This document shows, in pieces, positions 1-50,697 of a DNA stretch of 50,697 bases (the first letter of the stretch is position 1; each line of letters starts with the position of its first letter). The notes under the pieces were generated by a model. That model saw only the letters and a list, made by a program, of their open reading frames with translations. It ran no database searches and was not told where the DNA came from. The position numbers were made by a program, and so were the translations under genes. Source of the DNA: Frateuria sp. (lineage in GTDB: Bacteria > Pseudomonadota > Gammaproteobacteria > Xanthomonadales > Rhodanobacteraceae); NCBI RefSeq assembly GCF_013362045.1, contig NZ_JABFWW010000018.1:1-50697 (forward strand), read 5' to 3'.

Positions 1-65
1 GATCTCGCCTTGTTGGAGCAGCCGGCCAGTGCCAGCAGCAAGGCGATGGGCAACAACGGCTTCAT
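1..65 (-). CDS. N-terminus of a lipoprotein, truncated by the window edge
   Basis: Reverse strand reads MKPLLPIALLLALAGCSNKAR: signal peptide with LAGC lipobox; GGGGA RBS-like sequence upstream. Confidence 0.75.
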   Translation of the reverse strand, partial: MKPLLPIALLLALAGCSNKAR

Positions 66-146
66 GGCGATTCCCCTTCGGCGGCGAGGCCGCAGTCTCC
101 CGCCGCCGGGCCATTGCGGCAAGCGGCATCGGCTAAGCTTCCGGCC

Positions 147-929
147 ATGAGCCTACGCACCGACGCCTGGCAGCTCCACGGCCACACCGCACTGATCACC
201 GGCGCCAGCAAGGGCATCGGTCTGGCGGTCGCGCGCGAGCTCGGCGGCCTGGGCGCCGACCTGCTGCTGGTGGCGCGCGACGAGATGCACCTGGAACAGG
301 TGCGCGTGGAGCTGGCCGAGGAACTGCCCGGGCGCGAGGTGTTCGCCTTCGGCGCGGACCTGGCCGAACAGGAGGACCGCCTGGCGGTCTTCGACTGGAT
401 CGCCGACCTCGACGCGCCGGTGTCGCTGCTCGTCAACAACGCCGGCGGCAACGCGCCCGCCGCGGCGCTGGCCTACGACAGCGAGGGCTACCGCGCGGTC
501 TTCGAACAAAACCTGTTCAGCGCCTTCGAGATGTGCCGCCTGGCGCACCCGCACCTGGTCGAGCACGGCAATGCGGCGATCGTCAACGTCGGTTCCGTGT
601 CGGGTTCGGTCCACGTGCGCACCGGCGCGCCCTACGGCATGAGCAAGGCCGCGCTGCACCAGCTCACGCGCAACCTGGCGGTGGAATGGGCGGTTGACGG
701 CATCCGCGTCAACGCGGTGGCGCCCTGGTACATCCGCACTCAGCGCTCGGAGCCGGCGCTGGCCGATCCGGACTACCTGGAAGAAGTGCTCGAACGCACG
801 CCGCTCAAGCGCATCGGCGAACCGGAGGAGGTCGCCGCCGCGGTGGCCTTCCTGTGCCTGCCGGCGGCTGCCTACATCACCGGGCAGGTGCTGGCGGTGG
901 ACGGCGGCTTCCTCAGCTTCGGCTTCTAG
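147..929 (+). CDS. SDR oxidoreductase, tropinone reductase-like
   Basis: TGASKGIG NAD(P) motif, NNAG, YGMSK catalytic motif, C-terminal ITGQVLAVDGG; start trimmed to ATG 147. Confidence 0.9.
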   Translation: MSLRTDAWQLHGHTALITGASKGIGLAVARELGGLGADLLLVARDEMHLEQVRVELAEELPGREVFAFGADLAEQEDRLAVFDWIADLDAPVSLLVNNAGGNAPAAALAYDSEGYRAVFEQNLFSAFEMCRLAHPHLVEHGNAAIVNVGSVSGSVHVRTGAPYGMSKAALHQLTRNLAVEWAVDGIRVNAVAPWYIRTQRSEPALADPDYLEEVLERTPLKRIGEPEEVAAAVAFLCLPAAAYITGQVLAVDGGFLSFGF

Positions 930-935
930 GCTTCC

Positions 936-957
936 GCAGGGTGGGCTGAAGCACACC
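936..957 (+). repeat. Degenerate GTAG-family REP palindrome
   Basis: GCAG-GGTGGGCTGAAGCACACC between convergent genes; resembles the copy at 44725. Confidence 0.6.
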
Positions 958-971
958 CGACAAAAACCGGT

Positions 972-1634
972 TCAGTCGCCGCAGCTGGCCAGTTGCGCGC
1001 GCAGTTGAGCGTCGCGCTTTTCCAGCGGGGGGCGCTGGCTCTGGAACGCATTGCGCAGCTTGTGCGCGTTTTCCTCGTAGGCGTCCTGCAGCGCCTCGCA
1101 GGTCTGGCCGGGATCGAGTTGGCGGCACTGGTCCTGCACCCACACATAGTTGTTTGCCACCAGGCCGCGGGTGACCCGCCCGCGGTTGGATTCCGGTGCG
1201 GAAATGCCGGCCGCCCCACGGTCGGGCGCATAGACATCCGACAGTGGCTGCTGCCCGGCGCCGAGCATGCCGTAGGGCGCCTGATACGGCGCGGGGTTGC
1301 CGTTGGCGCTGAGGTAGGTTTTGCCGTCGGTGGCGCGGACACAGGCGTACATCAGCGGCAGCGGGGCGGAGGGTGCCGGCGACGGCGGTGCAGCGGCTCG
1401 TGCCGGTGCCGAAGGCGCAGGTGCCTCGGGCGCAGGCGCCGCAGCAGGCGCATCCGGCATTTCCAGCCTGCGCTGCCGTTGGGTGGGTCGGCACGGGCTG
1501 TCCTGGTACACGGTGCGCCCGTCCGATCCGACGCATTCGTAGACCGTGGTGGCCGTTGCATCGACGTGGCTTGCCGAAGCCATGGCGAGCAGGCTGCCAC
1601 CGAGCAGGACGGAAGCGGGCAGAGACCGGCGCAT
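972..1634 (-). CDS. Secreted DUF4124-domain protein
   Basis: Signal peptide, VYECVGSDGRTVYQDSPC motif, Pro/Ala linker, Cys-containing C-terminal part. Confidence 0.8.
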   Translation of the reverse strand: MRRSLPASVLLGGSLLAMASASHVDATATTVYECVGSDGRTVYQDSPCRPTQRQRRLEMPDAPAAAPAPEAPAPSAPARAAAPPSPAPSAPLPLMYACVRATDGKTYLSANGNPAPYQAPYGMLGAGQQPLSDVYAPDRGAAGISAPESNRGRVTRGLVANNYVWVQDQCRQLDPGQTCEALQDAYEENAHKLRNAFQSQRPPLEKRDAQLRAQLASCGD

Positions 1635-1712
1635 GCGCCGATTCTAGGCGCACGCGGTGAACCAGTCGCTTTGGTTCCTTTCCCAGGGCCTGCCCGGGAG
1701 AGCGTGCGGAGC

Positions 1713-2654
1713 TTAGAAATCGGCCTCGTGTTCCTCGGCCACCAGGGCCAGCGTGACCGCGCCCTCGCCTACGTTGACCATGCCGGTGATGCTCATCGGC
1801 GCTTCCAGCAGCGTCACGCCGGTTTCCTCGCAGGCTTCGCGCAACCCGTCGTAGCCGGGCAGTCGGGCCAGTTCGGCCAGTTCGCCGCCGTAGCTGACGC
1901 ACACCACCGGGACGATCAGCCCCGCCCGCACGCGCCGCGCGGCGTAGCCGAACAGCGTTTCGGCGCCATGCTCGAAGCCGCGCACCTTGCCGACCGGGCC
2001 GGTCTCGCCGCGGAAGCAGCGCAGCAGCGGCTTGATGTCCAGCGCCGTGCCCACCACCGCGCTGAACAGGCTGACGCTGCGGTCGCCCTTCTTCTTGGTG
2101 CGGTTGCGCAGGTGGTGCAGGTCGCGCGGCAGCATGTAGGCGTAGGTGTGGTTGGCCACCACGCCCAGCCGTTCGCGGATGATCGGCGGCGTCTCGCCGG
2201 CCTGGATCAGCCGCACCGCCTCGAACACGGCCGGCCCCTCGCCGGCGAACACGTTGCGCGTGTCGACCACCCGCATGAGGAAGGGCCCGGCGATGCCGGC
2301 CCGCTCGCGCGCCTCGCGGTACTGCTTGAGGATGGCGAAGCTGGCCTTCACCACGTGCTCGTGGATCGGGCTGCGCGTGGCGGTGACGGTCAGGCAGAAC
2401 ACGCAGTCGCGCTCCAGCACCAGCTTGTCCAGGAACAGCCGCTGCACGTCCTCGACCGAGCAGGGCTCGGTTTCGGCGGCGTGGGTGCCGGCCAGCCTCA
2501 TCTCGAGGAAACGCTCGATCTCCCGTGGATCGCGCTCGTCCTTGAAGACGGTGTCGTCAAGCCTAACGGCGATCGGCATCACCGCGATGTCGTGTTCCCT
2601 GAGGAACGCCTGCGGCAGATCGCAGGACGCGTCGATCGCCAACCCCATCCGCAT
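1713..2654 (-). CDS. DegV family (FakB-like fatty-acid-binding) protein
   Basis: AIDASCDLP N-terminus, VVDTRN, ALDIKPLL, MVNVGEGA C-terminus; start ATG 2654. Confidence 0.85.
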   Translation of the reverse strand: MRMGLAIDASCDLPQAFLREHDIAVMPIAVRLDDTVFKDERDPREIERFLEMRLAGTHAAETEPCSVEDVQRLFLDKLVLERDCVFCLTVTATRSPIHEHVVKASFAILKQYREARERAGIAGPFLMRVVDTRNVFAGEGPAVFEAVRLIQAGETPPIIRERLGVVANHTYAYMLPRDLHHLRNRTKKKGDRSVSLFSAVVGTALDIKPLLRCFRGETGPVGKVRGFEHGAETLFGYAARRVRAGLIVPVVCVSYGGELAELARLPGYDGLREACEETGVTLLEAPMSITGMVNVGEGAVTLALVAEEHEADF

Positions 2655-2882
2655 GGTGTCATCCCCCTGGCCAATGACGCGGCGAACATAACACGCGTGT
2701 GGGCGCCGCAACCTTGGGCCCGCGGCGCAGTCTCCGTGGAGTTGACGGCCATGCGCGGCCTTGCCCGGATGGCGGGCAAGGGCCTGCGCCCCGTAGAATG
2801 GCCACGGCTCGAGAATGGTTCCTGCCGGCGTGGCGTCGTCGGCGCAGCGCGCCGCGACCGCGGCGTGTTCCCGAGATAACCC

Positions 2883-3674
2883 ATGAAAGACAAGCGAGAG
2901 ATCGTCTCCAACTGGCTGCCGCGCTATACCGGCACGCCGCTGGAACAGTTCGGCCAGCACGTGCTGCTGACCAACTTCGGCCTGTACGTGGAGCTGTTCG
3001 CCCAGTGGCACGGCGTGGAAGTGCGCGGCCGCGACCGGCCCATGCCCAATGCCACAGCCGACGGCATTACCCTGATCAACTTCGGCATGGGCAGTCCCAA
3101 CGCCGCTACGGTGATGGACCTGTTGAGCGCGGTCGAGCCGAAGGCGGCGCTGTTCCTGGGCAAGTGCGGCGGGCTCAAGAAGAAGAACCAGCTGGGCGAC
3201 CTGGTGCTGCCGATCGCCGCGATCCGCGGCGAGGGCACCTCCGGTGACTACCTGCTGCCGGAGGTGCCGGCACTGCCGGCGTTCCAGCTGCAGCGCGCGG
3301 TCTCCACCATGATCCGCGACCTCGGCCACGACTACTGGACTGGCACCGTCTACACCACCAACCGGCGCGTGTGGGAGCACGACGAGGCGTTCAAGGACTA
3401 CCTGCGCCGCACCCGCTGCATGGCGGTGGACATGGAGACGGCCACCATCTTCGCCGCCGGCTTCGCCAACAAGATCCCCTGCGGCGCCCTGCTGCTGGTC
3501 TCCGACCAGCCGATGATCCCCGAGGGCGTCAAGACCGAGGCCAGCGACCGCAGCGTGACCGAGCGCTACGTGGAGGCGCACATCCGCATCGGCATCGAGG
3601 CGCTCAAGCTGGTCCGCCGCAACGGTCGCAGCGTCAAGCACCTGCGCTTCGAGGACGAGTCCGAAGGCGATTGA
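2883..3674 (+). CDS. amn: AMP nucleosidase (short form)
   Basis: NWLPRYTG, LLTNF, INFGMGSPNAAT, FLGKCGGL, DMETAT, LLLVSDQP motifs. Confidence 0.9.
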   Translation: MKDKREIVSNWLPRYTGTPLEQFGQHVLLTNFGLYVELFAQWHGVEVRGRDRPMPNATADGITLINFGMGSPNAATVMDLLSAVEPKAALFLGKCGGLKKKNQLGDLVLPIAAIRGEGTSGDYLLPEVPALPAFQLQRAVSTMIRDLGHDYWTGTVYTTNRRVWEHDEAFKDYLRRTRCMAVDMETATIFAAGFANKIPCGALLLVSDQPMIPEGVKTEASDRSVTERYVEAHIRIGIEALKLVRRNGRSVKHLRFEDESEGD

Positions 3675-3735
3675 GACCTCGTAATCTCCTGCGGAATGAT
3701 TGGTTGCCGCGCTTGGTGTAAGGTGTCGACTAGTT

Positions 3736-3773
3736 CAAATTTCATTGACCAATTGTGATTTGGGCGCTAAATA
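3736..3773 (+). promoter_or_regulatory. Putative sigma70 promoter of the TonB-dependent receptor, overlapped by an imperfect inverted repeat
   Basis: AT-rich patch; TTGACC at 3745-3750, 17 bp spacer, weak TAAATA; CAAAT...ATTTG dyad at 3736-3762. Confidence 0.4.
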
Positions 3774-3887
3774 GCCCACTACGGCTACCAGGCCGTCGCC
3801 TTTGGCGTTTACGTGGACACCAGGCGCATCAGCCGGGAGGGGAGACCTTTCCCAGGCGAAGCAGTAATTCCAACGGGAGGAAAATCA

Positions 3888-6818
3888 ATGAAGTACGGGG
3901 TAAAAAAATTGTCGTCGGCGGTGCGCATCGCACTCTCGCTTGGTGCGGTGATCGCCGTGGGAGCCTCCGGCGCCGCGTTCGCGCAGGACACCGGCACGCA
4001 GGCCGGTACGCAGCCCGACCAGAAGAACACCAAGACGCTCGAAACCGTCACCGTCACCGGTTCGCACATCCGCCGCGTCGATCTGGAAACCTCCAATCCG
4101 GTGGTGACCATCGACGCCTCGCAGATCAAGGCGACCGGTAAGCTCACCCTGGGCGACATCGTCCAGCAGCTGCCGGCGGTGACCGGCGGCAACACCAATC
4201 CGCAGGTCAACAACAGCGGCGGCAGCGGCAACACCAGCATCGGCCTGCGCGGCCTCGGCAGCCAGCGCACGCTGATCCTGATCGACGGCAAGCGCATCAT
4301 CAACGGCGATCCGAACTCGATCCCGGCCGACATGATCGAGCGCATCGAAGTGCTCACCGATGGCGCCTCCTCGGTGTACGGCTCCGATGCGATCGGCGGC
4401 GTGGTCAACTTCGTCCTGAAGAAGGACTACCAGGGCGCCCGGTTCACCGTGAACTACGGCCAGTCCGGCCATGCGGACGGCCGCTCGAAGGGGTACACCT
4501 TCACGTTCGGCCAGACGTCCGACAAGGGCAGCATCATGGGCGGCGTGGACTACAACAAGACCGAGCAGGTGCTCGCCAAGAACCGCGATTTCTCGAAGAA
4601 CGCGGTCTCCATCTACGGCAGCAGCCAGACCCCGATCTACAGCTACGTCGGCGGTTCGACCTTCCCGGCCTACGGCCGCATCCAGCTGCCGGCGCAGTAC
4701 CAGGCGCAGTACGGCTGCAAGAACGTCTCGCTCAACCCGGGTGCCAGCGGCCAGAACATCGCCACCGACTACCACTGCTTCACCAATGCGGACAAGTACA
4801 ACTACGCCACCGTCAACCTGATCCAGACCCCGCAGGAACGCACCAGCATGTTCCTGAAGGGCACCTACAACCTGGGCGAGCATGTCCAGGCCTACATGGA
4901 TGCCTACCACAACAAGACCAGCTCGGGCTTCCAGCTTGCGCCGGCCTTGCTCGGCAGCCTCTACGGCGCGGTGATCTCGGCGAACAGCTACTACAACCCG
5001 TTCGGCCAGGAATATTCCTCCGCTGGCCTGGACTACCGCGCGCGCCTGGTGTCGGCCGGCAACCGCTCGGCGAACATCGCCAGCGCCACGGACCAGATCC
5101 ATGCTGGGTTCAAGGGTGACTTCACCCTGTTCGACCAGGGCTGGAACTGGGACGTGGGCATGGGCTATGGCCACTTCTCGCAGCAGACCATCACCCGTGG
5201 CCTGCCCAACCAGGACAAGATCAACGCGGACCTGGGTCCGTCGCATTTGGATCCGGCCACCGGCAAGGTGGTTTGCGATTCGGGCGCTGCCGGCTGCATG
5301 CCGTTCAACCCGTTCAACCTGTACGACGCGAACTCGGTGGCAGCGTTGCAGGCCGCCGCGGTGCCGGCGATCAGCAACAACTTCTCGATCGAGCGCGTCT
5401 ACTCGGCCGATGTGAACGGTGGCCTGTTCGATCTGCCGGCCGGTACCGTCCAGCTGGCCGCGGGCGCCTCCTATCGCAAGGAGTACACCCGTTCCGAAAT
5501 CGATCCGCTGTTGCTGATCGACCCGTCGACGGGCAACTGCACCCTGGGCAGTCAGTGCAGCTCGCCACTGCGCGGTGGTTACAACGTCAAGGAAGCCTAC
5601 GCCGAGGTGTTCGTTCCGGTGCTGAACGACCTTCCGTTCGTGCAGTCCCTGAACGTGACCGTCGGTGACCGTTACTCCAAGTTCAGCACCTTCGGCAGCA
5701 CCAACAACACCAAGTTCGCGGTGGAATATCGCCCGATCAACGACCTGCTGCTGCGCGGCACGGTGTCGGAGGTGTTCCGCGCGCCGACCATCAGCGACGT
5801 CTACCGCTCGCCGATCAGCGATGCGCCCAAGCTCAGCAGCGATCCCTGCGACGGCATTACCACCGCGGGCAACCCGGCCTGCGCCGGCGTACCGACGGAT
5901 GGCAGCTTCAAGGACCAGAACGTGGCGGCCGGCCAGCAGATCAAGGGCGTGGCGTCCGGTTCCAAGTACGCGGGCTTCCCGCTCGGGCCGGAGAAGGGCA
6001 AGTCGTTCGACCTCGGCCTGGTCTACTCGCCCAGCTTCGTGGAAGGGCTTTCGGTCAGCGCCGACGTGTGGCACCTGTACCTGAACGACACGATCTCCTC
6101 GATCGGTGCCCAGACGGTGCTGGACCTCTGCTACAGCGGCATCACCCGGTATTGCCCGCTGATCAGCCGCTTCCCGGCGGGCAGCGCCAATCCGGGCGAA
6201 ATCGCCCAGATCATCGAGCCCACCGGCAACCTGGGTCGCACCGACGTGTCCGGCGTGGACTTCTCGGGCCGTTACCGCCTGCCGCAGTTCTCGTTCGGCA
6301 ACTTCGTGGTCGGCGTGGACGCGACCTACCTGAAGCGCTATGACCAGCAGACCGCTCCGGGTACGGCCGCCAACAACATCTTCCACGATGCCGGTCACTT
6401 CCAGCCGTTCGGTTCGAGCCAGGCCTCCACCTGCCCCAGCGGCGGTGGCGTGTGCCTGTTCCCGCGCTGGCGCGGCAGCAGCTTCGTGAACTGGAACCTG
6501 GGCGACTGGAGTGCCTCCTGGCGCATGCGCTACATCGGTGCGTTCCGCAACGGCTCGAAGAGCCCGTCGCAGGACACCAACCCGGTGCAGGGCCTGCCGG
6601 GCGTGGAGCTCAAGTACGGCGCGACGATCTACAACGACGTGTCGGTCGGCTACAACTTCGAGCCGCTCAACACCCGTATCGACCTGGGCGTGAACAACCT
6701 GTTCGACAAGCAGCCGCCGTTCCTGTACGCCAACAACACGCTCAACGCCAACACCGATCCGAGCGACTTCGATCTGCAGGGCCGCTACTACTGGGCTCGC
6801 GTGACCGTGTCGTTCTGA
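3888..6818 (+). CDS. TonB-dependent outer-membrane receptor with six Cys pairs
   Basis: GGGAGG RBS, Sec signal peptide (AFA-Q), TonB box ETVTVTG, plug motifs LRGLGSQRTLILIDG and IERIEVLTDGASSVYGSDAIGGVVNF, C-terminal NLFDK and terminal Phe. Confidence 0.95.
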   Translation: MKYGVKKLSSAVRIALSLGAVIAVGASGAAFAQDTGTQAGTQPDQKNTKTLETVTVTGSHIRRVDLETSNPVVTIDASQIKATGKLTLGDIVQQLPAVTGGNTNPQVNNSGGSGNTSIGLRGLGSQRTLILIDGKRIINGDPNSIPADMIERIEVLTDGASSVYGSDAIGGVVNFVLKKDYQGARFTVNYGQSGHADGRSKGYTFTFGQTSDKGSIMGGVDYNKTEQVLAKNRDFSKNAVSIYGSSQTPIYSYVGGSTFPAYGRIQLPAQYQAQYGCKNVSLNPGASGQNIATDYHCFTNADKYNYATVNLIQTPQERTSMFLKGTYNLGEHVQAYMDAYHNKTSSGFQLAPALLGSLYGAVISANSYYNPFGQEYSSAGLDYRARLVSAGNRSANIASATDQIHAGFKGDFTLFDQGWNWDVGMGYGHFSQQTITRGLPNQDKINADLGPSHLDPATGKVVCDSGAAGCMPFNPFNLYDANSVAALQAAAVPAISNNFSIERVYSADVNGGLFDLPAGTVQLAAGASYRKEYTRSEIDPLLLIDPSTGNCTLGSQCSSPLRGGYNVKEAYAEVFVPVLNDLPFVQSLNVTVGDRYSKFSTFGSTNNTKFAVEYRPINDLLLRGTVSEVFRAPTISDVYRSPISDAPKLSSDPCDGITTAGNPACAGVPTDGSFKDQNVAAGQQIKGVASGSKYAGFPLGPEKGKSFDLGLVYSPSFVEGLSVSADVWHLYLNDTISSIGAQTVLDLCYSGITRYCPLISRFPAGSANPGEIAQIIEPTGNLGRTDVSGVDFSGRYRLPQFSFGNFVVGVDATYLKRYDQQTAPGTAANNIFHDAGHFQPFGSSQASTCPSGGGVCLFPRWRGSSFVNWNLGDWSASWRMRYIGAFRNGSKSPSQDTNPVQGLPGVELKYGATIYNDVSVGYNFEPLNTRIDLGVNNLFDKQPPFLYANNTLNANTDPSDFDLQGRYYWARVTVSF

Positions 6819-6849
6819 TTGACTGGACAGCACTGAGTAGCTGAAGCTG

Positions 6850-6887
6850 AAGAGCCGCGCGGGGCGACCCGCGCGGCTCTTTCTTTT
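6850..6887 (+). terminator. Rho-independent terminator
   Basis: 14-bp stem AAGAGCCGCGCGGG / CCCGCGCGGCTCTT, GCGA tetraloop, followed by TCTTTT. Confidence 0.85.
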
Positions 6888-6904
6888 GAAAAGTTGCGAG
6901 TCAC

Positions 6905-8734
6905 GTGATCAACGACATTCTCAGCGCACTGCAGGCCGGTCGGCCCTCCGAGGCCGAGCGGCTCTGCCGGCGCTCGCTGGCGACCGCACCGAACCCGGAT
7001 GTGACGCTGTTCCTCGCGATCAGCCTGCAGCAACAGGGTCGCCCGCAAGAGGCACTCGTGCTCTACGCCGAGCTTGCCCAGTCGTTCCCGGACAGCGCGT
7101 TGCACCTGGGCAACTATGCGACCGCGCTGCGTGAGGCCGGGCATTTCGACCAGGCCGCCCAGATGTACATGCGGTCGATCGAACTGGCGCCGGACAATCC
7201 CGATCAGGTCATCAACCTGGGCCTGCTGCAATTGCAGCGGAAGGACTACATCGCGGCCAGGGACACGCTGATGCGGGCCCACGTGCTCGATCCCGCTTCC
7301 CCCGAGGCCCGGATCCATGCGGCACGCGCCTGTTCGGCCTGCCGCGATTCGCGCGCAGAGGAGCTGATTCGGCCGTGGCGCGACTGGACTGCGCTGGATG
7401 ATCCACTGCAGCTGGAGCTTGCGGACCTGCAGCTGGTGTTGGGTGAGGCCAACATCGCACGCATGCTGCTGGAGGAGCTGCTTGCCCGCTCGCCGGGGCA
7501 CCTGCCGGCGCGCCTGCTGCTGGCCGCCGTCTACGAGCGGGTCAACGATCTGGACGCCGCCGAGGCGCTGCTGGGCCGGATCGAACGCGAACACGCCGAG
7601 CTGGACGACGAGGCAAGGCTGGAGATCGCCCACCAGCGCGCCAAGATCGCCCTGCGGCGCGGGCAGCTCGAGCCCTCTCGCGACCTGCTCGAGCGGATGG
7701 GTCCGCGCACGCCGGACGACTACGCCCATTTCTTCATCCTGGCCGAGGTGTGCGACAAGCTGCGGGACTATCCGGCGGCCATGCGGGCGCTGGACGAAGC
7801 CCACGCGCGCCAGATCGCGGAGTTGAAGGTCAACACGCCGCATCGGTTCGAGCCCGGCGCGCCGGTGCTGCCTGCCGCGGTCGAACGGATCGGGCCTGCG
7901 GACTATCGTCGCTGGCCCGCGCTGCAGAGCCCGGACAGCGCCGGTTCGCCGATCTTCATCGTCGGCTTCCCGCGTTCCGGCACGACGCTGCTGGAACAGA
8001 TGCTCGATGCCCATCCCGCACTGCAGTCGATGGATGAGCGGCCGTTCTTCACCATCCTCTCCGATCAGCTTGCCGACCACGGCATTACCGTGCCCCAGGA
8101 CCTGCATCGGCTCGACCAGTACGCATGCGACGAGCTTCGCAAGGGCTATCTCAGCCTGGTGTGCTCGAAGATCCCACGGCGCTGGAATTGCCAGCTGGTC
8201 GACAAGAATCCGCTCAACATGCTCTGGTTGCCGCTGATCCACCGGTTGTTCCCGGAGGCGAAGTTCATCCTGGCGCTGCGCCACCCCTGCGACGTGCTGG
8301 TGAGCAACTACATGCAGAACTTCCGTGCCGCCGTGTTGGCGGTGGCATGTGCCTCCATGGAGACGCTGGCCAGCGCCTACGTCACCGCCATGGAGTGCTG
8401 GCTGCACGACGTGGAGCTGTTCAAGCCCGACGTGTTCGTATCTCGCTACGAAGACCTGGTCGCCGATCCCGCCGCACAGACGCGGCGCATCGCCGATTTT
8501 CTCGGCCTGCAGGACGCCACGCCGCTGCTGCAGTTCGATCGCCACGCCCGCGGCAAGGGGTTCATCGCCACGCCGAGCTATGCGCAGGTCACCCAGCCGG
8601 TCAACCGCAAGGGGTTGGATCGCTGGCTGCGCTATCGCGATGCGCTGGCGCCGGCGATGCCGATCCTCGCGCCCATGCTCAGGCACTGGGGCTATCCGGC
8701 CATGGCCGAGAACGCCGCGGCCGCGGGGACCTGA
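6905..8734 (+). CDS. TPR-containing sulfotransferase 1 (TPST-like)
   Basis: N-terminal TPR-like helices; 5'-PSB loop IFIVGFPRSGTTLLEQMLDAHP, DKNP, RHPCDVLVS, RYEDLV, TPSYAQV; GTG start; no signal peptide. Confidence 0.9.
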   Translation: MINDILSALQAGRPSEAERLCRRSLATAPNPDVTLFLAISLQQQGRPQEALVLYAELAQSFPDSALHLGNYATALREAGHFDQAAQMYMRSIELAPDNPDQVINLGLLQLQRKDYIAARDTLMRAHVLDPASPEARIHAARACSACRDSRAEELIRPWRDWTALDDPLQLELADLQLVLGEANIARMLLEELLARSPGHLPARLLLAAVYERVNDLDAAEALLGRIEREHAELDDEARLEIAHQRAKIALRRGQLEPSRDLLERMGPRTPDDYAHFFILAEVCDKLRDYPAAMRALDEAHARQIAELKVNTPHRFEPGAPVLPAAVERIGPADYRRWPALQSPDSAGSPIFIVGFPRSGTTLLEQMLDAHPALQSMDERPFFTILSDQLADHGITVPQDLHRLDQYACDELRKGYLSLVCSKIPRRWNCQLVDKNPLNMLWLPLIHRLFPEAKFILALRHPCDVLVSNYMQNFRAAVLAVACASMETLASAYVTAMECWLHDVELFKPDVFVSRYEDLVADPAAQTRRIADFLGLQDATPLLQFDRHARGKGFIATPSYAQVTQPVNRKGLDRWLRYRDALAPAMPILAPMLRHWGYPAMAENAAAAGT

Positions 8735-8752
8735 TCCGGTTGGCGGTGCCGG

Positions 8753-10327
8753 CTACCGGTCGGCGATGTTCGCCAGTTCGGGCAGCCATTGCGCGTACTG
8801 GCGCCAGCGCTCCAGCGAGCGCGTATGCACCGGCTGGCGTGCCTGCCACAGGCTGGCGGTGCTGATGGCGCGGTTGTCCATCGTGCCCGCGGCTGGCGCC
8901 GTCCCGGGCAGTCCGAGCCAGCCAGCCAGGGCGCCGACGGATCCCTCGATGTCCTGCACGAGGTCTTCGTACCGCACTTCGTACACGGCCTGGGGATAGC
9001 GGCGCTGCCAGTGCGCCATCAGGCGGCGCGAGCCACGGATGGCGGTGTCTATGTCGGTGAAGTCGAACGCGAAGTCCTGCGTGCCGGGGTGGAACGACTG
9101 CATCCACAGTGACAGCGCGTTGTCGCGGGCATCGCGGCGGCAGTGGATGATCCGCGCCTGCGGAAAGAGCGCGAGGATCAGGTCCACGTGCATGAAGTTG
9201 TGCGGCTGCTTGTCGATGTACCAGCGCGCCGGGGTATCGTCCTGGCGCAGCTGGGCGGCATACGTGGCCGCTGCCGCCTGCATGGCGGCGGCGCAGTCCT
9301 TGTCGGCCAGCAACGGCGCCAGTCGGGCTGCGAGCGTGGGCATCCATGGCAGTTCACCGCGATGGCGCACGTCGGGATAGCGTGCCAGCTGCTCGGCCAG
9401 CAGCGTGCTGCCGGCGCGTGGCATGCCCACGATGAACACGGGAACCCAGTCCGTCGGCGACGCCGGGAGCGGCGCCGGCATGACACGCTCGAGGCGCATC
9501 TCCACGCTGCGACGCCACAGTTTGCGCGGCCAGCGAACCTGCGCGCCGACCACGGCGTTGGCCTGGCGCAGGTAGCGGGCGGCCAGGTCGTATCGGCCGA
9601 TATCGTCATGCGCCTTGCCGAGCGCAAAAAGCAGGGAGCCGCGCGCGGCGGCACTGAGATCGCCGCGCTCGAGCAACGCGGCGAACCGGGCGAAGTCCGG
9701 ATGCTGTCCGTCGCGATAGCGCTGCAGGCCGGCAAGCCCCAGCGGCACGTGCCATTCCGGCGCGCGCGCATCGTGCGCCAGCGCAAACTCCTGGCGTTCG
9801 CGGGCACGCTCGAACTGCCCCAGCTGTGCCGCCAGGGCGCCGGCATGGGCGTAAAGGCGCGGATCGCCTGCGCCGGCCGCGATCGCCGCTTCGCAGAGGC
9901 TCGCCGCTTCTGCCTGGCGGCCGCAATCGTCGAGCAGCTCGATGGCGTCGAGGCGCTGCTCGAGATCCGGATGCGCGTTGCGGAACAGCGAGAGCAGCGC
10001 ATGGGCAACCGCCGTCATGCGGCCCTGCTCGCGCAGCAGCCGGGCCAGCAGGAAGCTGGCCGCGGCGTGGTCCGGCGATCGTGCCAGCAGCGCTTCCAGC
10101 AAGGCCTCCGCTTCGGCGGCTCGGCCCGACTGCAGCGAGGCGCCGGCCAGCGCCAGCATCAGCTCCGGCGACTGCGGCAATGCCGCCAAGCCTTCCTCCA
10201 GCACGCTCCGCGCACCCTGCATGTCACCGCACAGCATCCGCTCCTGCGCGCGTTGCAGCCACTGCTGCTCCTGGGCGGCCGGGGAGGCTGCCTGCGCAAC
10301 GGAGGGGGGGGAAGCTGGGCGGGACAT
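8753..10327 (-). CDS. TPR-containing sulfotransferase 2
   Basis: TPR repeats; VFIVGMPRAGSTL, DKQP, RRDARDNALS, RYEDLV, STASLWQARQP; start trimmed to ATG 10327. Confidence 0.88.
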   Translation of the reverse strand: MSRPASPPSVAQAASPAAQEQQWLQRAQERMLCGDMQGARSVLEEGLAALPQSPELMLALAGASLQSGRAAEAEALLEALLARSPDHAAASFLLARLLREQGRMTAVAHALLSLFRNAHPDLEQRLDAIELLDDCGRQAEAASLCEAAIAAGAGDPRLYAHAGALAAQLGQFERARERQEFALAHDARAPEWHVPLGLAGLQRYRDGQHPDFARFAALLERGDLSAAARGSLLFALGKAHDDIGRYDLAARYLRQANAVVGAQVRWPRKLWRRSVEMRLERVMPAPLPASPTDWVPVFIVGMPRAGSTLLAEQLARYPDVRHRGELPWMPTLAARLAPLLADKDCAAAMQAAAATYAAQLRQDDTPARWYIDKQPHNFMHVDLILALFPQARIIHCRRDARDNALSLWMQSFHPGTQDFAFDFTDIDTAIRGSRRLMAHWQRRYPQAVYEVRYEDLVQDIEGSVGALAGWLGLPGTAPAAGTMDNRAISTASLWQARQPVHTRSLERWRQYAQWLPELANIADR

Positions 10328-10349
10328 CTGGATCCGTGTCGAGTGGTTT

Positions 10350-11927
10350 TCACCCGTGCCACAACGGCAGGCCCAAGGCCTGGCGCAATGGATCGAGCAG
10401 GGCGCCGTAGCGTGTGCTGTGCACGGTGCTGGCGCGCAGCGGCTCGCGCACCTGGGTCGCGCTGGGCGAACGCACCTCGCGGGCGTTCTCGTGGAAGCGC
10501 AGGCAGCCCGCTTCGAACGCCAGGCCGCAGAAGTCGAGCAGCGAGCGGACCTGCGACTCTGGATCGGCCAGCAGGGCCTCGTGGTCGTGCAGAAGCACCG
10601 CATCGGGATAGCAGGCTGCCAGGCGCCGCAGGCTACGGTCGCAGTCGCGCCAGAAGCTGGCGAGGTCGCCGAAGTCGCGGCTGTATTCGTTGTTGTCCAG
10701 CCGCTGGCGATAGCATGAAAGGCAGGTTTCCAGCGGATCGCGCCGGCAACCGACGATGCGCGCTCCGGGCAGCATGGCCCGAATGGCGTCGGCATAGAGC
10801 CAGTTGCTCGGCAGCTTGTCGGTGAAGCGGGGACGCTCCTTGCGCCAGTGGGCGGTGCGTTCGAGGTAGCGCCGGCCCAGCCGCTCCCAATCCGCCGGCA
10901 GCATCGCCGCCACCCAGCGCGGGAACGGCTGCCCGCGACGGCGCGATTCCTCCGCCAGCACCTGCGGCAGGTCGGGCAGTTCGCCGGAGCCTTCCACCTG
11001 GCTGTGCGATGCAAGGATCTGTTCGGTCAGCGTGGATCCCGAACGGGGCAGGCCGACGATGAAGATCACCTCGTGCCCCAGGGCGGCGTCGGGTGCCGGA
11101 GCGGGCGGCGGACTGAACGCGGCGGCGAGCATGTCGATCGCTGTGGAATAACCCGGCGCGTTCCATCGCTGGCGCCGCCGCGCCAGCGCATTGGCCCGTG
11201 CCAGCGCCTGCAGCGATTCGTCGTAGCGGCCCTGGTCGTCCATCGCCTTTGCCAGGGCGAAGCCGATGGCGATGCGGTCGTCGTCGTTCCCGCGTGGATC
11301 GCGCAGCGCAGCGTGCATGGCGGCGATGTCGCTTTCGTCCATGCGCGAGGTCTTCAGGTCGGCCAGGCCCCACCAGGCCATGCCGGACCACGGCTGTTCG
11401 GCGAGCACGCGACGGTATTCGGCGGCCGCCTCGGCCACCCGGCCGCGCATGCGCAGCATGTCGGCCAGCAGGGCGCGCGCCTCCATGTGGCCGGGCTCGA
11501 TCGCCACCGAACGCTGCAGGGCATCGGCTGCCTCCTCGTTGCGCACGCAGCGGGTCAGCATCACGCCCAGGTTGTACCAGCCGATGGCAAGGTCCGGTTG
11601 CAGTTCGCAGGCGCGCCGCAGCGCTGCGACTGCACCGTCGTAATCGCCGGCCTGGCCAAGCAGGGTGCCGAAGGTGTTGTGATAGGCCGGGTCGTCCGGA
11701 CGCAGGGCGAGTGCGCGGCGCATCAGCTCGAGCGCCTCGCCGTGGCGGCCGTGCTGCCCCAGCGCGCCGGCATGCATGCGCAGCACTTCCGGGTGCATCG
11801 GATGGGCCGCAAGCGCGGGTGCGAGCTGGCCGATGGCTTCGTCCGGGCGACCCGCGTCCAGCGCGCGAGCTGCCGCCGCGACGCCTTGCGCCGCGCGCTC
11901 GCTCAATCCATCCAGCCGCTGCGCCAT
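10350..11927 (-). CDS. TPR-containing sulfotransferase 3
   Basis: Clear TPRs (YHNTFGTLL, WYNLGVML); IFIVGLPRSGSTLTEQILASHS, DKLP, RRDPLETCLS, SPSATQVREP; start ATG 11927. Confidence 0.9.
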   Translation of the reverse strand: MAQRLDGLSERAAQGVAAAARALDAGRPDEAIGQLAPALAAHPMHPEVLRMHAGALGQHGRHGEALELMRRALALRPDDPAYHNTFGTLLGQAGDYDGAVAALRRACELQPDLAIGWYNLGVMLTRCVRNEEAADALQRSVAIEPGHMEARALLADMLRMRGRVAEAAAEYRRVLAEQPWSGMAWWGLADLKTSRMDESDIAAMHAALRDPRGNDDDRIAIGFALAKAMDDQGRYDESLQALARANALARRRQRWNAPGYSTAIDMLAAAFSPPPAPAPDAALGHEVIFIVGLPRSGSTLTEQILASHSQVEGSGELPDLPQVLAEESRRRGQPFPRWVAAMLPADWERLGRRYLERTAHWRKERPRFTDKLPSNWLYADAIRAMLPGARIVGCRRDPLETCLSCYRQRLDNNEYSRDFGDLASFWRDCDRSLRRLAACYPDAVLLHDHEALLADPESQVRSLLDFCGLAFEAGCLRFHENAREVRSPSATQVREPLRASTVHSTRYGALLDPLRQALGLPLWHG

Positions 11928-12056
11928 CGGTGTTCCCGGTTTCGGTGTGCTCGGACCAGGCCTGCGTGCGCGGGCGCGATCCCTTGCGAGGTCATTCTTT
12001 CGACAGCGTATTATGCCCACGCAAGGGGCGGGGGCCCCAATGTAGGGGGCGATTCC

Positions 12057-13388
12057 GTGGAGCGCGTTGCAACGAGTGGACCGGACAAGCGCGCTGAGCT
12101 CTGCCGGGAGCATGCCCGCGCCCAATTGCAACGCGGCGACCTGGCACAGGCCGAGCAGGCGTTCCAGCAGCTGCTCGCGCTGCTGCCGGCGGATGTCGAG
12201 GCACTGTGCTTCGTGGCCGACCGCCAGCTTGCCCGTGACCAGCATGCGTTGGCGCTGGACACCCTGCAGGCCGCGCTGCAGGCCAACCCGGACAGCGCCC
12301 CGCTCCTGCACCAGCTGGGCGCGACCCAATTGGCCGCCGGCGCCTTCGCCGCTGCGGCGTTGAGCCTGCGCGGGTGCCTGCGGCAGCAGCCGCGGGCGTT
12401 CCTTGCCCGGCTGCGCCTGGGCATTGCGCTGGAACAACTGCAGCAGCCGAAGGAAGCGTTGCTCGCCTACTACGGAGCAATCCGCCAGGCGCAGCTGCAA
12501 GGGCGCTGGCTCAATGACGCGACGACCGCCCCGGCGCTGCGCGAGGTCGTGCAATACGCCATGCGCTACGTCAACGACGGGCGGGCCCGGCTGTTCAGCG
12601 AACTGCTCGAGCCGCTGCGCCAGCGCCATGGCGCTTCCGAGCTGGTCCGGGTCGAACATTGCCTGGCGGTGCATCTGGGACAGCAGGCACTCGAGTTTCC
12701 CGATGCGCGCCAGCAGCCGAAGTTCCTCTACTTTCCCGGCGTGCCCAGCCAGCCGTTCTATCCGCACGAGCGCTTTCCATGGCTGGAGACGCTGGAAGCG
12801 GCGACCGCCACGGTGCGCGCGGAACTGCGTGCGGTGCTGGAGCAGGCTTCGCTGGAAGCGTTCCTGGGCGAGCCGGACAGTGCCGCGACGACCAGCATGC
12901 TGCGCGGCGAATCCGGTCGGGCGGCCGCGTGGGATGCGTATTTCTTCCATCGCCACGGCAAGCACTACGACGATCACCGTGCGCGCTGTCCGCAGACCAC
13001 CCGCCTGCTCGATGCGCTGCCGCTGGTGCACATCCGCGACCACGCGCCCGAGGCGCTGTTCTCCGTACTGCGCCCCGGCACGCACATCCTGCCGCACCGC
13101 GGCGTGACCAACACGCGGCTGGTCACCCACCTGCCGCTGATAGTGCCGCGCGACTGCGCCCTGCGCGTCGGCGGCGAGATCCACGAATGGCAGGAAGGCC
13201 GTTGCGTGACGTTCGACGACACCTTCGAGCACGAAGCCTGGAACCGCAGCGACCAGACCCGCGTGGTGCTGATTCTGGACAGCTGGAATCCGGACCTTAC
13301 CGAAGTCGAGCGCCTGGCGGTCACTGCGCTGGTGGAAGCCATCGGGGATTTCAATCAGGCCTGCGACGAGACGCCCGCGGACGCCTGA
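12057..13388 (+). CDS. TPR-fused aspartyl/asparaginyl beta-hydroxylase family Fe(II)/2OG oxygenase
   Basis: GTG start after AGGGGG; TPR N-terminus; FSVLRPGTHILPHRGVTNTRLVTHLPL and FDDTFEHEAWN motifs. Confidence 0.9.
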   Translation: MERVATSGPDKRAELCREHARAQLQRGDLAQAEQAFQQLLALLPADVEALCFVADRQLARDQHALALDTLQAALQANPDSAPLLHQLGATQLAAGAFAAAALSLRGCLRQQPRAFLARLRLGIALEQLQQPKEALLAYYGAIRQAQLQGRWLNDATTAPALREVVQYAMRYVNDGRARLFSELLEPLRQRHGASELVRVEHCLAVHLGQQALEFPDARQQPKFLYFPGVPSQPFYPHERFPWLETLEAATATVRAELRAVLEQASLEAFLGEPDSAATTSMLRGESGRAAAWDAYFFHRHGKHYDDHRARCPQTTRLLDALPLVHIRDHAPEALFSVLRPGTHILPHRGVTNTRLVTHLPLIVPRDCALRVGGEIHEWQEGRCVTFDDTFEHEAWNRSDQTRVVLILDSWNPDLTEVERLAVTALVEAIGDFNQACDETPADA

Positions 13389-13589
13389 CGCCGCACGTCG
13401 CGAGCGGCATTCGTTGCGCGAGCGTCGCGCATCTTTCACCCGCGGATGACCGCCGCGCGGGCATCGTGGACCGCGGCCTTCCGCAGCACCAGTCGATGCG
13501 CCGCGCCGCCTGACGTCGGTCCGTGGGTTCGCGCATACGTCGCGAAGCAACTTCGCCCTGGGTGTCGCGCCGCCTGAGGAGCGATCAGC

Positions 13590-15380
13590 ATGAGCGAAAC
13601 CGTCGGCGACTTCATCCTGCAGCGCCTCACCGACTGGGGCATCCGGCGCGTGTTCGGTTATCCGGGCGACGGCATCAACGGGATCATGGGCGCGATGGGC
13701 CGTGCGGCCGACCGCTTCGACTACGTGCGCGTACGCCATGAGGAGATGGCGGCGTTCATGGCCGGCGGGCATGCCAAGTTCACCGGGCAGATCGGCGTGT
13801 GCTTCGCCACCTCCGGGCCAGGCGCGATCCACCTGCTCAACGGCCTGTACGACGCCAAGATGGACCACATGCCGGTGCTGGCGATCGTGGGCCAGCAGGC
13901 GCGCACCGCGCTGGGCGCCGACTACCAGCAGGAGGTGGACCTGCAGACCCTGTTCAAGGACGTCTGCGGCTATGTCGAGACCATCGTCGCCGCCGCCCAG
14001 GCGCGCCACGTGATCGACCGCGCCGTGCGCATCGCCGCAGCCGAACGCACCGTCACCTGCGTGATCGTGCCCAACGATCTGCAGGAAATGCCCGCGGTGC
14101 CCAGTCCGCCGCGCAAGCATGGCGACGTCTATTCCGGCGTGGGCTATGCGAACCCGCACCCGGTGCCGGGCCAGGAAGACATCGAGCGCGCGGCGAAGAT
14201 CCTCAACGAGGGACGCAAGGTTGCGATCCTGATCGGCGCCGGCGCGATGGCGGCAGGCGAGCAGGTCAAGGCGGTCGCCAACCGGCTCGACGCGGGCGTG
14301 GCCAAGGCGCTGCTGGGCAAGGCCGCGCTGCCGGACGACCTGCCCTTCGTCACCGGTCCGATCGGGCTGCTCGGCACCAAGCCGAGCTGGGACATGATGA
14401 ACGACTGCGACACCCTGCTGATGGTGGGAACCACCTTCCCCTACTCGGAATTCCTGCCGCCGGACGGCCAGGCGCGCGCGGTGCAGATCGACATCGAGCC
14501 GCGCAACGTGTCGATGCGCTACCCCACCGAAGTCAACCTGATCGGCGACAGCGCCGAGGTGCTCGACCGCCTGCTGCCTCTGCTGCGCCCGAAGGAGAAC
14601 CCCGACTGGCGCGAACGCATCGAGCTCAACATCCGCAAGTGGTGGCGGGACCTGGAAGCCAAGGCCATGGAGCCGGCCAACCCGATCAATCCGCAGCGGA
14701 TCTTCTGGGAGCTTTCCCCGTGCCTGCCCGACCACGCGATCATCGCCGGCGACTGCGGCTCGCACACCAACTGGTACGCGCGCGACGTGCGCCTGCGCCA
14801 GGGCATGATGGCCTCGCTCTCGGGCAAGCTCGCCACCATGGGCAGCGGCATGCCCTATGCGATTGCCGCCAAGTTCGCCTACCCCGGGCGGCCGGTGCTG
14901 GCGATCGTCGGCGACGGCGCCATGCAGATGAACGGCAACGCCGAGCTGATCACCGTCAAGGAGTACTGGAAGCGCTGGGAGAACCCCTGCTTCGTGGCGA
15001 TGGTGCTGCACAACGACGACTTGAACCAGGTGACCTGGGAGCAGCGCGCGCTGGCCGGCGATCCCAAGTTCACGGCAGCGCAGTACGTCGAGGACTTCAA
15101 CTACGCCAAGTATGGCGAGCTGCTCGGCTTCAAGGGCATCCGCGTGGACGACCCGGCGGACCTCGGCCACGCCTGGGAGGAAGCCTTCGCCGCCGACCGC
15201 CCGGTGGTGCTGGACATCATCGCCGACCCGGACGTGCCGCCGCTGCCGCCGCACATCAGCTGGGCGCAGGCCAAGGCGTACATGACCGCGCTGGCCAAGG
15301 TCGATCCGGACGAGGGCGGCATCATCAGGCAGAGCCTGCGCCAGGTGCTCGCGGGCATCCTGCCGCACGAGCAGCGATGA
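13590..15380 (+). CDS. Thiamine-diphosphate-requiring enzyme (pyruvate oxidase/PoxB-like family)
   Basis: GAGGAG RBS; FGYPGDGIN, VRHEEMAAF, TSGPGAIHLLNGLYDA, GDGAMQM...NDDLN ThDP motif. Confidence 0.9.
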   Translation: MSETVGDFILQRLTDWGIRRVFGYPGDGINGIMGAMGRAADRFDYVRVRHEEMAAFMAGGHAKFTGQIGVCFATSGPGAIHLLNGLYDAKMDHMPVLAIVGQQARTALGADYQQEVDLQTLFKDVCGYVETIVAAAQARHVIDRAVRIAAAERTVTCVIVPNDLQEMPAVPSPPRKHGDVYSGVGYANPHPVPGQEDIERAAKILNEGRKVAILIGAGAMAAGEQVKAVANRLDAGVAKALLGKAALPDDLPFVTGPIGLLGTKPSWDMMNDCDTLLMVGTTFPYSEFLPPDGQARAVQIDIEPRNVSMRYPTEVNLIGDSAEVLDRLLPLLRPKENPDWRERIELNIRKWWRDLEAKAMEPANPINPQRIFWELSPCLPDHAIIAGDCGSHTNWYARDVRLRQGMMASLSGKLATMGSGMPYAIAAKFAYPGRPVLAIVGDGAMQMNGNAELITVKEYWKRWENPCFVAMVLHNDDLNQVTWEQRALAGDPKFTAAQYVEDFNYAKYGELLGFKGIRVDDPADLGHAWEEAFAADRPVVLDIIADPDVPPLPPHISWAQAKAYMTALAKVDPDEGGIIRQSLRQVLAGILPHEQR

Positions 15381-16507
15381 CGGGCGAGCGGCCCGTGCCG
15401 GCCGGTCGCCGCATCGCGCGCATCGAGGCGGATGCCTACCGCATACCCACCGATGCGCCCGAGGCCGACGGCACCATCGCGTGGGACGCCACCACGCTGG
15501 TGCTCGCGCAGGTCTCCGCCGGCGGCCACACCGGGCTGGGCTACACCTACGCGCATGCCGCCGCAGCGGCGCTGATCATCGACCCGCTGCGCGACAACCT
15601 GCTCGGCCACGACGCCGACGACATTCCCGCCGCCTGGGCGAAGATGAACCGCAGCCTGCGCAACATCGGCCGCCCGGGCGTGGGCCTGATGGCGATCGCT
15701 GCAGTGGACGTCGCGCTGTGGGACCTCAAGGCGCGATTGCACGGCACCTCGGTGGTGCGCCTGCTCGGGCGCGTGCGCGAGGCGGTGCCGGTGTACGGCA
15801 GCGGCGGGTTCACCACTTACCCGGTCGAACGGCTGCAACGACAGCTGGCCGGCTGGGTGGAGCAGGGCATCGGGCGGGTCAAGATGAAGGTCGGCACGCA
15901 GCCGGCCGACGACGGCGCACGGGTGCGCGCCGCACGCGAGGCGATCGGCACCGCGCCCGAACTGATGGTCGACGCCAACGGCGCGTACGACCGCAAGCAG
16001 GCGCTGGCCTTCGCCACGCAATGGGCGGGCGAAGGCGTGGGCTGGTTCGAGGAGCCGGTGTCCTCCGACGACCTCGAAGGGCTCGCGCTGCTGCGCGACC
16101 GCATGCCGCCGGGCATGCAGGTGGCCGCCGGCGAATACGGCTGGGACGACTGGTACTTCCGGCGGATGCTGCAGGCCGGGGCGGTCGACGTGCTGCAGAT
16201 CGACGGCACCCGTTGCGGCGGCTTCACCGGTTTCCTGCAGGCCGCCTCGATCGCGCACGGCTTCGGCGTGCCGGTGTCGGCCCACTGCGCACCGCACCTG
16301 CACGCGCACGTCTGCAGCGCGGTGGGACACCTGAAGCACGTGGAGTATTTCCACGACCACGCGCGCATCGAGGCCATGTTCTTCGACGGCCTGCCGCCGC
16401 TGCGCAACGGCGCGCTGGTGGCCGATGCGGACGCGCCGGGGTTGGGGCTGGCCCTCAGACAACGTGACGTGGAGCGTTACCGCGTCGCCGCACCGGAGCT
16501 CCCATGA
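15377..16507 (+). CDS. Enolase superfamily, mandelate racemase subgroup protein
   Basis: ATGA overlap with upstream stop; DVALWDL, KMK, MVDAN, WFEEP, AAGE, QID, SAH motifs. Confidence 0.9.
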   Translation: MTGERPVPAGRRIARIEADAYRIPTDAPEADGTIAWDATTLVLAQVSAGGHTGLGYTYAHAAAAALIIDPLRDNLLGHDADDIPAAWAKMNRSLRNIGRPGVGLMAIAAVDVALWDLKARLHGTSVVRLLGRVREAVPVYGSGGFTTYPVERLQRQLAGWVEQGIGRVKMKVGTQPADDGARVRAAREAIGTAPELMVDANGAYDRKQALAFATQWAGEGVGWFEEPVSSDDLEGLALLRDRMPPGMQVAAGEYGWDDWYFRRMLQAGAVDVLQIDGTRCGGFTGFLQAASIAHGFGVPVSAHCAPHLHAHVCSAVGHLKHVEYFHDHARIEAMFFDGLPPLRNGALVADADAPGLGLALRQRDVERYRVAAPELP

Positions 16508-19500
16508 CGACCGCAAGAGACACCACCGGGAAGGGCGCGGTCATGCCGCTGGCGCCGCCGCGCGTGCGCCATTCCCGCAGCGACCGCTTCGCCTTCTCCA
16601 GCGCCGCCGCCACCGTGCTCGCGCAGGACCTGGCCGCACACCTGGAGGGCGAGGTCTGCTTCGACGAGGGCAGCCGCGCGCTTTACGCCACCGATGGCTC
16701 GATCTACCGGCAGGTGCCGATCGGCGTGGTCAAGCCGCGCCATGCAAGGGACGTGACGGAGACCCTGCGCATCTGCCGCGAGCACGACGCGCCGGTGCTC
16801 TCGCGCGGCGGCGGCACCAGCCTCGCCGGGCAGTGCTGCAACACCGCGGTGGTGATGGACTTCTCCTTCCACCTGAACCAGATCGTCGCGATCGACGTTC
16901 CCAACCGCCGCGCGCGCATCGAACCCGGCTGCGTGCTGGACGACCTGCGCGACGCGGCGGAGCAGCACCACCTCACCTTCGGCCCCGACCCCTCCACCCA
17001 CGCGCACAACACGCTGGGCGGCATGATCGGCAACAACTCCTGCGGCGTGCACTCGGTGATGGCCGGGCGCACCGCCGACAACGTGCACGCGCTGGACATC
17101 GTCACCTACGACGGCCTGCGCATGCATGTCGGCCCCACCGGCGAGGAGGAGCTGGAGGCGATCATCCGCGAGGGCGGCCGCCGCGGCGAGATCTACGCGG
17201 GACTGAAGTCCATCCGCGACCGCTACGCCGACCTGATCCGCGCGCGCTACCCGAAGATCCCGCGCCGCGTGTCCGGCTACAACCTCGACGAACTGCTGCC
17301 CGAGAACGGCTTCAACGTGGCGCGCGCGCTGGTCGGCACCGAAGGCACCTGCGTGACCATCCTGGAGGCCGAGGTGCGCCTGGTGCCCAGCCCGCCGGTG
17401 CGCTCGCTGCTGGTGCTGGGCTACCCGGACGTGTTCGAGGCCGGCGACCACGTGCCGCAGATCCTCTCCTTCGGCCCGGTCGGCCTGGAAGGCATCGACG
17501 ACGTGCTGATCGCCGACATGAAGCGCAAGCACATGCATCCGAAGGATCGCGCCCTGCTGCCGCCGGGGGGCGGCTGGCTGATGGTCGAGTTCGGCGGCGA
17601 CAGCAAGCAGGAGGCCGACGGCAAGGCGCGCAAGCTGATGCAGGCGCTGAAACAGGGCGACCGCCCGCCGAGCATGAAGCTGTTCGACGACAAGGCCGAG
17701 GAAGGCATGTTGTGGACCATCCGCGAATCCGGCCTCGGGGCGACCGCCCGCGTGCCGGGCCAGCCGGACGGCCATCCCGGCTGGGAGGATGCCGCCGTGC
17801 CGCCGGACAAGGTCGGGCCGTACCTGCGCGACTTCCGCAAGCTGCTTGCCAAGTACGCCTACACCTGCGCGCTGTACGGCCATTTCGGCGACGGCTGCAT
17901 CCACTGCCGCATCGACTTCGACCTTTCCACGGCCGAGGCGGTGGCGCAATGGCGTGCATTCATGGACGAGGCGTCCGACCTGGTGCTGTCCTACGGCGGC
18001 TCGCTCTCCGGCGAGCACGGCGACGGCCAGGTGCGCGCCTCCCTGCTGCCCAAGATGTTCGGCGACGAACTGGTCCAGGCCTTCGCCGAGTTCAAGGCGC
18101 TGTGGGACCCGCGCGGACGCATGAACCCCGGCAAGGTGGTCGATCCGAATCCGATGGACGCGGATCTTCGCGACGGTCCCGGCTACCAGCCGCCCAAGCT
18201 GAGGACCGCGTTCGCCTATCCGGCCGACGGCATGAGCTTCGCCCAGGCCGCGCGCCGCTGCGTGGGCGTAGGCAACTGCCGCAACAAGCATCATCTCGTG
18301 ATGTGCCCGAGCTACCGCGCCACCCGCGAGGAAAAATGGAGCACGCGCGGGCGTGCGCACCTGCTGTTCGAGATGCTCGAGGGCGATCCGCTGAAGGGCG
18401 GCTGGCGCAGCGAGCCGGTGCGCGATGCGCTGGACATGTGCCTGGCCTGCAAGGGTTGCAGGAGCGATTGCCCGGTCAACGTGGACATGGCCACCTACAA
18501 AGCCGAGTTCATGCACCACCACTACAAGGGCCGCCTGCGCCCGCGCGCGGCCTACTCGATGGGGCGCATCTTCGACGTGGCGCGCATGGCCTCGCACGCA
18601 CCGTGGCTGGCCAATGCGATCCTGCAGACACCGGGCCTGTCGCACCTGGCCAAGGCGATCGGCGGCATCGCTCAACAGCGCGCGATGCCGCGCTTCGCCG
18701 GCGAGACCTTCCGCGACTGGTTCCATGCCCGCGAAAACCAGCTTTCTCTCTCCCGGACACGCCCGGGGGAGAACGCCGCCCTGAGTTCGTCGAAGGAGGC
18801 TGGGGAGAGGGGTAGGCCTTTCCCCAACGCCCCCGAAGTCCTGCTCTGGCCCGATACCTTCAACAACTACCTGCATCCGGCTCCGCTCAAGGACGCCGTC
18901 GGCGTGCTGGAGGCGGCCGGCTACCGCGTGCAGGTACCCGAGGCCGCGCTGTGCTGCGGCCGTCCGCTGTACGCCGAGGGCATGCTGGCCAGGGCGCGGG
19001 TGCAGCTCACCGGGGTCATGGATGCGCTCTCACCGTACATCGACCGCAACGTGCCGGTGGTGGGGCTGGAGCCGTCCTGCGTCGCGGCTTTCCGCGACGA
19101 GCTGCCCAACCTCTTCCCCGGCGATGAGCGCGCGCACTGGCTCTCGCGCAACACCTATCTCTTCAGCGAGTACCTGGATCGCGTCGGCTACGCGCCGCCG
19201 CAGTTGAAGCGCAAGGCGCTGGTGCACGCGCACTGCCACCACCACGCGGTGATCGGCACCGATGCGGAGAGGCGCCTGCTGGCCAAGGCCGGCCTGGACT
19301 TCCAGCTCCTCGACGCCGGCTGCTGCGGCATGGCCGGTTCGTTCGGCTTCGACGCGAAGAAGGTGCACGTCTCCATCGCCATCGGCGAGCTGGCATTGCT
19401 GCCGGCGATTCGCGCGGCCGATGTCGACACGCTGATCATCACCAACGGCTTCAGCTGCCGCCAGCAGATCGAGCAATGTACCGGGCGCGTCGCGCTGGTC

Positions 19501-19629
19501 GTGTCGCAGGTACTGGCGCTGGCGCTGGCGCAAGGCCCATCCAACCTCGACGCCATACCCAACAAAGCCGGGTCCCTCTCGCACCGGGAGAGGGGCAGGG
19601 GAGAAGGGGTGACCGGAGCGCAGCTCTGA
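16504..19629 (+). CDS. FAD-linked and 4Fe-4S-binding oxidoreductase (YdiJ / GlcD-GlcF fusion type)
   Basis: RGGGTSLAGQ, GGMIGNNSCG, GTEGT, GHFGDGCIH, SGEHGDG, CVGVGNC, CLACKGCRSDCP and CCG motifs; ATGA overlap. Confidence 0.92.
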   Translation: MTTARDTTGKGAVMPLAPPRVRHSRSDRFAFSSAAATVLAQDLAAHLEGEVCFDEGSRALYATDGSIYRQVPIGVVKPRHARDVTETLRICREHDAPVLSRGGGTSLAGQCCNTAVVMDFSFHLNQIVAIDVPNRRARIEPGCVLDDLRDAAEQHHLTFGPDPSTHAHNTLGGMIGNNSCGVHSVMAGRTADNVHALDIVTYDGLRMHVGPTGEEELEAIIREGGRRGEIYAGLKSIRDRYADLIRARYPKIPRRVSGYNLDELLPENGFNVARALVGTEGTCVTILEAEVRLVPSPPVRSLLVLGYPDVFEAGDHVPQILSFGPVGLEGIDDVLIADMKRKHMHPKDRALLPPGGGWLMVEFGGDSKQEADGKARKLMQALKQGDRPPSMKLFDDKAEEGMLWTIRESGLGATARVPGQPDGHPGWEDAAVPPDKVGPYLRDFRKLLAKYAYTCALYGHFGDGCIHCRIDFDLSTAEAVAQWRAFMDEASDLVLSYGGSLSGEHGDGQVRASLLPKMFGDELVQAFAEFKALWDPRGRMNPGKVVDPNPMDADLRDGPGYQPPKLRTAFAYPADGMSFAQAARRCVGVGNCRNKHHLVMCPSYRATREEKWSTRGRAHLLFEMLEGDPLKGGWRSEPVRDALDMCLACKGCRSDCPVNVDMATYKAEFMHHHYKGRLRPRAAYSMGRIFDVARMASHAPWLANAILQTPGLSHLAKAIGGIAQQRAMPRFAGETFRDWFHARENQLSLSRTRPGENAALSSSKEAGERGRPFPNAPEVLLWPDTFNNYLHPAPLKDAVGVLEAAGYRVQVPEAALCCGRPLYAEGMLARARVQLTGVMDALSPYIDRNVPVVGLEPSCVAAFRDELPNLFPGDERAHWLSRNTYLFSEYLDRVGYAPPQLKRKALVHAHCHHHAVIGTDAERRLLAKAGLDFQLLDAGCCGMAGSFGFDAKKVHVSIAIGELALLPAIRAADVDTLIITNGFSCRQQIEQCTGRVALVVSQVLALALAQGPSNLDAIPNKAGSLSHRERGRGEGVTGAQL
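18742..18821 (+). repeat. Palindromic repeat inserted in frame within the oxidoreductase CDS
   Basis: Near-identical to the intergenic copy at 20519-20594. Confidence 0.85.
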
Positions 19630-19667
19630 GGCCTTATCCCCCAACGCCTCTCCTGACGGGAGAGGGA
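19574..19667. repeat. Inverted pair of CCCTCTCCC-N-GGGAGAGGG palindromes straddling the oxidoreductase stop
   Basis: CCCTCTCGCACCGGGAGAGGGG...GAGAAGGGG then CCTTATCCCCC...CCTCTCCTGACGGGAGAGGG. Confidence 0.7.
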
Positions 19668-19688
19668 CCCAAGCAGGAACGTCACGCC

Positions 19689-20135
19689 ATGCGCCACCAA
19701 CTGATCCACCAGGACGAGAACAAGACGTGGGCCGTCGTGCTCGAAACCGGTGACGAGGCCGGCGCCTGCCTGCTCGAGTTCGCCAGGGCGCAACAGCTCT
19801 CCGCCGCGCACTTCACCGCCATCGGCGCCTTCCAGCGCGCGGTGCTCGCTTACTTCGACTGGGACACGAAGGATTACGAACGGATCGAGGTAGGCCAGCA
19901 GGTCGAGGTGGTCTCGCTGATCGGCGACGTCGCACTCAAGGGCGACCTGCCCAGCCTGCACATGCACGCGGTGCTCGGCCAGCGCGATGGCAACGCGCTC
20001 GGCGGCCACCTGCTCGAAGGCCATGTGCGCCCCACGCTGGAGGTGATCGTCACCGAGGCCCCCGCGCACCTGCGCCGCCGCCACGACCCGGTTTCGGGCC
20101 TGGCCCTGATCCGTCCCGACAAGGAGCTGCCATGA
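19689..20135 (+). CDS. PPC/DUF296 domain protein
   Basis: LETGDE, FTAIGAF, EVVSLIGDV, LHMHAVLG, GGHL motifs. Confidence 0.88.
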   Translation: MRHQLIHQDENKTWAVVLETGDEAGACLLEFARAQQLSAAHFTAIGAFQRAVLAYFDWDTKDYERIEVGQQVEVVSLIGDVALKGDLPSLHMHAVLGQRDGNALGGHLLEGHVRPTLEVIVTEAPAHLRRRHDPVSGLALIRPDKELP

Positions 20136-20515
20136 ACGCACCCGCACCGATTGGCGAACGCCGCTGGGCGATTGCCGAGGGCTACATCCCGCCCGGCGGC
20201 ACCCATGCCGACGATCCGCGCTTCGAGAGCCACGAGACCGCCTGCCTGCTCAACGCCAATGACCGCGATGCGCAGGTGACCCTCACCATCTACTTCAAGG
20301 ACCGCGAGCCGGCCGGTCCCTACCGCGTGACGGTGCCAGCGCGGCGCACGCTGCACCTGCGCTTCAACGACCTCGAGGAACCCGAGCCGATCCCGCGCGA
20401 CACCGACTACTCCAGCGTGATCGAGTCGGACGTACCCATCGTGGTGCAGCACACCCGCCTGGATTCGCGCCAGGCCGCGCTCGCCCTGCTTTCCACCATC
20501 GCCTACGGCGCCTGA
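20132..20515 (+). CDS. Anabaena sensory rhodopsin transducer (ASRT/DUF1362) family protein
   Basis: WAIAEGYIP, SHETACLLN, VPARRTLHLRFNDL, SDVPIVVQHTRLD; AAGGAG RBS and ATGA overlap. Confidence 0.85.
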   Translation: MNAPAPIGERRWAIAEGYIPPGGTHADDPRFESHETACLLNANDRDAQVTLTIYFKDREPAGPYRVTVPARRTLHLRFNDLEEPEPIPRDTDYSSVIESDVPIVVQHTRLDSRQAALALLSTIAYGA

Positions 20516-20518
20516 GGA

Positions 20519-20594
20519 CTCCCTCTCTCCCGGCATCGCCGGGGAGAGCGCCGCCCTGAGCTCGTCGAAGGGGCGGGGGAGAGGGGAGGCCTTT
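20519..20594 (+). repeat. Palindromic repeat (intergenic sibling of 18742-18821)
   Basis: CTCTCTCCCGG-N-CCGGGGAGAG hairpin + GCCCTGAGCTCGTCGAAGG + GGGGAGAGGGGAGGCCTTT. Confidence 0.85.
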
Positions 20595-20618
20595 CGCTTT
20601 TGTTTTCAAGGAACGACC

Positions 20619-21635
20619 ATGAAGAAGAAACCCGAAGTCGTCGTCATCACGGGCGCCTCCGCCGGCGTCGGCCGCGCCACCGCCCACCGCTTCGCCCGCG
20701 ACGGCGCGCGCATCGCCCTGCTGGCGCGCGGCAGCGACGGGCTGGATGTGGCGGCCGAGGAAGTGCGCAAGCTCGGCGGCGAGGCGCTGGCCATTGCGGT
20801 CGACGTGGCCGATGCCGATGCGGTCGAGGCGGCCGCCGAACGAATCGAGCAGGAGCTCGGCCCGATCGACATCTGGATCAACGATGCCATGGCAACCATC
20901 TTCGCGCCGGTGCACGAGATCAGCGCCGCCGAATTCCGCCGCGCGACGGAGGTGACCTACCTGGGCACCGTGCACGGCACCATGGCGGCGCTCAAGCGCA
21001 TGCGCGCGCGCGATCGGGGCACCATCGTGCAGGTCGGCTCGGCGCTGGCCTACCGGGCGATCCCGCTGCAGGCGCCGTACTGCGGCGCGAAGTTCGCCAT
21101 CCGCGGCTTCACCGATGCGCTGCGGGTGGAGCTGATGCACGAGAAGAGCCGCATCCACGTCACCATGGTGCAGCTGTCGGCCTTCAACACGCCGCAGTTC
21201 CAGTGGGGCCGCACCAAGCTGCCGCGCCGGCCGCAGCCGGTGCCGCCGGTTTTCCAGCCCGAGGTGGCGGCCAGGGGCATCCACTGGGCCGCGCACCATC
21301 GCCGGCGCGAGCTGCGGGTGGGCTTCCCGGCGGTCAAGGCGATCGTGGGCAACAAGCTGTTCCCGCGCCTGGCCGACCGCGATCTGGCCAAGCTCGGCTA
21401 CGAGGGCCAGATGGGCGGGCAGCCGGTGCCGGAGGACCGGCCCGACAACCTGTTCGAACCGGTGATCGCCGACTATGGCACGCACGGGCGTTTCGACGCG
21501 CGTTCCAGGGCCTACAGCCTGCAGCTGTGGGCCACCACGCATCGCAGCCTGGTGCTCGCCGGCGCGCTGGCGGCCGGAGCGTTGCTGTGGGCCGCGAGCC
21601 GCGGAACAAGGACGGCCGCGCGTCGGCTCGGCTAG
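20619..21635 (+). CDS. SDR oxidoreductase with C-terminal hydrophobic tail
   Basis: AAGGA RBS; TGASAGVG, YCGAK, QPVPPVFQPE, DNLFEP. Confidence 0.9.
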   Translation: MKKKPEVVVITGASAGVGRATAHRFARDGARIALLARGSDGLDVAAEEVRKLGGEALAIAVDVADADAVEAAAERIEQELGPIDIWINDAMATIFAPVHEISAAEFRRATEVTYLGTVHGTMAALKRMRARDRGTIVQVGSALAYRAIPLQAPYCGAKFAIRGFTDALRVELMHEKSRIHVTMVQLSAFNTPQFQWGRTKLPRRPQPVPPVFQPEVAARGIHWAAHHRRRELRVGFPAVKAIVGNKLFPRLADRDLAKLGYEGQMGGQPVPEDRPDNLFEPVIADYGTHGRFDARSRAYSLQLWATTHRSLVLAGALAAGALLWAASRGTRTAARRLG

Positions 21636-21642
21636 CGAATGG

Positions 21643-21767
21643 CTCCCTCTTCCCGGCCACGCCCGGGGAGAGGGAGAGGCCGTTGCTCTGTTTTCGTCGT
21701 GGACGAAAACCCTTCCCATCCCTCCGAACCCTTTCTCCCCCGGGGTTACGCCCGGCGGAGAGGGAAG
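21643..21767. repeat. Pair of palindromic repeats with a central perfect hairpin; likely bidirectional terminator region
   Basis: CCCTCTTCCCGG...CCGGGGAGAGGG; GTTTTCGTC-GTG-GACGAAAAC at 21690-21710; CCCTTTCTCC...GGAGAGGG; lies between convergent genes. Confidence 0.7.
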
Positions 21768-21773
21768 TGAAGC

Positions 21774-22697
21774 TCAGTAGCGCGGCACGTTGGGATCAAC
21801 CTCGCGCGCCCACGCGTCCATGCCGCCCTCGACATTGAACACCTGGGTGAATCCGTGCGCCGCGAAGCGCTCGGCCATGCCGCGGCTGGAGTTGCCGTGG
21901 TGGCAGATGAAGGCGATCGCGGTGTCCTTGGGCAGCGCCGCGAGCGCGTCGTAGCCTTCCTCCTCCAGCACGCGCGCCAGCGGCAGCGGCGCAGCCTGGG
22001 CGCGACCCGTGGCCGGTCGCACGTCGACCAGCACCACGCTGCCGCCCGCCAGGCGGGTCTTCAGTTCCTGCACGCTGAGCGAACCGATCTCCTGCGCGCC
22101 GGGGAACTTCAGGCTCAGCCCCTCGCCCTGCACGGTGGACACCCAGTCGATCACGATGCCCTTGGCGCGCTGTGCGCTGCCCGGGTCGAAGTGCACCTCG
22201 ATGCCGTTGGCCACCACCACGATGTCGTGATCGCCGGCCGGCGCGAGCTGGAAGCCCGCGCTGTGGTCGGGGCCGATCTCCAGGTGCAGCGCCAGGCCCT
22301 GCGCGTTGGCGATGCCGTTGCGGATGGCTTCCGCCGCCTTGTCGGTAATCGTGATTTCCGGCGGCGTGCGGTCCGGCGCGGCAGCGCCGAACAGCGTATG
22401 CAGCTCGCCGCTGGCGTACATCTGCCGGATGATGTCGGCGCCGCCGACGAGCTCGCCCTCGACATAGAGCTGCGGGATCGTCGGCCAGTCGCCGTAGACC
22501 TTGATGCCCTCGCGAATCTCCGGATCCTCCAGCACGTTCACCGTGTGGTACTCGGGCAACAGCTCGTTGAGCGTGTTGGTGGCCGCGGCGGAGAAGCCGC
22601 ACATCGGCTGGCGGCGGTCGCCCTTCATGAACAGCACCACGCGGTGGTCCTTGAGCAGGGTTTCGATGCGTTCGCGGGTGGCGGGGTCGAGGGACAT
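21774..22697 (-). CDS. grxD: Monothiol glutaredoxin (Grx4) fused to HesB-like and rhodanese domains
   Basis: VVLFMKG, CGFS, WPTIPQLY, GGAD; ITITDKAAEAI HesB-like start; rhodanese CHHGNSS and GGMDAW. Confidence 0.88.
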   Translation of the reverse strand: MSLDPATRERIETLLKDHRVVLFMKGDRRQPMCGFSAAATNTLNELLPEYHTVNVLEDPEIREGIKVYGDWPTIPQLYVEGELVGGADIIRQMYASGELHTLFGAAAPDRTPPEITITDKAAEAIRNGIANAQGLALHLEIGPDHSAGFQLAPAGDHDIVVVANGIEVHFDPGSAQRAKGIVIDWVSTVQGEGLSLKFPGAQEIGSLSVQELKTRLAGGSVVLVDVRPATGRAQAAPLPLARVLEEEGYDALAALPKDTAIAFICHHGNSSRGMAERFAAHGFTQVFNVEGGMDAWAREVDPNVPRY

Positions 22698-22771
22698 GGG
22701 AAAGCTCCGGCAAAGAGGGCCAATGATACGCCCCGCAGGTGGGGGCGTTGGCGGCCATCCCAACCGGCGCG

Positions 22772-23371
22772 CTATTTCACCGCAGCGGCCGCTGCCGGCA
22801 GGATGGCCTCGGTCCACAGCGCGTACTGCGCCGCGGACGGGTGCAGCCCGTCCTCGGCCAGCAGCTCCGGATGGCGGCGCGAAACCGGCGTGATGTCCAC
22901 CCAGCGCGCGCCGCCGCGGCCGGCCTCGTCGCGGGCGATGGCGTTGTAGACGTCCAGCGCGTGGGCGATGCACGCACCGTCGCGGCCCTGCTCGCGGGCG
23001 AAGCGGGTGACGCCCCAGTCGGGGATCGACACCACGACCACGTGCGATGCGCGGCCGCCGGCCAGGCCGATGGCGCGTCGGAGCAAGCGCGCGAACTGGT
23101 CGCGGTACTCGCCGGCGCCGCGGCCGCGGTATTGATTGTTGACGCCGATCAGCAAGGTGACCAGGCCGTAGGGCGGCGAGAGCGCGGCCGCGCCCATGCC
23201 GGCGGAGAGCTCGTCGGTGGTCCAGCCGGTGACGGCGACGATCTGCGCGTCGTCGATCGCCACGCCACGCGCGCGCAGCCGTCGCACTAGCTGCGCAGGC
23301 CAGCGGCCGGCGGCGGGCACCGCTTCGCCGATGGTGTAGGAATCGCCCAGGGCGAGGTAGGGGATGGGCAT
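22772..23371 (-). CDS. SGNH/GDSL hydrolase
   Basis: LGDSYT, GWTT, IGVNN, DGLHP blocks. Confidence 0.9.
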   Translation of the reverse strand: MPIPYLALGDSYTIGEAVPAAGRWPAQLVRRLRARGVAIDDAQIVAVTGWTTDELSAGMGAAALSPPYGLVTLLIGVNNQYRGRGAGEYRDQFARLLRRAIGLAGGRASHVVVVSIPDWGVTRFAREQGRDGACIAHALDVYNAIARDEAGRGGARWVDITPVSRRHPELLAEDGLHPSAAQYALWTEAILPAAAAAVK

Positions 23372-23395
23372 GACGGGTTTCGTCCGATGGTGGAT

Positions 23396-23613
23396 GTCCT
23401 TCGACTCCGGCGCTGCGGGCCTACGCGCAGGACGAACGGCTGCGGGGAACGTTCGCGCTGAGCATAGCCTGCAGGGCGAAGTCGAAGCGCTGCCTCGGTC
23501 CCCACGCCCGGACCCCTTTCCTGCGGAAGAGCGCCGGCAGGCGGGTGAGGGTCCGCGCGGAGCGTGGCGCCTTGGCGATGTCGAACCCTCTCCCGAGGGG
23601 AGAGGGGCTTCAA
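23396..23613 (-). repeat. Composite ~220-bp palindromic element, reverse-complement relative of 34840-35070
   Basis: CTTCGACT...GTCGAAG module plus CCCTCTCCC/GGGAGAGGG module. Confidence 0.8.
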
Positions 23614-23615
23614 CA

Positions 23616-24860
23616 TCAGGCGACGGCAGGCGTGCGTGCCTGCTCGGCCGCCATCCGCCCCAGCACCCGTTCGATCCGCACGAACACTTCGGCCAGCTGC
23701 GCCGGCGGCGGCAGCAGGGTCAGGCGCAGGTGACGGCTGTGCGGCACGTTGAAGCTGGAGCCGGGCACCACCAGCACCGCCTCCTCTTCGAGCAGGCGCA
23801 GGGCGAAGCAGTTGTCGTCGAACTGCGGCAGGCGCTCGGCACGCACTTGCGGGAAGGCGTACAGCGCGCCGGCGGGAGCGACCAGGTCGAGATAGCTGCT
23901 TGCCGCCACGCCGTCGAGCACCGCGCGGCGCGCCTCGTGCAGGCGCCCGCCCGGGGCGGTGAGCGCGGCGATGGTGGGCCGTCCGGTCAATGCCGGCACC
24001 ACCGCCCACTGCGCCGTGACGTTGGCGCACAGGCGCAGCGCCGCCAGCAGTTGCAGCGCGTCGCGGTAGGCGGCCGTGCGTGCCGGGTCGCCGGAGAGGC
24101 TCAGCCAGCCGACGCGATAGCCGCAGGCGCGATGCACCTTGGACAGCCCGCCGAAGCTGATGCACGGATGCGCACCGGCGACCTCGGCCAACGGCTGGAA
24201 GGGCGCGCCGTCGTAGAGGATCTCGTCGTAGATCTCGTCGGCGAGCAGCAGCAGGCCATGGCGCGCAGCGATCGACACCAGTCGTTCGAGCAGTGCGCGC
24301 GGGTACACCGCACCGGTCGGGTTGTTCGGGTTGATCAGCACCAGCGCCCGGGTGCGGGGCGTCACCAGTGCCTCGATCTCGTCCGGATCGGGCAGGTGGT
24401 CGTTCTGCGCCAGGCACCGGTAGTAGCGGGGGCGGCCGCCGTTCAAGAGGGTGGCGGCGCTCCACAGCGGATAGTCGGGGCTGGGCAGCAGCACCTCGTC
24501 GCCCGGCTGCAGCAGCGCGCGCAGGCTGAGGTCGATCAGCTCGCTGACCCCGTTGCCGACCACGATGCGCTCGACCGCCACGTCCTGCGCGCCACGGGCG
24601 CGCTGTTGCGCGGCGATGGCTGCGCGCGCCTCTTCCAGGCCCTGCTCGTGGCCGTAGGCCTCGCTGTCGGTGAGGTGCGCGGCGATCGCCTCGCGCAGGT
24701 GCGCCGGCGCATCGAAGCCGTAGCGGCCCGGGTTGCCGATGTTGAGCTTGATGATCTCGTGCCCGGCCGCCTCCAGTTCGCGCGCGCGGCGGGTGAGGGC
24801 GCCGCGGATCTCGTAGCGCACATCGGCCAGGTGTGCGCTGGGAAAGATGGAAACCGGCAC
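23616..24860 (-). CDS. alaA: PLP-dependent class I/II aminotransferase, AlaA (YfbQ) type
   Basis: VRYEIRG, KLNIGNP, GNGVSELI, PDYPLW, INPNNPTG, DEIYD, GLSK, GYRVGW; GTG start with GAGG RBS. Confidence 0.85.
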   Translation of the reverse strand: MPVSIFPSAHLADVRYEIRGALTRRARELEAAGHEIIKLNIGNPGRYGFDAPAHLREAIAAHLTDSEAYGHEQGLEEARAAIAAQQRARGAQDVAVERIVVGNGVSELIDLSLRALLQPGDEVLLPSPDYPLWSAATLLNGGRPRYYRCLAQNDHLPDPDEIEALVTPRTRALVLINPNNPTGAVYPRALLERLVSIAARHGLLLLADEIYDEILYDGAPFQPLAEVAGAHPCISFGGLSKVHRACGYRVGWLSLSGDPARTAAYRDALQLLAALRLCANVTAQWAVVPALTGRPTIAALTAPGGRLHEARRAVLDGVAASSYLDLVAPAGALYAFPQVRAERLPQFDDNCFALRLLEEEAVLVVPGSSFNVPHSRHLRLTLLPPPAQLAEVFVRIERVLGRMAAEQARTPAVA

Positions 24861-25002
24861 GGACGTCCTCGCAGGGCAGGTGAAAGCACCGATGCTAGCA
24901 GCGCCCGGCGCTGCGCGGCTTCGCCGGTGGCCGCCGGGGCTGAACGGACTGCACGGATCGAGCGCACGGGCGCGCCGCGGGAAACGGGCATAATCGGCCG
25001 CC

Positions 25003-26055
25003 ATGAGCGACGAGGCCATCCTCCAACGCCTGCGCCACATCGGCTGGCGCGGCGAGCTGCCGTCCGGCGGCCGGCGCATCGCGCGCGTGGTCGCGCAGCA
25101 TCGTGCCGGCTACGAGCTGCACGATGGCCAGGCGCTGTTCGGCGCACAGCCGGCAGGACATTTCCTCAAGCGCGCGCTGGATCCGGCGCAACGCCCGGCG
25201 GTGGGCGATTTCGTCGAGGTGGAGGACGGCCGCCCGCCGCACATCGCCACCGTACTGCCCCGCCGCAGCGTGCTCTCCCGCGCCGCCGCCGGCGAGCGCT
25301 ACGAACGGCAGACCATCGCCACCAACATCGACTACGTGCTGGTGCTGACCGGGCTGGACAACGATTTCAATCCGGCGCGCATCGAGCGCTACCTTTCGCT
25401 GATCGAGGATTCCGGCGCCCAGCCGGTGGTGCTGCTGAGCAAGCTCGACCTGCACGAGGAGGCCGCCGCACGCATGGCCGCGCTGCGCGAGCGGCTGCCG
25501 GAGGGCACGCCGGTGCATGCCATCAACGGCAAGGACCCGGCCAGCGCGACCTTGCTCGCGCGCTACCTGGGCCCGGGCGACAGCGCGGTGCTGGTCGGCT
25601 CCTCCGGCGCCGGCAAGTCCACACTCACCAACACCTTGCTGGGCGCCGAGCGCATGGCTACCGGCGCAGTGCGCGCGCACGACAGCCGCGGCCGCCACAC
25701 CACCACCCACCGCGCGCTGCTGATGCTGCCCTCGGGCGGCTGCCTGATCGACACGCCCGGCATGCGCGAACTGAAGCTCACCGGCGAGGAGAACCTCGAC
25801 CTGTTCGCCGACATCGAACTCTTGGCCGAAACCTGCCGCTTCGCCGACTGCGGTCACGGCAGCGAGCCCGGATGTGCGGTGCAGTCGGCGCTGGACTCCG
25901 GCGAGCTCACCGCCGAGCGCTGGCGCAACTACCTCAAGCTGCGCGACGAGCGCGAGGAGCAGGCCGCCACGCTGGAGGCGCGCCTGCGCCGGCAACGCGG
26001 TGGCCGCCCGGCGGACCGCCCGCACGGGCACCGCGGACGGCGCGAGCGGGAATGA
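25003..26055 (+). CDS. rsgA: Ribosome small subunit-dependent GTPase A
   Basis: Circularly permuted GTPase: SKLD, GSSGAGKSTL, GRHTTT, DTPG; zinc finger CRFADCGHGSEPGC. Confidence 0.92.
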   Translation: MSDEAILQRLRHIGWRGELPSGGRRIARVVAQHRAGYELHDGQALFGAQPAGHFLKRALDPAQRPAVGDFVEVEDGRPPHIATVLPRRSVLSRAAAGERYERQTIATNIDYVLVLTGLDNDFNPARIERYLSLIEDSGAQPVVLLSKLDLHEEAAARMAALRERLPEGTPVHAINGKDPASATLLARYLGPGDSAVLVGSSGAGKSTLTNTLLGAERMATGAVRAHDSRGRHTTTHRALLMLPSGGCLIDTPGMRELKLTGEENLDLFADIELLAETCRFADCGHGSEPGCAVQSALDSGELTAERWRNYLKLRDEREEQAATLEARLRRQRGGRPADRPHGHRGRRERE

Positions 26056-26081
26056 AAGCCACGAAAAGCGGGAGATCACCG

Positions 26082-26285
26082 ATGGAACCCGATGCGCTGA
26101 CCAAGGGCCGGCGTGAGGTCCGCTACGGCGTGGCCTTCCTGTCGGCCGGGCTGCTTTGCGCGATCGGCGCGTGGCGGGTGATCGTTCGCCACGAAGGTTT
26201 CCTGCCGGTGGGCCTGCCGCTGGCGGCGCTGGGAACCGGCAGCGCCCTGCTGGCCCGTCGCCCACGGCGCGGAGAGGGCGCATGA
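26082..26285 (+). CDS. Small two-TM membrane protein
   Basis: GGAG RBS before ATG 26082 (alternative ATG 26052 overlaps the rsgA stop); two hydrophobic segments; ATGA overlap with next gene. Confidence 0.6.
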   Translation: MEPDALTKGRREVRYGVAFLSAGLLCAIGAWRVIVRHEGFLPVGLPLAALGTGSALLARRPRRGEGA

Positions 26286-27553
26286 GCACGACGGCGCCGG
26301 AGCAGAACCACTACGCCGCACTCGACCGGCGCCTGCTGGCTGCCACCCGCGCCATCAACATCCTGCCCACCGTCGCCTGGCCGGCCTCGCTGGAGCAACG
26401 CATGATCGCGGCCTACGAGCGCGGCGACTACGCGCTGCCGGACGTGCACTACGTGCGGCCGGACCTGGCGCAGGTGCGCGCCGAACTGGCGGCGATCGAA
26501 CGCGAGGCCGAGACCGCGCTGGCCGGCGATCCGATCGGCGATTACCTGTGCCGTACCGCCGCCTCCTGGCGCATCGCCACGCAGATGCTGGAGGCGGTCG
26601 GCAGCGCGGGCGTCACGGCACCGTCCATCGCCCTGTACGGACGCCCGGGCGACGCGATTCCCGGCAGCCAGAAAAGCAATCTCGACGCGGCGCGCTATTT
26701 CGTCGAGCTGTCCGACGAACTGGGTGCCGACCTGCTGGCCGACGATGTGTGCATGGACATCCCCGCCGAAACGCTGCGGGTGGACCTGGGCCATACGCTG
26801 GACGAATTCTTCGGACCGGGCCGCATCGTCGTCGAGGTCGATCCGGAACTGACCGCCAAGGCCGCCGCCGGCGCCACCCGCATCCGCCTGCGCGGCGGCG
26901 CGAGCTTCAGCGAGTACGACCGCCACCAGCTGCTCGCGCACGAGGCCTTCGTGCATTCGCTGACCGCGCTCAACGGCCGCGAGCAGCCGCTGCTGGCCTC
27001 GCTGGCGCGCACCTCGCCGCGCGTCACCGCCACGCAGGAAGGCCTGGCGGTGTTCGCCGAACTGATGTCCGGCGCTATCGACATCGCCCGCCTGAAGCGC
27101 ATCAGTCTGCGCATCCTGGCGATCGACATGGCGCTCAACGGTGCCGATTTCGTCGAGGTCTACAAGTACTTCCGCCACTGCGGCCAGGGGTCGGCGGACA
27201 GCTTCCATTCGGCGCAGCGCGTGTTCCGCGGCGTGCCGCTGGGCGGCGGCGCGGCCTTCGCCAAGGACAACGTGTATCTCTCCGGCCTGCTCACCGTGCA
27301 CACCTTCTTCCGCTGGGCCTTCAAGCAGCAGCGCATGGACCTGCTGCGTTACCTGTTCGCCGGCAAGCTGGCGCTGCACGACGTGATCACCCTGCAGCCG
27401 CACTTCGAGGCCGGCACGCTCAAGCCACCACGCTGGCTGCCGCCGTGGATGCAGCACGTGCATGGACTGGCCGGCAAGCTGGCCTTTTCGCTGTTCGTCA
27501 ACGGCATCCACATGGGGCAGGTGCAGGCCGATGAGCTGAACCTGCGGCTGTAG
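26282..27553 (+). CDS. QEGLA-motif protein (DUF1704, MATCAP-like metallopeptidase family)
   Basis: HEAFVH (HExxxH), TQEGLAVFAE, RVFRG, KDNVYL. Confidence 0.85.
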   Translation: MSTTAPEQNHYAALDRRLLAATRAINILPTVAWPASLEQRMIAAYERGDYALPDVHYVRPDLAQVRAELAAIEREAETALAGDPIGDYLCRTAASWRIATQMLEAVGSAGVTAPSIALYGRPGDAIPGSQKSNLDAARYFVELSDELGADLLADDVCMDIPAETLRVDLGHTLDEFFGPGRIVVEVDPELTAKAAAGATRIRLRGGASFSEYDRHQLLAHEAFVHSLTALNGREQPLLASLARTSPRVTATQEGLAVFAELMSGAIDIARLKRISLRILAIDMALNGADFVEVYKYFRHCGQGSADSFHSAQRVFRGVPLGGGAAFAKDNVYLSGLLTVHTFFRWAFKQQRMDLLRYLFAGKLALHDVITLQPHFEAGTLKPPRWLPPWMQHVHGLAGKLAFSLFVNGIHMGQVQADELNLRL

Positions 27554-27642
27554 GCCGCGGCACAGCAGGGCGTTCCCGGCCCCGCGCGTGGGGCGCACTG
27601 CTACCATGTAAGGCCGCTTCCCTTCGCACAAAGCCGCCACCC

Positions 27643-29955
<2,313 letters not shown>

Positions 29956-29998
29956 GTGCGATCTGGGCGTATGCTCCGCGTGAAGACCGGGGGTAACC

Positions 29999-31030
29999 AT
30001 GGCTGAGCCAAGGGAAGCCCGCATAGGGACACGCCAGCTTCCATCCTGCACCGTGCTGGTCATTGCGTATCGCATGCAGCACACGATCGCCGAATCCTTG
30101 CGCTCCGTACTGGCGCAGGAATTGCCGTGCGAGATCATCGTCTCGGACGATTGTTCGGGCGATGAGAGCCTGTCGGTCGTGCGCGGCGTCATGGAGGGCT
30201 ACACGGGGCCGCACCGAGTCACCATCCGCAGCACGGCGCAGAACCTCGGTCTCTGCGCGCACCTGAACGAGCTGGCCGAGCTCGCCAGCGGCGAGGTGCT
30301 GGTGTTCCAGGCCGGCGACGACGTGGCCCGCCCGGACCGGGTGAGGCGCCTGCTGGCGGAGTTCGCCGCCCACCCGGAGGCGCAGGTGGTCGGCTCGGCC
30401 GTCGACGACATCGACGAGGAAGGCCACCTGCTCGCCGAAGGGGTACGCGGCTTGCCCCGGCGGCTCGATCAGCGCGCTTTCCTTCGGCGCGGCCGCATGC
30501 AGACCGTGCTGGGCGCCTCCATGGCGATCCGCCGTGAGCTGATCACCGGGTTTCCGCCGCTGCACGGCTTCGTGGAAGACAACATGCTCAGCCTGCGCGC
30601 CGCGCTGGTGGGCGAGTGCCGCTGCCTTCCGGAAGCCTTGCTCGGCTACCGGCGCCACGGCGGCAACCTCAACGACTGGATGTTCGACCGCAGCGGCCAC
30701 GACTACTCGACCTACGAGCGCCGCAACCGCCGCGTGCTGACCATGTACCGCCAGATCGCCGCCGACCAGGAGCGTTGCGCGGAGGCCCGCCCCGAATTGC
30801 CGGCCGAACGGCGCCGGCTGGCGCTGGCCTTGGCTGCAATGTACCGGCTGGAGGCGGACATGCGCGAGGCGCTGCTCGACCGCCCCCGGCACCAGTGGAT
30901 CCGCTTGCTGTGGCGCGGACTGCGCCATCCGGGCCTGCATCGCAAGAGCGCCGAGCGCGGCCTGAAGCTGCTGCTGCCGCGCCGCTGGTTCGGCCGCGGT
31001 GCGCAGATACGCGGCTACCTGGGCTCCTAG
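29999..31030 (+). CDS. GT2 glycosyltransferase
   Basis: EIIVSDDCSGD, NLGL, QAGDD (DxD variant), VED, YRRHGGN. Confidence 0.85.
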   Translation: MAEPREARIGTRQLPSCTVLVIAYRMQHTIAESLRSVLAQELPCEIIVSDDCSGDESLSVVRGVMEGYTGPHRVTIRSTAQNLGLCAHLNELAELASGEVLVFQAGDDVARPDRVRRLLAEFAAHPEAQVVGSAVDDIDEEGHLLAEGVRGLPRRLDQRAFLRRGRMQTVLGASMAIRRELITGFPPLHGFVEDNMLSLRAALVGECRCLPEALLGYRRHGGNLNDWMFDRSGHDYSTYERRNRRVLTMYRQIAADQERCAEARPELPAERRRLALALAAMYRLEADMREALLDRPRHQWIRLLWRGLRHPGLHRKSAERGLKLLLPRRWFGRGAQIRGYLGS

Positions 31031-31977
31031 CGCGCCGCGGCCTCGCGGCGCGCGCGCGCCAGCTTGCGCAGCAGCCGGGTCTGCAGGCGCACCGCCGTCC
31101 GCCACGGGGCCTGGCCCGGCGCCGCCAGCGCCGCCCGCTCGCGCCAGATCGATCGCAGCAGCGGCGCGTAGGTACGCCGGTCGATAGCCAGCGCCAGCGC
31201 ATCGGACATGCGCCGCGCGCGGCCTTGTCCATCGAAGCGACTGTCGGCCAGGGTCCGCAGCAGGGCGACGCGATCGTCTATCCATCCGCTGTAGCGATCG
31301 GGTTTGCGCGCCAGGCCTTCCCTGCCCAGCGACGAGAAGGCCTGGATATGGCGCCGGAACTGCACCAGCGGGCGATCCACGTACGCCACGCCGCCGCGCG
31401 CCGCCGCGAACATCGCCAGCACCCAGTCGTAGAACAGCTCCGGCGGCAGCGGGCGCACGTTCTCGAACAGGTCCCTGCGTACCAGCAGCGCGTGGCCGGA
31501 TACCGAGTTGGCGAAGGCGAACCGCAGCGGCTCCCGACCGGCCAGCATCTGCGTGTCGTCGGAAATCCTGCGCCCGTTGGGTTGGCCCTCGCCATCGATG
31601 TAGGCCGAGTCGCCATACGCCAGATCGGCCGCGCCGATGGCGGCCAGCAGCGTGGCCAGCTTGTCCGTAGCCCACACATCGTCCTGGTCGCTGGGGGCGA
31701 TGAACTCGCCCCGGCACAGCGACATGGCCCGCTCGAAGCTGCGCGTGGGCCCGAGGTTGGCCGGGTTGGGACGCACCTGCACGCGCGCGTCGCGCCGCGC
31801 GTAATCCTGCAGCAGGGCCACGCTGGCGTCGCTGGAGCCATCGTCCACCGCGATGAGTTCCAGGCGAACGTCGCGCTGCGCCAGGATCGAATCCAGCTGC
31901 GCCGGCAGGAAGCGCGCCCCGTTGTACACGCTCATGGCGACCGAAATCAGCGGCGAAGGCATGGCGGGCGTGGGCAT
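31027..31977 (-). CDS. GT2 glycosyltransferase
   Basis: ISVAMSVYNG, VDDGSSD, SDQDDVW, YDW, FRRH; start uncertain (31962, 31977 or 32007); a TACCAT -10-like element over ATG 32007 favours a downstream start. Confidence 0.85.
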   Translation of the reverse strand: MPTPAMPSPLISVAMSVYNGARFLPAQLDSILAQRDVRLELIAVDDGSSDASVALLQDYARRDARVQVRPNPANLGPTRSFERAMSLCRGEFIAPSDQDDVWATDKLATLLAAIGAADLAYGDSAYIDGEGQPNGRRISDDTQMLAGREPLRFAFANSVSGHALLVRRDLFENVRPLPPELFYDWVLAMFAAARGGVAYVDRPLVQFRRHIQAFSSLGREGLARKPDRYSGWIDDRVALLRTLADSRFDGQGRARRMSDALALAIDRRTYAPLLRSIWRERAALAAPGQAPWRTAVRLQTRLLRKLARARREAAAR

Positions 31978-32112
31978 GTGGTCCGGACCGGTGTGGCGGC
32001 GGAGCATGGTAAGCGATGGCTGCCGTGTGGCGGCCCACCCCCTGCAAAGCTAGAATCGGGGGCTCCCCACACGTGAATACAAGAGGCGCCACGCGCGCCG
32101 CGGAGAAGCTTC

Positions 32113-34833
32113 ATGGATCAGCTCGATGACGTCCTGAATCAGGATCTCGACCCCACCGAAACCCGCGAATGGGTCGAATCGCTCGATGCGGTCATCCAGC
32201 ACGACGGCACCGAGCGCGCGCACTTCCTGCTCGAGCGCATGGTCGATTCCACCCGGCGCTCCGGCGGCTACCTGCCGTTCGACCCGACCACCGAGTACGT
32301 CAACACCATCGCGCCGGCGAACGAGGCCAAGAGCCCGGGCGACGCGGCGATGGAATGGCGCATCCGCTCGATCATCCGCTGGAACGCGATGGCGATGGTG
32401 GTGCGCGCCAACCGCAAGCCGGGCGAGCTGGGCGGGCATATCGCGAGTTTCGCCTCCTCGGCCACGCTCTACGACGTGGGCTTCAACCACTTCTGGCGCG
32501 CGCCCTCGGCCGAGCATCCGGGCGACCTGGTGTTCCACCAGGGCCACTCCAGCCCCGGCGTGTACGCCCGCTCCTTCCTCGAAGGGCGCATCGGCGAGGA
32601 GCAGCTGGACCTGTTCCGCATGGAGGTGATCGGCAAGGGCCGCGCGCTGTCGTCCTACCCGCATCCGTGGCTGATGCCCGACTACTGGCAGGTGCCCACG
32701 GTGTCGATGGGCCTGGGTCCCATCCAGGCGATCTACCAGGCGCAGTTCTGGAAGTACCTCGAGCACCGCGGCCTGATCCCCAAGACCGACCGCAAGGTGT
32801 GGTGCTTCATGGGCGACGGCGAGTGCGACGAGCCCGAGTCGCTGGGCGCCATCTCGCTGGCCGGCCGCGAGGGCCTGGACAACCTCGTCTTCGTGATCAA
32901 CTGCAACCTGCAGCGCCTGGACGGCCCGGTGCGCGGCAACGGCAAGATCATCCAGGAGCTGGAGGGCGTCTTCCGCGGCGCTGGCTGGAACGCGATCAAG
33001 GTGATCTGGGGCAGCTACTGGGATCCGCTCCTGGCGCGCGACAAGGACGGCGTGCTGCGCAAGCTGATGATGGAAACGCTCGACGGCGAGTACCAGGCCT
33101 GCAAGGCCTTCGGCGGCGCCTACACGCGCGAGCATTTCTTCGGCAAGTACCCGCAGACGCGCGAGATGGTGGCCAACCTCTCCGACGACGACATCTGGCG
33201 CCTCAACCGCGGCGGCCATGATCCGCACAAGGTCTACGCCGCCTACCACGCGGCCGTGAACACCAAGGGCATGCCCACGGTGATCCTGGCCAAGACGGTC
33301 AAGGGCTACGGCATGGGCCTGGGGTCGGGCGAATCGCAGAACCCGACCCACCAGCAGAAGAAGCTCGACACCGACTCGGTGCGCGCCTTCCGCGACCGCT
33401 TCAACATCCCGGTGGCGGACGACAAGCTGGGCGAGGTGCCGTACTACCACCCGGGCAAGGATTCGCCGGAAGTGGAGTACATGATGGAGCGTCGCCGCGC
33501 GCTCGGCGGCTTCCTGCCGCAGCGCCGGCGCAAGACCGACGTGCAGCTCAAGGCGCCGGAGCTGTCCGCGTTCGAGCAGATCACCAAAGGCACCGGCGAG
33601 CGCGAGATCTCCACCACCATGGCGCTGGTGCGCGGCATGAACCTCCTGCTGCGCGACAAGGCCATCGGCCCGCGCGTGGTGCCGATCGTCGCCGACGAGG
33701 CGCGCACCTTCGGCATGGAAGGCATGTTCCGGCAGATCGGCATCTACGCGCCGTTCGGCCAGAAGTACCGCCCGCAGGATTCGGACCAGCTGCTGTACTA
33801 CCGCGAGGACCAGAAGGGCCAGGTGCTGCAGCAGGGCATCAGCGAGGCCGGCGGCATGGCCTCGTGGATGGCCGCGGCCAGCAGCTACTCGATCAGCAAC
33901 CAGCCGATGCTGCCGTTCTTCATCTACTACTCGATGTTCGGCTTCCAGCGCATCGGCGACCTCGCCTGGGCGGCCGGCGACATGCGCGCGCGCGGCTTCC
34001 TGATCGGCGGCACCTCCGGTCGCACCACGTTGAACGGCGAAGGCCTGCAGCACGAAGACGGCCAATCACACCTGATGTCGGGCGTGATCCCCAATGTCAA
34101 GTCGTACGACCCGACCTTCTCCTACGAGGTCGCGGTGATCCTGCAGGACGGCACCCGCCGCATGCTGCAGGAGCAGGAGGACGTGTACTACTACATCACC
34201 GTGATGAACGAGAACTACGAGCACCCGGATCTGCCCAAGGGGTGCGAGGAAGGCGTCATCAAGGGGATGTACCTGTTCCGGGATTCGGGTGTCGGCAACG
34301 GTGGCGGCAAGGGCAAGTCGAAGGCCAAGGCGCCCTGCGTGCAGCTGCTGGGTTCGGGCACCATCCTGCGCGAGGTGATCGCGGCGGCCGAACTGCTAGA
34401 GAAGGACTTCGGCGTGGCCGCCGACATCTGGTCCTGCCCCAGCTTCAGCGAACTGCGCCGCGACGGCTTCGACGCCGAGCGCTGGAACCGCCTGCATCCG
34501 GAATCCGAGCAGCGCCTGCCCTATGTCACCCAGCTGCTGCAGGGGCGTTCCGGTCCGGCCGTGGCCGCCACCGACTACGTGCGCGAGTACGCCGACCAGA
34601 TCCGTGCCTTCATGCCCGATGGCATGCGCTACACCGTGCTGGGCACCGACGGCTACGGCCGCTCCGATACACGCGAGCACCTGCGCGAGTTCTTCGAGGT
34701 CGACCGCTACTGGATCGCCCACGCCGCGCTGGCCGCGCTGGCGAAGGACGGCCTGGTCAACGCCAAGGACGTGGCACGCGCGATCAAGGAGTACAAGCTC
34801 GACCCGGCGAAGCCCAACCCGCTGACGGTGTGA
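32113..34833 (+). CDS. aceE: Pyruvate dehydrogenase E1, homodimeric type
   Basis: GGHIASFASSA, QGHSSPG, SSYPHP, GDGECDE, NGEGLQHEDG, LGTDGYGRSD. Confidence 0.97.
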   Translation: MDQLDDVLNQDLDPTETREWVESLDAVIQHDGTERAHFLLERMVDSTRRSGGYLPFDPTTEYVNTIAPANEAKSPGDAAMEWRIRSIIRWNAMAMVVRANRKPGELGGHIASFASSATLYDVGFNHFWRAPSAEHPGDLVFHQGHSSPGVYARSFLEGRIGEEQLDLFRMEVIGKGRALSSYPHPWLMPDYWQVPTVSMGLGPIQAIYQAQFWKYLEHRGLIPKTDRKVWCFMGDGECDEPESLGAISLAGREGLDNLVFVINCNLQRLDGPVRGNGKIIQELEGVFRGAGWNAIKVIWGSYWDPLLARDKDGVLRKLMMETLDGEYQACKAFGGAYTREHFFGKYPQTREMVANLSDDDIWRLNRGGHDPHKVYAAYHAAVNTKGMPTVILAKTVKGYGMGLGSGESQNPTHQQKKLDTDSVRAFRDRFNIPVADDKLGEVPYYHPGKDSPEVEYMMERRRALGGFLPQRRRKTDVQLKAPELSAFEQITKGTGEREISTTMALVRGMNLLLRDKAIGPRVVPIVADEARTFGMEGMFRQIGIYAPFGQKYRPQDSDQLLYYREDQKGQVLQQGISEAGGMASWMAAASSYSISNQPMLPFFIYYSMFGFQRIGDLAWAAGDMRARGFLIGGTSGRTTLNGEGLQHEDGQSHLMSGVIPNVKSYDPTFSYEVAVILQDGTRRMLQEQEDVYYYITVMNENYEHPDLPKGCEEGVIKGMYLFRDSGVGNGGGKGKSKAKAPCVQLLGSGTILREVIAAAELLEKDFGVAADIWSCPSFSELRRDGFDAERWNRLHPESEQRLPYVTQLLQGRSGPAVAATDYVREYADQIRAFMPDGMRYTVLGTDGYGRSDTREHLREFFEVDRYWIAHAALAALAKDGLVNAKDVARAIKEYKLDPAKPNPLTV

Positions 34834-34839
34834 TCGGTC

Positions 34840-35070
34840 TTGAGCCCCTCTCCCGCCGGGAGAGGGGTTGGGAGAGGGTTCGGTACCGTCGTACATCACG
34901 CTTCGCCCGACCCTCGCCCGCCTGCCGGCACCCTCTCCCGGAGGGAGAAGGGTCCGCTCAGGAAGCCTGCGGCAGGTGCTTCGACTTCGGCGCTACGCGC
35001 CTACGTCCAGCACGAGTGGCTCAGAAAGTGAACCGTTCACCCTGAGCGTAGCGAAGCGAAGTCGAAGGGT
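34840..35070 (+). repeat. Composite ~230-bp palindromic element
   Basis: CCCCTCTCCC-GCC-GGGAGAGGGG, GACCCTCGCCCGCCTGCCGGCACCCTCTCCC, CTTCGACTTCGG...CTGAGCGTAGCGAAGCGAAGTCGAAG. Confidence 0.85.
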
Positions 35071-35089
35071 CCTGAGCGCGCAACACCGG

Positions 35090-36688
35090 CTACTCGGACA
35101 ACACCCGCTGGATCGCCTCCAGCCCATGCCCGCGCGTCTCGATGCCGCGGCGCGCGAGCAGCCACGCGGCAAGGCCCATCGGCAGCGCGATCAGCAGCGC
35201 CGACAGCATGAAATGCTCGAACAGGCCGAGCACGCCCAGCAATGCGCCCAGGATGCCGCCCAGCTTGGAGCCGCCGGCGATCAGGCCCGCGCCGGTGCTG
35301 CGCAGATGCACCGGGTAGATCTCTGCCGCATACGGGATCAGCGTGGCGATCACGCCGCTGATGCTGAGCAGCAACAGCACGGTCGCCGCCGTGGTGAGCG
35401 CATCCGAGTGCAGCTGCAGCGCGCCGATGATGAAGAACAGCAGCAGCGCGGCGGTGGTCAGGGCGATGAACGACACCAGCGTACGGATGCTGCTCCAGCG
35501 CTGGTAGCAGCCCACCACCAGGGCGATGCCGGGCAGGGCAAGGATCGCCGAGCGCGCCAGCAGCGCCGCGCTGGCCTGGGCATCGATGCCCAGCCCGATC
35601 AGGTTGGCCGGCAGCCACAGCAGGAAGCCGAAGTTCGCCAACCCCCAGGCCACCGCGCACACCATCAGTCCTCCGGTGATCGCCGCATGCCGGCCGCGCA
35701 GCAGCTGGCGCAGGCCGACCCGCGGTGCATCGTGCGCCTGCGTCGCCGGTTGCGGCGCGAGGTCCTGCACCGGCGGCTGGTGGCCGGAGAACTTCAGCAG
35801 CACTGCGCGTGCCTGGTCCTCCAGCCCGGCCAGCGCGAGGAAGCGCGGCGACTCCGGGATGTAGCGGTTGAGCAGCACGATCAACGCGCCGGTGGGCAGG
35901 TTGAGCAGCCACAGTGCGCGCCAGCTGTAGGCCGGCTCCAGCAGCGTCGCGGCGCCCGAGGCCATGAGGTAGCCGGCCGAGGTGCCGACGCCGCCGAGGG
36001 CCACCAGCAGCCAGCCGCGATGCGCGGTGGGAATGGTCTCGGCCATCAGCGTGAAGGTGATCGGCAGCATGCCGCCGGCGGCCGCGCCCATCATGAAGCA
36101 CATCACCAGGTTCCAGCCGAACGCGGGCATCGCGCCGCAGATCGAGGTGCCCATGAACATCAGCGCGGAAAGCAGGATCGTGGCGCGCCGCCCGAACAGG
36201 TCGCCCAGGCGCCCCCACACCACCGAGCCCACCGTGGTGCCGATGAGCGCCGACAGCGCCAGCAGGCCGCCGGTCGCCGCGCTGATGCCGTACTCGGCCG
36301 CCAGGCCCGGCATCACGAAGCCGATCGTGGCCGGCTTCATCACGTCCACCGCCAATGCCAGGGTCAGCGCGATCACCAGCTTCCAGTGCTCGCGGTTGAG
36401 CGGCGCCTGATCGGCGACGTGGAACGGTAGCGGGCTGCGCTCGGCATGCAGGGTGCGGCGCATCTGCGCCAGCCGCGGCATCAGGCCGTAGGCGGACAGC
36501 AGCACGCCCAAGGGCACCAGCGCCATGCCGGCGAGCATCAGGCGGTCCATCGGCATGCCGGCCAGCCGGTAGTGCATGGGCGCGGCCATCGCCAGCATCG
36601 GCAGGTGCGCCAGCACGCCGGCCACCACACAGGCGCAGCCGGACCAGAAGGCGAGGGGATGGTGGAAGGTGACGTGCTTGTGGGGCAT
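35090..36688 (-). CDS. MFS transporter (sugar/aromatic-acid-like) with N-terminal membrane extension
   Basis: GRLGDLFGRR motif A, ETIPTAHRG, PESPRFL, EIYPVHLRSTG, ETRG. Confidence 0.88.
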   Translation of the reverse strand: MPHKHVTFHHPLAFWSGCACVVAGVLAHLPMLAMAAPMHYRLAGMPMDRLMLAGMALVPLGVLLSAYGLMPRLAQMRRTLHAERSPLPFHVADQAPLNREHWKLVIALTLALAVDVMKPATIGFVMPGLAAEYGISAATGGLLALSALIGTTVGSVVWGRLGDLFGRRATILLSALMFMGTSICGAMPAFGWNLVMCFMMGAAAGGMLPITFTLMAETIPTAHRGWLLVALGGVGTSAGYLMASGAATLLEPAYSWRALWLLNLPTGALIVLLNRYIPESPRFLALAGLEDQARAVLLKFSGHQPPVQDLAPQPATQAHDAPRVGLRQLLRGRHAAITGGLMVCAVAWGLANFGFLLWLPANLIGLGIDAQASAALLARSAILALPGIALVVGCYQRWSSIRTLVSFIALTTAALLLFFIIGALQLHSDALTTAATVLLLLSISGVIATLIPYAAEIYPVHLRSTGAGLIAGGSKLGGILGALLGVLGLFEHFMLSALLIALPMGLAAWLLARRGIETRGHGLEAIQRVLSE

Positions 36689-37030
36689 GCGGGAAGGCGG
36701 GTGGACGACGGTCCAAGCTTACCTGCGGCGCATGCGCTTTCACTCGTTTCCCGCGATGGGTGAGTTCACGGTGCGGCCGATACCGCGATCGCCGCGCGCG
36801 TCGATGCGTGGTCCGTCGAAGGCCTGCACGCCATCGCCGCCCGGCAACAGGCGGGGGCTGCGCGGACCATCCCAGAGGGCCACGCTCGAGCAGCACCACG
36901 CCGGCCCGGGCGCATGCAGGTGCGCCGTGCAAGCCCGCATGGCGGATGCGGTCGTAGCGGGATCGTCCGAGCAGTACGGCGGTTTCCACGCGATTCGGCG
37001 TCAGCATCCAAGCGACGTGATGCGACGGAC

Positions 37031-37324
37031 ATGACGGCCCCTTCGCGCGCCATCGCCGATACTCGCGATCTCGACAGCCACACGCGGGCTCTCACGATGC
37101 AAGGCATGCAAGGCGACGAAGCGGTCGTGCCGGCCGAAGTTGCCCATTCTTCGACAGCGGGGTCGATGGGCGGTCCGCCGGGCGAACCCGAGCACCCGCA
37201 GCAGGATCCGCCGCCACCCCCTCCACGGGATCCCGGCGATCCCGGCCGGCCGCAGCAGCCGGAACTGCCACCGGTGGATCCGCATACGCCGACCCTGCCG
37301 GAGCCGCGCATGGGCGCGAGCTAA
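37031..37324 (+). CDS. Hypothetical proline-rich protein
   Basis: Low-complexity PGEPEHPQQDPPPPPPRDPGDP tail; start uncertain (37031 or 37097). Confidence 0.5.
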   Translation: MTAPSRAIADTRDLDSHTRALTMQGMQGDEAVVPAEVAHSSTAGSMGGPPGEPEHPQQDPPPPPPRDPGDPGRPQQPELPPVDPHTPTLPEPRMGAS

Positions 37325-37440
37325 GGACGATCGGGCGCTCGTCCGGCCATTCGCGCGTTCCCGCGGAAGCGGTCCGACCAAGCGGACAGGTTTCCCGACG
37401 GGCGCAGGAAGCGCATGCGCGGCGTCAAGCGATCTCCGCT

Positions 37441-37770
37441 TCAGTCGTCATCGCTGCGCAACAGTTTGCGCAGCAGCAGGAACGCGCCCACGGTACCGGC
37501 CACCAGCGCCACGGCGGCCACCGGATGGCGGCTGGCGTGCCGGCGCATGCGGCGGTACTGGTAGCTGGCCTCGTCGGCCAGGTCCTCGGCCATGTGCGAA
37601 AGCTGCTTGCCGTAGCCGTTGCCGCGACCGAAACGGCGCGTCAGGTTGCGGCCCCGTTCGACCAGGTCGCTGGCGGTGTCGGCCGTCTCGCTGGCGTAAT
37701 GGCGCACGCGGTCGCGCACGCGTTCGCTGGCGCCATCGAAGCGCTGCTCGATATCGCGATTTCGGTTCAT
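37441..37770 (-). CDS. Tail-anchored small protein, ElaB/YqjD-like architecture
   Basis: AGGAGG RBS; charged helical body, HP-then-hydrophobic C-terminal anchor. Confidence 0.7.
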   Translation of the reverse strand: MNRNRDIEQRFDGASERVRDRVRHYASETADTASDLVERGRNLTRRFGRGNGYGKQLSHMAEDLADEASYQYRRMRRHASRHPVAAVALVAGTVGAFLLLRKLLRSDDD

Positions 37771-37948
37771 GGTGCCTCCTGTGCGTCGAGGCCCCAGCCT
37801 GAGCGCGCCGGCGTGAGCGAGGCGTCGAAAGGGCCCGCGCGCCGGCGGCGCGATTCAGGCTGGTGTCACCCTGAGGGGCAGGCATCGTGGCGCCCGAGTG
37901 CTTCGCGCGGACGTTGGCGGATGCCGCTGCACGGAGACGTGGTGCGGT

Positions 37949-38866
37949 CTAGAAGATCTCCGCCACGCAGCAACGCAGGCTGCCGCCCGCCTTCTCGATC
38001 TCGTCCAGCTCGACCGCGCCGATGCGGAAGCCATACCCGGCCAGCGACTGGCGTTGTTCCTCGGTCAGCGCTGCGGCGGCCGCCGCGCTCATCCAGACAC
38101 GCTCATCGGCCAATGCGATCGCGTTGCCGGCGAAGGCCTGCTTCTGGGCCGGCGTGAGCCACACCGCCCGCCCGCCGTAGGCTGCGGCGATCGCGCGCGG
38201 CACCACGGCGTCGGCGAAGCCGTCCGGCGCCGCGATCACCGCACGGCCGGCCAGCAGCGCCAGCACCACGTTGGTGTGGTACTCGCCCGCGGCCAGCGCG
38301 AAGCAGAAGGTCAGGCGCAGCCCGAACGCCTCGTGCATGGCGTGCGCGCCGGCTTCGTCGCAGCGTTCGGACAGGCCGCAGTAGCCCACCCCGCGCGCAT
38401 GGTCGATCACCAGCGAACCGGTCAGCTCGGCGACGCAGTCGGTGCGGCCTGAGAGGTCGATCTCCCGGTAACCGATGGCCTGGGTGAAGAAGTCGCGCAC
38501 GTCGCGGCGGCCCGCTTCGCGCTGGCGCACCGCATGACGCATGCGGCCGACGATCAGCCGCCCGGGCGCGGTGGCGAACACGTTGTTGGGAAACACCGCG
38601 TCGGGCGTGCTGGCGTCGCCGGGGAAGGTGATCACCGGGCAATCGGCGCGCAGCGCCTGCGCGAGCGCCGCGTGCTGGGCCAGCGCGCGCAGCGGGTCGA
38701 CGTCGCGTTCCAGGTCCATGTAGCGGTTGTCGCTGGCCGACTCGGCCGCCAGCGCGAATTCCGCCGGCGCCAGCAGGAAGGCCGCGCGCGCGGTGGCCTG
38801 CGCACCGGGCAGCGGCGACAGCGTCGCGAAGGCTTCGAGGAAGGCGTCGGGCGAAGTGACGATCAC
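37949..38866 (-). CDS. Amidinotransferase / arginine deiminase-related (pentein) protein
   Basis: TPDAVFPNN, RQRE, ELTGS, YHTNV, EKAGGSLRCC; GTG start with GGGAG RBS (alternative ATG 38893). Confidence 0.85.
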   Translation of the reverse strand: MIVTSPDAFLEAFATLSPLPGAQATARAAFLLAPAEFALAAESASDNRYMDLERDVDPLRALAQHAALAQALRADCPVITFPGDASTPDAVFPNNVFATAPGRLIVGRMRHAVRQREAGRRDVRDFFTQAIGYREIDLSGRTDCVAELTGSLVIDHARGVGYCGLSERCDEAGAHAMHEAFGLRLTFCFALAAGEYHTNVVLALLAGRAVIAAPDGFADAVVPRAIAAAYGGRAVWLTPAQKQAFAGNAIALADERVWMSAAAAAALTEEQRQSLAGYGFRIGAVELDEIEKAGGSLRCCVAEIF

Positions 38867-38909
38867 GGCAGGGCTCCCTGAGGGTATGCCCATGGTAAGC
38901 GCGGGCGGC

Positions 38910-40166
38910 TTAAAGCGTCTTGGCGGTGGCCTCCTCCGCCGCCTCGATCGCCGCCGCTTCCAGGTGCAGCTTCTGGCGCCGGCGCAGCGTGGGGAACATC
39001 GCCATCCACAGCCCCACCACCGCCAGCGTGCCGATGCCGCCCACCACCGCCGCGCCCACCGCGCCCAGCCACGCGGCCACCAGGCCGGACTCGAATTCGC
39101 CGAGCTGGTTGGAGGTGTTGATGAAGATCGAGTTGACCGCGTTGACGCGCCCGCGCATCGCATCGGGCGTATCCAGCTGCACCATCGAACCGCGGATCAC
39201 CATGCTCACCATGTCGAACGCGCCGCCGGCAAACAGTGCGGCCAGCGACAGCCACATCCACGGCGACAGCGCGAACACCAGCGTGGCCACGCCAAAGCCC
39301 GCCACCGAGGCGAACATGAGCATGCCCACGCGCCGCGTCAGGTCGTGCCGCGCGAGCGCGAACGACATCAGCAGCGCGCCGACCGCGGGCGCCGCGCGCA
39401 ACAGGCCCAGCCCCCACGGGCCGGTGTGCAGGATGTCGCGGGCGAAGATCGGCAGCAGTGCGGTGGCGCCGCCGAACAGCACCGCAAACAGGTCGAGCGA
39501 GATCACGCCCAGCACGTCCTTGCGCGCGCGGATGAAGTGCACGCCGGCGAACAGCGACCTGAGCGTGGCCGGTTCGCGCTTCGGCGGCGTCTGCTCGTAG
39601 CGCAGCACCGCCATCAGCGTGGCGGCGACCAGGTACAGCCCGGCCGCACTCGCGTAGACCACGCCGGGGCCGGCCACATAGAGCAGGCCGCCCACCGCCG
39701 GGCCCAGCACCATCGCCATCTGGAAGGCCGAGCCGCTCACCGCCACCGCACGCGGCAGGATCGCCGGCGGCACCAGCACCGGCAGCAGCGAGGACATCGA
39801 GGGCGACTCGAACGCCTTGGCCGTGCTGATCACGAAGACCAGCGCCAGGATGCCCCGCTCGTCGATGCGGTGGGCGAAGCTGAGGAAGGCAAGCAGGGCG
39901 ATCGCGCACCATTCGACGATCTGCCCGATCAATACCACGCGGCGTCGTTCGAACTGGTCGGCCACGTGGCCGGCTGGCAGGGCCAGCAGCACCGAGGGAA
40001 AGAACTGCACCAGTCCGATCAACCCCAGGTCCAGCGCGCGGCCGGTGATCGCGTAGATCTGCCAGGCCACCGCCACCGACAGCATCTGGAAGCCGAAGCC
40101 GGAGGCGATGCGGGCGAACCAGAACTGCACGAAGGCGCGGTGCTGCAGCAGCGAGTCGGGGCGCAT
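38910..40166 (-). CDS. MFS transporter, EntS/DHA3-like
   Basis: GHVADQFERRR, LGPAVGG, LDLFAVLFGG, TPDAMRGRV. Confidence 0.9.
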   Translation of the reverse strand: MRPDSLLQHRAFVQFWFARIASGFGFQMLSVAVAWQIYAITGRALDLGLIGLVQFFPSVLLALPAGHVADQFERRRVVLIGQIVEWCAIALLAFLSFAHRIDERGILALVFVISTAKAFESPSMSSLLPVLVPPAILPRAVAVSGSAFQMAMVLGPAVGGLLYVAGPGVVYASAAGLYLVAATLMAVLRYEQTPPKREPATLRSLFAGVHFIRARKDVLGVISLDLFAVLFGGATALLPIFARDILHTGPWGLGLLRAAPAVGALLMSFALARHDLTRRVGMLMFASVAGFGVATLVFALSPWMWLSLAALFAGGAFDMVSMVIRGSMVQLDTPDAMRGRVNAVNSIFINTSNQLGEFESGLVAAWLGAVGAAVVGGIGTLAVVGLWMAMFPTLRRRQKLHLEAAAIEAAEEATAKTL

Positions 40167-40283
40167 GGAAATTTCCGCGGGCGAAGGGGGAATTATCGCC
40201 GGCGGCGGCGCGGCCGGGAACTTCACGGCCACTTGCCCATTCGCGCCCTAGCCTCGCCCCATCGCCGCAGCAGGAGACGCGCC

Positions 40284-40586
40284 ATGGGCCGCCAGGCCGA
40301 ACACGTCTACACCGACCAGCCCACCATCGCGCGCTTCAACGGTATGGTCGAGCACCTGCAGAACGGCGCGCGCGTGCGGCTGCACCTGGCCGACGGCAGC
40401 AGCTGCGAGGGCGTGGTCGCCGCACGGCCGACGGTGCAGGAGTACTACGACGGCGACGGCAACGAGGGCAGCAATGGCGTGGTGCACCTGGAGCGCGAGG
40501 GCAGCTCGGAGTGGAAGCGCTACGTCTGGTTCGACCAGATCGAGCGCATCGAACATTTCGGTTCCGATGCGCCTTCGTGGAACTAG
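40284..40586 (+). CDS. DUF3247-like small protein
   Basis: AGGAG RBS; VYTDQPTIA, RPTVQ, GNEGSNG motifs. Confidence 0.75.
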   Translation: MGRQAEHVYTDQPTIARFNGMVEHLQNGARVRLHLADGSSCEGVVAARPTVQEYYDGDGNEGSNGVVHLEREGSSEWKRYVWFDQIERIEHFGSDAPSWN

Positions 40587-40589
40587 CGG

Positions 40590-42407
40590 TCAGCCGGCAG
40601 CGCTGCCGCGGCTGAAGCCATCCGCGCTCCAGCCTTCGCTGCCCACGCCGTGGTGCACGAAGAACAGGCCGTCGGGGTCGTACTTGCGTTTCGCGGCGGC
40701 GAGCCTCGCGTAGTTGCTTCCCCAGAAGCCCTGCTGCCAGTCGCGCAGGAAGTAGTCGCTTTCCGAAACGTAGGAGCCGGCGTTGGGCGCCACGGCGCGA
40801 AGTGGAGCCATCGTCTGCTCGACGGCCGTCGCCCTGCGCCGCGCCATGGCCAGGTCGGGCTTCGCGCCTGGCATGCCCGGAAAAGCAGGGGCGTCGCCGC
40901 AGGCGCTGATGGCGAGGGCGAACGCGTCGAGCACTTGCGGGTGCGTGGCGGTGTCGCGCGCGCGGGCGATTGCGTCGGCAGGCGCACCGGCCAGGCCCTT
41001 GTTGAAGTGCAGCGCGACGCCGTGGTGCCGTGCGGCTTCGGACAAGGCATCCACCAAGGCAGCCTGCCGCGCCGGCTGCAGCAGCGTGGCCGGCAGCCAT
41101 GCCGACTGGTAGCCGTGGATGAACCAGCCCACCTGGTCGTGGTCGCCGGCCCACACGAAGTGGTGGCGGGGCGCGCCTGGCCGATCGTCGGACACGATGG
41201 CGCTCGGCAGGTATCTGCGCAGGAATTCGGCGTCCCATAGATGCCGGGCCGGCGCCGCCAGTACCTGGAACGCCCGGGTGACGCGGACGTCCTTGCGGGC
41301 CTGCACCCAGGCTAGGAAGGGCGCCCAGGTCTGCTCGGCCTGTTGCTGGGTGAGGCCCTGGAACACCATGGAGACCTCGAAGGTGTCGCCACCGTAGAAT
41401 TTCATCTGCTCGCCCCAGTGCGGGTTGAACAGCGCGCGCTGGTAGAAGCCCACCGCCTCGGCGACCAGGGCGCGGTAAGCCGCGGCCGTGTCGGCCTTGA
41501 TGGTGAGGTTGACGCCACCGAAGAACCCGGGAAGCTCGAAGGTGCGCAGGGTCAGCCGCGTGACCACGCCCAGGCTGCCGCCACCACCGCCCTTGAGGCC
41601 CCAGAACAGCTCGGGGTTCGTGCAGGCGTTGGCGATGCGCACCTGGCCATCGGCGGTCACCACTTCGGCCTCCAGCAGGTTGCACGCGGCCGTGCCCCAT
41701 TGCTTCGAGAAGCTGCCGAAGCCGCCGCTCTGCACCAGCCCGGCCACCCCCACCGTGGTGCAGCCGCCGCCCTGCACATAGCGGCCGCCGCGGGTGGTCA
41801 CGGCGTCGTAGGCGTCGATCCACATGGCACCCGCCTGCACGCTCACCGCCGGCAGTGGCGCGACGCGGCCGGTGCAGCCTTGCGGCACGAAGGCGTCGTG
41901 CAGGGCGACCTGGTTCATGTGGCGCGTCCATACCAGCAGCGAATCGGCCGCGTTGGAGGTGCCCTGGTAGCTGTGCCCGCCGCCCTTGACCACCAGGCGC
42001 AGGCGGTGCCGCCGCGCGAAATCCACCGCCGCGGCCACGTCGGCCGACGATGCGGCCGCCACCGCATAGGCGCTGGGCCGCGAGGTCCAGGCATCGGCCC
42101 AGCCGCTGGTCTGGGTCAGCGCCGGGTCGTCGCCCAAAGCGAAGGGGTTGCCCAGTTCCTTCAGCGCCTTCGCGCGGGCGTCGGCGCTGGCCCCGGGGGC
42201 GAACGGCGACACCGGCTCCAGCAGGCGTCCGCCGACCGCACGGCGCAGCGCGTCCCACTCGGCTGGCGCCGGCCAGCCCGGTTGGCCCGGCCGCAGCCGC
42301 GCGCGCAGGGCACCGGACACGGCGGCGGGCAGGGCCTGGGCGGTGCGAGCCAGCAGGGGCAGCAGCGGCAGGGTGAGGGCAGCCTTCAGCAGTTCGCGTC
42401 GTTTCAT
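40590..42407 (-). CDS. Tat-exported FAD-binding oxidoreductase, BBE-like
   Basis: MKRRELLK twin-arginine signal; KGGGHSY, GGCTTVG, LFWGLKGGGGG, YVSE, KRKYDPDGLF; GGAG RBS. Confidence 0.9.
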   Translation of the reverse strand: MKRRELLKAALTLPLLPLLARTAQALPAAVSGALRARLRPGQPGWPAPAEWDALRRAVGGRLLEPVSPFAPGASADARAKALKELGNPFALGDDPALTQTSGWADAWTSRPSAYAVAAASSADVAAAVDFARRHRLRLVVKGGGHSYQGTSNAADSLLVWTRHMNQVALHDAFVPQGCTGRVAPLPAVSVQAGAMWIDAYDAVTTRGGRYVQGGGCTTVGVAGLVQSGGFGSFSKQWGTAACNLLEAEVVTADGQVRIANACTNPELFWGLKGGGGGSLGVVTRLTLRTFELPGFFGGVNLTIKADTAAAYRALVAEAVGFYQRALFNPHWGEQMKFYGGDTFEVSMVFQGLTQQQAEQTWAPFLAWVQARKDVRVTRAFQVLAAPARHLWDAEFLRRYLPSAIVSDDRPGAPRHHFVWAGDHDQVGWFIHGYQSAWLPATLLQPARQAALVDALSEAARHHGVALHFNKGLAGAPADAIARARDTATHPQVLDAFALAISACGDAPAFPGMPGAKPDLAMARRRATAVEQTMAPLRAVAPNAGSYVSESDYFLRDWQQGFWGSNYARLAAAKRKYDPDGLFFVHHGVGSEGWSADGFSRGSAAG

Positions 42408-42469
42408 CGCAGTGGCTCCAGGTGGATCGATGCAGCCTACGGCGTGCACCCGCCGCCGGCACGGCACGG

Positions 42470-42522
42470 GTGACCGGCCGTGGGGCGGCCGGGACGAGCC
42501 GCCAGCCCGCTGGGACGAACCG
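42470..42522 (-). promoter_or_regulatory. Three 11-bp direct repeats with 21-bp period; putative LytTR operator
   Basis: GTGACCGGCCG (42470), GGGACGAGCCG (42491), GGGACGAACCG (42512); TAGGCT -10 on the minus strand at 42434-42439. Confidence 0.7.
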
Positions 42523-42549
42523 TGGCGGCGCCCACGTAGAATCGGCCGC

Positions 42550-43419
42550 ATGAACCGCACGGCCGGCCTCGAATACCGAACCTTTCACCGCTGGCGCAAG
42601 CCGGCCGAGGTCGGTTTCTGGATCCTGCTGGCGCTGCTCAACACCGTGTTCAACAGCATGGTGGCGCAGATCGACAACGCGCGGATCGCCGCCTGGGAGC
42701 CGTGGGTGTGGGAGTGGACCAGCTCGCTGGTGATCCTGGCGCTGGTGCCGGCGGTGCTGGCGGTGGAGCGGCGCTGGCCCTTTCGCGTCGACACCTGGCG
42801 GCGCAGCCTGCCCTGGCACCTGCTGGCGACGGTGCCCTTCAGCCTGCTGCACGTCACCGGCATGGTGGCCCTGCGCGCGCTGGCCTACCGCCTGGTCGGC
42901 CAGCGCTACGAGTGGGAGCCGGGCTACGGCTACGAGTACCTCAAGGACATCCGCACCTACTTCATCCTGATCGCGCTGATCTGCCTGTCGCGGCTGTGGC
43001 TGGTGCGCTGGCAGGGCGAGGCGCGGCTGCTTTCGGCGCCCGACGAGGGCCCGCCGGTGGAACCGGTGGAGCGGCCCGAGCGGTTCCTGGTGCGCAAGCT
43101 GGGCAGGGAGTTCCTGGTCAACGCACGCGAGATCGAATGGCTGCAGGCGGCGGGCAACTACGTCAACCTGCACGTGCGCGGGCGTGACTATCCGCTGCGC
43201 ACCACCATGGCGGCGATCGAGGAGCGGCTGGATCCCGCGCGCTTCGTGCGCGTGCACCGCAGCTACTTCGTCAATCTCGACTACCTGGCCGAGATCGAAC
43301 CGCTGGACACCGGCGATGCGCGGCTGAAGCTGCGCGACGGGGCGAGCGTTCCGTGCAGCCGCCGCTACCGCGCGCAGTTGCGCGAGCGTTTCGGCGACAC
43401 GCCGGCCACCACGGCCTGA
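42550..43419 (+). CDS. Membrane-anchored LytTR-family transcriptional regulator
   Basis: About 4 TM helices, then IEWLQAAGNYVNLH, FVRVHRSYFVN, CSRRY; no receiver domain. Confidence 0.9.
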   Translation: MNRTAGLEYRTFHRWRKPAEVGFWILLALLNTVFNSMVAQIDNARIAAWEPWVWEWTSSLVILALVPAVLAVERRWPFRVDTWRRSLPWHLLATVPFSLLHVTGMVALRALAYRLVGQRYEWEPGYGYEYLKDIRTYFILIALICLSRLWLVRWQGEARLLSAPDEGPPVEPVERPERFLVRKLGREFLVNAREIEWLQAAGNYVNLHVRGRDYPLRTTMAAIEERLDPARFVRVHRSYFVNLDYLAEIEPLDTGDARLKLRDGASVPCSRRYRAQLRERFGDTPATTA

Positions 43420-43491
43420 ACCGGCGTCGTGCTTGCGCCGCTCCCGCGCACGCTCCACGCTAAGGCTTTCCTCAAGTCCCGGAGTGCGCCG

Positions 43492-44214
43492 ATGAAGCTG
43501 CCGTCCCGTCCTTCCGCGATCGCGCTGTGCGGCCTGCTGGCGCTCGCCGGTTGCTCCTCGCAGGACCAGGACCAGGGCGCCAACCCGGGCCCGGCCGCCT
43601 CCGCCCAGGCCGATGCGGCAGCGCGCAAGCTCGACACCTACCGCCAGCTGCTGCGCATCCACAACGACGAGATGGCGGTGACCATGGGTCACGACATCCT
43701 CGACCACTACCCCGGCAGCGCCGCGGCGAAGGAGGTCGAGCAGACCCTGCCCGAGATCGAGAAGCGCTGGAAGGAAAACAGCGAGAAGAACCGCCTGGCC
43801 ACGCTGTGGCTCTACCAGGTGTCGCCGATGGAAGGCGGCACGCAATCGACCGCCACCATCTACGCCAGCCAGCCTGCCGCCAACGACCGCGTGCGGCTGG
43901 TGCTGCGCCGGCACACCGCATGGGGTCAGAACGCGTTCCTGTTCGGCAGCGGCCACGGCTTCGTCTGCCGCGGCAATTGCACCATTCCCGCCACCTTCGA
44001 CGGCAAGCCGCACGGCATCAAGGCGTTCGCGCCGTCCACCGGCGAGCCGGCGCTGATGATCCGCGACGACAGCGACTTCATCGCACGGCTACAGAAGGCG
44101 AAGAAGATCACCATGGACGTCACCCTGGTCGACGGCGAGAAGAAGGAGACTCTGGTCTACGAGGTCGGCGGCTTCGACCCGGCCAAGTGGCAGGCGCTGC
44201 CGAAGAAGAAGTGA
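43492..44214 (+). CDS. Hypothetical lipoprotein
   Basis: GGAG RBS; LAGC lipobox. Confidence 0.8.
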   Translation: MKLPSRPSAIALCGLLALAGCSSQDQDQGANPGPAASAQADAAARKLDTYRQLLRIHNDEMAVTMGHDILDHYPGSAAAKEVEQTLPEIEKRWKENSEKNRLATLWLYQVSPMEGGTQSTATIYASQPAANDRVRLVLRRHTAWGQNAFLFGSGHGFVCRGNCTIPATFDGKPHGIKAFAPSTGEPALMIRDDSDFIARLQKAKKITMDVTLVDGEKKETLVYEVGGFDPAKWQALPKKK

Positions 44215-44278
44215 CGGTACACCGGCGCGCCGCTGGCGCGTTGACTGCCTTGCCCGCCATGGCAGAGGAGGCACGCCC

Positions 44279-44713
44279 ATGTCCTTCAAGCGAGTGATGT
44301 TCGCCGGCACCGCGGCCGCGCTGCTGGCCGCCTGTTCCAGCGTCCCGTATGCGCAGCGCGAGGCCCAGCGCACGGCTGCCTACGGCGCGGCCGCCGGCGC
44401 GCCGGTCAAGAGCTTCCGCTTCTTCGCGCCGCTGTGGTCGTGGGAGCCGCTGGGCGAGGACCAGGTGGTCATCTACACCCGGCCCAGGGAGGCCTGGCTG
44501 CTCGACGTGCCCGGCTGCAACCAGCTGCCGTTCGCCACGGCGATCGGGCTGACCTCCAACCTCGACCAGGTATCGGTCAACTTCGACAAGGTGCTCACCG
44601 GGCAGGGCCAGTTCCCGTGCACGATCACCCGGATCCGCCCGGTCGACGTCGGCAAGCTCAAGGCGGTGCAGCAGGAACAGCGCAAAATCGAGGCCCAGCC
44701 TCGCCCCTCCTGA
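44279..44713 (+). CDS. Lipoprotein, DUF6491-like
   Basis: GAGGAGG RBS; LAAC lipobox; WEPL, Cys pair, CTITRIRP. Confidence 0.75.
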   Translation: MSFKRVMFAGTAAALLAACSSVPYAQREAQRTAAYGAAAGAPVKSFRFFAPLWSWEPLGEDQVVIYTRPREAWLLDVPGCNQLPFATAIGLTSNLDQVSVNFDKVLTGQGQFPCTITRIRPVDVGKLKAVQQEQRKIEAQPRPS

Positions 44714-44724
44714 GCCCGTGCGCG

Positions 44725-44750
44725 GTAGGGTGGGTTTCAGCCCACCCCAC
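44725..44750 (+). repeat. GTAG-family REP palindrome between convergent genes
   Basis: GTAG-GGTGGGTTTCAGCCCACC-CCAC. Confidence 0.7.
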
Positions 44751-44759
44751 GGTTTGCCG

Positions 44760-45581
44760 TCAGTTGAGAAACAGCTTCTCGGCCAGCTTCGCCAGCGGTT
44801 TCTCCAGCGCGCCCTGCAATCGCGGCGGAAAGTCCAGCGGCTTGAGCAGCATCTTCACCGTCATCTCGGCCGGAATGTGCCGGCGCAGCAGGTCCTGCGC
44901 CTTGCCGGCGACCTTGCGGAAGGCCTCGCGGTCGCCCCGGTGCTGCGGGTAGCACTGCTCGAACACGTGGCGCAGGGCGATGTCGCTGTCCTCGCTGCGG
45001 ATCTCGTTGACCCGCCTGAGCACCGCGCGGAACACCTTGTAGCGGCCCAGCCCTTCGGTGTCGCGGTAGCGGCGGAAGTGCTGGTAGAAGTACTTGAAGT
45101 GGCGCACCTCGTCGCTCTTGATGTAGCCGGTGAGCTGCTTGAGCACCGGCTCGTCGGTGATCTCGTGCAGCGCGCGGTAGAGGCTGGCGGTGCCGGTCTC
45201 GACCACGCAGCGCGCGGCCAGCTCCAGCCCGCGGCTGTCCTCCAGCTGCTCGGCCGTGCACACCGCGCCGTACTCGGTCCAGAACGCGGCGAAACCCCTG
45301 TCCCAGTCGAACTCCGGCCACACCGCGCGCACGTAGGCGGCGAGCGCGCGGCCGTGCTGCAGCTCCTCATGCTCCCAGTGCTGGCTGAGCCAGGTCTGCA
45401 GTACCTCGTCGCCGTCGAAGTGGGCGACCAGGTTGTGCGTGTACAGGTCCGAGCCGCTCTCGACGAAGGAGGAGCTGCACAGCAGGAAGAACAGCTCTTC
45501 GTTGTGGCGCACGCACGTGCGGTCGATGCGCCCGAGGTCGAGGCTTTCGAGCATCCAGGGCAACGAGGGAACGTAGCTCAC
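44760..45581 (-). CDS. Ferritin-like di-iron domain protein
   Basis: FVES, EELQH, VVET, DEVRH di-iron ligand pattern; GTG start with GGAG. Confidence 0.85.
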   Translation of the reverse strand: MSYVPSLPWMLESLDLGRIDRTCVRHNEELFFLLCSSSFVESGSDLYTHNLVAHFDGDEVLQTWLSQHWEHEELQHGRALAAYVRAVWPEFDWDRGFAAFWTEYGAVCTAEQLEDSRGLELAARCVVETGTASLYRALHEITDEPVLKQLTGYIKSDEVRHFKYFYQHFRRYRDTEGLGRYKVFRAVLRRVNEIRSEDSDIALRHVFEQCYPQHRGDREAFRKVAGKAQDLLRRHIPAEMTVKMLLKPLDFPPRLQGALEKPLAKLAEKLFLN

Positions 45582-45663
45582 GCGAACTCCGGCGTGTGAC
45601 CGAATGGTGACAAAGCATACGGCCTGGCGTTGCCGGCGGATTAACCCCGCCCGACCCGCTGCC

Positions 45664-46080
45664 TCAGCGCACCACCGTCACCGGCACATGCGCGCGCGCC
45701 AGCACGTCGCCGGAGACCGAGCCGAGCAGCCACCGTGCCAGGTTGCCACGCTCGGTGTGGCCGATCACGATGTGGTCGATGCCGTGCTGCTGCACCTGGC
45801 CGAGCAGCACGTCGCCCGGGCTGCCATGGGTCACTTCCACGTCGACCAGGTGCCTGGCGTCCGGCTCCATGGCGACCAGTTCGTCCAGCAGCTCCTGCGC
45901 ACGCTGCGCGCTGGAGTCGGCCATCATCAACGTGCAGGCGTCGGCGCCGCCCTCGGTCACCTGCAGCACGGAGACCACCCGTACCCGTCCACGGCAGACG
46001 CGCGCCAGGGCGACGGCGAGCTGGAACGCCCGTTGCGAGGTGGGTGAGCCGTCGTAGCCGACCAGCGAATAACTGAACAT
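45664..46080 (-). CDS. Universal stress protein
   Basis: LVGYDGS, GSPGD, DHIVIG, LLGSVS, PVTVV. Confidence 0.9.
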   Translation of the reverse strand: MFSYSLVGYDGSPTSQRAFQLAVALARVCRGRVRVVSVLQVTEGGADACTLMMADSSAQRAQELLDELVAMEPDARHLVDVEVTHGSPGDVLLGQVQQHGIDHIVIGHTERGNLARWLLGSVSGDVLARAHVPVTVVR

Positions 46081-46125
46081 GGCGCTTCTCCGTTGCGCGT
46101 GTGCCGGATGATTATGCCGCTGCCG

Positions 46126-46995
46126 TCAGCGATCGCACGGTTCGACCACCCGCGCGTGCAGGTTGGGACGGATCGGCACGCCGCGCACCTCCGCCACGTT
46201 CTGGGTCAGCTCCGCGCCGAGCAGCAGGATCACCACCGAGTAGTACACCCACACCAGCAGCACCACCACGCTGCCGGCCGGTCCGTAGGCGCCGCCCACG
46301 TTGCTGTGGGAGAGGTACACGCTGATGCCGAACTTGCCCACGGCGAACAGCACCGCAGTGAAGGCGCCGCCCAGCAGCGCGTCGCGCCAATGGATGCGCG
46401 CGTCGGGCAACACCTTGTAGATCGAGGCGAACACCAGACCGAACAGCAGCAGCGCCGCCAGCGCGTCGATGCCGTTCCAGGCAACGGTGTCGCTGCGCAC
46501 GAACACGGCGATCGCGGCGCTCGCCACCAGCGAGACGATCAACAGGAACGCCAGCGTCAGCAGCAGGCCCAGCGCATGCATGCGCGTGAGCAGCCAGCTG
46601 AACACCGCGTTGCGCGGCGCCGCGCGCAGGTTCCACACGCGGTTGATCGCCAGCTGCAGCTGCGCGAATACCGTCGAGGCGCCGACAAGGGTCACCAGCA
46701 GGCCGAGGATGCCGGCCCAGTGGCCCAGCTGCGGGCGCTGCTTGGCGTTGCTGATCACCAGCTGCACCGCATCGGAGGCGCGCGTGCCGACCAGGTGGCT
46801 GATCGAGCCGACCAGCTGGTGCTGCCAGGCCGGCTGCAGCGAGGCGACCAGCCACAGCAGCAATACCAGCAGGGGCGCGAACGACAATGCCGAATAGAAC
46901 GCGACGGCCGCCGCGTGCGTCATCAGGTCGTCCTTGGCCGCGCCACTCGCGGTGCGTTTGACCACCTCGACGACGGATTGCCACAGCGGCCGCAT
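46126..46995 (-). CDS. YihY/BrkB family membrane protein
   Basis: AAAVAFYSALSFAPLL, LQLAINRVW, YKVLP, YGPAGS, WVYYS, LLGAE. Confidence 0.9.
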   Translation of the reverse strand: MRPLWQSVVEVVKRTASGAAKDDLMTHAAAVAFYSALSFAPLLVLLLWLVASLQPAWQHQLVGSISHLVGTRASDAVQLVISNAKQRPQLGHWAGILGLLVTLVGASTVFAQLQLAINRVWNLRAAPRNAVFSWLLTRMHALGLLLTLAFLLIVSLVASAAIAVFVRSDTVAWNGIDALAALLLFGLVFASIYKVLPDARIHWRDALLGGAFTAVLFAVGKFGISVYLSHSNVGGAYGPAGSVVVLLVWVYYSVVILLLGAELTQNVAEVRGVPIRPNLHARVVEPCDR

Positions 46996-47151
46996 GCGTG
47001 CCCTCCAGGCTTCGGTGGCGCAAAGCATGGAGCGGCACCTGCGCGGCGATCGTGAACGCCCCTCGCCGCATTTGCTGGCGGTTCCTTCACCCGCGGCGGG
47101 ACAGACTCGACCACGGGCCACAAGCACCCCGACGGGGAGAGGAGACCTGCG

Positions 47152-47610
47152 ATGAACATGCGTACCGCTGCATTGGCGAGCCTGATCCTGGCTGGCGCAA
47201 CGGCGCTGTCCGCATGGCCGGTGGAGCGCGCACGCGCCGCCGAGCCGACGGTCAAGTGCGAACTGAGCTACAACCTGCATGGCTGGTCGATCATCTACAA
47301 GCAGGCCGAAGGCACCGGCACGGTCCACTGCAACAACGGGCAGAGCGCTCCGGTGAAGATCAGCGTGATCGGCGGCGGCCTGACCGCCGGCAAATACCGC
47401 ATCGACAACGGCAAGGGCGAAATCTCCAAGGTGCACGGCATAAGCGAGGTCTTCGGCGACTACGTGCAGGCGGGCGCCGAGGCCGGCGTGGTCAAGAGCG
47501 CGCACGTGCAGGTGCTGACCAAGGGGACCACCTCGCTCGCCCTGTCCGGCACCGGCCAGGGCATCGACCTGGGCGTGTCGGTGGGCAAGTTCACCATCGC
47601 CCGCCGGTAG
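47152..47610 (+). CDS. Secreted beta-rich hypothetical protein (DUF992/EipA-like)
   Basis: GAGGAG RBS; signal peptide; two Cys; Gly-rich beta strands. Confidence 0.7.
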   Translation: MNMRTAALASLILAGATALSAWPVERARAAEPTVKCELSYNLHGWSIIYKQAEGTGTVHCNNGQSAPVKISVIGGGLTAGKYRIDNGKGEISKVHGISEVFGDYVQAGAEAGVVKSAHVQVLTKGTTSLALSGTGQGIDLGVSVGKFTIARR

Positions 47611-47724
47611 TCGGGCAGAGGGCCTGCACCCATCGTTCGGGCATCGACGGTGGACGGTCCGGCTGCCCTGCGCATCCGCCGCGGCGTACACTCGGCGGGC
47701 CTTGCCTTCCCTCGGAGTCCCGCC

Positions 47725-48255
47725 ATGCGTCGCCTGTTGCCGTCCATTGCGATCATCCTGTTTGCCGGCCTCATCGCACCGGCCTGGGCCGCCATGCCCG
47801 CGGTCGGCCAGCCGGCCCCGGGCTTCCGCCTGCAGGACCAGAACGGCCACTGGCAGACGCCGGCCGATCACCATGGCCGCTGGCTGGTGCTGTACTTCTA
47901 TCCGAAGGACTTCACCCCCGGCTGCACCACCGAGGTGTGCACCTTCCGCGACGACGTCCTGAAGCTGCGCAAGGCTGGGGCCGACGTGGTCGGCGTCAGC
48001 CTGGACGACGTCAAGTCGCACGCGGACTTCGCCCGCAAGTACCACGTGCCGTTTCCGCTGCTGTCCGACGCCGACCGCAAGGTGGCCGAGTCCTATGGCG
48101 TGCTGACCAGCACGATGGGCATGCACTACGCCAAGCGCACCACTTTCCTGATCGACCCCAGGGGCAACGTCGCCAAGATCTACCGGGACGTCGACCCGGA
48201 GAAGAATTCCGCGCAGGTGCTGGCCGATCTGGCCACGCTGAAGGCGGCGTCCTGA
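47725..48255 (+). CDS. bcp: Peroxiredoxin BCP/PrxQ with N-terminal signal peptide
   Basis: FYPKDFTPGCTTEVC, GVSLD, FPLLSD, RTTFLID. Confidence 0.88.
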   Translation: MRRLLPSIAIILFAGLIAPAWAAMPAVGQPAPGFRLQDQNGHWQTPADHHGRWLVLYFYPKDFTPGCTTEVCTFRDDVLKLRKAGADVVGVSLDDVKSHADFARKYHVPFPLLSDADRKVAESYGVLTSTMGMHYAKRTTFLIDPRGNVAKIYRDVDPEKNSAQVLADLATLKAAS

Positions 48256-48713
48256 TGGCGCAGGCTGCCGTCGCAATGCTGCCGCGCTTCGCCGCCTGGC
48301 GCGTGGCCGCCTGGATGTTGCTGCTGCTCGCCGCCTTCGGCGGCGTGCAGTACCTGCGTTATGGCGACTGGCCCTACCTGGCCGGGACGCTGGTGGTCAT
48401 CGTGGTCTGCGCCGGCAGCATCCTGCGCCAGCCCTGGGCGCGGCAGGCGCTGCGCGTGGTGGCGTTGCTGCTGGTGCTGTGGGTGCTGGCCAGCGGCGGC
48501 CTGATGTTCGCGCAGTGGGACCAGTTCGCCCAGGCGCGCGCCCATGCGCTGGCCCAGCCGCGGCCGGAAATCCTGCTGCTGGTGATCGAGCAGGCCCGCC
48601 GCAGCTACCTGCTCGGCCTGTTGCTCAAGGCCATGCTGGTCCCGCTGCTGCTGTGGCTGGCCTGGCAACTGGGTCAGCCGGCGGTGCGCGCGCAGTTCGT
48701 GGCTCGCCAATAG
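48255..48713 (+). CDS. Hypothetical membrane protein
   Basis: TGATG overlap with bcp; about four hydrophobic segments. Confidence 0.7.
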   Translation: MAQAAVAMLPRFAAWRVAAWMLLLLAAFGGVQYLRYGDWPYLAGTLVVIVVCAGSILRQPWARQALRVVALLLVLWVLASGGLMFAQWDQFAQARAHALAQPRPEILLLVIEQARRSYLLGLLLKAMLVPLLLWLAWQLGQPAVRAQFVARQ

Positions 48714-48760
48714 CGCCAGCGCGCTAGACTTCCGGCACCCGAATCGCCGAGAGCTAAGGG

Positions 48761-49603
48761 ATGAAGCGCTTGCTATTGGGAATGCTGGGACTATTGCTGG
48801 CCGGCTCCGTGTCCGCCGGCGGACTGCTCGCCGTGCGTGCGAGGGTCGAAGGCAGCATGGTGGTGACGGGCACGATCGGCGTCACGCCGCAGGGCACGGT
48901 GCTCGGCTACACGCTCGACCAGTCGGAGAAGCTGCCGCCGGTCGTCGTGGAGGTGATCGGCAAGACCGTGCCGGGCTGGACTTTCCAGCCGGTGCTGCAG
49001 GACGGCAAGCCGGTGGCGGCCAAGGCGAAGATGAACTTGCGCCTGGTGGCCAGGCCCCTCGGCGAGGGCAAGTACCAGGTGGCCGTACGCAGCGCCTACT
49101 TCGGTGACGAGGAAGCCGCCGCCAAGGAGATGGTGGTCACCAGGACGAAACCGCGCTACCCGCGCGAGGCGATCCAGGAGCGGGTCAGCGGTACGGCTTA
49201 CGCGATCCTGCGCATCGACCGTGCAGGCCACGTCGCCGATGCGTTCGCCCGGCAGGTGAACATGCGCGTGCTCGCCGACGACAAGGAGCTGGAGCGCATG
49301 CGCAAGCTGTTCGCCGAGGCGACGGTGAAGGCCCTGCAGCAATGGATCTTCGTACCGGCGGAGCCTGCCGACCGCAAGCCTTACCGCATCGTCCAGGTGC
49401 CCGTGAGCTACGAGGTGTCCGAGGCGGGGCACCTGCCGTTCCGCGAGGTTTACGGCCAGTGGCAGAGCTACGTGCCGGGCCCGACGGAACCCGCGCCCTG
49501 GTTCGACAGGGACATGATGCTCACCGGCGGCGACGCCCTGCCGGGCGATGGCGTCTACGGCCCGTCCAGCCTTTCGCTGCTGACGCCGCTCGACAACGGC
49601 TGA
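48761..49603 (+). CDS. TonB-family protein with two TonB-C-like domains
   Basis: N-terminal hydrophobic segment; WTFQPVLQDGKPV; PRYPREA...VSGT; ALQQWIFVPA. Confidence 0.8.
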   Translation: MKRLLLGMLGLLLAGSVSAGGLLAVRARVEGSMVVTGTIGVTPQGTVLGYTLDQSEKLPPVVVEVIGKTVPGWTFQPVLQDGKPVAAKAKMNLRLVARPLGEGKYQVAVRSAYFGDEEAAAKEMVVTRTKPRYPREAIQERVSGTAYAILRIDRAGHVADAFARQVNMRVLADDKELERMRKLFAEATVKALQQWIFVPAEPADRKPYRIVQVPVSYEVSEAGHLPFREVYGQWQSYVPGPTEPAPWFDRDMMLTGGDALPGDGVYGPSSLSLLTPLDNG

Positions 49604-49682
49604 GCCGCGCGCCGCGGGCGGTTCAGCCCGGGTTGACGCAGGGGCGGGTATCGCTTGAGGCCCGCCCACCCGGAAGCACGCG

Positions 49683-50435
49683 ATGCGCCCGCGGTATCTG
49701 ATCGCCTGTCTCATGCTGTCCACCCCGTTGCCGCTCCTGCACGCGCAGGACCTGGCGGCGACCTGCCACGCCAGCAGCAGCTACGACCTGACGGTCAAGC
49801 CGGACGCCCTGCTTTTCGACCGGCCGCAGCCGGCGCCCTTCCAAGTGCAGCTGGCCAGCGGCAGCCTGCGCACCGACGGCCGGCCGGTGCGGCTGGATGC
49901 CGAGAGCCAGGACCGGCTGGCCCTGTTCGAGCGCGAACTGCGCGCGCTGGTGCCGCGCGTGCGCGCCGTCGCCGTCGCCGGCGTGGAACTGGCCATGCGC
50001 GCGATGCACGACGAGGCAGCCGGCATGCGCCTGGCCCCCGCCACGATGGCCGAACTGGATCGCCGCCTCGCCGCGCACGCGGCCGAACTGCGGCAACGCA
50101 TCGCGCAGAGCAACAGCACGCACGACTGGCAGGGCGACCTGGCGCAGCAATACGCCGACCGCATCGCCGGCGACCTGGTACCGCTGGTCGCCGGCGACCT
50201 GGGCCAGCAGGCGCTCGCCGCCGCCATGAGCGGCGACCTGGACGAGGCCGCGCGCCTGCGCGATCAGGCGGCGGACCTGGCCACCCAGCTGCAGCCGCGG
50301 CTGCAGCGGCGCATGCAGGCGCTGCGCCCGCAGGTGCAGGCCTTGTGCCCGTCGATCCGGCGCCTGGCGGACCTGCAGCAGGGCGTGCGCGGTGCCGATG
50401 GGCAACCGCTGGACCTGGTGCAGGTCGGGGGATGA
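49683..50435 (+). CDS. DUF2884 (YggN-like) secreted protein
   Basis: Signal peptide, TC...YDL N-terminus, helical body, ALC near C-terminus. Confidence 0.7.
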   Translation: MRPRYLIACLMLSTPLPLLHAQDLAATCHASSSYDLTVKPDALLFDRPQPAPFQVQLASGSLRTDGRPVRLDAESQDRLALFERELRALVPRVRAVAVAGVELAMRAMHDEAAGMRLAPATMAELDRRLAAHAAELRQRIAQSNSTHDWQGDLAQQYADRIAGDLVPLVAGDLGQQALAAAMSGDLDEAARLRDQAADLATQLQPRLQRRMQALRPQVQALCPSIRRLADLQQGVRGADGQPLDLVQVGG

Positions 50436-50684
50436 GGCGGCTCGCGCCGCCTGCCGGCGCTCCGGCGGCAGCAGGCGGGCGACCTTTCCCGGACGTGCTC
50501 CTGGCCGGCGCGCGCCGCGCCGCTTGTCGCTTACGGCTGCGCCGCCAAGGCCTGGCAGTGCTGGCCGGGCGCAGGACATGCGCCGTAGTCGCCGCGTGAA
50601 TGCGCGCGCACATTCCGAACGTTGCCTGAGGACGAAAGTGCGCGCGGCGCAAATTAATCCACGGCTAAGTAGCGAGGTCCGACC

Positions 50685-50697
50685 ATGGCCGCTCCCT
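50685..50697 (+). CDS. Probable start of a gene truncated by the window end
   Basis: GAGG RBS then ATG GCC GCT CCC. Confidence 0.4.

Follow-up and report, generated by a model that had tools for sequence, protein, structure and literature searches.

Modification of an outer-membrane protein by an adjacent cytoplasmic enzyme before translocation is known from the HMW1C/HMW1 and TibC-Aah/autotransporter systems, in which a glycosyltransferase acts on the exported protein; there the modification is a sugar on an adhesin, whereas for the module described here we propose sulfate or hydroxyl groups on a transporter. Our literature search found a single case of bacterial protein sulfation in print, the RaxX peptide. 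In that system, the sulfotransferase RaxST sulfates a ribosomal polypeptide that is later exported (bioRxiv 10.1101/149930). The present module resembles RaxST-RaxX-RaxAB of Xanthomonas in that a bacterial sulfotransferase is proposed to act on a polypeptide before export, but it differs in having three TPR-fused enzymes and a TonB-dependent receptor (TBDR), without a short precursor or a RaxAB exporter. An earlier note on this DNA, made from the sequence alone, had regarded the combination of receptor, TPR-sulfotransferases and dioxygenase as lacking a characterised function. A full-text search, with subscription papers mostly outside its reach, likewise found no characterisation of the combination, but the hydroxylate-then-sulfate idea itself was already present in Iyer et al. 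2010 (PMC2938197) for other beta-hydroxylase/sulfotransferase operons, where it was predicted for co-encoded surface proteins. In the relevant passages, the proposed substrates are collagen-like or tail-collar proteins, TonB receptors adjoin halogenase/2OG enzymes in loci read as siderophore synthesis, and no receptor-matched TPR-fused enzymes are described.

The window (the whole 50,697-nucleotide stretch of Frateuria sp. DNA analysed here) contains a five-gene block of one receptor, three sulfotransferases (ST1, ST2 and ST3) and one AspH-family dioxygenase (Table 1). All ORFs are intact and oriented as the earlier note had described, and the identical five-gene order was found again in many relatives, so the arrangement is not due to chance. 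Lack of gene co-conservation had been named as grounds for rejecting the system; the enzymes were found to be co-conserved with the receptor. With 27 TBDR genes among 2961 gene calls in the Frateuria sp. genome, any one gene would have a chance of about 1.8% of a TBDR neighbour; of the five TPR-sulfotransferase loci, four directly adjoin one (binomial probability 5e-7, rising to 2e-5 when each of the two paralogous pairs is taken as a single case). Shadow ORFs in opposite frames of the locus gave no Pfam match, positions 3000-14000 gave no Rfam match, and a promoter and terminator scan of the locus stayed at chance level (1 vs 0.8 and 7 vs 4.2). None of the scanned window genes encoded a precursor, exporter, NRPS or PAPS-synthesis enzyme, and the cluster held neither a small precursor ORF nor a C39-peptidase exporter, in agreement with the earlier statement that it does not match the rax architecture. 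The gaps next to module genes (118 stretches, ORFs of at least 35 aa) contained no conserved small ORF and no conserved inner-membrane transporter; the receptor is the sole conserved exported product of the module.

Table 1 Features of the receptor-sulfotransferase-dioxygenase locus (window coordinates)
Feature	Position	Strand	Description
AMP nucleosidase (amn)	2883-3674	+	conserved flank marker of the site; outside the system
TonB-dependent receptor (TBDR)	3888-6818	+	976 aa; PF07715 + PF00593
Receptor outer loop aa 226-320	4563-4847	+	contains Asp-Tyr 294-295; fragment co-folded with ST1
ST1	6905-8734	+	609 aa; TPR + PF13469
ST2	8753-10327	-	524 aa; TPR + PF13469; putative accessory
ST3	10350-11927	-	525 aa; TPR + PF13469; putative accessory
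AspH-family Fe(II)/2OG dioxygenase	12057-13388	+	443 aa; TPR + PF05118, E 8e-47

ST1 consists of a TPR array (about aa 1-315, about nine TPRs) fused to a TPST-like sulfotransferase (model pLDDT 94.6). Human TPST1/TPST2 and tick TPST (PDB 3AP1, 5WRI, 8W5Z) were the best sequence matches of its catalytic domain and also matched the sulfotransferase fold, with E 7e-18 for the closest solved relative, a TPST, and 4e-7 for the next non-TPST match. The PAPS motifs and the catalytic Arg/Glu/Lys are shared with the TPSTs; ST1 differs from them in its identity of about 24%, its lack of a membrane anchor, its TPR fusion and its bacterial, cytoplasmic setting. R357, E378 and K434 of ST1 align with R78, E99 and K158 of TPST2, and R357 was found in 97 of 98 homologues, E378 and K434 in all 98. 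Equivalents of these residues, together with the 5'-PSB and 3'-PB PAPS motifs, are present in the sulfotransferases: R304, E325 and K373 of ST2 were each kept in 47/48 homologues, and R295, E316 and K371 of ST3 in 43/43. For ST3, TPST1 (3e-4) was slightly outscored by the sulfotransferase domain of a polyketide synthase (2e-5). A search of the ESM Atlas matched only uncharacterised TPR-sulfotransferase clusters. Judged from their sequences, all three enzymes keep an intact catalytic Arg/Glu/Lys and are probably TPST-like, a TPST being the closest solved relative in the case of ST1.

All four enzymes carry N-terminal TPRs, and none has a signal-like hydrophobic N-terminus. A crude hydropathy cut for a signal-like N-terminus, rough because start codons were called by script, was passed by 0/98 ST1, 0/48 ST2, 0/43 ST3 and 1/43 AspH homologues and by 51/98 receptors. 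Together with the conserved residues and the structural relatives, these N-termini support the earlier view that relatives of TPST and AspH are at work in the cytoplasm, with their catalytic residues intact.

Among 160 Rhodanobacteraceae genomes, 101 carried ST1-type genes, and the next recognised upstream same-strand gene encoded this receptor type in 104 of 125 ST1-type gene calls. The receptor type was present in 28/28 ST1-positive genomes vs 3/20 ST1-negative genomes. In the co-phylogeny check that had been proposed for receptor and enzymes, ST1 tracked the receptor closely over 18 syntenic loci (distance correlation 0.95), followed by ST3 (0.70), the AspH-type enzyme (0.69), ST2 (0.65) and amn (0.29). 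The receptor-ST1 correlation was 0.90 when AspH was controlled for, against 0.21 and 0.37 (same 18 loci). Even the far C-terminal domain of ST1 still followed the receptor (partial r 0.77-0.88), and ST2, only 18 bp from ST1, did not (0.05-0.25). In two mosaic loci (L007 and L076), receptor and ST1 grouped with one lineage and ST2 switched immediately; in a third (L008), the resident signal peptide was retained on a foreign receptor body and ST1. The pair also occurs at several places in the chromosome that are unrelated to one another, and it has stayed together after a duplication. The core unit is the receptor-ST1 pair, swapped between lineages as one cassette. Clear co-exchanges were few (about two independent events), nearest neighbours agreed between receptor and ST1 in 54 of 98 pairs, and 8 of 53 well-supported ST1 splits conflicted with a receptor split. 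Residue covariation between receptor and ST1 (98 pairs, effective 65) was uninformative, with a top z of 4.9 and no outliers. Beyond Rhodanobacteraceae, a TBDR stood beside the ST1-like gene in only 2/19 regions; one region lies in a polysaccharide locus.

For human AspH (PDB 5JQY, 8RE8), the closest solved relative of the dioxygenase, the TPR domain is required for substrate turnover, and the carboxylate of the substrate Asp is held by Gln627, Lys666 and Arg688 (PMC6817910). Both enzymes join TPRs to an oxygenase with a two-His iron site and an RxS 2OG site, and the metal ligands H347/H392 and 2OG binders R402/S336/H358 of the dioxygenase were each found in 42 of 43 homologues. By sequence alignment alone, however, the equivalents of Gln627/Lys666/Arg688 are Ala294/Leu334/Val356; position 294 was Ala in 35 and Gly in 7 of the 43 homologues, position 334 Leu in 39 and Cys in 3, and V356 was kept in 42. 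All three residues that hold the Asp carboxylate are thus replaced, and the Asp/Asn hydroxylation put forward earlier is not supported. The substrate pocket is predicted to be hydrophobic, and its alteration points to a hydroxylation chemistry unlike that of AspH. The setting also differs, being the cytoplasm and not the ER lumen, and the EGF-type motif C-x-D/N-x4-F/Y-x-C, an AspH substrate pattern, occurred in 0/98 ST1-linked and 0/21 unlinked receptors. The AspH-type gene is mobile: it occurred in only 43 of 98 receptor-ST1 regions, was missing from the other 55 fetched loci and stood beside other receptors in relatives, so an obligatory five-gene hydroxylate-then-sulfate line is not supported.

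ST1 is inherited and swapped with the transporter and therefore likely sulfates the transporter itself before export. The observations comprise the pairing of the two genes, their co-exchange allele by allele, catalytic residues of the TPST type, missing signal peptides and PAPS-making genes in the same genomes; with these in hand we tentatively favour, as the best reading, that the enzymes modify the receptor while its chain is still in the cytoplasm and has yet to be exported. Of the three substrates considered at the outset, the receptor preprotein fits best; the receptor's cargo and a distal precursor fit less well. ST1 would likely bind the unfolded receptor chain and likely transfer sulfate to it from PAPS, the acceptor probably being a Tyr in the future outer loops. 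ST2, ST3 and the dioxygenase would be more loosely associated accessories, placing additional sulfate or hydroxyl groups on this receptor and on others; the dioxygenase would presumably target a non-acidic side chain. Such modifications may adjust surface properties such as ligand binding and recognition by phages or predators, and would be dispensable for receptor existence. Against this reading, among 21 extra copies of the receptor type, scattered through the tree, 18 had no enzyme gene directly downstream, and one genome (G023) had this receptor type but neither ST1 nor an ST3 match nor a clear APS kinase.

The receptor has a signal peptide, judged by eye to span roughly aa 1-32, a plug, a 22-strand barrel and long Cys-containing outer loops (AlphaFold2 model, mean pLDDT 85), and its C-terminal Phe (F976) is invariant. 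PDB matches were limited to the plug region, and all 20 NCBIfam matches that might name a ligand subfamily fell under their cut-offs. The loop Asp-Tyr (294-295) was retained in 65/98 ST1-linked receptors. Tyr content was barely higher in linked than in unlinked receptors (4.70 vs 4.35%), and loop [DE]Y sites per receptor were fewer in linked ones (1.40 vs 1.86). Loop composition showed no correspondence with the enzyme content of the locus, and residue or motif enrichment, between linked and unlinked receptors or by AspH or prolyl-hydroxylase-like content, gave nothing convincing and was confounded by kinship. When loop 226-320, picked because of its Asp-Tyr, was co-folded with ST1, the score was 0.54 (best of 3 controls, 0.00), with at least 32% of contacts common to runs and a partner pLDDT of at least 38. 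This mark was reached by 116/157 solved complexes and 2/215 mismatches, and at scores of 0.60 or below by only 18 of the 157 solved complexes and both mismatches. The predicted complex lends weak support to the receptor as ST1 partner and may echo solved TPST-peptide complexes.

The co-exchange would be expected equally if the enzyme were paired with what the receptor carries, since a transporter-enzyme pair would also be exchanged allele by allele. The enzymes would then act on an imported peptide or aromatic compound, each allele having its own cargo and ST1 being matched to it, which we consider unlikely. Receptor-oxygenase pairs such as Fiu-YbiX and PiuA-PiuC provide a parallel, and the receptor loops show no substrate signature. 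Peptidases flank paralogous loci on contig C199 (M17, M1) and at L028 (S15), but neither a catabolic gene nor an inner-membrane transporter is conserved in the module itself. It would be unusual for a cell to spend PAPS on a nutrient it has imported, and the same accessory enzymes shift from one kind of receptor to another: TPR enzymes also accompany Cys-rich 950-aa, 819-aa and Oar-like receptors, which probably carry different cargo.

It is quite unlikely that lipids or glycans of the envelope are the targets of the enzymes, through LpxO/OlsC-like hydroxylation and polysaccharide sulfation, with a receptor that senses, exports or is merely co-regulated. The dioxygenase, with its putatively hydrophobic pocket, matched the OlsC model (7e-34) and the LpxO model (2e-23), far under the cut-offs for either identity (117 vs 450 bits and 83 vs 500 bits), but the Frateuria sp. 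genome also encodes, as a distinct gene, an LpxO-like protein without TPRs in which the Arg688 equivalent is retained. A polysaccharide locus elsewhere (L224) includes four to five ORFs for TPR-sulfotransferases, whereas the sulfotransferases in the genome's own polysaccharide locus are TPR-less. Moreover, the best structural relatives modify proteins, the length of the TPR arrays implies that the partner is a polypeptide, and a lipid substrate leaves the allele-level tracking of one receptor unexplained.

It is improbable that the enzymes tailor a secreted product, either a peptide or a siderophore-like metabolite, that is encoded elsewhere and re-imported by the receptor. RaxST/RaxX and the TonB-halogenase-oxygenase neighbourhoods are precedents, but the cassette travels without precursor, exporter or NRPS, and specificity would be lost if it were swapped while the precursor stayed behind. 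The only PF03412 (C39-peptidase) match in the Frateuria sp. genome, on contig C222, marks an exporter locus that also encodes a double-glycine peptide of 53 aa with a single Tyr; this peptide, however, has its own adjacent candidate maturase. It is just as doubtful that the linkage is real but non-functional, a variable receptor locus recombining often and carrying its neighbour along: the few exchanges, the conflicting splits and the lack of outlying covariation would fit, but the far C-terminal domain of ST1 tracks the receptor where the nearby ST2 does not, and the pair persists at unrelated sites and after duplication.

Should the receptor prove to be the substrate, sulfate and hydroxyl groups on outer-membrane transporters would represent a surface modification that is common but has been overlooked. 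A large unannotated family would gain a function, and TPR-guided TPST and AspH relatives a simple bacterial model; the allele-matched receptor-ST1 pair makes the substrate question directly testable. A broader speculation, possible though not probable, is that many environmental Proteobacteria possess, in the cytoplasm, an equivalent of the modification kit found in the secretory pathway of animals. TPR-guided Tyr sulfotransferases and 2OG hydroxylases would decorate TonB receptors and, in other settings, further outer-membrane proteins (e.g. Gly-rich autotransporters), and each receptor allele would come with a sulfotransferase matched to it, the two forming an exchangeable cassette for surface identity under pressure from phages or competitors.

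An APS-kinase gene was found in 28/28 tested ST1-positive genomes (cysNC in 22, another APS kinase in 6). The idea that the six genomes without cysNC lack PAPS was rejected, as all six carry an APS kinase; a Sat-type ATP sulfurylase was present in 5/5 checked genomes of these six. The Frateuria sp. genome has two cysD-cysNC loci, both outside the five-gene block, and an ST3 paralogue (59% in the catalytic domain) lies on contig C288, divergent from cysD-cysNC.

The five genes reported in the earlier note, a TonB-dependent receptor (TBDR), three TPR-sulfotransferases (ST1, ST2 and ST3) and a TPR-fused AspH-family dioxygenase, lie where it placed them, with all frames intact. Pfam searches found TPR plus Sulfotransfer_3 in each sulfotransferase and TPR plus Asp_Arg_Hydrox in the fourth enzyme; ST1, ST2 and ST3 share only 25-31% pairwise identity. 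The receptor has a signal-like N-terminus and none of the module enzymes does. The precursor and exporter that the rax cluster requires, as far as the consulted sources describe it, are both absent, which bears out the earlier view that this is not a rax architecture. In the accessible portions of Iyer et al. 2010, hydroxylation followed by sulfation is predicted for collagen-like or tail-collar proteins in other operons, and TonB neighbourhoods are interpreted as siderophore synthesis; Figure 4 and the supplements of that paper may include loci like this one. Our literature search found no paper characterising the module, which is real and uncharacterised. New here are the cassette behaviour of receptor and ST1, the non-Asp dioxygenase pocket, the link to PAPS supply and how far the pairing extends.

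The ST1 catalytic domain best matched tick and human tyrosylprotein sulfotransferases (TPSTs; E 7e-18 to 4e-14, next match 4e-7), while ST3 matched them more weakly, just below a polyketide-synthase sulfotransferase domain. The TPST2 catalytic residues Arg78, Glu99 and Lys158 (excerpt of PMC10951654) align with ST1 R357, E378 and K434, conserved in 97-98 of 98 homologues; the equivalents are conserved in 47/48 ST2 and 43/43 ST3 homologues. The predicted ST1 structure (pLDDT 94.6) places about nine helix pairs N-terminal to the catalytic domain, and a fold search with it returned SPY/OGT-type TPR proteins and TPSTs.

ST1-type genes occurred in 101 of 160 other genomes of the family. From the 147 listed matches, 100 surrounding regions were fetched, with preference for high-scoring matches; three truncated by contig ends were excluded. 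The analysed set comprised these regions, 17 earlier loci and the window, with a few duplicates among them. The next recognised same-strand upstream gene was this receptor type for 104/125 ST1-type calls; the others followed another ST1 (8), a dioxygenase (3) or an opposite-strand gene (8), or lay at a contig edge (2). The receptor type was present in 28/28 ST1-positive versus 3/20 ST1-negative genomes (20 of 59 ST1-negative genomes tested). Across 18 full-order loci at the conserved site marked by amn, receptor distances correlated with those of ST1 at 0.95, of the other enzymes at 0.65-0.70 and of amn at 0.29, and over all 98 pairs receptor-ST1 r was 0.90; these loci are kin and the figures descriptive, with no test attached. 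Trees and sliding identity showed receptor and ST1 grouping with one lineage in loci L007 and L076, where ST2 switches at once, and in L008 a foreign receptor body and ST1 behind the resident signal peptide, the tract extending into ST2; together these represent about two independent events. The ST1 and receptor trees conflicted at 8 of 53 supported ST1 splits, and nearest neighbours agreed in 54/98 pairs (within the top three in 76/98). These results indicate that the receptor-ST1 pair behaves as a single unit, with imperfect congruence.

The remaining members differ from locus to locus and include ST2, ST3, the dioxygenase (in 43/98 de-duplicated pair loci), small 2OG oxygenases (one cluster of 28 gap genes), AspH-sulfotransferase fusions and TPR-less sulfotransferases. 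The dioxygenase directly precedes the paralogous receptor instead in four same-genus genomes and other receptor types in L011 and L013; elsewhere in the order, beyond this family, 5/7 regions had a TBDR within ~5 kb of it. Elsewhere in the phylum, 18 of 300 genomes gave an ST1-like match; of 19 regions from outside the family, only 2 have a TBDR adjoining that gene. Three of the 19 placed the gene beside exported-looking proteins (by eye; no Pfam hit), namely a Gly-rich autotransporter-like ORF, a Cyc2-like protein and a porin-like protein; one lay in a polysaccharide locus and the others amid unrelated genes.

Outer-membrane proteins are exported unfolded through Sec, so a cytoplasmic enzyme could reach the receptor only before export. 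We tentatively favour, as the most likely mechanism, modification of the receptor at that stage: the ST1 TPR array would hold the unfolded chain, and its TPST-like domain would then sulfate it. This would explain why alleles need matching, why no other substrate or transporter is co-inherited (neither a short ORF nor an inner-membrane transporter was conserved in gaps of the analysed regions) and why related enzymes occur next to dissimilar receptors. In this scheme the acceptor residue and the binding are inferred, as are the purpose and the roles of ST2, ST3 and the dioxygenase. If the mechanism holds, a protein is here modified by a cytoplasmic enzyme encoded next to it. ST1 residues 1-600 were co-folded with receptor loop 226-320, picked for an Asp-Tyr conserved in 65/98 linked and 10/21 unlinked receptors (those with and without adjoining ST1). 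The score was 0.54 and that of the highest of three controls 0.00; runs had 32% or more of their contacts in common, with a partner pLDDT of 38 or higher. This score lies above a mark passed by 116/157 solved complexes and 2/215 mismatches, but in a range, up to 0.60, holding only 18/157 solved complexes and both passing mismatches. As solved TPST-peptide complexes exist, the pass may reflect likeness, and the model weakly supports the pairing.

Several observations argue against the receptor as substrate. Since 18 of 21 extra receptor-type copies, scattered in the tree, had no enzyme directly downstream, the receptor does not depend on adjoining enzymes. Genome G023 retains the receptor type but lacks ST1, an ST3 match and a clear APS kinase. 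Linked receptors carried no EGF-type motif and were not clearly marked by any Tyr, Asp/Asn or Pro signature, residue covariation gave no signal, and TBDRs are rare beside ST1-like genes outside the family. Among rival readings, we regard modification of a cargo by the enzymes as unlikely, modification of a lipid or glycan as rather less likely again, and action on a distal secreted product as improbable; an equally improbable reading is receptor-ST1 linkage without function. In one genus (L141, L142, L151, L158, L160) a second ST1 copy lacks a receptor, and several of these genomes carry an enzyme-less extra receptor elsewhere; action in trans is possible.

The dioxygenase matched human AspH (E 7e-28). 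The earlier proposal of an AspH-like hydroxylase stands for the cofactor chemistry, the two-His iron site and 2OG binders (features from the accessible part of PMC6817910) being conserved, and falls for the substrate pocket. By alignment, AspH Gln627, Lys666 and Arg688, which hold the substrate Asp carboxylate (same excerpt), correspond to Ala294, Leu334 and Val356, so the pocket appears not to be of Asp/Asn type. Most of 43 homologues share these replacements, and a TPR-less LpxO-like paralogue retains the Arg688 equivalent.

The genome (G000) holds 27 TBDR plug and 10 Sulfotransfer_3 matches; TPR-fused proteins account for 7 of the 10, at five loci, four directly adjoined by a TBDR. The cysD-cysNC/ST3-paralogue pairing recurs in G001, G020 and G022 (from matching coordinates), and its presence here indicates that PAPS supply exists and is tied to the TPR-sulfotransferase family. 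A cysNC match was absent from G018, G045, G062, G069, G086 and G146 (loci L235-L249); in the five of them that were tested, a single open frame carries both Sat and APS kinase domains, usually in two copies, and G062 has APS kinase without a PF01507 match.

Features of the module, the Frateuria genome (G000, contigs C) and fetched loci (L)
Feature	Location	Length	Remarks
TBDR	window	976 aa	ST1 86 bp downstream, same strand
ST2 and ST3	window		strand opposite to TBDR and ST1
TPR-dioxygenase	window	443 aa	divergent from ST3
TPR-sulfotransferase locus 1	window module		TBDR as direct neighbour
TPR-sulfotransferase locus 2	C199		paralogous TBDR-ST1 pair, 39% identity each
TPR-sulfotransferase locus 3	C63		819-aa receptor adjoining
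TPR-sulfotransferase locus 4	C282		Oar-like receptors adjoining
TPR-sulfotransferase locus 5	C288 (L022:3300-7805)		ST3 paralogue divergent from cysD-cysNC
Candidate RiPP cluster	G000:C222:8408-12877 (-)		HlyD-like gene, C39-peptidase ABC exporter
Double-glycine precursor of that cluster	C222:9570-9731	53 aa	
Possible ATP-grasp maturase of that cluster	C222	341 aa	by eye
Polysaccharide-type locus	G000:C60:12191-24684		second cysD-cysNC, two TPR-less sulfotransferases; candidate for sulfated surface glycan
Three TPR-sulfotransferases	L226:3359-14320		directly upstream of very Gly-rich exported ORF, >1448 aa, autotransporter-like end
TPR-sulfotransferase	L230:2153-5634		directly upstream of protein with signal peptide and N-terminal CxxCH
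TPR-sulfotransferase	L220:57-7800		adjoins lasso-peptide-like set and 2OG oxygenase
Gene block	window:13590-21635		TPP-dependent oxidase, enolase-like, FAD/Fe-S oxidase, PCC, ASRT, SDR genes
Bacterial MATCAP (tyrosine carboxypeptidase) family member	window:26282-27553		PF08014, E 8e-107

Among the tabulated loci, L226 is well suited as a second system in which to test protein sulfation. The CxxCH protein of L230 resembles Cyc2, and the L220 set comprises, by eye, asparagine synthase-like, nucleotidyltransferase, PqqD-like and B2-like ORFs. In the window the gene block at 13590-21635 separates the module from a glutaredoxin-rhodanese gene, and it adjoins the module also in G012; many relatives run straight from module to that gene.
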